Shown: piece by piece, positions 1 through 64,000 of the stretch
Numbering within the stretch: the first letter of the stretch is position 1
Layout: the number at the start of each line of letters is the position of its first letter
NCBI GenBank assembly: GCA_977017645.1
Contig: OZ360250.1
Location: forward strand, 30,690,001-30,754,000
Length of the DNA: 64,000 nt
Reading direction: 5' to 3'
Origin: Torpedo marmorata
Taxonomy: Eukaryota
The notes under the pieces: generated by a model
What the model was told of the DNA's origin: nothing
The model's database searches: none
The model's input: the letters and a program-made list of their open reading frames with translations, nothing else
Position numbers and translations under genes: made by a program

Positions 1-620
1 GCAAAGGAATCGACATTGAAGAGATCGTTTCTAGTACTCACCAAGGATTTAATATCAGGAGGAAAGAAAGAATTCAAAAGACATGTTACGGTTTGATCTA
101 CAGATGGTCTTAACAAAGAATAATTTGCAGGAATTGTACCTCATCCTGTGAAATCACATACATTGGAGCTGAATCAAAATTAGGGAACATTGTTGTGCTA
201 ATTATGGTCCATTTCAAGAAATTTCTGGTTCAACGACTGACTAGTGTGTGTTGGATTTTTTTTTTAAATGGAATAGAGAATAGCTTGGGACACCTGTTGT
301 GACCAGATTTGAAATTATATCCAGTAAATGTGTATAATAATTTGTGGTACAGTTGATATTTTCTGGCTGACGAGTCTGAGCTGAGCAGAAGTTTTCTTCG
401 AAGTGAATGATGGGAGGATGGTAACAAGTATTTCAGCCACCACTTGCCATTCCATTCTCCTGTACGGATCTAAGGCCGGACTAGTCTGTTAGCAATTTTA
501 TTTTTGGCCTACGATCAGTTTACAAGCACCAATTCGCACCCTCACTTTGACTTTCATGTCATCGATCACCAGTGCTTCTGAGGGCTGCCGAGACTCTCCT
601 ATTTACGAAACAATATTATA

Positions 621-1382
621 CAGTAAAATCCCCGGTATCCGGCACCTACGGGGATTGCGGATGCAGGATATGCGAATTTTCCAGTTGACTGAGATGCACT
701 GTTACAATGCCTAACTAATACACCTGCATTAAGAATACATAGTTTAAAAGACAAAAGAGAGTGCAAAATGTAAAGTAATTTGGAATAAAAATCCATATTG
801 TAGTAAGTATTTAATGATGTAAAGTTCACTTTAATCAAGTAATTCCCGTAACTTACAAAATTTCTATTTGAATCACGGTCACTGGCACGCTAACCGCTAC
901 GCTAACCGCTACGCTAACCGTGCCGCCGTCATAATAAACCTACCCTCACCCAAGTTTATGGATAAAGCCTGACTAATATACCTAATACGAATAAAGATAA
1001 AGATTCTTACAAGGCAGGGATAGGGAGGCAATTTTGGAGTCACCCCAGCGGCGAGCGGCATCGGCCGGCTCTTCATCCTGGGTACTGCCATTTTATTCAA
1101 ACACAACTTTATTTAAACTTTGTTCAAACAGCTGCTGCGGGCGGGGCACGACCGGGGCGCTCCGCTGGCTGAATGTTTGCTCCCATCTTCACCAAGGGGT
1201 TGTTTCTGTTGCTTCGGAGAATACTTACTTTTACAATTTTAAACTGTTATTTAAACTTTTATTTAAAATTTTATTTATTCTTATTTATTTTAAATGTTAT
1301 GTATTTATTTCCTCAATATTTTTTTAATGCCGGTTGTTTGGGTTTCCGCTTGTTTGAATTCCGGATAATGGGGATTCTACTG
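621..1382. mobile_element. Non-autonomous Tc1/mariner (Tigger-like) DNA transposon, with a SINE 5' fragment inside (~875-930)
   Basis: TA|CAGTAAAATCCCCGGTATCCGG ... CCGGATAATGGGGATTCTACTG|TA gives imperfect TIRs with a TA TSD. The same ends occur on the short MITEs at 41922, 45683 and 52345. Confidence 0.8.
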
Positions 1383-1384
1383 TA

Positions 1385-1545
1385 TTTATTTGTATACAGT
1401 GTATATGAATACTTGTCCTGCATATGTATTATTTGTCTGTATGTGTGTTATGTCCGGTTGTGTGTCTGCATGTTTTGGACCGGAGAACGCTGTTTCATCT
1501 GGTTGTACTTGTGCAATCAGATAACAATAAACTTGAACTTGACTA
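1385..1545 (+). mobile_element. 3' end of Rex1/Babar-type LINE
   Basis: Closely matches the 3'UTR at 20440-20583. Ends AATAAACTTGAACTTGA, a short tandem tail. Confidence 0.6.
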
Positions 1546-1880
1546 TTCTGGTGGGTTTGTTATTCCAGCTCTGCTTGTACTGAAACAAGCACCAAGCCAT
1601 TGACTCATTATCCTGTGGGTCAGAGACTTCACGCCAACTGAATTGAGTGCTTTATTGTCACATGTACAGAAACTTAGTTTTCTGTGCCAGACCGGCAAGC
1701 TGGTAAAACTTAACATAAAAATTATTCACAAAAAATGGTAACAAGATTAATCATGACAATGGTAGCATATAACATGGACATCAGTATTAACATAACAGGA
1801 AAATCAAATGTAAAAATGTAACTCAAAAGTAAAAGGGCTTCCTGGTGGGAATCTGGCATGACCGTCACTCCAGTCACATT

Positions 1881-2338
1881 CAGTGGCGGATTAACTATTA
1901 GGCTGAGTAGGCTTAAGCATAGGGGCCCGGAAGGGAGCGGGGCCCGGCAGGAGCGGGGATGTCGGGCCACCAGCAGAAGCGTGGACCATGGGCTCCTGGC
2001 AGGAGTGGGGACCTCGGGCTCCCGGCAGGAGATGGGACCTCGGGCTCCCGGGCAGGAGCGGGGACCTCGGGCTCTACAATTCTTTCGACCCCAAAAGTTC
2101 AATCGACCCCCGGGCGTTGATCGACCCCCTTTCGACCCCCTGGCATTTTCCGACCCCTTGGATAGTCCCATCGACCCCCAGGGGTCGATATCGACCACTT
2201 TGGAGACCCTTAATATGTTATTTAACGTAACAACGTCACTTTATTCTATTCAACGAAGGGTGGGGCAGGGGGGCAAGGTCAGGGGGAGCCTTACTAAAGC
2301 TCAGCCTAGGGGCCCGGGTGGTAGTTAATCCACCACTG
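1881..2338. mobile_element. Non-autonomous hAT element with GC-rich internal cargo
   Basis: 17-bp TIR CAGTGGCGGATTAACTA / TAGTTAATCCACCACTG (1 mismatch). 8-bp TSD GTCACATT / GTCACAGT. Subterminal GGGCCC motifs. Confidence 0.85.
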
Positions 2339-2399
2339 GTCACAGTCCTGTAACCAACCTGGCTCTGGTTTGGTCCCCGCTCTTCCTGCCATCAGATGC

Positions 2400-2700
2400 T
2401 TCCTGTCCACACCAGCCTCCTGCGGCCAAAGACGCTCCTCTTACTCTCTCCAACAGTCATCACCTCCCCAGCAACACACTCAGTGTGGGTGCCTGCAATG
2501 CTCTGAAAGTTCATGGAGCTGGATGGAAATCACTCTGCACTGCCTGTACTCAGTGGTCTGCTCAGCCTGTCCTCCAGGCCCTGTGGGAGAAGGAGATGGT
2601 GAGTGGCAGGATGCCCTTATCACCAGAACTCTCAAACAAGCACAGTGAGGATGAGAAGGGTCCCTTCCATGAAGTCCTTCATGCACCACAGTCAGTACGA
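2400..2700 (+). mobile_element. Decayed Tx1-clade LINE ORF2 C-terminal fragment (continues at 3635-3740 and 12573-12744)
   Basis: Remnant peptides WSAQPVLQALWEKE and SPELSNKH resemble the post-RT region of fish/shark Tx1 elements as I recall them. Confidence 0.55.
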
Positions 2701-2705
2701 ATCGG

Positions 2706-3632
2706 AAACAATCCTCCTCACTGATGATCAACACAGGCGCACCTCAAGGATGCGTGCTTAGCCCACTGCTCTGCTCTCTCTACACCCATGACTGTGTGGC
2801 TAAGCACAAATGCAGTCGACAAATTTGCTGATGACACCACGGTCGTCGGCAGTATCAAGACGGCAACGAGGAAGTGTACAGGAGGGAGACAGATCAGCTA
2901 GTGGAGTGGTACCACACCAACAACCTTGCCCTCAAAGTTAGCAAAACCAAGGAGCTGATTATGGACTTCAGGAGGAGGAAATCAGGAGAAAATGAACCAG
3001 TCCTCATCGAGGGATCAGCAGTGGATAGGGTTTAGAGCTACAAGTTCCTGTGTGTCAACATCTCTGAGGATCTCTCCTGGGGCCTCCATGTTGATGCAAT
3101 CACAAAGAAGGCTCTTTAGCGGCTATACTTTGTGATGAGTTTGAGGTGCTTTGGTATGTCACCAAAGACTATTGCAAATTTCTACATGTGTACCGTGAAG
3201 AGCATTCTGACTGGTTGCATCACTGTCTGGCATGGAAATGCCAATGCACAGGACAGGAAAAGACTTGGGGACCAGTCTTCACTCCATCGAGGACATCTAC
3301 GAGGCAGTGTCTTAAGAAAGCAGCCTCTATCCTCAAGGATTCCCACCACCCAGGCCATGCCCTCTTCACTCTGCTACCAACAGGAAGGAGGTACCGGAGC
3401 CTGAAGACGAGCACCCAGCGGCACAAGGACAGCTTCTTCCCCGCTGACATCAGATTTCTGAATAATCAATGAACCAAAGACACTGCCTTACTTTTCGTGC
3501 ACTATTATTTAATTTTTTTATAGTAATGTTGTAAGATGGTTATAATATGAATGTTTGCACTATGATGCTGCCGCAAAACACCGAATTTCATGACTCGTTC
3601 ATGACAATAAATAAATTCTGATACTGATTCTG
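2706..3632 (+). mobile_element. 5'-truncated Rex1/Babar LINE (RT end and C-terminal domain), frameshifted
   Basis: Motifs GAPQGCVLSPLL, KFADDTTVVG, CTVKSILTGCITVW, HHPGHALFTLLPTGRRYRS. Tail is AATAAA + TTCTGA repeats. Confidence 0.9.
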
Positions 3633-3744
3633 AGATCATGATCCATCTTCTGGGGATTGCGTTTGCGGAAATGGTCTGGAGGATGCAATGGTCTTTGTGT
3701 CATCCATCTCTTACGGCTGCATGACTGAACACTGGCTCTGGTAG

Positions 3745-6700
3745 TACAGTGCTGGGGATGTAGTGGTCTCTCCCTTCACCATACAGTGCTGGGGATGTAG
3801 TGGTCTCTCCCTTCACCATACAGTGCTGGGGATGTAGTGGTCTCTCCCTTCACCATACAGTGCGGGGGATGTAGTGGTCTCTCCCTTCACCATACAGTGC
3901 TGGGGATGTAGTGGTCTCTCCCTTCACCATACAGTGCTGGGGATGTAGTGGTCTCTCCCTTCACCATACAGTGCTGGGGATGTAGTGGTCTCTCCCTTCA
4001 CCATACAGTGCTGGGGATGTAGTGGTCTCTCCCTTCACCGTACAGTGCTGGGGATGTAGTGGTCTCTCCCTTCACCATACAGTGCGGGGGATGTAGTGGT
4101 CTCTCCCTTCACCATACAGTGCGGGGGATGTAGTGGTCTCTCCCTTCACCATACAGTGCGGGGGATGTAGTGGTCTCTCCCTTCACCATACAGTGCTGGG
4201 GATGTAGTGGTCTCTCCCTTCACCATACAGTGCTGGGGATGTAGTGGTCTCTCCCTTCACCATACAGTGCTGGGGATGTAGTGGTCTCTCCCTTCACCAT
4301 ACAGTGCGGGGGATGTAGTGGTCTCTCCCTTCACCATACAGTGCGGGGGATGTAGTGGTCTCTCCCTTCACCATACAGTGCTGGGGATGTAGTGGTCTCT
4401 CCCTTCACCGTACAGTGCTGGGGATGTAGTGGTCTCTCCCTTCACCATACAGTGCGGGGGATGTAGTGGTCTCTCCCTTCACCATACAGTGCTGGGGATG
4501 TAGTGGTCTCTCCCTTCACCATACAGTGCTGGGGATGTAGTGGTCTCTCCCTTCACCATACAGTGCGGGGGATGTAGTGGTCTCTCCCTTCACCATACAG
4601 TGCTGGGGATGTAGTGGTCTCTCCCTTCACCATACAGTGCTGGGGATGTAGTGGTCTCTCCCTTCACCATACAGTGCTGGGGATGTAGTGGTCTCTCCCT
4701 TCACCATACAGTGCGGGGGATGTAGTGGTCTCTCCCTTCACCATACAGTGCGGGGGATGTAGTGGTCTCTCCCTTCACCATACAGTGCTGGGGATGTAGT
4801 GGTCTCTCCCTTCACCATACAGTGCTGGGGATGTAGTGGTCTCTCCCTTCACCATACAGTGCTGGGGATGTAGTGGTCTCTCCCTTCACCATACAGTGCT
4901 GGGGATGTAGTGGTCTCTCCCTTCACCATACAGTGCTGGGGATGTAGTGGTCTCTCCCTTCACCATACAGTGCGGGGGATGTAGTGGTCTCTCCCTTCAC
5001 CATACAGTGCGGGGGATGTAGTGGTCTCTCCCTTCACCATACAGTGCGGGGGATGTAGTGGTCTCTCCCTTCACCATACAGTGCAGGGGATGTAGTGGTC
5101 TCTCCCTTCACCATACAGTGCTGGGGATGTAGTGGTCTCTCCCTTCACCATACAGTGCTGGGGATGTAGTGGTCTCTCCCTTCACCATACAGTGCTGGGG
5201 ATGTAGTGGTCTCTCCCTTCACCATACAGTGCTGGGGATGTAGTGGTCTCTCCCTTCACCGTACAGTGCGGGGGATGTAGTGGTCTCTCCCTTCACCATA
5301 CAGTGCGGGGGATGTAGTGGTCTCTCCCTTCACCATACAGTGCGGGGGATGTAGTGGTCTCTCCCTTCACCATACAGTGCGGGGGATGTAGTGGTCTCTC
5401 CCTTCACCATACAGTGCTGGGGATGTAGTGGTCTCTCCCTTCACCATACAGTGCGGGGGATGTAGTGATCTCTCCCTTCACCATACAGTGCGGGGGATGT
5501 AGTGGTCTCTCCCTTCACCATACAGTGCTGGGGATGTAGTGGTCTCTCCCTTCACCATACAGTGCTGGGGATGTAGTGGTCTCTCCCTTCACCATACAGT
5601 GCGGGGGATGTAGTGGTCTCTCCCTTCACCATACAGTGCTGGGGATGTAGTGGTCTCTCCCTTCACCATACAGTGCGGGGGATGTAGTGGTCTCTCCCTT
5701 CACCATACAGTGCGGGGGATGTAGTGGTCTCTCCCTTCACCCTACAGTGCTGGGGATGTAGTGGTCTCTCCCTTCACCATACAGTGCTGGGGATGTAGTG
5801 GTCTCTCCCTTCACCATACAGTGCTGGGGATGTAGTGGTCTCTCCCTTCACCCTACAGTGCTGGGGATGTAGTGGTCTCTCCCTTCACCATACAGTGCTG
5901 GGGATGTCGTGGTCTCTCCCTTCACCATACAGTGCGGGGGATGTAGTGGTCTCTCCCTTCACCATACAGTGCTGGGGATGTAGTGGTCTCTCCCTTCACC
6001 ATACAGTGCTGGGGATGTAGTGGTCTCTCCCTTCACCATACAGTGCTGGGGATTTAGTGGTCTCTCCCTTCACCATACAGTGCTGGGGATGTAGTGGTCT
6101 CTCCCTTCACCGTACAGTGCTGGGGATGTAGTGGTCTCTCCCTTCACCATACAGTGCTGGGGATGTAGTGGTCTCTCCCTTCACCATACAGTGCTGGGGA
6201 TGTAGTGGTCTCTCCCTTCACCGTACAGTGCGGGGGATGTAGTGGTCTCTCCCTTCACCATACAGTGCTGGGGATGTAGTGGTCTCTCCCTTCACCATAC
6301 AGTGCTGGGGATGTAGTGGTCTCTCCCTTCACCATACAGTGCGGGGGATGTAGTGGTCTCTCCCTTCACCGTACAGTGCGGGGGATGTAGTGGTCTCTCC
6401 CTTCACCATACAGTGCAGGGGATGTAGTGGTCTCTCCCTTCACCATACAGTGCTGGGGATGTAGTGGTCTCTCCCTTCACCATACAGTGCTGGGGATGTA
6501 GTGGTCTCTCCCTTCACCATACAGTGCGGGGGATGTAGTGGTCTCTCCCTTCACCATACAGTGCGGGGGATGTAGTGGTCTCTCCCTTCACCATACAGTG
6601 CGGGGGATGTAGTGGTCTCTCCCTTCACCGTACAGTGCGGGGGATGTAGTGGTCTCTCCCTTCACCATACAGTGCTGGGGATGTAGTGGTCTCTCCCTTC

Positions 6701-9700
6701 ACCATACAGTGCTGGGGATGTAGTGGTCTCTCCCTTCACCATACAGTGCTGGGGATGTAGTGGTCTCTCCCTTCACCATACAGTGCTGGGGATGTAGTGG
6801 TCTCTCCCTTCACCATACAGTGCTGGGGATGTAGTGGTCTCTCCCTTCACCATACAGTGCTGGGGATGTAGTGGTCTCTCCCTTCACCATACAGTGCTGG
6901 GGATGTAGTGGTCTCTCCCTTCACCCTACAGTGCTGGGGATGTAGTGGTCTCTCCCTTCACCGTACAGTGCTGGGGATGTAGTGGTCTCTCCCTTCACCG
7001 TACAGTGCTGGGGATGTAGTGGTCTCTCCCTTCACCATACAGTGCGGGGGATGTAGTGGTCTCTCCCTTCACCATACAGTGCTGGGGATGTAGTGGTCTC
7101 TCCCTTCACCGTACAGTGCTGGGGATGTAGTGGTCTCTCCCTTCACCGTACAGTACTGGGGATGTAGTGGTCTCTCCCTTCACCGTACAGTGCGGGGGAT
7201 GTAGTGGTCTCTCCCTTCACCATACAGTGCGGGGGATGTAGTGGTCTCTCCCTTCACCGTACAGTGCTGGGGATGTAGTGGTCTCTCCCTTCACCGTACA
7301 GTGCGGGGGATGTAGTGGTCTCTCCCTTCACCATACAGTGCGGGGGATGTAGTGGTCTCTCCCTTCACCATACAGTGCTGGGGATGTAGTGGTCTCTCCC
7401 TTCACCATACAGTGCGGGGGATGTAGTGGTCTCTCCCTTCACCATACAGTGCTGGGGATGTAGTGGTCTCTCCCTTCACCGTACAGTGCTGGGGATGTAG
7501 TGGTCTCTCCCTTCACCGTACAGTGCTGGGGATGTAGTGGTCTCTCCCTTCACCATACAGTGCTGGGGATGTAGTGGTCTCTCCCTTCACCATACAGTGC
7601 TGGGGATGTAGTGGTCTCTCCCTTCACCATACAGTGCTGGGGATGTAGTGGTCTCTCCCTTCACCATACAGTGCTGGGGATGTAGTGGTCTCTCCCTTCA
7701 CCATACAGTGCTGGGGATGTAGTGGTCTCTCCCTTCACCATACAGTGCTGGGGATGTAGTGGTCTCTCCCTTCACCATACAGTGCTGGGGATGTAGTGGT
7801 CTCTCCCTTCACCATACAGTGCGGGGGATGTAGTGGTCTCTCCCTTCACCGTACAGTGCTGGGGATGTAGTGGTCTCTCCCTTCACCGTACAGTGCTGGG
7901 GATGTAGTGGTCTCTCCCTTCACCATACAGTGCTGGGGATGTAGTGGTCTCTCCCTTCACCATACAGTGCTGGGGATGTAGTGGTCTCTCCCTTCACCGT
8001 ACAGTGCTGGGGATGTAGTGGTCTCTCCCTTCACCATACAGTGCTGGGGATGTAGTGGTCTCTCCCTTCACCATACAGTGCTGGGGATGTAGTGGTCTCT
8101 CCCTTCACCGTACAGTGCTGGGGATGTAGTGGTCTCTCCCTTCACCATACAGTGCTGGGGATGTAGTGGTCTCTCCCTTCACCATACAGTGCGGGGGATG
8201 TAGTGGTCTCTCCCTTCACCATACAGTGCTGGGGATTTAGTGGTCTCTCCCTTCACCATACAGTGCGGGGGATGTAGTTGTCTCTCCCTTCACCATACAG
8301 TGCTAGGGATGTAGTGGTCTCTCCCTTCACCATACAGTGCTGGGGATGTAGTGGTCTCTCCCTTCACCATACAGTGCTAGGGATGTAGTGGTCTCTCCCT
8401 TCACCATACAGTGCTGGGGATGTAGTGGTCTCTCCCTTCACCATACAGTGCTGGGGATGTAGTGGTCTCTCCCTTCACCATACAGTGCGGGGGATGTAGT
8501 GGTCTCTCCCTTCACCATACAGTGCGGGGGATGTAGTGGTCTCTCCCTTCACCATACAGTGCGGGGGATGTAGTGGTCTCTCCCTTCACCATACAGTGCT
8601 GGGGATGTAGTGGTCTCTCCCTTCACCATACAGTGCGGGGGATGTAGTGATCTCTCCCTTCACCATACAGTGCGGGGGATGTAGTGGTCTCTCCCTTCAC
8701 CATACAGTGCTGGGGATGTAGTGGTCTCTCCCTTCACCATACAGTGCTGGGGATTTAGTGGTCTCTCCCTTCACCATACAGTGCTAGGGATGTAGTGGTC
8801 TCTCCCTTCACCATACAGTGCTGGGGATGTAGTGGTCTCTCCCTTCACCATACAGTGCGGGGGATGTAGTGATCTCTCCCTTCACCATACAGTGCGGGGG
8901 ATGTAGTGGTCTCTCCCTTCACCATACAGTGCTGGGGATGTAGTGGTCTCTCCCTTCACCATACAGTGCTGGGGATTTAGTGGTCTCTCCCTTCACCATA
9001 CAGTGCTAGGGATGTAGTGGTCTCTCCCTTCACCATACAGTGCGGAGGATGTAGTGGTCTCTCCCTTCACCATACAGTGCGGGGGATGTAGTGGTCTCTC
9101 CCTTCACCATACAGTGCTGGGGATGTAGTGGTCTCTCCCTTCACCATACAGTGCTGGGGATGTAGTGGTCTCTCCCTTCACCATACAGTGCGGGGGATGT
9201 AGTGATCTCTCCCTTCACCATACATTGCGGGGGATGTAGTGGTCTCTCCCTTCACCATACAGTGCGGGGGATGTAGTGGTCTCTCCCTTCACCATACAGT
9301 GCTGGGGATGTAGTGGTCTCTCCCTTCACCATACAGTGCTGGGGATGTAGTGGTCTCTCCCTTCACCATACAGTGCTGGGGATGTAGTGGTCTCTCCCTT
9401 CACCATACAGTGCGGGGGATGTAGTGATCTCTCCCTTCACCATACAGTGCGGGGGATGTAGTGGTCTCTCCCTTCACCATACAGTGCTGGGGATGTAGTG
9501 GTCTCTCCCTTCACCATACAGTGCTGGGGATTTAGTGGTCTCTCCCTTCACCATACAGTGCTAGGGATGTAGTGGTCTCTCCCTTCACCATACAGTGCGG
9601 AGGATGTAGTGGTCTCTCCCTTCACCATACAGTGCGGGGGATGTAGTGGTCTCTCCCTTCACCATACAGTGCTGGGGATGTAGTGGTCTCTCCCTTCACC

Positions 9701-12572
9701 ATACAGTGCTGGGGATGTAGTGGTCTCTCCCTTCACCATACAGTGCTGGGGATGTAGTGGTCTCTCCCTTCACCATACAGTGCGGGGGATGTAGTGGTCT
9801 CTCCCTTCACCATACAGTACGGGGGATGTAGTGGTCTCTCCCTTCACCATACAGTGCTGGGGATGTAGTGGTCTCTCCCTTCACCATACAGTGCTGGGGA
9901 TGTAGTGGTCTCTCCCTTCACCATACAGTGCTGGGGATGTAGTGGTCTCTCCCTTCACCGTACAGTGCTGGGGATGTAGTGGTCTCTCCCTTCACCATAC
10001 AGTGCGGGGGATGTAGTGGTCTCTCCCTTCACCATACAGTGCTGGGGATGTAGTGGTCTCTCCCTTCACCGTACAGTGCTGGGGATGTAGTGGTCTCTCC
10101 CTTCACCATACAGTGCGGGGGATGTAGTGGTCTCTCCCTTCACCGTACAGTGCTGGGGATGTAGTGGTCTCTCCCTTCACCATACAGTGCGGGGGATGTA
10201 GTGGTCTCTCCCTTCACCATACAGTGCTGGGGATGTAGTGGTCTCTCCCTTCACCATACAGTGCGGGGGATGTAGTGGTCTCTCCCTTCACCATACAGTA
10301 CGGGGGATGTAGTGGTCTCTCCCTTCACCATACAGTGCTGGGGATGTAGTGGTCTCTCCCTTCACCATACAGTGCTGGGGATGTAGTGGTCTCTCCCTTC
10401 ACCGTACAGTGCTGGGGATGTAGTGGTCTCTCCCTTCACCATACAGTGCGGGGGATGTAGTGGTCTCTCCCTTCACCGTACAGTGCTGGGGATGTAGTGG
10501 TCTCTCCCTTCACCATACAGTGCGGGGGATGTAGTGGTCTCTCCCTTCACCATACAGTGCTGGGGATGTAGTGGTCTCTCCCTTCACCATACAGTGCGGG
10601 GGATGTAGTGGTCTCTCCCTTCACCATACAGTGCTGGGGATGTAGTGGTCTCTCCCTTCACCATACAGTGCTGGGGATGTAGTGGTCTCTCCCTTCACCG
10701 TACAGTGCTGGGGATGTAGTGGTCTCTCCCTTCACCATACAGTGCTGGGGATGTAGTGGTCTCTCCCTTCACCATACAGTGCTGGGGATGTAGTGGTCTC
10801 TCCCTTCACCGTACAGTGCTGGGGATGTAGTGGTCTCTCCCTTCACCATACAGTGCTGGGGATGTAGTGGTCTCTCCCTTCACCATACAGTGCAGGGGAT
10901 GTAGTGGTCTCTCCCTTCACCGTACAGTGCGGGGGATGTAGTGGTCTCTCCCTTCACCATACAGTGCGGGGGATGTAGTGGTCTCTCCCTTCACCATACA
11001 GTGCTGGGGATGTAGTGGTCTCTCCCTTCACCATACAGTGCAGGGGATGTAGTGGTCTCTCCCTTCACCATACAGTGCGGGGGATGTAGTGGTCTCTCCC
11101 TTCACCATGCAGTGCTGGGGATTTAGTGGTCTCTCCCTTCACCATACAGTGCTGGGGATGTAGTGGTCTCTCCCTTCACCATACAGTGCAGGGGATGTAG
11201 TGGTCTCTCCCTTCACCATGCAGTGCTGGGGATTTAGTGGTCTCTCCCTTCACCATACAGTGCTGGGGATGTAGTGGTCTCTCCCTTCACCATACAGTGC
11301 GGGGGATGTAGTGGTCTCTCCCTTCACCGTACAGTGCTGGGGATGTAGTGGTCTCTCCCTTCACCATACAGTGCTGGGGATGTAGTGGTCTCTCCCTTCA
11401 CCATACAGTGCTGGGGATGTAGTGGTCTCTCCCTTCACCATACAGTGCGGGGGATGTAGTGGTCTCTCCCTTCACCATACAGTGCGGGGGATGTAGTGGT
11501 CTCTCCCTTCACCGTACAGTGCTGGGGATGTAGTGGTCTCTCCCTTCACCATACAGTGCTGGGGATGTAGTGGTCTCTCCCTTCACCATACAGTGCTGGG
11601 GATGTAGTGGTCTCTCCCTTCACCGTACAGTGCTGGGGATGTAGTGGTCTCTCCCTTCACCATACAGTGCTGGGGATGTAGTGGTCTCTCCCTTCACCAT
11701 ACAGTGCTGGGGATGTAGTGGTCTCTCCCTTCACCATACAGTGCTGGGGATGTAGTGGTCTCTCCCTTCACCATACAGTGCTGGGGATGTAGTGGTCTCT
11801 CCCTTCACCATACAGTGCTGGGGATGTAGTGGTCTCTCCCTTCACCATACAGTGCTAGGGATGTAGTGGTCTCTCCCTTCACCATACAGTGCGGGGGATG
11901 TAGTGGTCTCTCCCTTCACCATACAGTGCTGGGGATGTAGTGGTCTCTCCCTTCACCATACAGTGCTGGGGATGTAGTGGTCTCTCCCTTCACCATACAG
12001 TGCTGGGGATGTAGTGGTCTCTCCCTTCACCATACAGTGCGGGGGATGTAGTGGTCTCTCCCTTCACCATACAGTGCTGGGGATGTAGTGATCTCTCCCT
12101 TCACCATACAGTGCTGGGGATGTAGTGGTCTCTCCCTTCACCGTACAGTGCTGGGGATGTAGTGGTCTCTCCCTTCACCATACAGTGCTGGGGATGTAGT
12201 GGTCTCTCCCTTCACCATACAGTGCTGGGGATGTAGTGGTCTCTCCCTTCACCATACAGTGCGGGGGATGTAGTGGTCTCTCCCTTCACCATACAGTGCT
12301 GGGGATGTAGTGGTCTCTCCCTTCACCATACAGTGCGGAGGATGTAGTGGTCTCTCCCTTCACCATACAGTGCGGGGGATGTAGTGGTCTCTCCCTTCAC
12401 CATACAGTGCTGGGGATGTAGTGGTCTCTCCCTTCACCATACAGTGCTGGGGATGTAGTGGTCTCTCCCTTCACCATACAGTGCGGAGGATGTAGTGGTC
12501 TCTCCCTTCACCATACAGTGCTGGGGATGTAGTGGTCTCTCCCTTCACCATACAGTGCTGGGGATGTAGTGG
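3745..12572. repeat. 37-bp minisatellite, about 238 copies (TACAGTGCTGGGGATGTAGTGGTCTCTCCCTTCACCA)
   Basis: Directly visible 37-nt period. Variation is point substitutions only (GCT/GCG/GCA, CAT/CGT/CCT). No unique spacers. Confidence 0.98.
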
Positions 12573-12744
12573 CCTAACAGGCCTCACGGGCTTTTCCTGG
12601 GGTCTAAAATTGCTGGAAGACCATGAAAGACACAGCCTGCTCTGCCCAAAGCTCATTGGTCATTCAGTGCAAGATGTCCACGACCAAACAGCGATGAGTG
12701 ATGCAGCTGCTGTGAAGGCTCTATGGAGAAAGGCCAGAGTTTAA
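12573..12744 (+). mobile_element. 3' end of decayed Tx1-clade ORF2
   Basis: Remnants GLFLG and CWKT, and terminal AAAVKALWRKARV*, resemble Tx1 ORF2 C-termini as I recall them (AAAKAQWGKTTV*). Confidence 0.55.
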
Positions 12745-12807
12745 GATGCTCCCATGCTGAGGGGCTGGAAAATCCCATGCTCACTACTTCTAAATTGTCC
12801 GTGAAAG

Positions 12808-13345
12808 TCAGAATCAGAATTTATTGTCATGAACATGTCACAAAATTTGTTGTTTTGTGGCAGCATCACAGTGCAAACATTTCTATAAACCACATTTCAA
12901 AACAAATAAAAATAGTGCAAGAAAAAGAAAAGACAAAGTAAAGCAGTGTCTGTGGTTCATTGATCATTCAGGAATCCGATGGCAGTGGGGAAGAAGCTCT
13001 CCTTGTGCTGCTGAGTGCTCATCTTCAGGCTCCTGCATCTTTTTTCCTGATGGTAGCAGTGTGAAGAGGGCTTGGCCTGGGTGGTGGGGGTCCTTGAGGA
13101 TAGAGGCTGCTTTATTAAAACACCGCTTCTTGTGGATGTCCACGATGGAGTGAAGACTGGTGCCCGTGATGTCGCAGGCCGAGTTAACAATCCTCTGGTT
13201 TTTTACTGTCCTGAGCGTTGACAGCCCCCATACCAGACAGTGATGCAACCAGACAGAATGCTCTCCACGGAACACCTGTAGAATTTTTCGAGAGTCTTTG
13301 GTGACATATCGAAACTCCTCAAACTCCTCACAAAGTATAGCCACT
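12808..13345 (-). mobile_element. Rex1/Babar LINE 3' fragment
   Basis: Minus-strand KAASILKDPHHPGQALFTLLPSGK. Tail reads TCAGAATCAGAATTTATT on the plus strand. Confidence 0.9.
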
Positions 13346-13734
13346 GTCATGGTGATACCATTCAATTTCTTGCAGAATTTACATTATATGTCTTACTGTA
13401 AATAAACTGCATTGCAGAATTGCATATGTTATTAAAAAAAAAGAGTATATATTTGAAAAGTAATTTGGCCCAAACTTGGTGTTGTTATTGGGGTTTGTTT
13501 GGGACCTGCATTGTGCAAGGCACAGTGATGGATAGTGGGTCTCCAAAGATAAACCTTGCTTCTCAACCTCCGCTCTTTGCCCCAGAATTCACAAGTGTCA
13601 CCTGCCGAGTCCCCATTTTGCTTCCTACTGCTCACTTGTCCAATACAACAGATCTTGGGACCATCAACATCTCGGACTATGTTACTCAGAGGTCAGGATA
13701 TCGAACTCTGCACTCGTTCCTCAGAAGTCAAGTT

Positions 13735-16700
13735 TAAACTAGATTTGCAGGGGGAGGGGAACCAGAATGTTAGAGCAGTTAGTGAGAAGGAGGAGGATAA
13801 AGGTCATGCGAGGACTGCATGTATAGACAGAAATCAAAGGTTTGTACGTGATAGAAATTTTCTCAGGTGTATTTATTTTAATGCAAGGAGTATTGTTAGA
13901 AAGGCTGACGAGCTTAGGACATGGATTGACACGTGGGATTACGACATTATTGTTATTAGTGAGACTTGGTTGCCGGAGGGGCAGGACTGGCAGCTTAATG
14001 TTCCGGGGTTCCGTTGCTTCAGACGTGATAGAGGGGGAGGGATGAAAGGGGGAGGAGTGTCGTTGCTAGTCAGGGAAAATATCTCAGCTGCGCGAAGTCA
14101 GGACAGCCAGGAGGGTTTGTCTACAGAGGCCATATGGGTGGAGTTGAGGAACGGGAAAGGTGTGACCACACTGATAGGGTTGTATCATAAACTGCCCAAT
14201 AGTCAGAGAGAATTGGGGGAGCAAATCTTTAGAGAGATAGCACGATGTAAGAAGTAGAAAGTTGTGATAGTAGGAGATTTTAACTTTCCAACTATTGACT
14301 GGGACTCCCATACTGTGAAAGGGCTGAATGGCTTGGAGTTTGTGAAATGTGTTCAGGAAAGTTTTCTAAATCAATATATAGAGGTACCAACGAGAGAGGA
14401 TGCAGTACTTGATCTCCTATTAGGGAATAAGACAGGTCAGGTGACAGATGTATGTGTAGGTGAACATTTTGGGTCCAGTGACCATAATGTCATCAGCTTC
14501 AAGTTAATTATGGAAAAGGATAAGTCTGGTCCTCATGATGGGATTTTAAATTGGAAGAAGGCAAATTTTGTGGAAATGAGAAAGGATCGAGGAAGAGTGG
14601 ATTGGGATATGTTGTTTTCTGGCAAGGGTGTGTTAAGTAAGTGGATGGCCTGAAAAAGGTGAAATTTTGAGAGTGCAGAGTACCTGTTAAGATTAAAGGC
14701 CAAGTTAACAGGCATAGGGAACCTTGGTTTTCAAGGGATATTGGCGATCTGGTTAAGAATAAGAGGGAGGTGTATAGCAAGTATAGGCAACAAGAAGCTA
14801 ATGAGGTACTTGAACAGTACAGAAAATGCACGAAAATACTCAAGAAGGAAATCAGGAAGGCAAAAAGAAGACATGAGGTTGCTATGGCAGATAATGTGAA
14901 AGTAAATCCGAAGGGTTTCTACAAGTATATTAAGAGTAAAAAGATAGTAAGGGACAAAATTGGTCCCCTACAGGATCAGAGTGGTCAACTATGTGTTGAG
15001 CCTCATGTAATGGGGGAGATCTTAAACAGTTTTTTTGCATCAGTATTTACTCAGGTGTTATGGACCATGACTGACCATTTGGACTGCGGACGGTCAGCAG
15101 GAAGGATGAAGTCTTTTGGAGTACACACTGGGACCAGGTACTGAAAGAGTTAACTTCCCCAGGACTTGGTGTACCCAGAGAGAGAGACACCAGAGACAGG
15201 CTGTGGAAAAGATACTTTGTTGCACTTTTGCAAAAGCAGGTGCAAACCTCTGCAAAAAGCATTGAGGTTCAGTGGCAGTTTTGGAGTTGCAAAGGCTAGA
15301 GAACACAGCAAAATCCAGGCTTGTGCATCCCAGGGAAAAAGCCTGGGAGAATAGCACATGGCCTCCTGTCTCAGCAAAATCCTGAGTTAAAGGAACTTTT
15401 GTGGAGAACAGGCGTGAGATCAGCGAGACAAGCTGTGAGATCCAAGTACACGCCTCAATCAGTGGTATACTGATTTGGAGTCGCAATCCTCGTGAATCTC
15501 TACCAAAAAGGAAAGTCATCAGAGAAGAAAAGCAAGCCAAGTATTCGTAAGCATAAACAGTCATTGTCTCTCTCCAACGTTCATTGAGAAGTCCTTCTTG
15601 CCAGCACACAGAGCTGAATTTGGATCCTGAACATAGAGAGTGAATTTTTGTGGACTGTATTATTCTTTTTTTTGACTGACTAGTTTTTATGACTGACCTG
15701 GGGTTTTTGGGGAAAGCTTTTCCATTTTTACATGAGGGTTGGGCACAGACTGTAATGGTCTGGGCTTTACACACACACACACGCACACACCTTTTAGATA
15801 AGAATAGTGTTTATAGATGTTTATAGTGGGGTTAATTGTTGTGAAATTATATGTTTAATTGTCTTTAATAAATATAAATTTCAATTTTACCCCTTTTGCA
15901 TTGCATCTTCTGTCGTTGCTGGTTTGAATTTTGTAACACAGGAAACTGGCATAGTGCATAAGGAAGGAAGGGAAACAAACAGGAGTGTCATGGAACATAT
16001 GGAGATTAAGGAGGAGGAAGTGCTTGCTGCCTTACAGCGAATAAAGGTAGATAAATCCCACGGGCCGGATATGATATTCCCTCGGACCTTGAGGGAGACT
16101 AGTGTAGAAATTGCAGGGGCCCTGGCAGATATATTCAAAATGTCCTTAGCCATAGGTGAGGTGCCAGAGGATTGGAGGGTAGCTCATGTTGTTCCATTGT
16201 TTAAAAAAGGCTCCAAAAATAAACCAGGTAATTATAGGCCGGTGAGCCTGACATCAGTAGTAGGTACATTATTGGAAGGAGTTCTGAGAGATAGGATATG
16301 TAGGTATTTGGACAGCCATGGGCTGATTAAGGATAGTCAGCATGGCTTTGTGTGTGGTAAGTCGTGTTTAACGAATCTTATAGAGTTTTTCGAGGAGGTT
16401 ACCAAGAAGGTAGATGAAGGAAAGGCGGTGGATGTTGTCTACATGGACTTTAGTAAGCCTTTGACAAGGTCCCACATGGGAGGTTAGTTCAGAAGGTTAA
16501 GACATTAGGTATCCATGGAGAGGTTGTAAACTGGATTCGAAATTGGCTGTGTGGGAGAAAACAGAGTGGTAGTTGATGGTTGGTTTTTCAGACTGGAGGC
16601 CTGTAACTAGTGATGTGCCTCAGGGATCTGTGTTGGGACCATTGTTGTTTGTTGTATATATCAATGCTCTGGAAGATAATGTGATAAATTGGATCAGCAA

Positions 16701-17620
16701 GTTTGCTGATGACACAAAGATAGGAGGTGTTGTGGACAGCGAGGAAGATTTTCAAAGCTTGCAGGGGGATCTGGACCAACTGGGAGAATGGGCCAAAAAA
16801 TGGCAGATGAAGTTTAATGCAGACAAGTGTTAGGTGATGCATTTTGGAAGGGCAAACCAAGGTAGGACATACACAGTAAATGGTAGGGCACTGAGGAGTG
16901 CGGAGGAGCAAAGAGATCTGGGAATACAGATACATTGTTCCCTGAAGGTGGCGTCGCAGGTGGACAGGGTTGTAAAGAAAGCTTTTGGCATCTTAGCCTT
17001 TATAAATCAAAGTATTGAGGGTAGGAGTTGGGATGTTATGTTGAAGTTGTATAAGACATTGGTGAGGCCAAATTTGGAATATTGTGTGCAGTTCTGGTCA
17101 CCTAACTACAGGAAGGATATCAATAAGATTGAAAGAGTGCAGAGAAGATTTACTAGGATGTTGCCGGGTCTTCTGGAGTTGAGTTACAGGGAAAGATTAA
17201 ACAGGTTACGACTTCATTCCTTGGAGCGAAGAAAAATGAGGGGAGATTTGATAGAGGTTTACAAGATTATGAGAAGTATAGACAGAGTGGATGCGAGTAG
17301 GCTTTTTCCACTTAGATTGGGGGAGATAAATACGAGAGGTCATAGTTTTAAGCTGAAAGGAGAAAGGTTTAGCGGGAACATTAGGGGAATGTTCTTCACT
17401 CAGAGAGTGGTGGGAGTGTGGAAGGGCTGCCATCTGATGTGGTGCATGCGGGCTCGATCTTGAGTTTTAAGAATAGATTGGATAGATGCATGGATATGAG
17501 AGGTCTGGAGGGTTATGGAATGGGAGCAGGTCAATTGGACTAGCGGAATAATGGTCGGCACAGATTAGAAGGGCCGAATGGCCTGTTTTCTGTGCTGTAG
17601 CATTCTATGGTTCTATGGTT
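13735..17620 (+). mobile_element. CR1 LINE with near-complete but disrupted ORF2 (APE endonuclease + RT), interrupted by a solo LTR
   Basis: Motifs LRCIYFNARSI, ISETWL, GDFNFP, GSSDHN, NYRPVSLTSVV, VYMDFSK, VPQGSVLGP, KFADD, LEYCVQFWSP. 3' tail (TTCTATGG)n at ~17603-17620. Multiple stops and frameshifts. Confidence 0.95.
15056..15938 (+). mobile_element. Solo LTR (Gypsy-like), 883 bp
   Basis: TGTTA...TAACA termini. 4-bp TSD CAGG on both sides. AATAAA near 15867. Splits the CR1 reading frame at FASVFTQ|E. Confidence 0.85.
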
Positions 17621-17919
17621 CAAAATTCCACAGCTACAATCTCCATCATAGGCAAGGCATCAATGTCTGTTAATTGAATGATGGCTCTAGCTATTTCACC
17701 TGCTAAGGATCTGTCACCCTGAGACTGAATTTCATATTCAAGATTCCTTACAAGATTTTGATAGCACAACAGTTGCTGAATAACTAGGTCAGAGCTGAAC
17801 AGAGGGAAATTTACTTTATTATTAAATTATGAGTTGCATAGATCGGGTAGAGAGACAGAATCTTCAAACACTAGAAGGCATGAGGTGAGGGAAGGAAAGT
17901 TTGAGAGAGGAATGCAGAG

Positions 17920-18155
17920 CAGCACGGTTAATGTAGTGGATGGCGTAAATGCTATTAGAGCGCCAGCGATCCGGGTTATAATCCGGCGCTGTCTGTAAGG
18001 AGTTTGTACATTTTCCCTGTGACCGCGTGGGTTTCTTCTAGGTGCTCCGGTTTCCCCCACTCTCCAAAAACACACGGGGTTTGTAGGTTAATTGGTGTTT
18101 TTGTGGCGGCATGGGCTCGTCGACTGGAAGAGCCTGTTAATGTGCTGTATCTCTT
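17920..18155 (+). mobile_element. tRNA-derived SINE, inside a CR1 3' fragment
   Basis: Degenerate A/B-box head and a body GCTGTCTGTAAGGAGTTTGTAC...GGGTTTC shared with more than 10 copies in the window. Confidence 0.85.
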
Positions 18156-18288
18156 AAAAAAAAAACTTACTTTGCACAGAGAGTGATCGGTGACTGGAAT
18201 GGGCTGCAGGGTTGGTAGTGGATGCAGATATAATAACAGCGTTTTAGAATGGACGCACGAGTGTGGATCATGTACAGGAAGAAGAGAA

Positions 18289-18607
18289 AAGTAAAAACAC
18301 AACGCTGGAGAAACTCAACAGGTCAAATAGTGTACTTTAATAGCAAAGATAAAGATACATAACCAACGTTTCGGTCTTGAGTCCTTCATCAAGGTATGAG
18401 CAAATTGTAGGCAGTCACCCCACCCCCCACCATTTTGTTCGGGCGCCTGCCTACATTTTGCTCATACCTTTGTGAAGGGCTCAAGCCCGAAACGTTAGTG
18501 ATGTATCTTTACCTTTGCTATATAAAGTACACTGTTTGACCTGCTGAGTTTCTCCAGCATTGTGTTTTTACTTCAATCGCGGTGTCTGCAGACTTTAGTG
18601 TTTTACT
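18289..18607. mobile_element. Penelope-like terminal (pseudo-LTR) fragments in inverted orientation
   Basis: 18289-18414 is an imperfect reverse complement of 18447-18573. Both match the end of the Penelope element at 24357-24530. Confidence 0.85.
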
Positions 18608-19061
18608 GCAGGTAGAAGGGATGTGGTTTAATTTGCCATGGGGACAGACATCTTGGGCTGAAAGGGCCAGTTCCTGTGTTGTTCTATGCTCTAAAGTTTC
18701 CAAGCCTTTTAGTTTAAAGAGCTGCAATGTGTCCCTTGCAATCTCATCTTCAGTGAAAATAAAGGCAGCATGAGTCTCTGCGCTTGGAATCATCTACTGC
18801 TCATTTCCATAAACTCTCTCCATGGCATCCATCGCCCTTCGGTTGTTTGATGAAGAAAGAATTGCCATCAAACCTTGTCTTATCAAGTTAAATTCTAATG
18901 CAATTTTGTTTTCTGCTCTACAGCTGTAACTACGCTTCAGAAGTTACTTCATTGACTCTGAAATGCTTTGGAATGTTGTGAGGCCTGTACAAAGTACAAA
19001 GCTTCCTCCTTGTTAAAGTGGCTGATTTTTATCCAGTGTCCTTATCCAGTACCCCAGTGTT

Positions 19062-19565
19062 TCAGATCAAATACTATTTATTGACATGTAATAAAACAGA
19101 AATGTAATATCACACGAAATTGCTATTAGGTAGAGAAGATTCGCCATGAACATTTCCCGGTGCCCCTTGCAGTCAGAGAAAGAGAAGCAAAAGAGAGTCC
19201 CCCCCAGGGTCACCGAGTGTCTTTGGATCCACCTCGAACTCTCCCACAGCCTCTGCAGTCGCACAAGATTCCAGTTCAGTTCAAACCATCGTCAAACCGA
19301 GCCCAGATCCAAACCTCCGACGCCCCTGGTACGTTTTGAACGGTGGGAAGAAACCGGAGCGCCCGGAGGAAACCCACGCAGACATGGGGAGAACGTACCA
19401 ACTTCTTAAAGACAGCGCGGGATTCGAACCCCGGTCGCTGGCGCTGTAACAGAATTACGCTAACCGCTACGCCCCACGAGGAAACCTTCAGCGCGCGTCG
19501 GGAGCCCTTCTTGCCCTCAGCACCCTCTCGAATTCCGGTTCCCATACCTGGTTCCCATGAGTTAG
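19062..19565 (-). mobile_element. Non-coding retroposon (family of 35590-36515) with a tRNA-SINE inserted at ~19325-19475
   Basis: CAGTCAGAGAAAGAGAAGCAAAAGAGAGTCCCCC block is shared with the copies at 27443, 35590 and 39450. Confidence 0.8.
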
Positions 19566-20259
19566 TTTGACCCCCCCTTACTTGTAACAGCAAGCATAAA
19601 GGACCATGCATGCATTCCCAGTTGGGTTCTTCCTTCACTTGTAAGATATTTCTGGCTTAACAAGAAAACACTTTAAATAGAAATAGTGTATATTATTAAC
19701 AAGCTAATTTTAAAACTCTAATCCCACTTTAGATTTTAATTGATAATTAGAAACTCTTTCGGCATCATTCTCAAGAGTTGAGATCTCATTTGAATCTTTT
19801 GTTGGAATACTTATTGCCTCATAATCACTCCCAGGTGTCCATTAGTCTCTTTTTTTAATTGCAACAATGGTCTGTAAATTTTACATCAAAATTGTGGTTC
19901 TGTGGCCCTCAAAACAGTGGGGGTTTTTGTTTGCTTTTCTAAAGTAGGGAAGACAGATACAGAGAATGCATGTGTGATTATTTTATAAGCAGATGGTTTT
20001 GAATTAGAAATTGCACACAAGACGGCCACATTTCGCAGGTATAATTAGTAGAAACAGATGCTCAAAAATCCTAATTGCTCAGCCATCAACAACAATAATG
20101 TTGTACCTTCGGATTGTAAACTCCAACAGACCAGTCAGGCAAGCTCGTCGACTCATTCCAAGTTATTGGTTAATAGTTAAGGCATTGATTGGAGCGATTG
20201 ACGGCATAATAGAATGAAAAATCATTGCAAAATCATTGAGGCCCCCTTCCACCCCGCAT

Positions 20260-20583
20260 TTTTCAGCTGTTCCCGTCGGGGAAGAGATACAGGAGTATCA
20301 GAGCCAGCGCCACCAGGCTGAGGAACAGCTTCTTCCCACGGGCAGTGAGAATGCTGAACGACCAAAGGAACTGCTCACACTAACCACCCGAGACTCTCAT
20401 ATTTACAAAGCAATATTTATTTATTTATTTATTTTCATAGATAAAATACTTATCCTGCATATGTATTATTTATCTGTATGTGTGTTATGTGTGGTTACGT
20501 GTCTGCATGTTTTGCACCGAGGACCGGAGAACGCTGTTTCGTCGGGTTGTACTTGTACAATCAGATGACAATAAACTTGACTC
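20260..20583 (+). mobile_element. Rex1/Babar LINE 3' end
   Basis: LFPSGRRYRSIRASATRLRNSFFP-like sequence, then a 3'UTR ending AATAAACTTGA. Confidence 0.85.
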
Positions 20584-20828
20584 GAAAAATGGAAGAAGGT
20601 ATAGCCCATGAAGCCCTTCAAGTGTGTTCCTCTATTTAAACATTATGGCACATCCACTCGCTCATCCATTTGCCTGCCCAATCTCCATATTCCCCCGATA
20701 TGCCCAATCTCCATATTCCCCCGATTCCTTTGATCTTCTAGACTTCATCATTCTCAGCCTTAATTATGCTCAACGACAAGAATTCTACCCTGGAGTGATA
20801 AGGATGCTGTAAGGTTTGTAACTCTGAA

Positions 20829-21894
20829 ACCTCTTTCACACTGGCTAACCAGTAAATTGGCTGTTCAACGAACCGGTTAAAGAAGCCGTTTTTGCCGTTC
20901 ATACTGAACCAATGTTAACCGGTTCTCTGCGTGCTTTCACACTCACCACCAGGCATCCCCGGGGAGAGGGGCGCCTATCCTCCACCGGTGATGTCCTGAG
21001 TGACGCATCGAGCGATGGCGGACCTGCCCTCCCAGAATTCCGTGCGGCAGAGAAACCCCTCCATGAATGCTCCGTGCATACAGCCCTTTCATTATGCCAA
21101 GGCACACTGGGACACGGGGGCTTTAACGGAAAAGGCGGTTAGTTCCTTGCCTATCCGCAATCTCTCTCACTCTCTCTCTCTCCCTCTCTGTCTCTCTGTC
21201 TCTGTCTCTCTTTCTCTCCCTTCCCTCTGTCTCTGACAGACATATCTATCTATCTATCTATCCTTGATTGTTGTATGTACCCACTTCGCTGCGATTTTCC
21301 CACGCTCGCTATAAATTGTGCGCGTATGTGTTTTATTGCCGCTACCACTTTCCCACGGTTCTTTATAAATTGTGCGCGTATGTTTTATTAAATTGTGTGC
21401 GTTTTTTCCCACGCTCTTATTCGTGTGTGTTTTATTCCCGCTACGATTTTCTGATACTGGAGTAGGTTTATATAGGTCGGTACAACAACAGGGGCTGAAG
21501 GGCTCGTACTGTACTGTACATGATGCTTAATTATGTTATAATTAGGCATGATTAATTTTGTTTAAATACAAGATAATACATTGATCACGATTTAGTAAAT
21601 TGAATACGAAGTTTATACCTTCTTTTTAATCTTTTGTTTCATTCACGTTCCTGCACGCAAGCAAGTACGTCATCAACGTGTCACTAATTTGTCCCAGGAT
21701 AGCCCATGTCCCTTTCACACTGGGCTAATCGGCACGCAGGCGTCAGATCGCCCGGGGAATGATACACCCTACTTAGGCAGTGCATCCCCGGGGTGATCTG
21801 ACGCCTGCGTGCCGATTCGCGAGCGTTCACACTGGCACGTTAGCTGGTATATTGGCAGTTAATTACTGGGATAAGGTGCCTGTGTGAAAGGGGC
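20829..21894. mobile_element. Non-autonomous PIF/Harbinger-like element
   Basis: Imperfect TIR ACCTCTTTCACACTGGC / GCCTGTGTGAAAGGGGC. Internal TTCACACT repeats. TAA follows the right end. Internal palindromes. Confidence 0.65.
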
Positions 21895-22094
21895 TAATAT
21901 CTCCACCCTAAATTATCACTATTCCTTTGACAAAGCCCCAGATAAATATTTTAAGCCTGCATACGTTACATTAGCACCAAAATTATAATGCAGCCAGCTT
22001 CATTAACTTTTCACGCCACTGTCATTCTCATCTTCATTTGAGTCGTATTTTTACATTATTTATTGTTGTTGTGGCCCTGCTAACTTTGATTGCA

Positions 22095-22820
22095 GATTTC
22101 AGATTTATTGTCAGAGTACATACATGACATCACATACAACCCTGAGATTCTTTTTCCTGAGGGCGAGGCAGAATTACCACTTATTAGTTGTGCAAAAAAA
22201 AACCGTACACAATGTACACATGTAAACAAATAAAGAAATGTAAACAACTGACTGGGCAATACAGAGAGGAGAAAAAAAAACCAATAAAGTGCAAAAGTAA
22301 GAGTCCTTAAATGAGTCCCTGATTGAGTTTGTTGTTGAGGAGTCTGATGGTGGAGGGGTAGCAGCTGTTCCTGAACCTGGTGGTGTGAGTCTTGCGGCAC
22401 CTATACCTCTTTCCTGATGGTAGCAGTGAGAACAGAGCGTGCGCTGGGTGGTGTGGATCCTCAATGATTGCTGCTGCTCTCCAACAGCAGCGTTCCCCGT
22501 AGATGTTCTCGATCGTGGGAAGGGGTTTGCCTGTGATATCCTGGGCTGTGTCCACTACCTTTTGCAGGGCTTTATGCTCGGGGGTATTGGTGCCCCCATA
22601 CCCGACCGTGATGCAGGCGGTCAGCATATTTTCCACCACACATCTGTAGAAATTTGCCAGGGTTTCCGATGTCATACCAAACTTCCACAAACTCCTGAGG
22701 AAGTAGAGGCGCTGACGGGCTTTCTTCACGATGCCATTAGTGTGTTGGCTCCAGGAAAGATCCTCCAAGATAGTGACTCCCAAGAACTTAAATTTGCACA
22801 CCCTCCCCACCTCTGATCCC
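22095..22820 (-). mobile_element. Rex1/Babar LINE 3' fragment (second subfamily)
   Basis: ORF 22307-22810 reads FKFLGVTILEDLSWS...KKARQRLYFLRSL...HHPAHALFSLLPSGKRYR. Confidence 0.92.
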
Positions 22821-24113
22821 CCCTCTGAACTCTGGGCTGGACTCCACAGTTTTGAAAATGTTCCTCCTACTCTCTGCCCTAAACCTCCTGCGTATGATCG
22901 TACAGATACTCCGATTCTGCCAAACTTAGTCCACCATTAGAAGTATGGACCATGGACTCGACACATTGGAAAGGTTGACGGATCACACAGTGACATTGGA
23001 AGCCAATCCCCTATCTGAGATTCAACTGAAGTGTTCTAAGGGTTTGACGTCCTGGTCATGAATTGCAAGGTCCTGTATTGTATTGGCAGTGGGCAAACAA
23101 GACGAAGCAAATCCTCTAACTATGACCACCTCTCTTTGGCTTTAATGCTTGAGCTGTTTATTTGGCTTTCTTTTAATTTAGGGACACAGTAGAAACCTGA
23201 GACATGAACACAAAACCGTGCACTCCAGTACTTCCCATCTACAGGACCCTCCAGTTCAGTCGTCTTCATTGGGGGGGACGGGCAATACAGAGGACGACTC
23301 TAATTTCTGGAAGCTCACTGTCTCATACGCTGTGTGTTTCTTTGCAAATGCTGAAGACTTAATGCTCCGAGAGTGAAGTTGTAAACTCACTAGATTGCCA
23401 CCTGGTCATTACTGAAGTAGGTGTGGTGACTCTCAGTGGGAATTTTCAGTGCATTTGAATGGAACCACGAAACGAGGCATGGAGCACTTGGTTTCCTTCG
23501 ATTCCATTATTTCTCAGGATCTTGAGAATGTCCCGAAGTTGTGCACTGAATCAAGCTCTTGCCTCAAACAGCTTGAATTAATTTGCAGCAGCGTTGTCAG
23601 CAGATAGTCATTTCGCAAGTGTTCACTGCACGCTGTCTGATTCTACGGAAATGAGGTCGGCATTGTAAACGTACCTGATGGGTGTTGGGGAAAGCTGCCT
23701 ACATCTTCCATCTTGGGCAGTGGTTTATGAAGTGACCCCTTCTTTGGTTATAGTGTCTGGATTAGCTTGTAGCGATGCATTGGATTTCGCAATGGTGGAG
23801 GAGATGGCTACTTCTCCCAAGGGTTGATGGCGCTCTTCATGACTGACCTGAACGTGATGTATTTTTGTGGGATGGCTTTGTCTCCTGGCATTCAGCACAG
23901 AAATAGGCCCTTTGGGCCACTCAGTGATCAGACAAGCGTTTATGCTCATCCCATTTCTCCCCAAGGCCCCAACCACACCCGGATTCTACCTCTCCGGGCA
24001 ATCCATAGCGGACGATGAACCACCAAGCCGCAAACCTTTGGGATATGTTGCGAAACGGGAGAACTCAGAGAAAACCGTCATGAGGTCAGAGGAATCATAC
24101 ACAAACTCGACAC

Positions 24114-26622
24114 CAGGGTATTTCAAACTTTTTTTTTTCCACTCATATACCACCTGAAGTAATCCCTATGCCATAAGTGCTCTGTGATTGGTAAGGGATT
24201 ACTTAAGGTGGTATGTGAGTGGGAAGGGAAGGTTGAGAACCACTGCTCGAGACCCAATTGTTACTGAAATATTTTGCTTGAGAAAAATCGTCGTTGGCCC
24301 GTTTCCTTTCGAGTTATGAAAACGTGCACATAACGAGTCAATTAGGTAGGATTAAAGTAGTAAAACACGAAAATCTGTAGACACCGTGGTTGAAGTAAAA
24401 AACACAAATGCTGGAGAAACTCAGCAGGTCAAACAGTGTCTTTTATGTAGCAAAGGTAGAAATACATAACCGACGTTTCGGGCTTGAGCCCTTCATCAAA
24501 GTATGAGAAAATGCCGGCAGGCGTCCGAACAAAAGAGTGAGGGGGGAGGGGGGGGGGGTGGCAAAGGCAGGAGATGATAGGTGGAGAAAGGAGGGAGGGG
24601 ACAGCAGCAAAGAGGGGGAGGAGGGATGGCTGGGTGGGTGGAAAAAAACATGAAGGACAGGTGACGGGGGAGGGGAAGGAAAAGACAAGCAGGTTTAGTG
24701 GAAAGCAGAAAAGTCAATGTTAATGCCATCTGGCTGGAGAGTGACCAGACGGAAAATGAGATGTTGTTCCTCCAATTTGCGGGTAGTCTGGGTGGGATAG
24801 TACATGAGGCCATGGACAGACATGTGAGTGTGGGAATGTGACTCGGAATTGAAATGGCTGGCTACTGGAAGGTCGCTGTTGTTGCGGACGGAGAGGAGGT
24901 GCTCAGCAAAGCAATCTCCCAATCTGTGACCGATCTCTCCGATGTAGAGAAAGCCACAAAGGGAGCACCGGATGCAGTAAATAAGTTCTCTGGATGTGCA
25001 AGTGAAGTGTAGTTTCATTTGAAAGGCCTGTTTGGGGCCCCGGACCGTGGTGAGGGGGAAGGTGCGGGCGCAGGTGTTGCACCTCCTGCGGGCACAGGGG
25101 AAGGTGCCGGGGGTGCGATGGGTGGGGAGGGATGAGTGCACGAGGGAATCGCGGAGGGAGTCGTCCGTGCGGAAGGCCGAGTGGGTAGGAGAAGGAAAAA
25201 TGTGTCTGGTGGTGGGATCCTGTAGTAAGTGCCGGAAATTCCGGCGGATAATGTGTTGGATGCGGAGGTTGGTGGGGTGGTAGGTGAGGATGAGGGGGAT
25301 TCTATGTTTGTTGCGTCTGGGGGCAGAGGGGGCCAGGGCAGATGAGCGGGAAATGGAGGAGATGCGGGTGAGGGCTGAGTTGATGGTGGTGGAAGAAGGC
25401 AGACATTTCAGAAGATTTGGACTGGAAGACCTCATCTTGGGAACAGATGCGGCGGAGACCGAGAAATTGAGAGAAGTGGATGGAATCCTTGCAGGGGACA
25501 GGGTGTGAGGAAGTGTAGTCCAGATAGTTGTGTGAGTTGGAGGGTTTGTAGTAAATGTTGGTGGAAAGCTTGTCTCCCGAGATGGAGACAGAGAGATCCA
25601 GGAAGGGGAGAGTGTTATCGGAGATGGACCAGGTGAGTTTGAGATCGGGGTGGAAGTTGGATGTGAAGTGGATGAAGTTGACAAGCTCATCGTGGGTGCG
25701 TGAGGCAGCCCCGATGTAGTTGTCGATATAACGGAGGAAGAGATGAGGGGTCTTGCCTGTGTAGGCTTGCAGCATGGATTGCTCCACAAAGCCCACAAAC
25801 AGGCAGGCGTAGCTGGGACCCATGTGGGTACCCGTGGCTACTCCTTTGATTTGGAGGAAATGGGATGAGTTAAATGAGAAGTTATTGAGAGTGAGTACAA
25901 GTTCTGCCAGGCAGAGGAGGGTGGTGGTAGAGGGTGATTGGTCGGGTCTTTGGTCCAGGAAGAAGCGAAGTGCTTTCAGACCTTCTGTGTGGGGGATAGA
26001 GGTATAAAGGGATTGGACATCCATGGTGAAGATGATGCAGTCCGGTTCAGGGAATCTGCAGTCATTGAGGAGATGGAGGGCATGTGAGGTGTCGCGGATG
26101 TAGGTGGGGAGGGATTGGACCAGGGGAGAAAAGATGGAGTCAAGGTAAGATGAAACTAGTTCAGAAGGCATGAGCAGGCAGAAACAATGGGTCTGCCCGG
26201 ATGGTTGGGTTTGTGTATCTTGCATAGAAGGTAGAAATGGGCAGTGCGGGGGTGGGAGAGAATGAGGTTGGTGACCGTGGAGGGGAGGTGACCGAAGGTG
26301 ATGAAGTCGGAGATAGTGTTGAAGACAGTGGCTTGATGTGCAGTGGTGGGGTCCTGTGGGAGGGGTCGGTAGGAGGAGGTGTCTGAGAGCTGTCGACTGG
26401 CCTCGGCAAGGTGGAGGTCATTGCGCCAGACCACAACCGCACCGCCCTTGTCTGCGGGTTTGATGGTGAGGTTGGGATTGTAGGATTAAAACAGTGGTTT
26501 TCAATCTTTTTCTTTCCACTCACATACCACCTGAAGTAATCGTTACTAATCACAGAGCACCTATGGCATAGGGATTACTTCAGGTGGTATGTGAGTGGAA
26601 ATAAAAAGTTTGAAAGCCACTG
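24114..26622. mobile_element. Composite hAT (Charlie-like) MITE: two palindromic units (24114-24245, 26492-26622) plus spacer, interrupted by a Penelope element
   Basis: CAG...CTG palindromic units share CCACTCA(T/C)ATACCACCTGAAGTAATC. Outer 8-bp TSD CTCGACAC / CTCTACAC. Confidence 0.75.
24357..26479 (-). mobile_element. 5'-truncated Penelope-like element (RT + GIY-YIG endonuclease), frameshifted
   Basis: Motifs TIKPADKGGAVVVW, TMDVQSLYTSIPH, GPSYACLFVG, FLRYIDNYIG, LPFLD and GIY-YIG LIYCIRCSLCGFLYIGE. Flanked by an 11-bp direct repeat GTAGGATTAAA. Confidence 0.93.
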
Positions 26623-26914
26623 CTCTACACGGACAGGACCAGAGGTTGATTTATCTGTGAGGCAGCTCTGCCAATGTGCTGCCCCGATCTCCTTCTGTCA
26701 AAGCTCTCTTTCAAACGTCAGTGGTCCTGAAGCGAATTGCTCAATTCAAGTTGAGGGTGGGTGTAGGTGAGAGTTTTGTGGATTTGGATGTCTGAGTCCA
26801 TTTTGAATCTTGTTACTTAATGGACAAATCTTGACTGAGAGATTGGTGCAGTGTTTGGAATGTTGTCCTTTGGGTCGATGTTACATCATCAATTGATTGA
26901 GGTGGGTATTCAAA

Positions 26915-27180
26915 GGGCGGCATGATTAGCGTGGCAGTTAGTGCCCTGCTATAACGGCGCAGGCGACCCAGGTTCGAATCTGCCGCTGTCTGTAAGGAGT
27001 TTGTACGTTCTCCCTATGTCTGCGTGAGTTTCTTCCTGGTGCTTTGGTTTCCTCCCACCCTCCAAAAACGTACGGGGTTCGTAGGTTAATTGGGGTATTT
27101 CGATGGCACGGGCTCGTGGGCTGGAAGGGCCTGTTACCGTGCTGTATGTCTAAATTTAAAATTTAAATTTAATTTTAAAA
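26915..27180 (+). mobile_element. tRNA-derived SINE
   Basis: B-box GGTTCGAATC, the shared SINE body and an (AAATTT)n tail. Confidence 0.88.
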
Positions 27181-27442
27181 TAGAAACAAGCTCTTCAGCC
27201 AATCATACCTATGCTGACCATACCTATCAATACTAATCCCTGCATTAATTTCATTTCCCTCTATGCCCTGCTCATCTGGGGACCTGTCCAGGTGCCACGT
27301 AAATGTTCTCACTATTGTACCTCCACCACCACCTCCAGCAGCTCATTCCAGATACCAACCACTCTTTGTGTGAGTGCTTCTCTGATCTCTCCTTATAATT
27401 CAAGGCCTCAAATCTGGGCTTTATGTGAGTTGTGAGAAGGGA

Positions 27443-27990
27443 TTTCAACCTTCCTTTATTGTCATGTAATAGTACAGAACATGTAATATTACACTAAATT
27501 GCCTTCTGCCTGTCGTAAGGCAGACAAAGAGTCACCATTAGTGTCACCCGGCGCCCCTTACAGTATGAGAGAAAGAGATGCAAAAGAGAGTCCCTTCAGT
27601 GTCACCGAGTGTCTGGATTCGTCCCCAGCCCTTCTGCAGCCGCACAGAATCCGGTTCGATTCATCAGCAACCCGAGCTCCAGATCCAAACGTCACGAAGC
27701 CTTCAGCGCCTGAGGCCCTTCGGGAGCCCTTCTTGCCCTCAGCACCCTCTCGAATCCCAGTTCCGAAACCTGGTTCCCATGAGCCAGTCTCCAGCAGCCC
27801 GTGTGGCCTCTCGCTGGTCCATCACCGTTCTGTAGGGTCACCTCCTCTGCTTCTCCTTCTCAACGGGGGGTGTTCTCCCCATTTCTGATGCCCTGCGCTG
27901 GTCCGCTGCTCCCCCAGAGTCTGAAACCCCTCGTGGCCACTGCTAAGCACAGGGGCCGCCATCTAGGCACAAACCCCGTGGTTGCAGGAT
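27443..27990 (-). mobile_element. Non-coding retroposon (family of 35590-36515)
   Basis: Colinear similarity to 35590-36280, including the GCCATCT (YY1-like) motif. Confidence 0.8.
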
Positions 27991-28594
27991 TTCTCCCTCT
28001 GTTCTGACTGAAATCCTCCTCTTCAACATTAGCAATCCTTAATTTTATTTCTTCGATTTCATTGAATCTGCTTACCTTTTAAGACAAGGGTGTTCCATAA
28101 TTTATCCTAATGGTCACGAGACAGCACAATTTAGCACAATGACGTGGAATAAAATATTCATCCTTTTCAACAGGCACGTTAAATCTGAAGTAATTTAAAC
28201 AGTTTTTATCTTCCTCATCCCACCCATCATCACCCCCTATTGTACCACCAGCAATATTAAATCTAACGTCTAATGAGCTGCTTGCTGATAAAGCTTTTGT
28301 CAAAGAACCCTGATTGAATTTGATCAGGAGTTAATCCCGCAAATTTCCAATCGGTGCAATTTCTGTCATGTTCCCACTTTGAAGTGGAAATCTAATTTTG
28401 TGATGAAGTGGATTAAGAAGCCTTAAATCTCAATCTGTGACCTTGACCGTTAAGGTAACTTGGAAGGAGGCTTGGTTTCTTCACTGCTTCCAGTCATTAG
28501 AGTTCATGAAAGAATGACAGCTATCTTGAGTTTTTCCAGCTCAATTTTCACAGTTTTGACCTTGCCTTGAAGTTTGTCTTCTCAGTGTAAATAA

Positions 28595-28792
28595 GATTAG
28601 ATTAGATTAGATTAGATTAGATTAGATACACTTTATTGTCATTGTACCAGTGCAAAACAAGCCAATGAGATACAATTAGCAATCATCTGGAAGTTTAAAA
28701 AAAATGGTGCTATATACATCACAAATAAACGTGCAATTAAAACCAACAACAAACCTATTCAACAAACAAACTATTATAAAAGTACTGATATT
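28595..28792 (-). mobile_element. 3' tail of an old Rex1/Babar LINE whose body continues at 35174
   Basis: (ATTAG)n tail followed by TTTATTGTCAT, as at other Rex1 3' ends. Separated from its body by the L1 TSD. Confidence 0.65.
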
Positions 28793-28849
28793 GGGGGGCG
28801 TGGCGTGATGGCGTAGGTTGGAGACGTGGAAATACACCTCTCCCTACAG

Positions 28850-29255
28850 AATTAGAATCAGAATCAGAATTTATTGTCATGAACAAGTCATGAAATTCAG
28901 TGTTTTGCGGCAGCATCATAGTGCAATTAACATTCATATTAACCATTCTAACGACATTACTATAAAAAATTATAAACAATAATGCACGAAAAGTAAGGTA
29001 GTGTCTTTGGTTCATTGATTATTCAGGAATCTGATGGCAGCGGGGAAGAATCTGTCCTTGTGCCGTTGAGTGCTCGTCTTTAGGCTCCTGTACCTTTTCC
29101 CCGATGGAACCAGAGTGAAGAGGGCATGGCCTGGGTGGTGGGGGTCCTTGAGGATAGAGGCTGCTTTTTTAAGACACCGCCTCATGTAGATGTCCTTGAT
29201 GGAGTGAAGTTTGGTGCCTGTGATGTCACAGGCTGAGTTAACAACCTTCTGGAAT
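28850..29255 (-). mobile_element. Rex1/Babar 3' fragment inserted in the L1 5'UTR
   Basis: Near-identical in reverse complement to 41240-41640. (GAATCA)n tail. Confidence 0.9.
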
Positions 29256-29328
29256 TAATTAAAACCTGTTTAAAAAAACTTTATTTAGTTATTAAAAAAA
29301 GTTAAGATTGTTTATTAACGATTCAAGA

Positions 29329-30739
29329 ATGACTACAAGAAAAGGCAAGGAGCAAAAGTCAAAGAAAGTAGTGCTTCAAGAAAGTTTAATTCAAGAGGAA
29401 GATCGGCCTACCTTACCCATGGAGCCTCGGGTTCAAGTTTCTCTCCCTCCCAGGAAGACGCGGACAAGGACGGTCAAGGTAACTGCAGCACCAGCGCCGT
29501 CCTCCCAGGGAGCTGGGGAAGATGGCGCTGGCGTACGAAGGAAGACTAAAGAACTACAACCCGAGAGTGAACGATCACGCATGCGCGAAACGGTGCGCAT
29601 GCGCGATAAAGAACGGGAGCTGTCAGCTAAGGCTGACGGCAAAAGAAGAGTCCTTCAATCATTTCAGTATAATGTTGGACAGGATTTTTCATCATCAACA
29701 GAGTCAGAGGACAAAAGGAGAGAGAAAGATGAAGAAATGGAGGAAGAAATAGAAGAAATGGAGGGAGAGGATGAAGAATTAAGTGGAGAGAAGGCTCAAT
29801 TACCCCAGGCTAAACAAGAAATATCAGAGATCTTGATTAAAGCTATGGACAATTTAACAAAACAAGTGTCAAAGATGAATCAACGCATGGAATTTAGATT
29901 TAATGGAATTGAGGAAGAAATGAGAGACATGAAACATGATATGAAAAAATATACAAATACTGTGGATAAAGTAATATCGAAAGTCCAGAAAATTGAAAAA
30001 GATGTTAAAGAGCAAGCACTATGAAGAAATGGTGTATTATAAAGACAGAGTTGATAAAGTGGAAGACTCATTTACAGGTTGGGAGCAACAAAGAAATGAA
30101 CTTTTACAAAAAATAGATGTATTGGAAAATCAGAGCCGTAGAAATAATGTTAAAATCGTGGGATTGCCCAAAGATTTTTTCAAAATTGGATTCCAGAAAT
30201 TTTGGGTATTGAACACTTTCCATATGGACTGGAATTAGATAGAGCCCATAGAGATAGCAGAAAGAAACCGTATCCTGGACAAAGGCCACGTTCATTGTTA
30301 ATCAGATGTCTTCGTTACCAGGATAAAGAGAAGATATTGAAATTAGCTGTTCAAAATGCTAGAATGAACCAGAGTCCATTGATAATTAATAAAAATAGGG
30401 TATATTTTATGCTGATTTAAGCGCAGTAATAATTAAAAAACGAAAAGAATTTAACCCAGCGAAGGCAATTTTTTGGAGTAAAGGATATAAATTTTCATTT
30501 AGATATACTGCGACAGTCTGGAGAGAATCAGTCATTCTTTTTTACTGATTATCAAGAAGCTTTGGAGCATGCAAATTGCAAATTCACTTCCGAAATTAAA
30601 GAAAGATCAAGAGTTGTTGGGGCAACTTCAAGTTACTGAACGGACTCGGGACTTGCTTTCACCAAGAGCTTCAGGACAAGAAGATGGGGTCGAAATAGAT
30701 GAGGATCAAGCTAACAGAGATCTCGAAGAAGCTGGATGA
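29329..30739 (+). pseudogene. L1 ORF1p (basic/acidic N-terminus, coiled coil, RRM), broken by a stop and frameshifts
   Basis: Heptad-rich region, then LENQSRRNNVKIVGLP, LELDRAHR and PRSLLIRCLRYQDKEKIL. Confidence 0.85.
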
Positions 30740-31025
30740 AGAAATGATAACAAATATTGTGTAAAATCTGTTGGGGGGGTGCACTTTTTGTCTTCTCCTC
30801 ACCTAGTCACACGTCACCTTAGTGGCGAGGGCCATTTCCCGTACAATGGAGGGTGGTAGTACTGGTGTAAATATACCAGTATTTTACATAGTGGGGTTTT
30901 TTTAGTTTTTTATATTCTTTTTATTTCTTCTTTTCTTTTTCTTTCTAAGGAGATGTCAAATAGATTACAAATGTGGAAGGGGGAACCGGTAGGTCTGATG
31001 GGGAGAGAGTTATTAAATATTAGAA

Positions 31026-34000
31026 ATGGCGGATAGTAAATTAATAAATGTAGTAAGTATTAATATAAATGGGCTAAATAATCCGATTAAAAGGAAGAAA
31101 ACTCTAGCATATATTAAAAAGTTAAAAGTTGACATAGCTTTTTTACAAGAGACACATTTGACAGAAATAGAACATCAGAAGTTGAAAAGAGAATGGGTTG
31201 GTCAAGTGGTAGCGTCTTCATTTAATTCTAAAGCAAAAGGAGTTGCTATATTAATTAATAAAAAGTTACCTTTTAAAATACAATCGGTGGTTATAGATGT
31301 GGCAGGAAGATATGTTTTAATAAATTGTCAGATATATTCAGAAATGTGGACAGACACTTATGAACATATATGTGCAAAATACGGAAGATGAACAATTTAT
31401 CCAAGACTCGTTTATGCACTTGTCAGAAGCAAATGATAATATTTTAATTGATGGGGATTTCAATTGTTGTTTAGATCCAATAATGGATAAAACATCAAAA
31501 TCAACTATCAGAACTAAAACTGCTAAAAGAATTCTTACTTTGATGAAAGATTTGAATTTAATAGATATTTGGAGGAAGTTGAATCCAAAAGATTATTCCT
31601 TTTATTCTTTTAGACATGATTCTTATTCTAGAATAGAAATGTTTGTATTGTCATCACAATTAGAAGATAGGGTGACTCAAGCGCAATATAAAGCAAGAAT
31701 AATTTCTGATCATTCGCCTCTATTAATGTCATGTATAATTCCAGAAAAAGAAAAAATTATATATAGATGGAGATTTAATTCTTCTTTATTGAAAAGAACA
31801 GATTTTTGTAATTATATAGGAATAGAAATTCAAGAAATTTTACAGATTAATTCTAATTCGATTGACAATAAATTTATTAATTGGGAAGCTCTGAAGGCTT
31901 ATTTAAGAGGTCAAATAATAAGTTATTCAGCAAAAGTTAAGAAGGAATATATTCAGGAATTGAATAATTTGGAGAAGGAGATTGAGTTTTTGGAGAAGGA
32001 TTTGCAAAAAAAGAGATCAGAAGAAAACAGAAAAAATTTAATTGAAAAAAATTATTATAATACGTTACAAACATATAAAATGGAAAAATTAATTGAAAGA
32101 ACTAAGCAAAGATATTACGATTTGGGAGAAAGAGCTCATAAAGTGTTAGCGTGGCAATTAAAGAAAGAACAAACTTCTTGAACTATAAGTGCTATAAAAA
32201 GAGAATCCAAAGAAAATAACATATAAACCTTGAGAAATAAATGATTCTTTTAAGGAATTTTATCTAAATTTATATAAATCTCAAATTGATAAAGATGATT
32301 CTAAAATTAATTAATTTTTATCTAAAATTAAGTTACCTAGATTAAATATTCAAAGTAAAGAACTTTTAGATACATCGTTTACAATGAGAGAAGTTAATGA
32401 TGTTCTTAGCTCTTTAACAAGTGGAAAATCTCCGGGGGAGGATGGTTTCCCACCAGAATTTTATAAGGAATTTAAGGATTTATTGATGCCTCCATATATG
32501 GAGGTGTTAAAACAAATAACGGAAACTCATTCTCTACCGGAAACATTTTCAAATGCAATAATAACAGTTATACCTAAAAAAGATAGAGATTTGTTGAAAA
32601 CAGAATCATATAGACCAATTTCATTGTTAAATGTGGATTATAAGATAATGGCAAAAATTTTAACAAATAGAGTGGCTAAATATTTACCAGATTTAATCCA
32701 TGTAGATCAAGCAGGTTTTATTAAGAATAGATATTCAAAAGATAATATTGCCAGATTAATTCGTTTAATAAATGTGGCACAAAAGAGAGAGGAATTAGCA
32801 CTAGTATTAACATTAGATGCCGAAAAGGCTTTTGATAGATTAGAGTGGAATTATTTATTTAAAGTGTTTGAAAAATTTGGTTTTGGAACTACATTTATTA
32901 ATTGGATTAAAACTATTTCTTCAAAATTTTTATTGACTAGGTCAACTCGACAAGGATGCCCTTTGTCGCCAGCATTGTTTATTTTAGCAATTAGAACCTT
33001 TAGCAGAATTAATTAGACAAGATATTAAGATTGTAGGTATTAAAGTTGGAAAAGAAGAGCATAAAATTAGTTTATTTGCAGATGATGTATTGATTTACAT
33101 GACAAAACCTATTACTTCTTTAACACAATTGACTGTTTTACTGAGAGAATATGGGGAAATATCTGGTTATAAGATTAATTCTGATAAAAGTGAAATTATA
33201 GCATTGACAAGGAGATTATAAAAAATGTAAAGAAATTACACGATTTAAATGGTCAAATGATCAAATTAAATATTTGGGAATAAAAATATATACAAAATTA
33301 GGAAATTTATATAAATCAAATTACTTACCATTATTTACTAATATTAAAAAAGATTTAGAGTTGGAAAGATTTACCTATAACTTTAATAGGAAGGGTAAAT
33401 TGTATTAAAATGAATGTTTTTCCAAGAATTCAATCTATTTTTCAATCAATTCCTTATGAAATTCCTCAAATATTCTTCAAAGATTTAAATTTAATTATTA
33501 GGAAATTCTTGTGGAAAGGAAAGTTGGCTAGAGTAGGTATGGAGAAATTAATTTGGGATTACGAAATGGGAGGTTTACAACTTCCCAATTTTCAAAATTA
33601 TTATAAGGCAGCTCAATTAAAATTTATTAAAGAAATGTTTGATTTAGAAAAATCTTCTGCTGGGATTAGAATAGAATTAAATAATATAGGAGAGGATTTG
33701 AAAGAAGAAGTTATTTATAAGTGGAATTCTAATTTATTACTAAGGAAAGGTAATTCTCCTATTTTAAAACATTTGTTAGAAATATGGAATAAAATGGATA
33801 GGGAGATAGGAGGGAAAGGGTTAATTTCTCGAAAAATGTCTTTATATCAAAATAAACTTATTCCATTTACTATTGATAATCAATTATTTAAAATTTGGTT
33901 TCATAAAGGAATTTTAAAAATAAATGATTGTTTTGAAGCTAGTAAATTTATTACTTTTCAAAGAATGAAAGAGAAGTTTAAAGTATTAAATAATACACTT

Positions 34001-34760
34001 TTTGCTTATTATCAAATTAGAGCATTTTTAGTTGAAAGGTTGGGTTATAGTTTAATTTTACCAAGACAAAGTGAATTGGAATTATTAGTTACTAATTGGG
34101 GTGTAAATAAATTTATTTCTCAAATGTATAGATTGTTACAGAGCAAAATACCAAAATTAGGAATTCATAAATCAAGATTAAAATGGAAATCAGATCTGAA
34201 TATAACAATAGATGAGGAACATTGGAAAGAAATATGTAAACAAAGTATGACGAAGATTATTAACTTTAGATATAGGTTAGTGCAATATATCTTTTTGCAT
34301 CAATTATATTTAACACCTAAGAAATTAAAGAAATTTAATCCGACATTATCAGGTTTATGTTTTAGATGTAATAGAGAGGAAGATTCTTTTGTACACTCAA
34401 CATGGCTTTGCCCAAAGATATATGATTTCTGGTTGGAAGTTAAAAAGTTTTTAGACAAAGTATTAAGAATTACACTCTCAATGGATCATATGATATTTTG
34501 TTTGGAGATATTAAAAGAATTAGTACTAAAATGAGATTAAATATGTATCAAATAGAATTTTTGCGAATTGCTTTAGCTGTTTCAAAGAAATGCATTGCTA
34601 TTACTTGGAAGTCTGATGTAGATTTAGGGTTAGAGAGATGGCATGCAGAACTTCGTTCATGTATACCACTTGAAAAAATTACTTATAATTTACGTAAGAA
34701 ATATCATTTCTTTTTGAAAATATGGAGCCCATATATAAAAACTGGGTTTAAGGATTTGAA
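31026..34760 (+). pseudogene. L1 ORF2p (APE endonuclease, RT, CCHC), disrupted
   Basis: Motifs NINGLNNPIKR, FLQETHL, GDFN, SDHSP, KSPGEDG, YRPISLLNVDYKI, LDAEKAFD, RQGCPLSP, LFADD (~33072), CFRC...HSTWLC. Confidence 0.93.
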
Positions 34761-34836
34761 GATCTCTGGATATCAGATCTGACTGGCGAACCTGTGTTCC
34801 ACAATAAAATTAGCTTATACGTGTTCTTTTTAGATT

Positions 34837-35018
34837 NNNNNNNNNNNNNNNNNNNNNNNNNNNNNNNNNNNNNNNNNNNNNNNNNNNNNNNNNNNNNNNN
34901 NNNNNNNNNNNNNNNNNNNNNNNNNNNNNNNNNNNNNNNNNNNNNNNNNNNNNNNNNNNNNNNNNNNNNNNNNNNNNNNNNNNNNNNNNNNNNNNNNNNN
35001 NNNNNNNNNNNNNNNNNN
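34837..35018. other. Assembly gap (N run)
   Basis: Run of n. Confidence 1.
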
Positions 35019-35173
35019 GGTGGGAGTGTTAGGGAGGGAAGGGAGGGAGGGGGGGGTGAAAATATATCACATGTATTTTGATAATTTTGCATTTTATAGT
35101 ATGTATTATCGAGTGATTTAAAATTTTAAATAAAATACCGGTATTTAAATTTTTTTTAAAAAGTACTGATATT

Positions 35174-37130
35174 ACAATGTGAGTGCAGTACCACTCAACG
35201 CTGTGATTCAATGTTCATCAGGCTCACAGCCTCATGAAAAAAGCTCTTCTTGAGTCTGCTGATACGCGAGCGAAGGCTCCTGTAGCGCCTGCCAGATGGG
35301 AGAAGAGTAAAAAGTCCATGATTTGGGTGAGATGCATCCTTGATGATGTTCCTCGCCCCGCCCAGTCACCGTTCCCTACAGATGTTCTCGATGGTGGGCA
35401 ATTGGATGCCAATAATCCGCTGGGCAGTTTTCACCACCCGCTGGAGTGCTTTGTGGTCTTGTGCAAGACAATTACCATACCACGCCGAGATGCCATATGT
35501 TAGTACGCTCTCAATGGTACATCTATAGAAATCCAGTAATATCCTGGGACAGAGGTGTACCTTCCTCATGCTCCGCAGAAAATAAAGATTCAAGATTCAA
35601 TTTATTGTCATAGTAATAAGACAATGTCATATTCCATGAAATTTCTTTTTGCCTGCTGCAAGGCAGACAGATTCGCCACCAGCAGAAATTGCCTAAGCGC
35701 CTCTAACATTCCTTACAGTCAGAGAAAGAGAAGCAAAAGAGAGTCCCCCCAGAGTCACCGAGTGTCCATAGATTCGCCTCCAGCGCTTCCGCAGCCTCCG
35801 CAGCCACACAGAGTTCAGTCCAAACGATCGGCATCCCGAGCTCCAGATCTGAACCTCCAACACGGTCAGGTTGCCCTCGGCACCCCCTCGCATCCCGGTT
35901 CCGATACCTGGTACTCCTCCAGCCAGTTCGAGCCAGACTCCAGCAGTCCGCAGCCCGGCGTGAGTCCCCCGACAGCAGTCTCCAGCAGCCCACAGCCTCT
36001 GCGGGTTTCCTCGCCTCGAGTCGCCAGCAGCCCGCCTCATGCACTGGTCCTTCAGCCTCAGAGCCCCTCACTGGTCCGCTGCCATTGTCACCGTCCCGTG
36101 GGTCGTCTCCTCCGCTTCTCCTTCTCAGACAGGTGGGGGGTGATCTTCCCGTCCTCTGGTGCCCTGCTCCAGTCCTCCGCTTCCCTGGAATCTGCAGCCC
36201 CTCGTGGCTGCTGCCAGTTAAAAGGCGCTGCCATCTTGGGCGCAGACTCCGTGGTCGCTGGATCTGAAATAAAACCCATGCGGAACCGACGGCAGTCGAC
36301 TGGGCGGCTGGACCCTGCGGGAGCGCTGTATCTCCGCTCCCACGCTCCCCGTGGGTCCGCACCAGCGGCAGCGCTGCTGCTACAGCGGCTCCGGCAGCGC
36401 CGCCATTACTTACTATGATGGAAATCCTGAGGCTATTATTATGAGCTTTCTTAACTCTGCAGGCTGTGGGAAACAAACGATCGCCGCAATTAGAGCCGTG
36501 AAGCCAGGGGAGGGAGACGCTGTTGTGCCTTTTTAATCAGAATTTAAGAATCCAGGGACCAGGTGAGATCTTTGGAAATATGGACGCCAAGAAATTTAAA
36601 GCTCGATAAACATTCCACCACAACTCCATTGATGTAAATAGGGATGTGAGTGTGTCTTCCAGCACGCCTGAAGTCCACAATGATCTCCTTGGTCTTCTGA
36701 GTATTGAGTATCAAATTGTTGTCAGCACACCACAAGGCCAGGTGCTGAACCTCATCCCTATAGGTCGTTTTATCATCCCCTCTGATCAGACCAACCATCA
36801 TGGTGTCATCTGCGAACTTGATTATAGAATTTGTACTATGTACAGGAACGCAGTCGGAGGTAAAAAGGGAATACAGAAGCAGGCTCAACACACAACCCTG
36901 GGGAAAGAATGGAAGAGAAAAGATTGCCTAACTTAACAGATTGGGGTCTGTTAGTTAGAAAGTCCAAAATCCAATTACAAGGGATGAGCTGGTACCAAGC
37001 AGACGAAGTTTGGTGAACAGCTTGGAGGGAATCACAGTGTTGAAAGCTGAGCAAAAGTCAATGAACAGCATTCTGACACAGGAGTTAGAGCTGTCCAAGT
37101 GAGTCAAAGCAGAGTGAAGTGCTGTTGAAA
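35174..37130 (-). mobile_element. Rex1/Babar LINE RT and C-terminal region, split by the insertion at 35590-36515
   Basis: KFADD...FKFLGVHISKDLTWS...KKAQQR | LYFLRS...RCTIESVLTY is colinear across the insertion. Confidence 0.88.
35590..36515 (-). mobile_element. GC-rich non-coding retroposon with a Rex1-type 3' tail (longest copy)
   Basis: Inserted between the QQR and LYFL codons of the host Rex1, with an apparent AGA duplication. Minus-strand 3' end ATGACAATAAATTGAATCTTGAATC. Four copies in the window. Confidence 0.8.
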
Positions 37131-37456
37131 TAAGAATTCAGATAAATGTTGAAATAGTATGCACTGGTTCTGATATTATACAGTTGTTTTGCACATAATA
37201 ATCATATCCCCTTGGCTAATATTTTCTCTCTAATTAACATCTTACGATAACACTTTCTCTTGAAGAACAGAAAAAGAAATTTGATTTGAAGATATTAAAC
37301 AATTTTTTTAACCCTGGCTCTCTCCCCCACTCTCATTTGTTCTTCATTCATACATTCAGTTTTTCCTTAGTGATGGTCATGGCTATTAGTCCAAGCTCAT
37401 TATCATGTGACTGTACATATACAGCCAGATGAATCTGTTTCTCTGTCCACTGTGCG

Positions 37457-37461
<5 letters not shown>

Positions 37462-37513
<52 letters not shown>
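37462..37513. repeat. (CT)n microsatellite
   Basis: Directly visible. Confidence 0.98.
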
Positions 37514-37517
<4 letters not shown>

Positions 37518-37747
37518 TCTCTCCCACCACCACCTTGATTGTAGTGGGTCAAAGATACTCTGTGATGGATGGAAAGGGTCCTCAATAATTCTTTGAGCCC
37601 TATTTAAGCAATTCTCCAAGTAAATGTCACTAGAGGAAAGAGAGACCCCAGAGACAGTGTCGGATTAACCTAGTAGCGAAAGTAGCATATGCTACGGGCC
37701 ACACATTTTCAAGGGCCCCACGCTAAATGCTTGCAAGCTATCAATTC

Positions 37748-37876
37748 AAGTACGAGGACATGCTGCACTTCGCCGTAGCCCAGTCCGAGGCGGCCCGCCA
37801 GATGGGCGACCCGGATCGTGTCACCGAGGCCTACCTCAGCTTGGCGCGGGGCCACGAGAAGCTGTGCGAGTTCTCT
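37748..37876 (+). pseudogene. RAPSN: Captured fragment of rapsyn (43 kDa receptor-associated protein of the synapse), about residues 58-100, TPR region
   Basis: Translates as KYEDMLHFAVAQSEAARQMGDPDRVTEAYLSLARGHEKLCEFS. Torpedo rapsyn as recalled reads KYEDMLRFAVAQSEAARQMGDPERVTEAYLNLARGHEKLCEFS. Human as recalled reads [43 protein letters not shown]. Confidence 0.9.
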
Positions 37877-38412
37877 GTGAAGCCCCTGTGCGCAGTGACT
37901 GCCCGCTGCTGCTCCTCTGATTGACAGCTCACTCCGCCCCTCCCGGGCTGCTGCCGCCCCGTTACAGTGCCCGCGAGCGTCACTGAGCGCCGTTCCCGCA
38001 GCAACAGGCCGGTCCACGGAGGACCCTGCGGCCTGGGCCCAGGGTGAAGGTGAGACTTGCCCCGGGCGGAGCGGTAGCAGCCGGAGGGTGAGTCCCGGGT
38101 GCTCGTTGCCCGGGGCGCGGGCCCGGTCCTCGTTGGAGCCACGCTGCCCGGAGGTGCTGCCGGGGTGTGAGTGCGGCCTTGGGGAGGAGGGCAAGCGGCA
38201 CCAAGGTCCGGGCGAGGTCCGGCCTGGGCCTCGTCCCCCCACAGTCGGGCCGGTGAGAGAAGAGGCGGGGAGGGGGTTGAGTGCAGGGACCGCGCCTCCT
38301 GTCACACAGGGCCGATCAGGGAGAAGTGTCCGTGACAATGCCGTGGGCAGCGAGTGTGTCCGGCTGCATCCCCTCTTCCCCCGGCCGCATGGATGGGGGG
38401 CCGGGGGATGGG

Positions 38413-38512
38413 GGGCCGCCTCGGACTGGGCTACGGCGAAGTGCAGCATGTCCTCGTACTTGAATTGATAAGCTTGCAAGCATTTAGCGCGGGGCCCTTG
38501 AAAATATGTGGC
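38413..38512 (-). repeat. Inverted copy of 37698-37796, including about 49 nt of RAPSN (KYEDMLHFAVAQSEAA)
   Basis: Reverse complement matches apart from 2 substitutions and a 1-nt indel, all in the non-RAPSN half. Confidence 0.95.
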
Positions 38513-39449
38513 ACCCGCTCCTCCTCCCCCCCCCCGCTGAGTGAGTTCTCGAACGGCAGTTTGTGCCCCCCCGCGATTACCCTAATGCCCCCCTATTAGA
38601 TCTCTTCTGACGCTGACTCTGCTATGCAAGTAAAAGATTTATGTGTTTTAATATTTATGTGTATTTTTATAATTTAGGGCCCCTTTATAACATATTCTAC
38701 AGGCCCCACACTAGCTTAATCCGGCCCTGCCCAGAGATCCTCACGGCTGTTTCCCTGATCCTCTGTGTTGACTTCTTTCCGATGCTTTGCTGCTACCGTC
38801 CCACGCAATGATGCAGCCAGACAGGACACTCTCAAATGTGCTCCTGTAAAATGTTGTCAAGATGGGGGCCGGTAGCCTTGCCCTCCTCAACCTCCTTAGG
38901 AAGTGGAGGCGCTGCTTTGCCTTCCTGACTAACGAGGAGGTGTTGTGGGTCCAGGCTAGGGTCGTCCTTTATGTGCACACCAAGGAACTTTGTGCTCTCC
39001 ATGACGGAACCATAGAGTGGTCGACCTTCATCCTCCTGAAGTCCACAATCATCTCCTGTGTGCAGAATGGAAACAGGCTATTCAGCCCCGAGTGAAGCAC
39101 TCATTAACTCTTATTTCCCCCACCACATTCCCATCACCTCACCCTAAGTTCTACCGCTCACCTGCACACCAGTGACAATTTACAGTGGACCATTTACCAA
39201 CCAGCCCACATGCTCTTTAATGTTCCATTAACACGCATTAATACATTTTAAATTGTGAAATACTCATCAAGATCTTGTATTAATTGACTTACTAGATCCA
39301 TTGAAGCTGACAACCAATGATGGTTTTGCAATCATCGAATGCAACTTTGCAAGCAAAACCACACTCTGTCAGAACATCACACAGCAGCCAGCCTCTATCA
39401 CAGTACACAAGAGTGCTGAAGAAACTCAGCGCGTCACACAGCATCCATA

Positions 39450-40050
39450 GATTCAAGATTATTTTACTGTCATGTAATAAAACAGAAAATGTGATATGAC
39501 ACGAAATTTCCTTTAGTCTACCGTAAGGCAGACAACAATTCACTATCAGCACAAATTGCCCGGCGCCCCTTACAGTCAGAGAAAGAGAAGCAAATGTGAG
39601 TCCCCCCAGAGACACTGAGTGTCCGTGGATTCGCAGCCACACAGCCTTCAGTCCAAACCATCAGCAACACGAGCTCCAGATTCACACCTCAGGAAGCATC
39701 CAGCACCCTTTCTCATCCCGGTTCCAATACCTGGTACCCCTTCAGCCAGTCTCCAGCAGTCTGAAGTCTGGTGTGAGTCCTTGATCGCAGTCGCCAGCAG
39801 CCCGCATCCTACGTGGGTACCTCGCCTCGAGTCACCTTCAGCCTCAGACCCCCTCACTGGTGCGCCGCCGTGATCACTGTACCATGCCTCGTCTCCTCTG
39901 CTTCTCCTTCTCAAACGGGGATGGCCGTTGGACTGGGCGGTTGGACCCTGCGGGGGAGCGCTGAGACTTCGCTCCCCGCTCTCCACAGATCCGCGCCAGC
40001 GGAAGCGCTTCCGTTACAGCAGCTCCGGCAGCGCCACAATTTTCATTATA
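39450..40050 (-). mobile_element. Non-coding retroposon (family of 35590-36515), internally deleted
   Basis: Shared tail, CAGTCAGAGAAAGAGAAGC block and GCTCCGGCAGCGCC 5' block. Confidence 0.8.
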
Positions 40051-40687
40051 GGAAATAAAATTCAGTCAGGCTCGAAACGTCAACTGCCTTTTACTTCCGT
40101 TGGATGCTGCGTGACCTGCTGAGCTATTCCAGCAGCTTTGTGCACTGCCCTAGACCCCACCCAGCATGTGCTGATTTTCTTGTTCACTGCCACTTAACAC
40201 AGGCAGACTGAAAACTGATCGATGCATTTTTACCAATGGCATTTGGTTCCTCTGAGTGTGTGCTGCAAAGAAATCTGAGAGAGCCTTGCAAGTATACAGA
40301 TTTGAGGATTGAGTATAATCAATTCCTGCCAGTGTAAACAGCTATTTATTATCAATACCTAATGTGGCTTTGAACACCTCCATGAAGCCCCCACTTTATC
40401 ATCTCTTCCATACACGAAGAGCAGTCTAATGCTTCATTGGAGCCTTTCCCCACAGCTGAAAGCCTGCAACGCTTATAATTTCAATAATTTGTTTTCCTCT
40501 TCCATCTGCACCCCTGGTTTTAAGGAAAATATGCACACACAAGCAATGCTGTGACAAATGTGCATGCATTATTTTTTCCAATAATGCCAGAGGTATTACC
40601 AAACAAGATTCTTTTCTCTTGCTTAATAAAACAAGATGGGTCACCTTCTGTTTAAATTAATTGTTAACTCCAGATGGTACTCCAGAT

Positions 40688-41643
40688 GAAACAACGTCTC
40701 CTCCTCACTGATTATCAACACAGGCGCACCCCAAGGATGCATGCTTAGTTCACTGCTCTACTGTGTGGCCAGGCACAATTCCAATGCCATCTACAAGTTT
40801 GCCGATGACACCACAGTTGTCGGCAGAATCACAAACGGCAATGAGGAAGCGTACAGGAGGGAGATAGATCAGCTCGTTGAATGGTCTAATGGTAACAACC
40901 TTGAGCTCAACGTCAGCAAAACCAAGGAGATGATTGTGGACTTCAGGAGGAAGTCAGGGGAACACGACCCAGTCCTCATCGAGGACGCAGTAGTGGAGAG
41001 GGTCAAGAACTTCAAATTCCTGGGTGTCAACATCTCCGAGGATCTGTCCTGGAGCATCCACGTTGATGCAATCACAAAGAAGGCTCGTCAGCGGCTATAC
41101 TTTGTGAGGTGTCTTCGGAGATTCGGTATGTCACCGAAGACTCTCGTAAACTTCTACAGGTGTACCGTGGAGAGCATTCTGGCTGGTTGCATCACTGCCT
41201 GGTATGGAGGCACCAACTGCCAGGACAAGAGTAAACTCCAGAGGGTTGTTAACTCGGCCTGTGACATCACAGGCACCAAACTTCACTCCATCAAGGACAT
41301 CTACATGAGGCGGTGTCTTAAAAAAGCAGCCTCTATCCTCAAAGACCCCCATCACCCAGGCCATGCCCTCTTCACTCTGCTTCCATCGGGAAAAAGGTAC
41401 AGGAGCCTAAAGACGAGCACTCAACGGCACAAGGACAGATTCTTCCCCGCTGCCATCAGATTCCTGAATAATCAATGAACCAAAGACACTGCCTTACTTT
41501 TCGTGCACTATTGTTTATAATTTTTTATTATAATGTCGTAAGATGGTTAATATGAATGTTAATTGCACTATGACGCTGCCGCAAAACACCGAATTTCATG
41601 ACTTGTTCATGACAATAAATTCTGATTCTGAATTCTGATTCTG
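40688..41643 (+). mobile_element. Young 5'-truncated Rex1/Babar LINE; 245-aa open RT C-terminal frame (40741-41478)
   Basis: YKFADDTTVVG...KKARQRLYFVRCLRRFG...HHPGHALFTLLPSGKRYRS. (ATTCTG)n tail. Confidence 0.95.
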
Positions 41644-41921
41644 ACAATGTATAGCTTAAAGTCAAATGGTCCAAACGCTCAGGCGTGTTGTTCAGAGAAC
41701 AACAGTTTCATTTTGGTATGCAACACCTGGCCTAGCAGCTGGAAGGATACAAGAGAGAACTCTGCCTTCCTTCAAAAACAATTAATTTTCTGCTTTGGTT
41801 GGACTCGCTGTACATATTTAGAGAGTTGTACAGAAATCGACCCTTTGTCCCTCTGTACATATCCAATTCACCTGCATTAGGCCTGTATCCTTCTGTCTTG
41901 CCTGGTTGTGCATGTCGAATA

Positions 41922-42129
41922 GAGTAAAACCCCTGGTATCCACCACCTATGAGGATTGGTAGATGCCGGATAAGTGAATTTTCCCGTTGCTTGAGATTGA
42001 CATGCTGCGTTGATTGGCGAACTAACGGTGAGGCGTGCCAATTTTAAATTTGTGTATTTTTTTACCTATTTATTTTTGGCAATCTTTTTTTGTCGGTTGC
42101 TTGAATTCTGGATAACAAGAGTTTTACTG
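41922..42129. mobile_element. Tigger-like MITE
   Basis: TA|GAGTAAAACCCCTGGTATCC ... GGATAACAAGAGTTTTACTG|TA. Confidence 0.8.
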
Positions 42130-42884
42130 TATAGTGATTGTATCAAATTCCACCACCAGCTCTGGCAACACATTCCAGATACCAATTACTCTGTACAAGG
42201 CTTTCGCTTCAGATTTCCTGTCATACTCCCTCTCCTCACCTTTTGTTTTTGGTACCCCTACTTCTCTCCATGCCTCTGTCATGAGGTTACCCCCTCAGCT
42301 TCCTTTGCTCCAGGGAATCAAACCCTGCCTATCATATCTCTCCCCAAAACTGAAATGCCCCATCCACACCACATGCTGTTGAAGCTCCTCCAGGCACTCC
42401 CCAGACACAACCACATCCTTTCTACCGTGTGGCAATCAGAACTGCACACAATACTTGAAGAGCAGTCTGACCAGTGTTGGCCATGTTCTCGCTCCATTCA
42501 CCCATCAGTTCTCTGTGGGATCTCAGTTCACCTGCTCCTTGGACCATTGCACCTTTGTTTCTTGGTTCTGATTCCTTTATGATCACGCCACTTCCTATCA
42601 TTGTTCTGCTCCAACCTCGAACCAGGAGAACTTTGTTATTTTTGCCCTGTATTCATTCCTGCTGCTCATTGCGAGAGAACGGTGAGCCTGTCTTCAAGGA
42701 GCTCAGCCCATTTTTTTTGCAATTCCTCCCTGACCTCCTGTCTCCATGAAGATCAACTGTGGATCACTTGTCCTTGCATCACTTCTTTTGGTTCATTATA
42801 AACATTTAAAGACCTCGTAAAAACCTTGGAAAATCTGCCACGGGGTTGCGTCGCTAGATGTAAGAATGACCAGGGATCCAGGAC

Positions 42885-43150
42885 GAGCCGTCAAGGTTAA
42901 AAGAAACGCAGCAAGACATTTGGGATGGAGATATGGTTTGAGTCCTCAATAAGAGTGGTGAACCTGTGGAATTCTCTGCATTTAAAGCCAAGTCATTAAC
43001 TATATTCAACGATTAGATACTGTATTCAGGGATATAGGAATCAAGGGATAAGGCAAGAAAGCTGGAACAGAATAGTGAATTTGTATCATTGACCATGATC
43101 CTATTAAATGGCAGAACAGGCTCAAGCAGCCAAATTGTCTATTTTCTGTT
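42885..43150 (+). mobile_element. Old CR1 3' fragment
   Basis: AGAGTGGTGAACCTGTGGAATTCTCT (RVVNLWNS) and a CR1-type 3'UTR. Confidence 0.6.
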
Positions 43151-43160
43151 TTATTAGTTA

Positions 43161-43773
43161 CACTGGACAACGAAGATTTACTTCCTGAACACTTTTGGGT
43201 TTTTTTTAATGGATTTTGGGCTGCTGATCATGAAAATCACCTTAAAATGTTCCTATCATGTACCGCTTTTTAGATATAACCTATTTTTGTGATTTCCTGT
43301 CATATTTTGTCTACTTCAAGCATACAAAACCATGAAGTGTAACATGTCATTGAAAATTCATTTTCTGCATTCGCACTTGGACTTCTTCCCTGCTGATCTT
43401 GGTGCAGTCAGTGACAAACATGGTGAAAAGGTTTCACCAGGACATTGTGACCACAGAAAAGCGGTATCAGGGCAACTGGAATCCATCAATACTGGCTGAC
43501 TATTGTTGGACACTGACACAAGAGGCATCAGATGCTGAGTACAAACGAAAATTAGCGGCAAAACATTTTTAGGTCAGTTGAACTAACGCAATGTGTCAGC
43601 ATGATTATGCGATTAAACATGCTAAATTCAATAAAAGTTAATTTAATGTTTCTCCAACTTCCTACGTGATACAGAAAATCTGAAATTATCTTTGTGTTCA
43701 GCTTGAAGTTGTCTATCATAATCCCCTTTTTCTTTCAGGAAGCAAACCATTTGAAAAATATTGTTGTCCAGTA
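43161..43773 (+). mobile_element. Internally deleted Chapaev3-like (CMC) DNA transposon with a transposase C-terminal remnant
   Basis: TTA|CACTGGACAAC...TTGTCCAGTA|TTA gives a 3-bp TTA TSD. From 43344 it reads MSLKIHFLHSHLDFFPADLGAVSDKHGE/RFHQDIVTTEKRYQGNWNPSILADYCWTL (one frameshift). Confidence 0.8.
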
Positions 43774-44296
43774 TTATTGTTGACCTCTTGTTGGTCAATT
43801 TCGGACAACCCTATGTAAATTCAAGGTTTTTTCAACCATCATTACTCTCATGCCCCAATGCGGATTCATCAACCTATTATATTAACTTTGTTTCTCTCTA
43901 CGCAGATGCTGCCTGACCCGTCGAGTCTTCCTCGCTTTTTCTGTTTTTATTTCTGATTTCCAGCGTCTGCAGATGTTTTCTTATTTGCTTCACAATGGCA
44001 TTAATGTCTTCCCATTAATATTGTTCCTGTGTTTGCCACAGTGAGTGGATTAATTTTTCACCCCTGCCTTCGTAATGATGCATCACTTAATTATTCTCAG
44101 CAAGCCTTTGGGCGATTGTACAGTGGCCCATTATTTTCAAAATGTAATTTGCATTTCCCTTCAAGATGTGGTCAATGACAAAAAAAAAGATAAATTAGGT
44201 TCAATGCTGGAGAGAGTTTGTATCGCAAAATCTGTGAAAATATCCATGCAACCAACCTGCAGTTGGAAATGCATGAATTTGCACAACCTCTATATT

Positions 44297-44822
44297 GCTA
44301 TACTTGGTGAGGAGATTGAGGAGATTCGGTATGTCACCGAAGACTCTCGAAAACTTCTACAGGTGTACCGTGGAGAGCATTCTGGCCGGTTGCATCACTG
44401 TCTGGTATGGAAGCCCCAACGCTCAGGACAAAAAAAACTCCAGAGAGTTGTTAACTTGGCCTGCAACGTCACGGGCAACAGTCTTCACTCCATCGAGGAC
44501 ATCTACAAGAGGCACTGTCTTAAAAAAGCAGCCTCTATCCTCAAGGACCCCCACCACCCAGGCCATGCCCTCTTCACTCTGCTTCCATCGGGAAAAAGGT
44601 ACAGGAGCCTGAAGACGAGCACTCAGCGGCACAAGGACAGCTTCTTCCCCGCTGCCATCAGATTCCTGAATGAACAATGAACCAAAGACACTGCCTTACT
44701 TTGACTTCTTCTTGCACTATTTTTATTTATTTTGTAAGGTGGTTTCTATAAATATTCGCAATGTGATGCCACCGCATCGCAACAAATTTTGTGACATGTT
44801 CATGACAATAAATTCTGATTTT
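44297..44822 (+). mobile_element. Rex1/Babar LINE 3' fragment
   Basis: LYLVRRLRRFGMSPKTLENFYRCTVESIL...HHPGHALFTLLPSGKRYRS. AATAAATTCTGA tail. Confidence 0.92.
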
Positions 44823-45682
44823 GAAGGACGGTAGACAAAGCATTGAAGGTGATTGCTCCACCATCATTGAGCAGGCCACAACAGTAGAGCTCCCATGTAG
44901 AGCCGTGTGTCAGTGGAGGCACAAAGAAAACTGAAGGAAAGTTTGGGGGGGAAATAACAATCCAGTGACTAATTTGTTCAAAGCTTGGCTCACAAGAAAC
45001 TGTAATCATCTGTTTTATTTACAGGCTGTAAAAGTTCTCAATGCTACAGTAATTAGGTGGCTGATCAATTAGCCTTTTTTTTGTTCTGAACTTTCCTTGC
45101 AATCATAAAATTAATGCAACCCTGTTTTACGAGTCCCGATGGATTCGAAAATCTCCCAAACTGATCCTTTGCATGCAATGGAAATTGCAGTCGACCTGTA
45201 GTGTTTGACTGACCAAATGCAGTCCTTTGTGGGGTTTTTTTTGCGGAGAGGCAGATGGTTCAGGTGGAATTGTAGAGCAGTGAGGACCAAGGCATCGTCT
45301 CCTGCCATTTCTCTTTGACCATCTGTTCACTGAGTGCAAGAAAATCTTCACATTCTTTTGGAAACAAAATGGGCATTGGCACGTCACGGGAGGTGACTGC
45401 ACAGATGGGAGGTTTAACGTGAATGAAGGAAAGTGGGCAGTAGGGAATGGACAACTCCGTCGGTGGTGATCAAAAGAATAAGAATTACAAAGCTGGAGAA
45501 ATAGCTCTTGCTCAAGTGCCAGCAAACAGATGCACTCAGCTGGATAAACGTAAAACTTCGACGTTCCCTTTGAACATCCTTGGGACTGTGGTAGTGCTGG
45601 ACTTGGAGATTTTTTTGGACTACCAGATGTCACTTGTATTAATACCCCAACATACTTTTAAATCATGCTTTTTGGGATGTTA

Positions 45683-45886
45683 CAGTAAAACCCCTGTTAT
45701 CCGGAATTCAAGTAGCCTCAAGCAACCGGCAAAAAAATTGCGGAAAATAAATAGGTAAAAAAAACAGAAGTTTCAAATTGGCGCGCCTCGCCATTAGTTC
45801 GCAAATCACGCAACACGCAATCTCAAGCAACTGGAAAATTTACTTATCCAACATCTACCAGTTGCCGGATACCAGGGGTTTTACTG
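45683..45886. mobile_element. Tigger-like MITE (opposite orientation to 41922)
   Basis: CAGTAAAACCCCTGTTATCCGG ... CCGGATACCAGGGGTTTTACTG. Confidence 0.85.
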
Positions 45887-46927
45887 CATATAGTAATATA
45901 ATAAATTTTCCAGGGAACCACATGGGTTCAAAGACTGCGTGGAACGAGCAGCCAGAGGAAGTGTTAGAAGCCGGGACAATTGTAACGTTTCAAAGACATT
46001 TAGTCAGGTACGTGGATAGGAAAAGTTGAGAGGGATGTGGGCAGAAAACAAACAGGCAAATGGGACGAGCTTGAGTAGGACCGAGGGTTTGGTTTCTATG
46101 CTGTAAAACCCCATGACTTTGTCTTGCAAGAGGTAACAAACAGCTGCTTGATTGGATTAGATGCACTGACTTTCCCTCTGCAGTAATGATATGGGTGACC
46201 ACCCAGTGCAGACTAATCCCTGATCTATGTTCTGACCTTCTTATGAAGAATAACCTCAACACAATTCTTATCACCCATTGCAGTAACTTTCACTGCATAC
46301 AAAACCTAACACAACATCAGAGGCTAATGGAACTCGGATAAGTAAAGCTTCAGACTTTTATATTTATGCGGGGCTGTCAGTCAACAAAAATAAATACAAT
46401 GGCAATTGTAACCTGTTGATCTTGGCTTTTAACACACTTATAATTGCTAGGATTGTTGCAAAATCCATATCAATTTTATTTTAATAATAACATTTCCAAA
46501 ATAAATGCAAGTCAGCATTAATTCCCTTTTTAAATGTTCTTACTTCAGGAGAGCATTGTAAAATTAACTTCGTTCAGGAATCTATCTACTTAGAGGGGCA
46601 GAGCTGTAGGATTCAAATGGGTTTTGAGTCCACTGTTGTTGAAGAGGTTGATTGCGAACAATAGAACCCCGAGACTTTGGCTTGACTTGATGCCAAGCGG
46701 GTTAGTGGAGATCTCATAAACGCACTTGGAAATCTGAAGACTTTTGAAAAAGGAGAGACCATTTCGACTTGCAAGTCTTCAGTTTCCAGAGACGTTGCCT
46801 CTGGATCAGTGACAAAAGTAAGACAGAGACAGCGGGTTGTGATTGGGAAAGGCCGACTGAAAGGAGAACTCAGTAGAGGCATTCAGAACGGAATTGGATG
46901 TATCGTGAGAGGGATAGACTGCAGGTT

Positions 46928-47312
46928 AGTTCAAGTTCAAATTTATTGTCGGAGTGCATACATGACATCACATACAACCCTGAGATTCTTTTTCCTGCGG
47001 GCCAGCCAGAATTTCTACTTATCAGTAGTGTAAACTCTACTCAAGAGAAAAGATATGTATACAAAACAGAGAAATGTAAACAAAGAAAGAAATGTTAACA
47101 AACTGACTGTGCAAATACAGAAAAAAAAAATTCAGTAATAAAAAATGTGTAAAGTAAGGGTCCTTAAATGAGTCTCTGATTGAGTCTGCTGTTTAGGAGT
47201 CAGATGGTGGAGGGGTAGCAACTGTTCCTGAACCTGGTGGTGCGAGTCTTGTGGCACCTACACCTCTTTCCTGATGGCAGCAGCGAGAGCAGAGTGTGTG
47301 CTGGGTGGTGTT
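46928..47312 (-). mobile_element. Rex1/Babar 3' fragment (same subfamily as 22095)
   Basis: Colinear with 22100-22455. Confidence 0.85.
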
Positions 47313-47959
47313 GTTTAGTTGTGCCAATGTGTTCTACTCTTGCTCTTGCTCTGCAACACATTTTATTGAGGTCAATGAAATGAAGAAGAGGTTGAGTACA
47401 ATGCGCCGAGGGAACCGCCTGCTGCCCTTTCTGCTGTTACTACGGATGTATTCCTAAGCATCAGAATCCAGACTACTTCCCCTTGCCTAACCACCAACAT
47501 CTCAATGAAAATTAACCTCTCTCTTCCCTTCCCACTTCACCCTTCCCCGACCATCCCAGGGCAGGTTTTTCTCTTCATCGGCTGACAGCTGGCAGTCAGG
47601 TATAACGCTGTCTGGGCTCGCTAATGCAGTAGCTGCATTGCAGCCAGCTGTTTCCTTTGCATCTTAGGAGGAGGCCATTCAGCTCTGCCAGCTCACACAG
47701 CGATACATTCCCTGCCGATTTTCCCTGTGCCCACTTCTCCCTATTTCCCTTCCGCTCTCACCTAATTCCAACACTGATCTGAAATCTGAAATCTAAATGA
47801 AATGCTCTAACCCAGACATCATCCTGCTGAATCTCCTCTGCACCCTCTCCAATGGAAGTTTTCTCTCTAAACATCAGCATTCTATCAGTGCCAGGATGAA
47901 ATAAGTAAACCCTCCATTTGCTTTGTCTTGGAATTGACTTGGAGCAGCCTCACGGAGTA

Positions 47960-48218
47960 GGGTGTCACAGTTAGCATAGCGGTTAGAGCAATGCTATTAC
48001 AGCGCCAGCGACCTGGGTTCAAATCTGGTGCTGTAGATAAGGAGTTTTTATGCTCTCCCCTTGTCTGCATGGGTTTTCTCTGGATGCTCCGGTTTCGTCC
48101 CACCATCCAAAATATAGGGAGTTGTAGGTTAATTTGGGTTTTATTGGGCAGCACGGGTTTAAATGGCCGGAATCGACTTCTACCCTGCTGTAAATTAAAA
48201 AAAAATTAAAATTAAAAG
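47960..48218 (+). mobile_element. tRNA-derived SINE
   Basis: TAGCATAGCGG A-box, GGTTCAAATC B-box and the shared body. Confidence 0.85.
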
Positions 48219-48276
48219 TTAAGCAAGAATGTGAGATATTCTTAGAGCTTCACCTGGGATCCTATTTGGATGGGCA

Positions 48277-48834
48277 TTGGTGAGGCCTCACTTGGTGTAC
48301 GGGGTGCAGTTTTGGGCTCCTTATTTAAGAAAGGATGTGCTGTCATTGGAGAGGGTTCAGAGAAGATTCACAAGAATGATTCCTGGGTTGAAGGGATTAA
48401 CATATGAGGAATGTTTGACGGCTCATGGACTGTACTCCTTGGAGTTCAGAAGAATGAGGGGGAATCTCACAGAAGCATTTTGAATGTTGAAAGGCCTGGA
48501 CAGAGTAGATGTGGCAAAGTTGTTCCCCATGGTAGGGGAGCCTTGGACAAGAGGGCACAACTTCAGGATTGAAGGGCGCCCATTTAAAAAAGAGATGCAG
48601 TGGAACTTCTTTAGCCAGAGAGTGGTGAACCTCTGGAATTTGCTACCACGGGCGGCTGTGGAGGCCAGGTCGTTGGGTGTATTTAAGGCAGAGATTGATA
48701 GATATCTGAATAGTCAGGGCATCAAAGGTTATGGGGAGAAGGCTGAGTAGGAGAATGGATCAGCTCATGATGGAATGGCGGAGCAGACTTAACGGGCCAA
48801 ATGGCCTACTTCTGCTCCTATGTCTTATGGTCTA
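48277..48834 (+). mobile_element. CR1 3' fragment
   Basis: VRPHLVYGVQFWAPYLRKD...FFSQRVVNLWNLLP. CCTATGTCTTATGG tail. Confidence 0.92.
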
Positions 48835-49940
48835 ACGACACTTGGAGCCAGGATGCCACTGAGCCAACCAGGGATTTTTTGCTGAAAGGACAGATAATTT
48901 CCAAATGTAAATGGACCTTGCGTTGTACAAGGGCCACCGCAAAGATAGCCAAAAATCAGAAGTTAGAAATAAAACAGTTTTCTTGTAGTCAGCCAAAGAT
49001 AATGTTTCGATCATGTTTTGCATGAGGAGTGCATGAGCAATGACCCAGGGCGTTGCTTGCCAACAGTAATGTTGCAATGAGATATTGTTGAAATGTAAGA
49101 TTCTGAGTGAGGTTGAAAGGTTCGTCGGTGAAAGATGTTTCCCCAAACAAGTGAATTGGAACCAGCTGGCGTCATCTCAGGATGAAGATGCACACATTTC
49201 AGATAGAGATGAGGAGGAATTTCCTCTGGATGTTGTGAATCTTTGGAGATCTCTGTGCCATCCCATCTTGAATATATTCAATCTTGTATTTATACTACAT
49301 GGGAGCTGAGGGTACAGGGAAGCAAAGCCAAGGCCAAGATCAAACTCACCATGTTCCTATTGATAGTGGAGCAGGCTTGAAGGGGTGTGTGGCCTATTTC
49401 TTTTTCTTGTGTTTTTAACATTGTCCGCTATAATAATGCCATTGAACTATGAGCAAGGCCAGTAACATGGTAGTATATTTGGTTTCTTCATCATGAAATT
49501 GGTAGTGATGGAGTAAATCGCAAAGATGAGGCAATGAAGTCACATGCTAGATCCAATCATTGGGAACTTATTTTTGGTGCGAATTTATTTTAAAATGTAT
49601 CAGTTTATCTCACAGCTCCAAGTGGTGCATTTTAAGTCTGTTGTAACAACACAAAATGTGAAATTCAACTATCAGGTGGTATCTATGCAAAATTATTTAG
49701 CTAATATTTTGAGGAAGGGCTCAGGCCCAAAACGTTGGTTTTTATCTTTACCTCCTATGGACGCTGTGTGTCCTGTTGAGTTCCTCCAGCATTTCTGTGT
49801 TTTTACTACAATCACAGCGTCTGCAGACTTTCATGTTTCACCAGCGCATATTTCAGATCGATCTTTGCTCAAACAATCGTTGAATTATGGCTGAGATGGC
49901 TTGTAAAAGAATTGCTTGAGTAATCCCAATCAATGTGTTG

Positions 49941-50494
49941 TTTTTTTAAAAAATATTTTATTTAAAATTTTTAAATCACACAGTACATAGTTTAAAATGC
50001 AAATTTATCAGATTACATGTGATACATTTTCACCCCCCCTCCCTCCCTAACCCTCCCGAAAAGAAAGAAAGAAAGAAGAAAAAGATAAAGTAAGGAGAAT
50101 GTCACTCTAAAAAGAACAACTATAAACTAATTTTATTGTGGAACACAGGTTCGCCAGTCAGATCCAATATCTGGAGATCTTCAAATCCTTAAACCAACAG
50201 TTTTTATATATGGGCTCCATATTTTCAAAAATAAATGTTATTTATTATGTAAATTATAAGTAATTTTTTCAAGTGGTATACATGAACGAAGTTCTGCATG
50301 CCATCTTCTAACCCTAAATCTACATCAGATTTCCATGTAATAGCAACGCATTTCTTAGAAACAGCTAAAGGAATACGTAAAAATTCTATTTGATACATAT
50401 TTAATTTCATCTTAACACGAATTCTTTTAATATCTCCAAACAAAAATATCATAGGTTCCATTGGGAGTGTAATTCTTAATATTTTATCTAAAAA
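49941..50494 (-). mobile_element. 5'-truncated L1 (same family as 28793)
   Basis: FLDKILRITLPMEPMIFLFGDIK matches 34450-34760. Flanking direct repeat AATGTGTTG. Confidence 0.9.
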
Positions 50495-51454
50495 AATGTG
50501 TTGGTTAAAGATAGTATTTGGCAATACTTTTGGTAACAGTTACACCGTAATCTCTGAAGTGTGAACCCTGGTCTAACATGCAAAATTTGACATTGCTTAT
50601 CTGCAATCAAATTCTAATACAGGATTTGTGAAAATAAATTATGTGATCCACCTCCAGTACATTCTCTCTTTTACCACTTCACCTCAAAACGATACCATGG
50701 TTGGGGCAAAAACACACATTGTGATGCTTGGTTTATAATCTGCTCAGCCATGTTGTTGCATATTCTGGGCACTTTGCAAATGTGCCTCCACATTTTTGCT
50801 CCTGTCCCTCCTCCGCTCATGTTCAAATAAAAGGCAATGACTATCAGCACATTTTGTGTGGAACCCATTCACTTAAACGCATAGAGTACATGAGCGACAT
50901 CCCTTGTCCTTGTGTAGACCATGAAATCTCTTTCTCCCAGCAACTGCTCTCTTTGTTACTGCCCTGTCAGTGATCCCATTTCAGGTGGACATAAGAATCC
51001 ATGGCATTACTTTAAATAAGTTCTGTCCAATATTCATCTCAAAACAAGACCGAAAACAGTTTAGTTGGCCATACGACTAATTTAAGGTGTTCTGAAGTTA
51101 ACAGGTAGAAGTTGAAACTGAAACTTTCTCTCCTGCTGCTCAACAGGAGAGAAATATTCCAGCAGGCCACCTTTAACCAGCTCCACCAAAAAATTAAATT
51201 GGCAGTCCTCTCACTGTGGGACCTTTATAGTGCATGAAATGGCCACAGTATTCCCATGCCCACCAAGAATATCTAGACTGGAAAATAACTGTGTATTAAA
51301 TAAAGCAACCTAGGACATTCCAAGATGTGATATAAATGCAAATTCTTTCCTCGAACTGCAGTCCAGTACAGAATTTCACCTTCAATCGCAGCCTGCAGTC
51401 CTTGTTGAGTTTCAAAATAAAATTGGTGATGTGTGTGAAGACACTTTTTGTGCC

Positions 51455-51490
<36 letters not shown>

Positions 51491-52344
51491 ACCTCTGGGT
51501 CATTAGTGATTAGCCATTGGGAAAACTAACAAGCAGAAGCCGAACTGGAGGAGAAGGGATGAAAAGCACAGGAAGCCACCCTCTGCATTTGGCTTGACCT
51601 GCTGGTAGTTGTCACTGTCAACTACCTTATATTTGCACCATTTATTTCCATTCCAGCCACAAAATCTCTGGATTTCCAAAAGTCATTTCAATTTTAGTCA
51701 CAGTAAATAGAAATTTACAATGAGAAAAAAATGTCAGCGTCGGGCACACATGTTTATAAAACTCTACAAAATGAAGGTGAAAGTTGATAAAATAGCTGGG
51801 GTCATTAAAATGTAATTTGCATCTATTCTGATCCACTTGGTGGAAATAAAATGACAGTTTATGTATTGAGATAGCAGAGTTAATTTTTGCCTGTATGTTT
51901 TAAAATGTTTGTGAAACGTCCTGATATATTGTGGTGAAAGTATGTTAACTCTGGAGAACTCAGAAAATAATTTTGTTTCAAAAATACCTTAATTTTTGCA
52001 GAGTGCAGCGAGAGGCCGATTAAAATGTAATGATTAAAAGGGTCCATAACCCTTACCATTATTTCATGGAAAACTTTTGATCTGCCTCTCCTGATCAGCG
52101 GTGAACCTGAATAAGCAGAGACAAAAACAAACTTACAGATTGGTTAACAACTTGCTGATGTTGAAATGTGTTTGAATCTTGTTATATGTGCAATTGATGC
52201 TTTATGTAACTTTATTATAAATATTAGCATCTAATTTCAACACTGAGATGAAGCTACGAGATACTTGTAAATTGAAGAAAAATCAGATTTCTAAACTTCC
52301 CTATGAAAATATCATCAATTAGTTCATATCTTTGTGAATTAGTA

Positions 52345-52558
52345 CAGTAACACCCCTGGTATCTGGCACCTATGGGGTTTGGTAGATGCCGGATAAGTGA
52401 ATTTTCCAGTTGCTTGAGATTGCGTGGATTGGCGAACTAAGGGCGAGGCATGCCAATTTTAAACTTCGTATGTTTTACCAATTTATTTTCCACGATTTTT
52501 TTTACCAGTTGCTTGAGGCTGCCGGTTGCTTGAATTCCGGATAGCAGGAGTTTTACTG
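52345..52558. mobile_element. Tigger-like MITE
   Basis: TA|CAGTAACACCCCTGGTATC ... GATAGCAGGAGTTTTACTG|TA. Confidence 0.85.
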
Positions 52559-53529
52559 TATATGGAGATGTGTAACATTGAACCACTAACCTCCACTGGG
52601 GATAACTTAGTAACCAATTAACCTACCAGCCAACACATCTTTGGGAGATGGGAGGAAACTAAAGCAACTGAGATGACCAGCGATGACAGGGTCAAGCTGT
52701 TCGACAGCTTATGGAAAGTATTAGTTATCATTTAAAGTTGTAACTTGGCAGACTAATTTTCATCCATATTAGGAATTAGTGTTCAACGTATGCTAAGGAT
52801 TAATCAGAATCAGTTGGTTATGAATAGGAGGATTAATATATCTTATCAATGTGTGATCTTTATTCAAATTATAAAATAACTGTTTAGTTGATTGTATGTG
52901 GGAATTATCTACCATCGTTGCAGAAATAATTACTCGTGATTAACTTATCCATTTAACTTTTAAGGGTTAGAGATATTAAATGCAGATTTATTGCATCTGG
53001 GGCAAGAGGATTGATTCAAAACTGAGACATGCAAGCAGTTAGTTGACAAGTAGTTTTCCTCTTGTTCTGTCCTGTGTTTGTTTAATTCTCTCCTGTTGTC
53101 AGCCACATTATGGTTCTATTATGATTTATGTGCTGTTTATTCAGCAGCCTCCATTAATAAGACTGATCCAGCAAGGATTGGCTTGCCTTTTGAATCCGCT
53201 GGAAAATACTCATTAAATGAACACAGATCAATTAGAGAAAAATCAGCTGTGATAACTGAAGTGTTGCCGTGCATTTCAATGCATGACATCCAAGGTGCCA
53301 GCTGAGCTCAGTCAGAGCAAGCTTGCTTTTGTCTTGGAAGATCACGTGAGAAATTGAGCACTTCGTCCAGATTGATACTTGAACGTAGTACTGCAGAGGA
53401 GGAGAACATCTCCTTCATGTAACTTGCAGCCAGGTTTCACTGCTCCACTGGTTCAAAAGATGTTAGACCACAAGACATAGGAGCAGAAATAGGCTATTCA
53501 GCCCATCGAGGCCTCCCTGTTTCCTCAAC

Positions 53530-53900
53530 ACAGTGCTAGCGACCCGGGTTTGAATCCGGCACTGTCTGTAAGGAGTTTGTACGTTCTCCCTGTGTCTGTG
53601 TAGGTTTCCTCCGGGCGCTCCTGTTTCCTCCCACCCTTAAAGGGTGGATTTGAGCGGCACGGGCTCGTGCTGTATGGCTAAATTAATTTTTTTAATTAAT
53701 TAATTAAAATTAAGTCATTAATATGCAACATAAAAAGAAGCGGCCCCAACACTGACCCCTGTGGAACACCACTAGCAAGTGGCAGCCAACCAGAATGTGA
53801 TCCCTGTATTCCAACTCTCTGCTTCCTGCCAATCAGCCAGTGGTCTACCCATGCTAGCATGTTTCCTGTTACACCATGGGCTCTTATCTTGTTACGTAGC
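53530..53900. mobile_element. SINE (+, ~53530-53705) abutting a CR1 RT fragment (-, ~53715-53900)
   Basis: SINE body, and minus-strand GRKQRVG...SGVPQGSVLGPLLF. Confidence 0.8.
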
Positions 53901-54046
53901 CTTGTCCTCTTATCCTGCACCATTATTTTGATGCGGAGTTGGGAGCTTATTAGCTTTGTTGAAATCTCACCTTAAGCATCTTTAAAGTTGATTGGCTAAG
54001 ACTGTTCTGCTTGAACCCAGAGTAGCAAAGGACTCAACCCAAAATA

Positions 54047-54987
54047 CAGTAGTCCCACCTTATCTGCAGGGGATATGTTCCAAGACCCCCAGCGGATGCC
54101 TGATACCGCGGATAGTACTGAACCCTACACAGGGTATGCGCCGCTTAACGTCCTCGATACGTTCTGTGAAATTGGGCGTTATGCGATGTGGACGTTGTGC
54201 GAACACAATGTACTTAGCAAAGTAACTGTTGTGTACCTGTAAACTTTTTATTTGTAAGTAGGGATCAGTGTAGGGACCGACACAGGGCTGTGGGGAGAGA
54301 GCGGGGCAGTGGGATCAGTGTGGGGACCGACACGCAGCTGTGGGCAGAGAGCGGGGCAGTGGGATCAGTGTGGGGACCGACACGGGGCTGTGGGGAGAGA
54401 GCGGGGCAGTGGGATCAGTGTGGGGACCGACACGGGGCTGTGGGCAGAGAGCGGGGCAGGGGGATCAGTGTGGGGACCAACATGGGGCTGTGGGGAGAGA
54501 GCGGGGCAGTGGGATCAGTGTGGGGACTGACACAGGGCTGTGGGCAGAGAGCGGGGCAGTGGGATCAGTGTGGGGACCAACACGCGGCTGTGGGCAGAGA
54601 GCGGGGCAGTGGGATCAGTGTGGGGACCAACACGGGGCTGTGGGGAGAGATCGGGGCAGTGGGATCAGTGTGGGGACAGACACGGGGCTGTGGGGAGAGA
54701 GTGGGGCAGTGGGATCAGTGTGGGGACCGACATGGGGCTGTGGGCAGAGAGCGGGGAAGTGAGATCAGTGTGGGAACCGACACGGGGCTGTGGGGAGAGA
54801 GCGGGGCAGTGGGATCAGTGTGGGGACCGACACGGGGCTGTGGGGAGAAAGAGGGGCAGTGGGATCAGTTTGGACTGATACAGGGCTATGGGGAGAGAGC
54901 GGGGCAGTCGGATCAGTTTCAGACCGCGGTTGACTGCAGGTAACTGAAACCGCGGAAAGCGAAACCGCGGATAAGGGGGGACCACTG
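54047..54987. mobile_element. Tigger-like element containing a 50-bp minisatellite
   Basis: TA|CAGTAGTCCCACCTTATCTGCAGG ... CCGCGGATAAGGGGGGACCACTG|TA. Confidence 0.85.
54261..54920. repeat. 50-bp G-rich minisatellite, about 13 copies
   Basis: Unit GGGATCAGTGTGGGGACCGACACGGGGCTGTGGGGAGAGAGCGGGGCAGT. Confidence 0.97.
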
Positions 54988-55189
54988 TAATTAATTGCAA
55001 GTTCAGTATTGTGGAAAGTTTCTGTAATAAGATGCTTTGTGTTCATAACTTTAGAATCATGTTTCAGGAAATATCTGAGCGTTAGTCCCTCTATTTCATG
55101 TTCCTCAAAACAACCCGAGTGCACAACCGTCTTGTGTTGGAGGTGGTGCAAAGGAATACGTCTGGGGGCTTGAATAATGATGTAATTTA

Positions 55190-56420
55190 GAATCATGTAG
55201 CATGGAAACAGACCCTTCGGCCCAACTTGTTCAAGTCAACCAAGCTGCGCACCTGGCTAGTTCCATTTACCTTCCACTAAAACCGTTCCTGCCCAAATGT
55301 CTTTCAAACATTGTAATAGTACCTACCTCCACCAATTCCTCTCGCACCTCATACTACGGAATATACCAACCACCCTCTGTGTGGAAAAAGTTGCCCCTCG
55401 GGCCCCTTCACCTTGTATCTAAGCCTTCTGGTCTGAGACTCTCCTACCCTCGGAAAAAGACTCCCAACGTTCGCCTTATCAATGCCTGACATGATTTTAT
55501 ATACCCCACTCCTCAGTCTATGCTCCAGGGATAAAAGCCCCAGCCCGCCAGTCTTGGTAACGTCCTTGTGAATCTTTTCTGCAACTTTTCCAGCTGAATG
55601 ATATCTTTCCCATGGCTGGGTGACCAGAACTGCACACAGTACACAGTGCGGTCTCACCAATGTCTTGTCAACTTGTAACATGACATCCCAGCTGCTGTAC
55701 TCAATGTCCCGACTGACGAAAGTAATTGTACCAAATGCTTTCTTTGCTACTTTCAGGGAACCATGTACATGAACCCTCTGGTCTGTCTGTTCTCCATCAC
55801 TCTCCACAGCCTTGCTATTTTCCCTCCAGATTCTTAATTTTAAAAAAAAATTTAGATACAGCACGGTAACAGGCCCTTCCGGCCCACGAGTAAATATGCT
55901 CATGTGACCAATTAACCTACAAACCCTATACATCTTTGGAATGTGGGAGGAGATCAGAACACCCAGAGGAAACTCACATGAACACGGAGAGAACATGCAA
56001 ACTCCTTACAAACAGTGCAGGATTTGAAGTCTGGTTACTGGCGCTATAGTAGAGCTGCGCTAACAGCTACGCTAACCATGCCACCTCTACACTAACCATC
56101 CTGCCCTAACTTACCAAAATGTAGGTCTTCACATTTCTCCAAGTGAAATTCCTTGGCCCCTTCCCTAGATAATCTGGATTCCGTTGTAATCTTAGACGAC
56201 CTTCTTCACTGTCCACGATACCACCAATTTTGGTGTCAGCTGCAAACTTACGAACCATGCCAACTACATTCTCATCCAAATAATGAACACATCGATGCCA
56301 AACAACAGTGGATCCCTGTGGCACACCAAACCTGAAAACCAACTCCCACTGCCTCTCTTCGACTCCCATCACCAAGCCAGTTTTGCATCCAATCGGCTAG
56401 CTCACCCTGAATCCCATGTG
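55190..56420 (-). mobile_element. Decayed CR1 3' region with a SINE (-) inserted at ~55840-56085
   Basis: Minus-strand GVPQGS, KFAADTKIGGIVDSEE and KKAFG...KTLVRPH, plus a SINE body. Confidence 0.8.
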
Positions 56421-56684
56421 GCCGAGATTTAGTCAGAACATTCACAAAAAACAAACAGTTAATAAAATATATTCTCAACATGCTTGCTGGCCCTGTCATG
56501 GTGGTCCAGGTAGTATCCAGGAATCCCTGAGAACAGCCATCCTCAATGGGGGGGGGGGGGGCACAGCACTTTCAAGGGGGGCCACGGACTGAAATCATAA
56601 AAATTTTTTTTTATGATTTTTATGTAATCGGTAGGAGAGAAGTACAGAAGAAACCAAATAAACTTGACGGCATCACAGGGAAGG

Positions 56685-56930
56685 GAGCGGCACAGTTAGC
56701 GAAATGTTGTTACAGCGCCAGCGATTGGGACTGAGGTTCGAATCTGGCGCTGTCTATAAGGAGTTTGTATGTTCTCTCTGTGTCTGCGTGGGTTTCCTCC
56801 GGGTGCTTCGGTTTCTTCCCACCCTTCAAAACGTACAGGGGTTTTAAGTCAATTGAGTGTAATTGGGCGGCACGGGCTCGTGGGCCAAAAGGGCCTGTTA
56901 CTGTGCTGTATGTCTAAATTTAAATTTAAA
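56685..56930 (+). mobile_element. tRNA-derived SINE
   Basis: GGTTCGAATC B-box, shared body and (AAATTT)n tail. Confidence 0.88.
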
Positions 56931-57711
56931 CTTTGAGCAGAGTCGCAAGGGGGCCATTGGCAAAAAACGGGTTGTAAATGGCTGTCTTAGAGAGACCCAA
57001 CTTTTTAAAGGTTGTGGCCCCTGCCACAATGAGATATATGTGTGCGTGTATGTATTTTACCAAGTGAGAGCGATTTGGGCTCTCATTCAGAAAGGATAAG
57101 AGCCTAAACTTTAAAAGGTTACTTTGAAGCTCCTCATTGCCCTGTCAAATTGGATTTTGAATCAGCATTAGGTCAGCATTTTTTACTAATGTCTCAGGGT
57201 CATATCATATCCTTAGAAGGAGAGCGACAAATGCTGCTTAGCATAATTAATTAATGAATGTCAACCTTAATGGCTAGAACTAGTTTTGTTAATGCAGCCA
57301 ATTAGCAACATCTCTCCAGCGGTTCGCATGGAGTTTACCTTGGCTACGTTGGCTCCTGGGCGAATAACGCGGCATCGATAATTTTTTTATCCTTATTCTT
57401 AGATTCTCTTGTAGACTTATCCCTCCCCAACTCTGCGACATGTTCCAACCTTTCAGTCCAGATCCAGGAATCACTGCCTCAACACATAGCATTTGGAACT
57501 GAGATCTGGAGAAATGTGACTGTCAGAGAGTGGTGAATCTGTGGAATTTTCTGCCACAGGAGGCAGTAGAAGGCAAGAAAGGTGGTAATACATTGTCGAT
57601 GTGAAAAGGGCCAGGGGATATGGGTAGAGGACAGGAACAGGGGGCTGAAGTGTCGGACCAGGCATCATATTGTATAATGGAGCCCATTCTCACCTTGTAT
57701 GTTTTTAACAT

Positions 57712-58208
57712 TTAAATTTGAAGAAACAGCATGGTAACAGGCCCTTTTGGCCTACAAGCCCATACCGCACAAATACACCAATTAACCTGCAAACCCCTTG
57801 CGGTTTTGAAGGGTGGGAAGAAACCGGAGCCCCTGGGGAAAACCCACGCGATCATGGGGACAACGTACCAACTCCTTACAGACAGCGTCGGATTCGAACC
57901 TAGGTTGCTGCCGCTGTAATAGTGCTGCACTAACCACATATTGTTTTGCCATTCTTCCTGCTCCATACCCCAATGGGCGGCACGATTAGCGCAATGCTAT
58001 TACAGCGCCAGCGACCCGGGTTCAAACCCGGCACTGTCTGTAAACAGTTTGTACGTTCTCCCTGCATCTGCGTGGGTTTCCTCCGGGTGCTCCGGTTACA
58101 TCCCACTTTTCAAAACATACAGGGGTTGTAGGTTAATTGGGTGTAATTGGGCGGCACAGGCGAGTGGGCCGGAAGGACCTGTTACCGTGCTGTATGTCTA
58201 AATTTAAA
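57712..58208. mobile_element. Head-to-head SINE pair (- 57712-57935; + 57975-58208)
   Basis: Two divergent SINE copies separated by about 40 nt. Confidence 0.88.
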
Positions 58209-58343
58209 TGCTCCACCATTGGAAGCCATGCTTTCAACCAGCTCTGAATACAGCCTAACCCCAAAACACGACCTCCTGCCCTGTTGCACCATCTATTTTA
58301 AGACTCTACCTGTGTACCAACTTGACCTTCCTGAAGCAAATTT

Positions 58344-58865
58344 TTTTTAATTTTTAAAAAATATTTTATTTAAATTTTAAATCACAAAATACATAAAATA
58401 AAATATGAAATTATCAAAATATTTGTGATACATTTTCACCCCCCCTCCCACCCTCCCCACCCCAACCCTCCCAACCCCACTAATCTAATAAAAATAAAAA
58501 ATATAAAATAAAAATAGAGAAAGAAAAAAAAAAGAAAGAAAAAGATAGAGTAAGGAGGATGCCAATCTAAAAAACATACATCTATAAATTAATTCTATTA
58601 TGGAGGTCAGGTATGCCAGTAGATCCGATACCCAGAGATCTTCAAATCCTTAAACCAACAAGTTTCATATATGGGCTCCAAATTTTAAGAAAAAAATTAT
58701 ATTTATTACGTAAATTATAGGTAATTTTTTCAAGTGGTATACATGAACGAAGTTCTGCATGCCATCTTTCTAATCCTAAATCTAAATCAGATTTCCAAGT
58801 AATAGCAATACATTTCTCTGAAACAGCTAAAGCAATTGGCAAAAATTCTATTTATGTTTAATTTA
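58344..58865 (-). mobile_element. 5'-truncated L1 with a 19-bp TSD
   Basis: IALAVSEKCIAITWKSDLDLGLERWHAELRSCIPLEKITY. TSD ACCTTCCTGAAGCAAATTT at 58325 and 58866. Confidence 0.93.
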
Positions 58866-59056
58866 ACCTTCCTGAAGCAAATTTAAAAAAACTTAAGTTG
58901 TTAGAAATTGAAATGGAATGAGAAAAATGCTTGGAACAGTCAGTGGGGCAGGCAGAAGAGAAATGGTTAATATTTCAGGTCCACGATCTTTCATTAGAAC
59001 TGTAAAAATGGGAAAGCAAGTGCTGGAGAAAATTGTCTGTGATTGCTACTGCAAGT

Positions 59057-59189
59057 NNNNNNNNNNNNNNNNNNNNNNNNNNNNNNNNNNNNNNNNNNNN
59101 NNNNNNNNNNNNNNNNNNNNNNNNNNNNNNNNNNNNNNNNNNNNNNNNNNNNNNNNNNNNNNNNNNNNNNNNNNNNNNNNNNNNNNNNN
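59057..59189. other. Assembly gap (N run)
   Basis: Run of n. Confidence 1.
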
Positions 59190-59194
59190 GGAAT

Positions 59195-59409
59195 AATCCC
59201 CCAATTAAACACCAACCAAGAAGACATTTTAATGTTCTTGTTATCCTATTCATTACTCAGCTACCCCACCCAACCTAACACAATAGACTATCTGTTTCCT
59301 CATCTTCTGTCTAGGCACCCTCCAACCAGATGGCATTAACATTGACTTCTACGGTTTCCGTTAAACCACCCCCCCCCCCTTCTTCCCCCTGTCAACTTTC
59401 CCCAGCTCG

Positions 59410-59447
<38 letters not shown>

Positions 59448-59650
59448 TCCCTTTTCCCTCTGTCTCCTTTCACAGAGCCAACATCAATTCTCACCTCTCC
59501 TCTTATCATATCCAATTAACACCTCTTGTTGGTCTGAACTCCTCCCCTGGTCAGTCTTCCGTCTTTATTTTGACGCCTTCCTATTCTTTGCTTATACTAT
59601 GGATGCTGCAAGACCGGCTAAGTTTCTCCAGCATTTCTGTGTGTGTATTT
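59195..59650 (+). mobile_element. Penelope-like 3' fragment
   Basis: LGTLQPDGINIDFYGFR* matches the end of the Penelope ORF at 24695. Ends GTTTCTCCAGCATTTCTGTG. Confidence 0.75.
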
Positions 59651-60309
59651 TTTATAGACTTGCTGTTTGCCTAGCTCAATAGTTCCTAGTGGGATTTTGC
59701 AGTGCCACACCATGTATCAGACAAAGGAGCATTGGCCACATGTAAAAAATAGGAAGAACTTGGTGACATGTCAATGCACAGTTAGAAAAGAAGAACAATT
59801 TTTATCTTAGTCATACAATTGAATCTCAATTGTGAATTTTGAAAAACTGACATGCACTTGTCTGATGCACTGATTTGTTTGATGCACTGATTTGGTGTTT
59901 CTATTGGCAGCACATAGAGTGTTCTTTTCAAATAGCCAATTACACAGTGTGTGAGTAATGATGCTTTAATATTTTTGGCAGCAGATTGGAATGATCTGGG
60001 TCATGGTGAGGAGCACTGCCATTATAGATGGCACTCTGTGATTTATGAAGGCTGAATTGTTGTGTCAAGGTGACATGGCTTGCATTTCCTTTCTCCGCCA
60101 ACTCTACCTCTGCCGTCTCTGGGCTTGGTTCATGGAAGCCATGCCTTTGGGTTTGCCTGTTTTGCAATTTGCATTGCAGCAGTGCATAAACCTGTCTTTG
60201 TTGATGAAGGGCTCAGGCCCAAAACATCGGTTATATACAGGTATCTTTATCTTTGCTATACAAAGAACGCTGCATGACTTGCTGAGTCTCTCCAGCAATT
60301 TTCTGTAAA

Positions 60310-60730
60310 TACGGCGCCAGCGATCAGGACCGGGATTAGAATCCGACGCTGTCTGAAAGGAGACACGGGGAGAACGTACAAACTCCTTACAGGCAGCGCC
60401 GGATTCAAACCCGGGTCGCTGGCACTGTAATCGTGCTGCACTAACCTCACGATCTTTTGCCATTCTTCCTGCTCCATTGTCCATGGGCGGCACGGTTAGC
60501 ATCGCAGTTGGCACAACACTATTACCACACCAGTGACCCGTGTTCGAATCCGGCGCTGTCTGTAAGCAGTTTGTACATTCTCCCCGTGTCTGTGTGGGTT
60601 TCTTCCGGGTGCTCCGGGAGGCCATCCTCCAAAAAAAATTGTACCAGGGTTGTAGGTCAATTGGGGGTAATTGGGCGACATGGGCTCGTTGGCCGAAAGG
60701 GTCTGTTATCGAGCTGTATGTCTAAATAAA
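60310..60730. mobile_element. Rearranged head-to-head SINE cluster inside a Penelope terminal fragment (60195-60765)
   Basis: SINE pieces on + (60310-60360), - (60361-60450) and + (60485-60730). Confidence 0.8.
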
Positions 60731-61679
60731 AACATCACAGCGCCTGCAGATTTTCTTGTTTAACTTTGTTGGAAAATGAATGTTCAGGATGGAAAGTTGA
60801 ATTCAGAATCCCTAATTATTTGGTATGCTGTAATTAGTCATTCAATTTTGTGTCCAACATACTTAGCCCCAACCAATGCTGCAGTTCACTCTTGCTGGTG
60901 TGAATTACTTGGCAAGGAATGACTCCAAGGACGTTATAGGTTTTTAGATGTATTGAGGAGATATTCAAAGTAGACATTACCTTCAAATATCGTGTCTCCA
61001 ATAGCCACTCATGTGGCCCTTTTCTTGGCAAGGTGAAGCAGTGTGTGAGGAGTATCCAGGCTGACAATGCTGAAACCAAGGCCCAACCCTGGTTTCTTCT
61101 GCCTTTTCTCAAAAGCCTTTTCATTGTCTCTAAATATCTCAGTCAGAGGTATTTAGGAGCCATTAAAATGCATACATTTAAAAAAATGTTTAAACTGTTG
61201 ATATATTAAATGCAATAAATTAATTTGAAACCACATTCAAAATTTAAATCAAGTTGTAAAAATAATTATTTTCAATGACATTCATGTAAAAGAAAAGCAA
61301 ACCATTTACTTTTATTGTATATAGACTTATATATGTGGCATTCCCTGCCACAACCTGTCTGGCTGGAGTGTACAAGTTCTCTCTGACTGTGTGGGTTTCC
61401 TCCCAGCCCGCCGTGACTTTCCATATCTCAAAGATGTGCGAATCATAATGCTAATTAACCACTGTAAATTGTCCTCAGTATGTTGGTGAGTGATAGAATC
61501 TGGGAGTTATTGATGGAGATGTGGGGAGAACCGGTTCGAGGGAAGACGAGTGGAGGTGGGCTGATTCTCCTCCTTCCACGTTGTAAGGTAGGATGGATAT
61601 TTGGAGTTGCTACCCTGGTGTGGGCGAGATGCAGCCCAACAATTACCTTAGCATGGAGGGAGTGGGGATATAAAATTAA

Positions 61680-61965
61680 AGGTGGTCAGAGCCTTATATC
61701 CAGGACAGAAATGTCAAATACAAGATGCCATAGCTGCAAGGTGAGGGGAGGATTGTTTAAATAAGATTTGCAAGGTAAGTTTATTCCACAAACGGTAGTA
61801 GGTGCCCGGGGAATGGTGGAAGCAGATACGATAACAATGGTTAAGAGGTATTTGGACAGGAAAGAGGAGGATATGGATCACATGAAGACAGATTGTATTA
61901 TCTTAGATTGGCATCATGGTCAGCGCAAACATGGTGGGCCTGTTCCTGTGCTGTTCTATGTTCTT
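61680..61965 (+). mobile_element. Old CR1 3' fragment
   Basis: MSNTRCHSCKVRGG-like remnant and a CCTGTGCTGTTCTATGTTCT tail. Confidence 0.65.
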
Positions 61966-62717
61966 AAGAGGAAATGTATTTAGCAACACCAGATCATCTG
62001 CCATTTACCCAAAACATAAGTGTAAAATGAATAAAGAAAAAGCTAAACTTGAAGGTCAGCAACCTCATTCAGATGGATGAACCTACTGTGGCTGGCAAAA
62101 GACTCGCGCATCACAGAGAGAGAGAGAGAGAGAGAAAATCATCTGGCTTCTGGATTCAGACACCTTTCAGTGTCCTTTCATCCGGTAACCAGTGCGGGGG
62201 AAGACTGAGGGTCAGATGCATCCGTGTCTGAACTCTGGTACTTGTCAGACTTCAGTAGGCAAAATTCCTGATTCCTTGTGCACAGCAACTGATAGATGGT
62301 TCTCTACAATTTCCCACCCAGAAACCTTGAAAAGATTTTTGGATAAATACTTGGTTCGGATCATTGGGGTGAATGAAGGTGACCAAATGGCGATCTCTTT
62401 CAACGAGCGGCATTTGGCACAGTGACCTTCAAGTGCTTCTAACGTGCAGCAAACTCGACCACAAATACGATAAGAACGGTGGATGCTAATGTGGAGTCAA
62501 CAAGGAGCGATCCTATCAGACAACCACATGGAATAAGATCTCTGGTGCTTATCTCAAAGCAGCAATATGAAGGGTGAGAGATTATGTCTTGTCAGCAAGT
62601 CCTCACTGTGAGAATAGATTTAGTTCTGGTTTATGCATGGAGTTTGGATGCCACTGGCAAGATTAGTCATCTCTACTGGTCCTTGAGAAGGTGATGGTGA
62701 GCCTCCTTTTGGAACTA

Positions 62718-63042
62718 CAGGTTGTACCTCTCTTATCCGGCGCTCTGTGGTCCGGAAACTCCCATGGTCCGGCACATTTGAATCTGCCACCATTAGTACA
62801 AACTCCTTACAGACAGCGCGGACTTGAGCCCTGGTCCCGATCACTGGCGCTGTAAAGGCGTTGCGCTAACCGCTACGCTAACCGTGCGGCCTCACAGTAT
62901 TATTTCCTGTTTTAAGCTTTGTTCTACCTTTGATATGTTTACATAGGGGGTTCCCTTAGGGGTCAGTTTCTGTTTTCCGGAATTTTATGTGGTCCGGCAA
63001 TGGCCAGGTCCCAACGTCGCCGGATTAAAGAGGTACAACCTG
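62718..63042. mobile_element. Tigger-like MITE with an internal SINE head (-)
   Basis: TA|CAGGTTGTACCTCTCTTATCCGGCG ... CGCCGGATTAAAGAGGTACAACCTG|TA. Confidence 0.85.
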
Positions 63043-63109
63043 TACTATGTTCCTTGAAGCTAAAGATGCTCCCATGGTGGGATTTGGTGTTAGATTCAAG
63101 GGACTTTGA

Positions 63110-63890
63110 ACCAGTTCTGGTCACTGTATTTACAGGAAGGAAGGTTTTGGAGAGGGTGCAAAAGCGTTACATTTGGATGCTTCCTGGTTTTAAGAGTATA
63201 AACTATAAGGAGAGGTTGAACAATCTTGGATTGTTTTCTTTGGAAAAACCAGATGGAAGTTTATAAAATTATGAGATAGTCCCTTTTTTTTTTTGCAGGG
63301 TGTAAATGTTAAATATTACAGCGCATAGATTTAAGGTGAGAAGCGGAAAGTTTAAAAGAGATTTGTGAGGCAAGTTTTTTTACACAGAGTTGCAGGTGCT
63401 TGGAATGTATTGTCAGGGGATGTGGTGGGAGCAAATATAATAGTTCAGTACACACACGTGCTGGAGAAACTCAGCAGGTCATGCAGTACCCATAGAAAGT
63501 AAAAGACAGTCGACGTTTCGGGCCTGAGCTGTTCTTCAGGAATGCTGAAAATCAGGCAGAGGCTTGAATAAATAGGTGGGGGAAGGGGAAGGAAAACAGG
63601 GTGACAGGAAGCTTGAGAGCAGTGGAGATCACGGAGGGGGAGCAGCGAGAGAGAATCACAGAACTCCCTTCGAAGAGAGGAGGAAAACTTCTTCAGGATA
63701 GGCATCCCTCGAAGAGACCTCGGTGGAGCAGATAGCAACAGTTAGGAGGCATTTAGGCAAGATCAAGAAGAGGCAGAAGATGGAGGGGTGGAGACCATTT
63801 GCAGGCAGGTGGGATCAGTTTAGTTTGGCATCATGGTCAGCGCACACATCATGGGCCGAGGGGTTTGTTCCTGTGCTGTACCCTTCATTG
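63110..63890 (+). mobile_element. CR1 3' fragment interrupted by a Penelope terminal fragment (~63447-63725)
   Basis: LERVQKRYIWMLPG...ERLNNLGLFSLE. The insert begins GCTGGAGAAACTCAGCAGGTC. Confidence 0.75.
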
Positions 63891-64000
63891 TTCCAATCTA
63901 CTTCCAAGTTAGGGTGGTGTGCAACTTAGAGAGAAAAATTGCGCATCTTCACATTGACATGTCCTTCCAGCTGGTAGAGGTCGTGAGTATTGGAGTCAGT

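Follow-up and report, generated by a model that had tools for sequence, protein, structure and literature searches.

The window, by which we mean the whole 64-kb stretch of DNA that was analysed, contains an element of 1,075 bp (37655-38729) that is flanked on both sides by the octamer CCCAGAGA (37647-37654 and 38730-38737). It carries a coding fragment of the rapsyn gene (RAPSN), a GC-rich second cargo and an inner inverted copy (Table 1). The coordinates that a sequence-only reading had given for the element and for its perfect 8-bp TSD were reproduced. The duplication is exact at 8 bp, and the other lengths from 4 to 13 bp gave no match. The length of 14 bp given for the TIRs in that reading also stands, although their identity is limited to 12/14 (17/20 when extended; left CAGTGTCGGATTAA, right CAGGGCCGGATTAA) and the repeats are thus imperfect. 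The 64 kb were scanned for an exact 8-bp direct repeat combined with 14-bp inverted ends with at most two mismatches. The RAPSN element was the sole match, and no match was obtained in any of 20 local shuffles.

Table 1. Positions of the features at the RAPSN element and in its flanks.
Feature	Position	Strand	Basis
Host non-LTR retrotransposon remnant, 3' part of RT ORF, ending in the left TSD	37536..37654	-	tblastn
Left TSD CCCAGAGA	37647..37654	.	exact duplication, frame test
Left TIR, 12/14 vs right TIR	37655..37668	+	inverted repeat
Left subterminal region	37669..37747	+	repeat comparison
Part similar to the second element (1881-2338) at its left end	37655-37700	+	repeat comparison
Block repeated within the inner inverted copy	37698-37747	+	repeat comparison
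Cargo 1: RAPSN coding fragment, residues 58-100	37748..37876	+	protein match
Cargo 2: CpG-island-like segment, 532 nt, not RAPSN	37877..38408	+	composition; probable promoter/first exon
Pbx/Prep DECA motif TGATTGACAG, exact	37918..37927	+	motif match to PMC6023610
GC box, after the DECA motif	37932-37940	+	motif scan
Candidate 5' splice site AAG/GTGAGA	38047..38055	+	weak alone
Second candidate 5' splice site GAGG/GTGAGT	38088	+	weak alone
13-nt direct repeat, period 15, across the junction of cargo 2 and inverted copy	38391..38418	+	repeat search
Inner inverted copy of 37698-37800, 104 nt, 96%	38409..38512	-	repeat search, protein match
Second RAPSN piece, residues 58-74, within the inner inverted copy	38409-38461	-	
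Subterminal block within the inner inverted copy	38462-38512	-	
Right subterminal region, AT-rich toward the end	38513..38715	+	composition
Right TIR	38716..38729	-	inverted repeat
Right TSD CCCAGAGA	38730..38737	.	exact duplication, frame test
Second part of the host non-LTR remnant, from upstream in the same RT ORF; stop and frameshift	38738..39061	-	tblastn

A single decayed reverse-transcriptase ORF, read on the minus strand, is split by the element into its two flanks. Excision of the element together with one TSD copy resulted in a frame that is continuous across the junction in tblastn comparisons with two RT ORFs of the window, both of which carry PF09004 and one of which also carries RVT_1. 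With both TSD copies retained, the frame was broken in one comparison and a gap was forced in the other. Since the TSD is exact and the host frame is restored on removal, we regard the locus as a true transposase-type insertion into a dead LINE, in agreement with the sequence-only reading. We take this LINE to be of the Rex1 type. The two longest ORFs of the element matched no Pfam family, which supports the earlier statement that a transposase is lacking. TSDs of 8 bp can also be produced by P, Merlin and some MULE elements, and the TIRs presumably resemble hAT-Tip100 ends. The TIR string itself was absent from the papers covered by a full-text literature search. For hAT elements, a TSD of 8 nt is described (PMC8903248). 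The label hAT rests on the 8-bp TSD and the short TIRs, and the element is best read, from this architecture, as non-autonomous and hAT-like. Its own DNA probably comprises about 93 bp at the left end and 217 bp at the right end, about 310 bp in total.

Other features were observed in the window. A 37-bp tandem array at 3745-12572 comprises 238.6 copies with 97% matches, and a 50-bp array at 54261-54917 comprises 13 copies. N-run assembly gaps are located at 34837-35018, 2.6 kb to the left of the element, and at 59057-59189. Long retrotransposon ORFs, decayed and with endonuclease or RT domains, occupy 13553-17463, 24695-26417, 29296-34534 and 40690-41478; we assume the retrotransposon ORFs of the window to be of the CR1, Penelope, L1/Tx1 and Rex1 types. 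Members of a GC-rich repeat family of several hundred bases, 70-80% alike, are found on both sides of the region at 35586-36407, 39449-40041, 27444-27990 and 19077-19561. A second hAT-like non-autonomous element of 458 bp lies at 1881-2338, with TIRs that agree at 16/17 positions and a TSD that agrees at 7/8 (GTCACATT/GTCACAGT). Its first 47 nt are like those of the RAPSN element, and its interior contains a 26-bp tandem repeat and no RAPSN. As a related element without cargo, it shows that ends of its TIR class were mobile in the host genome.

To rapsyn the sequence-only reading had assigned 129 nt of the interior (37748-37876). The translation was reproduced, and in the protein search it matched rapsyn of Tetronarce californica (P09108, residues 58-100) at 40/43 positions with an E value of 4.6e-17, the only match among 7 candidates. 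The three differences counted before, one of them at N88, are R64H, E80D and N88S. The fragment contains neither a stop nor a frameshift and has a GC3 of 91% and a CpG o/e of 1.0. The Pfam model Rapsyn_N scored 14.1 bits against it, under the cut-off of 23, and the identity rests on the direct protein match. A PDB sequence search returned no rapsyn entry, just designed helical repeats. Beyond 37748-37876 the homology does not continue: the downstream score was 1.5, a value reached by 43% of 300 controls, and the upstream score was 0. No further RAPSN exons were found elsewhere in the 64-kb window.

Residues 58-100 are covered by 66 of the 69 named rapsyn records. Identity to the fragment was 40/43 for the two Tetronarce records and 38/43 for Narcine, and at most 29/43 for the 63 other named rapsyns. 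Six residues of the fragment are common to all three electric-ray records and occur in none of the 63 others. Judged from these sequences, the RAPSN donor is an electric ray or a close relative, and on this ground the host genome is probably that of an electric ray. As an observation on rapsyn itself, the electric-ray protein is strongly diverged at 58-100, with six private residues including G92 and H93 (otherwise S and N), and this divergence exceeds that suggested by hagfish-to-shark distances. It is possibly linked to the evolution of the electric organ.

Asparagine is present at position 88 in all 66 named rapsyns, H64 in none, and the 63 non-electric records have D80. One nucleotide change suffices for each of R64H, E80D and N88S, and N88S is a single transition. 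In humans, N88K is a common allele in myasthenia (PMC10494853). A functional meaning of N88S was considered and rejected, as the change is one transition and the fragment cannot make rapsyn; it lacks both the N-terminal myristoylation site and the RING domain. Because an internal piece of 43 residues cannot produce the protein, N88S is best read as decay, and to us it looks like neutral decay.

It is conceivable that the RAPSN cargo derives from spliced RNA, by RNA-templated repair or as a retrocopy, and such an origin would be compatible both with assembly of the element in place and with its arrival as a member of a mobile family. Intron positions are usually conserved among vertebrates. The human variant c.193-15C>A, equivalent to IVS1-15C>A, places intron 1 between codons 64 and 65 (PMC10955331, PMC10494853). 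The fragment runs without a gap over this position with colinear numbering (N88 corresponds to N88), so if rays keep intron 1, the cargo was spliced. Isoforms X2 of bichir (two records) begin at M76, as if the first coding exon were skipped. Breaks at 230, 263, 304, 322 and 389 in fish, shark and ray models coincide with later human boundaries, of which 304|305 is documented (PMC10494853). On the other hand, a break at 64|65 or 177|178 is seen in none of the 51 named models from fish, sharks and rays; the evidence on exon boundaries is drawn from named records. In Scyliorhinus torazame (GCB85080.1), residues 1-230 lie on a 1,721-bp contig that then reads into an intron, and a Rhincodon model spans exactly residues 1-230. 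These models suggest one long exon for residues 1-230 in elasmobranchs, where intron 1 may be absent. Codon 64 of the fragment is CAC. A single change separates it from CGC, but two or three changes separate it from the G-ending arginine codons expected at an exon end. Moreover, the marks of a processed pseudogene, namely a poly(A) tract and a separate TSD around the RAPSN fragment, are absent at junctions J1 and J2. We regard a spliced source as unlikely. Literature searches found no account of the ray RAPSN gene structure. The exon structure of RAPSN seems to differ among lineages, with a break at 177 in a sperm whale model and at 114 in a mormyrid model.

The second cargo (37877-38408) had been missed in the sequence-only reading, as had the inner inverted copy (38409-38512). 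It has a GC content of 72% and a CpG o/e of 0.70, compared to 45% and 0.44 for the whole window. When the 64 kb were scanned in intervals of 532 nt, eight passed the CpG-island threshold, all of them inside the RAPSN element; both cargos are CpG-island-like. The decamer TGATTGACAG was found in 1 of 5000 dinucleotide shuffles, a frequency that understates the true chance because the motif was picked after looking. A donor-like splice site appeared in 613 of 5000 shuffles and is not significant alone. The segment contains no ATG. From its composition and motifs, it probably represents the promoter and the non-coding first exon or intron start of a second gene, though it may be a GC-rich part of some other repeat. 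Within the 64-kb window, no other copy was found. Two further assignments were rejected. As a RAPSN 5' leader, the segment gave a best E value of 0.24 against the 56 residues by which the Narcine rapsyn model extends upstream, which is no real match. As coding DNA, its ORFs of 290 aa and 189 aa matched no Pfam family, and the 189-aa ORF had no Atlas match. The theme of synaptic-gene pieces proposed by the sequence-only reading is not borne out, as most of the cargo is non-RAPSN and resembles a generic CpG-island promoter.

Read in reverse complement, the segment 38409-38512 agrees with 37698-37800 at 96% identity, and the two arms differ in 4 of 104 columns. Its part of the left subterminal block (51 columns) shows two substitutions and one indel, and in the 53 nt of RAPSN the first 49 are identical, with one mismatch in the last 4. 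As the copy holds the junction between element and RAPSN, it was made during or after capture. At its inner junction, a 13-nt direct repeat and a 9/10 match to the continuing RAPSN sequence were observed, and at its outer junction a short imperfect match. In RNA folds as well as DNA folds, the arms pair into a long stem, and the DNA fold of 37698-38512 reached -288 kcal/mol compared to -191 ± 7 kcal/mol for 15 shuffles. H64 is present in both RAPSN copies and would accordingly be either a host allele or the sign of a time gap between capture and duplication, which weighs against the mechanism favoured below.

Inverted repeats can also be yielded by chimeric reads, and the assembly has N gaps, one of them 2.6 kb upstream of the element. 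Furthermore, cDNA of Torpedo rapsyn is widely used in laboratories. An assembly artefact or a contaminating cDNA or construct nevertheless seems scarcely credible. A chimera cannot yield the TIRs, the TSD and the restored LINE frame, the arms differ at 4 of 104 columns, the fragment has substitutions found in no named rapsyn, and natural plasmids gave no match.

A Pack-TIR is defined as a single TIR element whose two ends enclose more than 100 bp of non-TE host sequence (PMC8277862). With 129 nt of RAPSN between its ends, the element is, by its structure as read from the sequence, a Pack-TIR. We hold with moderate confidence that it is a non-autonomous hAT-like Pack-TIR in a dead LINE, of single or low copy number and quite possibly assembled in place, whose cargo was acquired by template switching and in which RAPSN is a decaying passenger. 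In the proposed mechanism, a small non-autonomous element would have suffered an internal break, and repair would have copied 129 nt from the coding part of RAPSN, which is GC-rich, and next 532 nt of another CpG island. The strand would then have folded back onto the new left arm and copied 104 nt in reverse, with microhomology and a slippage repeat, and finally have rejoined the right end of the element. Short homologies and the 13-nt repeat are present at junctions J3 and J4, in line with template switching; the order and timing of the switches are as we infer them. In a sub-model, a central palindrome of the small parent element would have been the site of the break; the two subterminal blocks end in AATT. 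These blocks differ at 3 of 51 columns, compared to 0 of 49 in the first RAPSN nucleotides, which fits the palindrome sub-model in a small sample.

Neither donor was found in the window, which covers 37.6 kb to the left and 25 kb to the right of the element, and this counts against assembly in place. The sequence-only reading had instead supposed that the element came to this site by transposition together with its cargo and that a family may exist; the element would then have been built elsewhere, by a FoSTeST-like process, and be a member of a multicopy Pack-hAT family. Besides the missing donors, this is favoured by the perfect TSD, the multi-step interior and the second element at 1881-2338, which belongs to the same TIR class. 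The CpG o/e is 0.71-0.78 in the element's own ends, compared to 0-0.45 in the host LINE, whose remnant beside the left TSD (37536-37654) has no CpG left. As the ends keep their CpGs, the element appears young. Its family could have been active, and this speaks for movement with the cargo. For frogs, in which DNA transposons are active, 3 of 23 Pack-TIRs are multicopy, and among animal Pack-TIRs 57% lie within 15 kb of the parent, whereas all multicopy cases are distal (PMC8277862). The base rate argues against a mobile family, however: of 281 unique animal Pack-TIRs, 4 are multicopy and the other 277 occur as single copies (PMC8277862). In addition, the 64-kb window holds one copy only. Protein searches returned no chimeric product: one search, over 7 candidates with lengths of 77-2000 aa, gave a single match, and in another the 16 matches included no representative with more than 59% identity. 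This argument is weak, as the libraries contain little ray genomic DNA. We consider this history somewhat improbable; the missing donors and the young ends would raise the chance that a loaded element moved, to a level not above even.

The arrangement of the interior would also allow a functional element, in which the putative promoter lies between inward-pointing RAPSN pieces and an antisense RNA or a 104-bp hairpin RNA could tune rapsyn mRNA. From the geometry, transcription in either direction would read RAPSN antisense, and read-through from outside would give the hairpin, whose long stem appears in the RNA fold. The DNA fold below that of the shuffles, the DECA motif and the GC box also agree with such a role. 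Yet it is a prediction from sequence and folding models, RAPSN accounts for just 49-53 nt of the stem, and such folding is expected of any inverted duplication. A search for structured RNA families gave one match, the best Rfam score being 10.6 bits compared to a cut-off of 70. A CpG island inside a transposable element is probably methylated. We thus judge a function to be very unlikely. Exceedingly unlikely is the combination of all these elements, that is, a still-mobile multicopy electric-ray hAT family with a rapsyn fragment from spliced RNA, a housekeeping promoter and a hairpin, making antisense or double-stranded RNA against rapsyn mRNA. If true, it would mean plant-style mosaic Pack elements and RNA-templated capture in cartilaginous fish, with an RNA aimed at the scaffold mRNA that is most abundant in the electric organ.

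We compared the element with gene-capturing TIR elements of animals and plants. The sequence-only reading had called such elements rarely reported in vertebrates, which is overstated, as 370 Pack-TIRs, 208 of them hAT, are listed for 100 animal genomes, with exonic cargo in 13.4% (Tan et al. 2021, PMC8277862). Like Pack-hAT-N8_XT of Xenopus tropicalis and other animal Pack-TIRs, the RAPSN element has non-autonomous hAT-type ends and a TSD around a short host-gene fragment. Animal Pack-TIRs arise by gap filling, show breakpoint microhomology in 67.6% of cases and have a median cargo of 224 bp (PMC8277862). The RAPSN element shares the exonic cargo and the breakpoint microhomology, and its cargo is near this median. 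It differs by its two unrelated donors and by the inverted junction copy. In the survey, the parental copy had to have at least 90% nucleotide identity and not to be flanked by a TE, a single parent had to cover 80-120% of the insert length, and intronless copies were dropped (PMC8277862). RAPSN accounts for 129 + 53 of about 765 nt of the interior, outside the range for a single parent, a rule that is a filter of the pipeline and not part of the biological definition. Under these rules, the RAPSN element would probably have been filtered out, and known animal Pack-TIRs are mostly single-donor and single-copy partly because the survey filtered for such cases. The elephant shark, the sole cartilaginous fish found in the supplements of that study, has 0 Pack-TIRs, and the words 'skate' and 'RAPSN' are absent from its 12 supplementary files (PMC8277862). 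Literature searches on rapsyn capture, vertebrate Pack-TIRs, spliced capture and cartilaginous-fish hAT fragments, among which few subscription papers were covered, gave no report of the element.

A likeness to the ARF6 processed pseudogene in MER20 (PMC8277862) applies only if the RAPSN fragment was spliced. The RAPSN piece differs in that it is 129 nt long and internal to the CDS, with no poly(A) and no TSD of its own, and the ray intron may not exist. With plant Pack-MULE, Pack-CACTA and Pack-hAT elements, the RAPSN element shares captured coding DNA in a TIR element and an 8-nt TSD (PMC8903248). It differs from the plant Pack-TYPE elements by its vertebrate host and by the lack of evidence of amplification. 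Pack-MULEs combine several donors per element and are biased to the GC-rich 5' ends of genes. MULEs with internal or solo TIRs also carry extra terminal sequence inside without a TSD of its own, and gene fragments are possible (PMC3310237). In such multi-TIR MULEs, long TIRs of about 100 bp or more are repeated internally, whereas the TIRs of the RAPSN element measure 14-20 bp and its repeat is subterminal, excludes the TIR and includes 53 nt of the captured gene. The element shows a fold-back duplication with readable junctions in a batoid, a lineage not found covered in the literature searched. It bears on two questions, the amplification of mosaics by vertebrate hATs in the manner of plant Pack elements and the uptake of spliced RNA by a DNA transposon; if it was neither amplified nor spliced, it is an instructive fossil without function. 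Pack-TIRs themselves are known in vertebrates, and the new aspect here is a mosaic of two donors, with an inner hairpin, found in a batoid.
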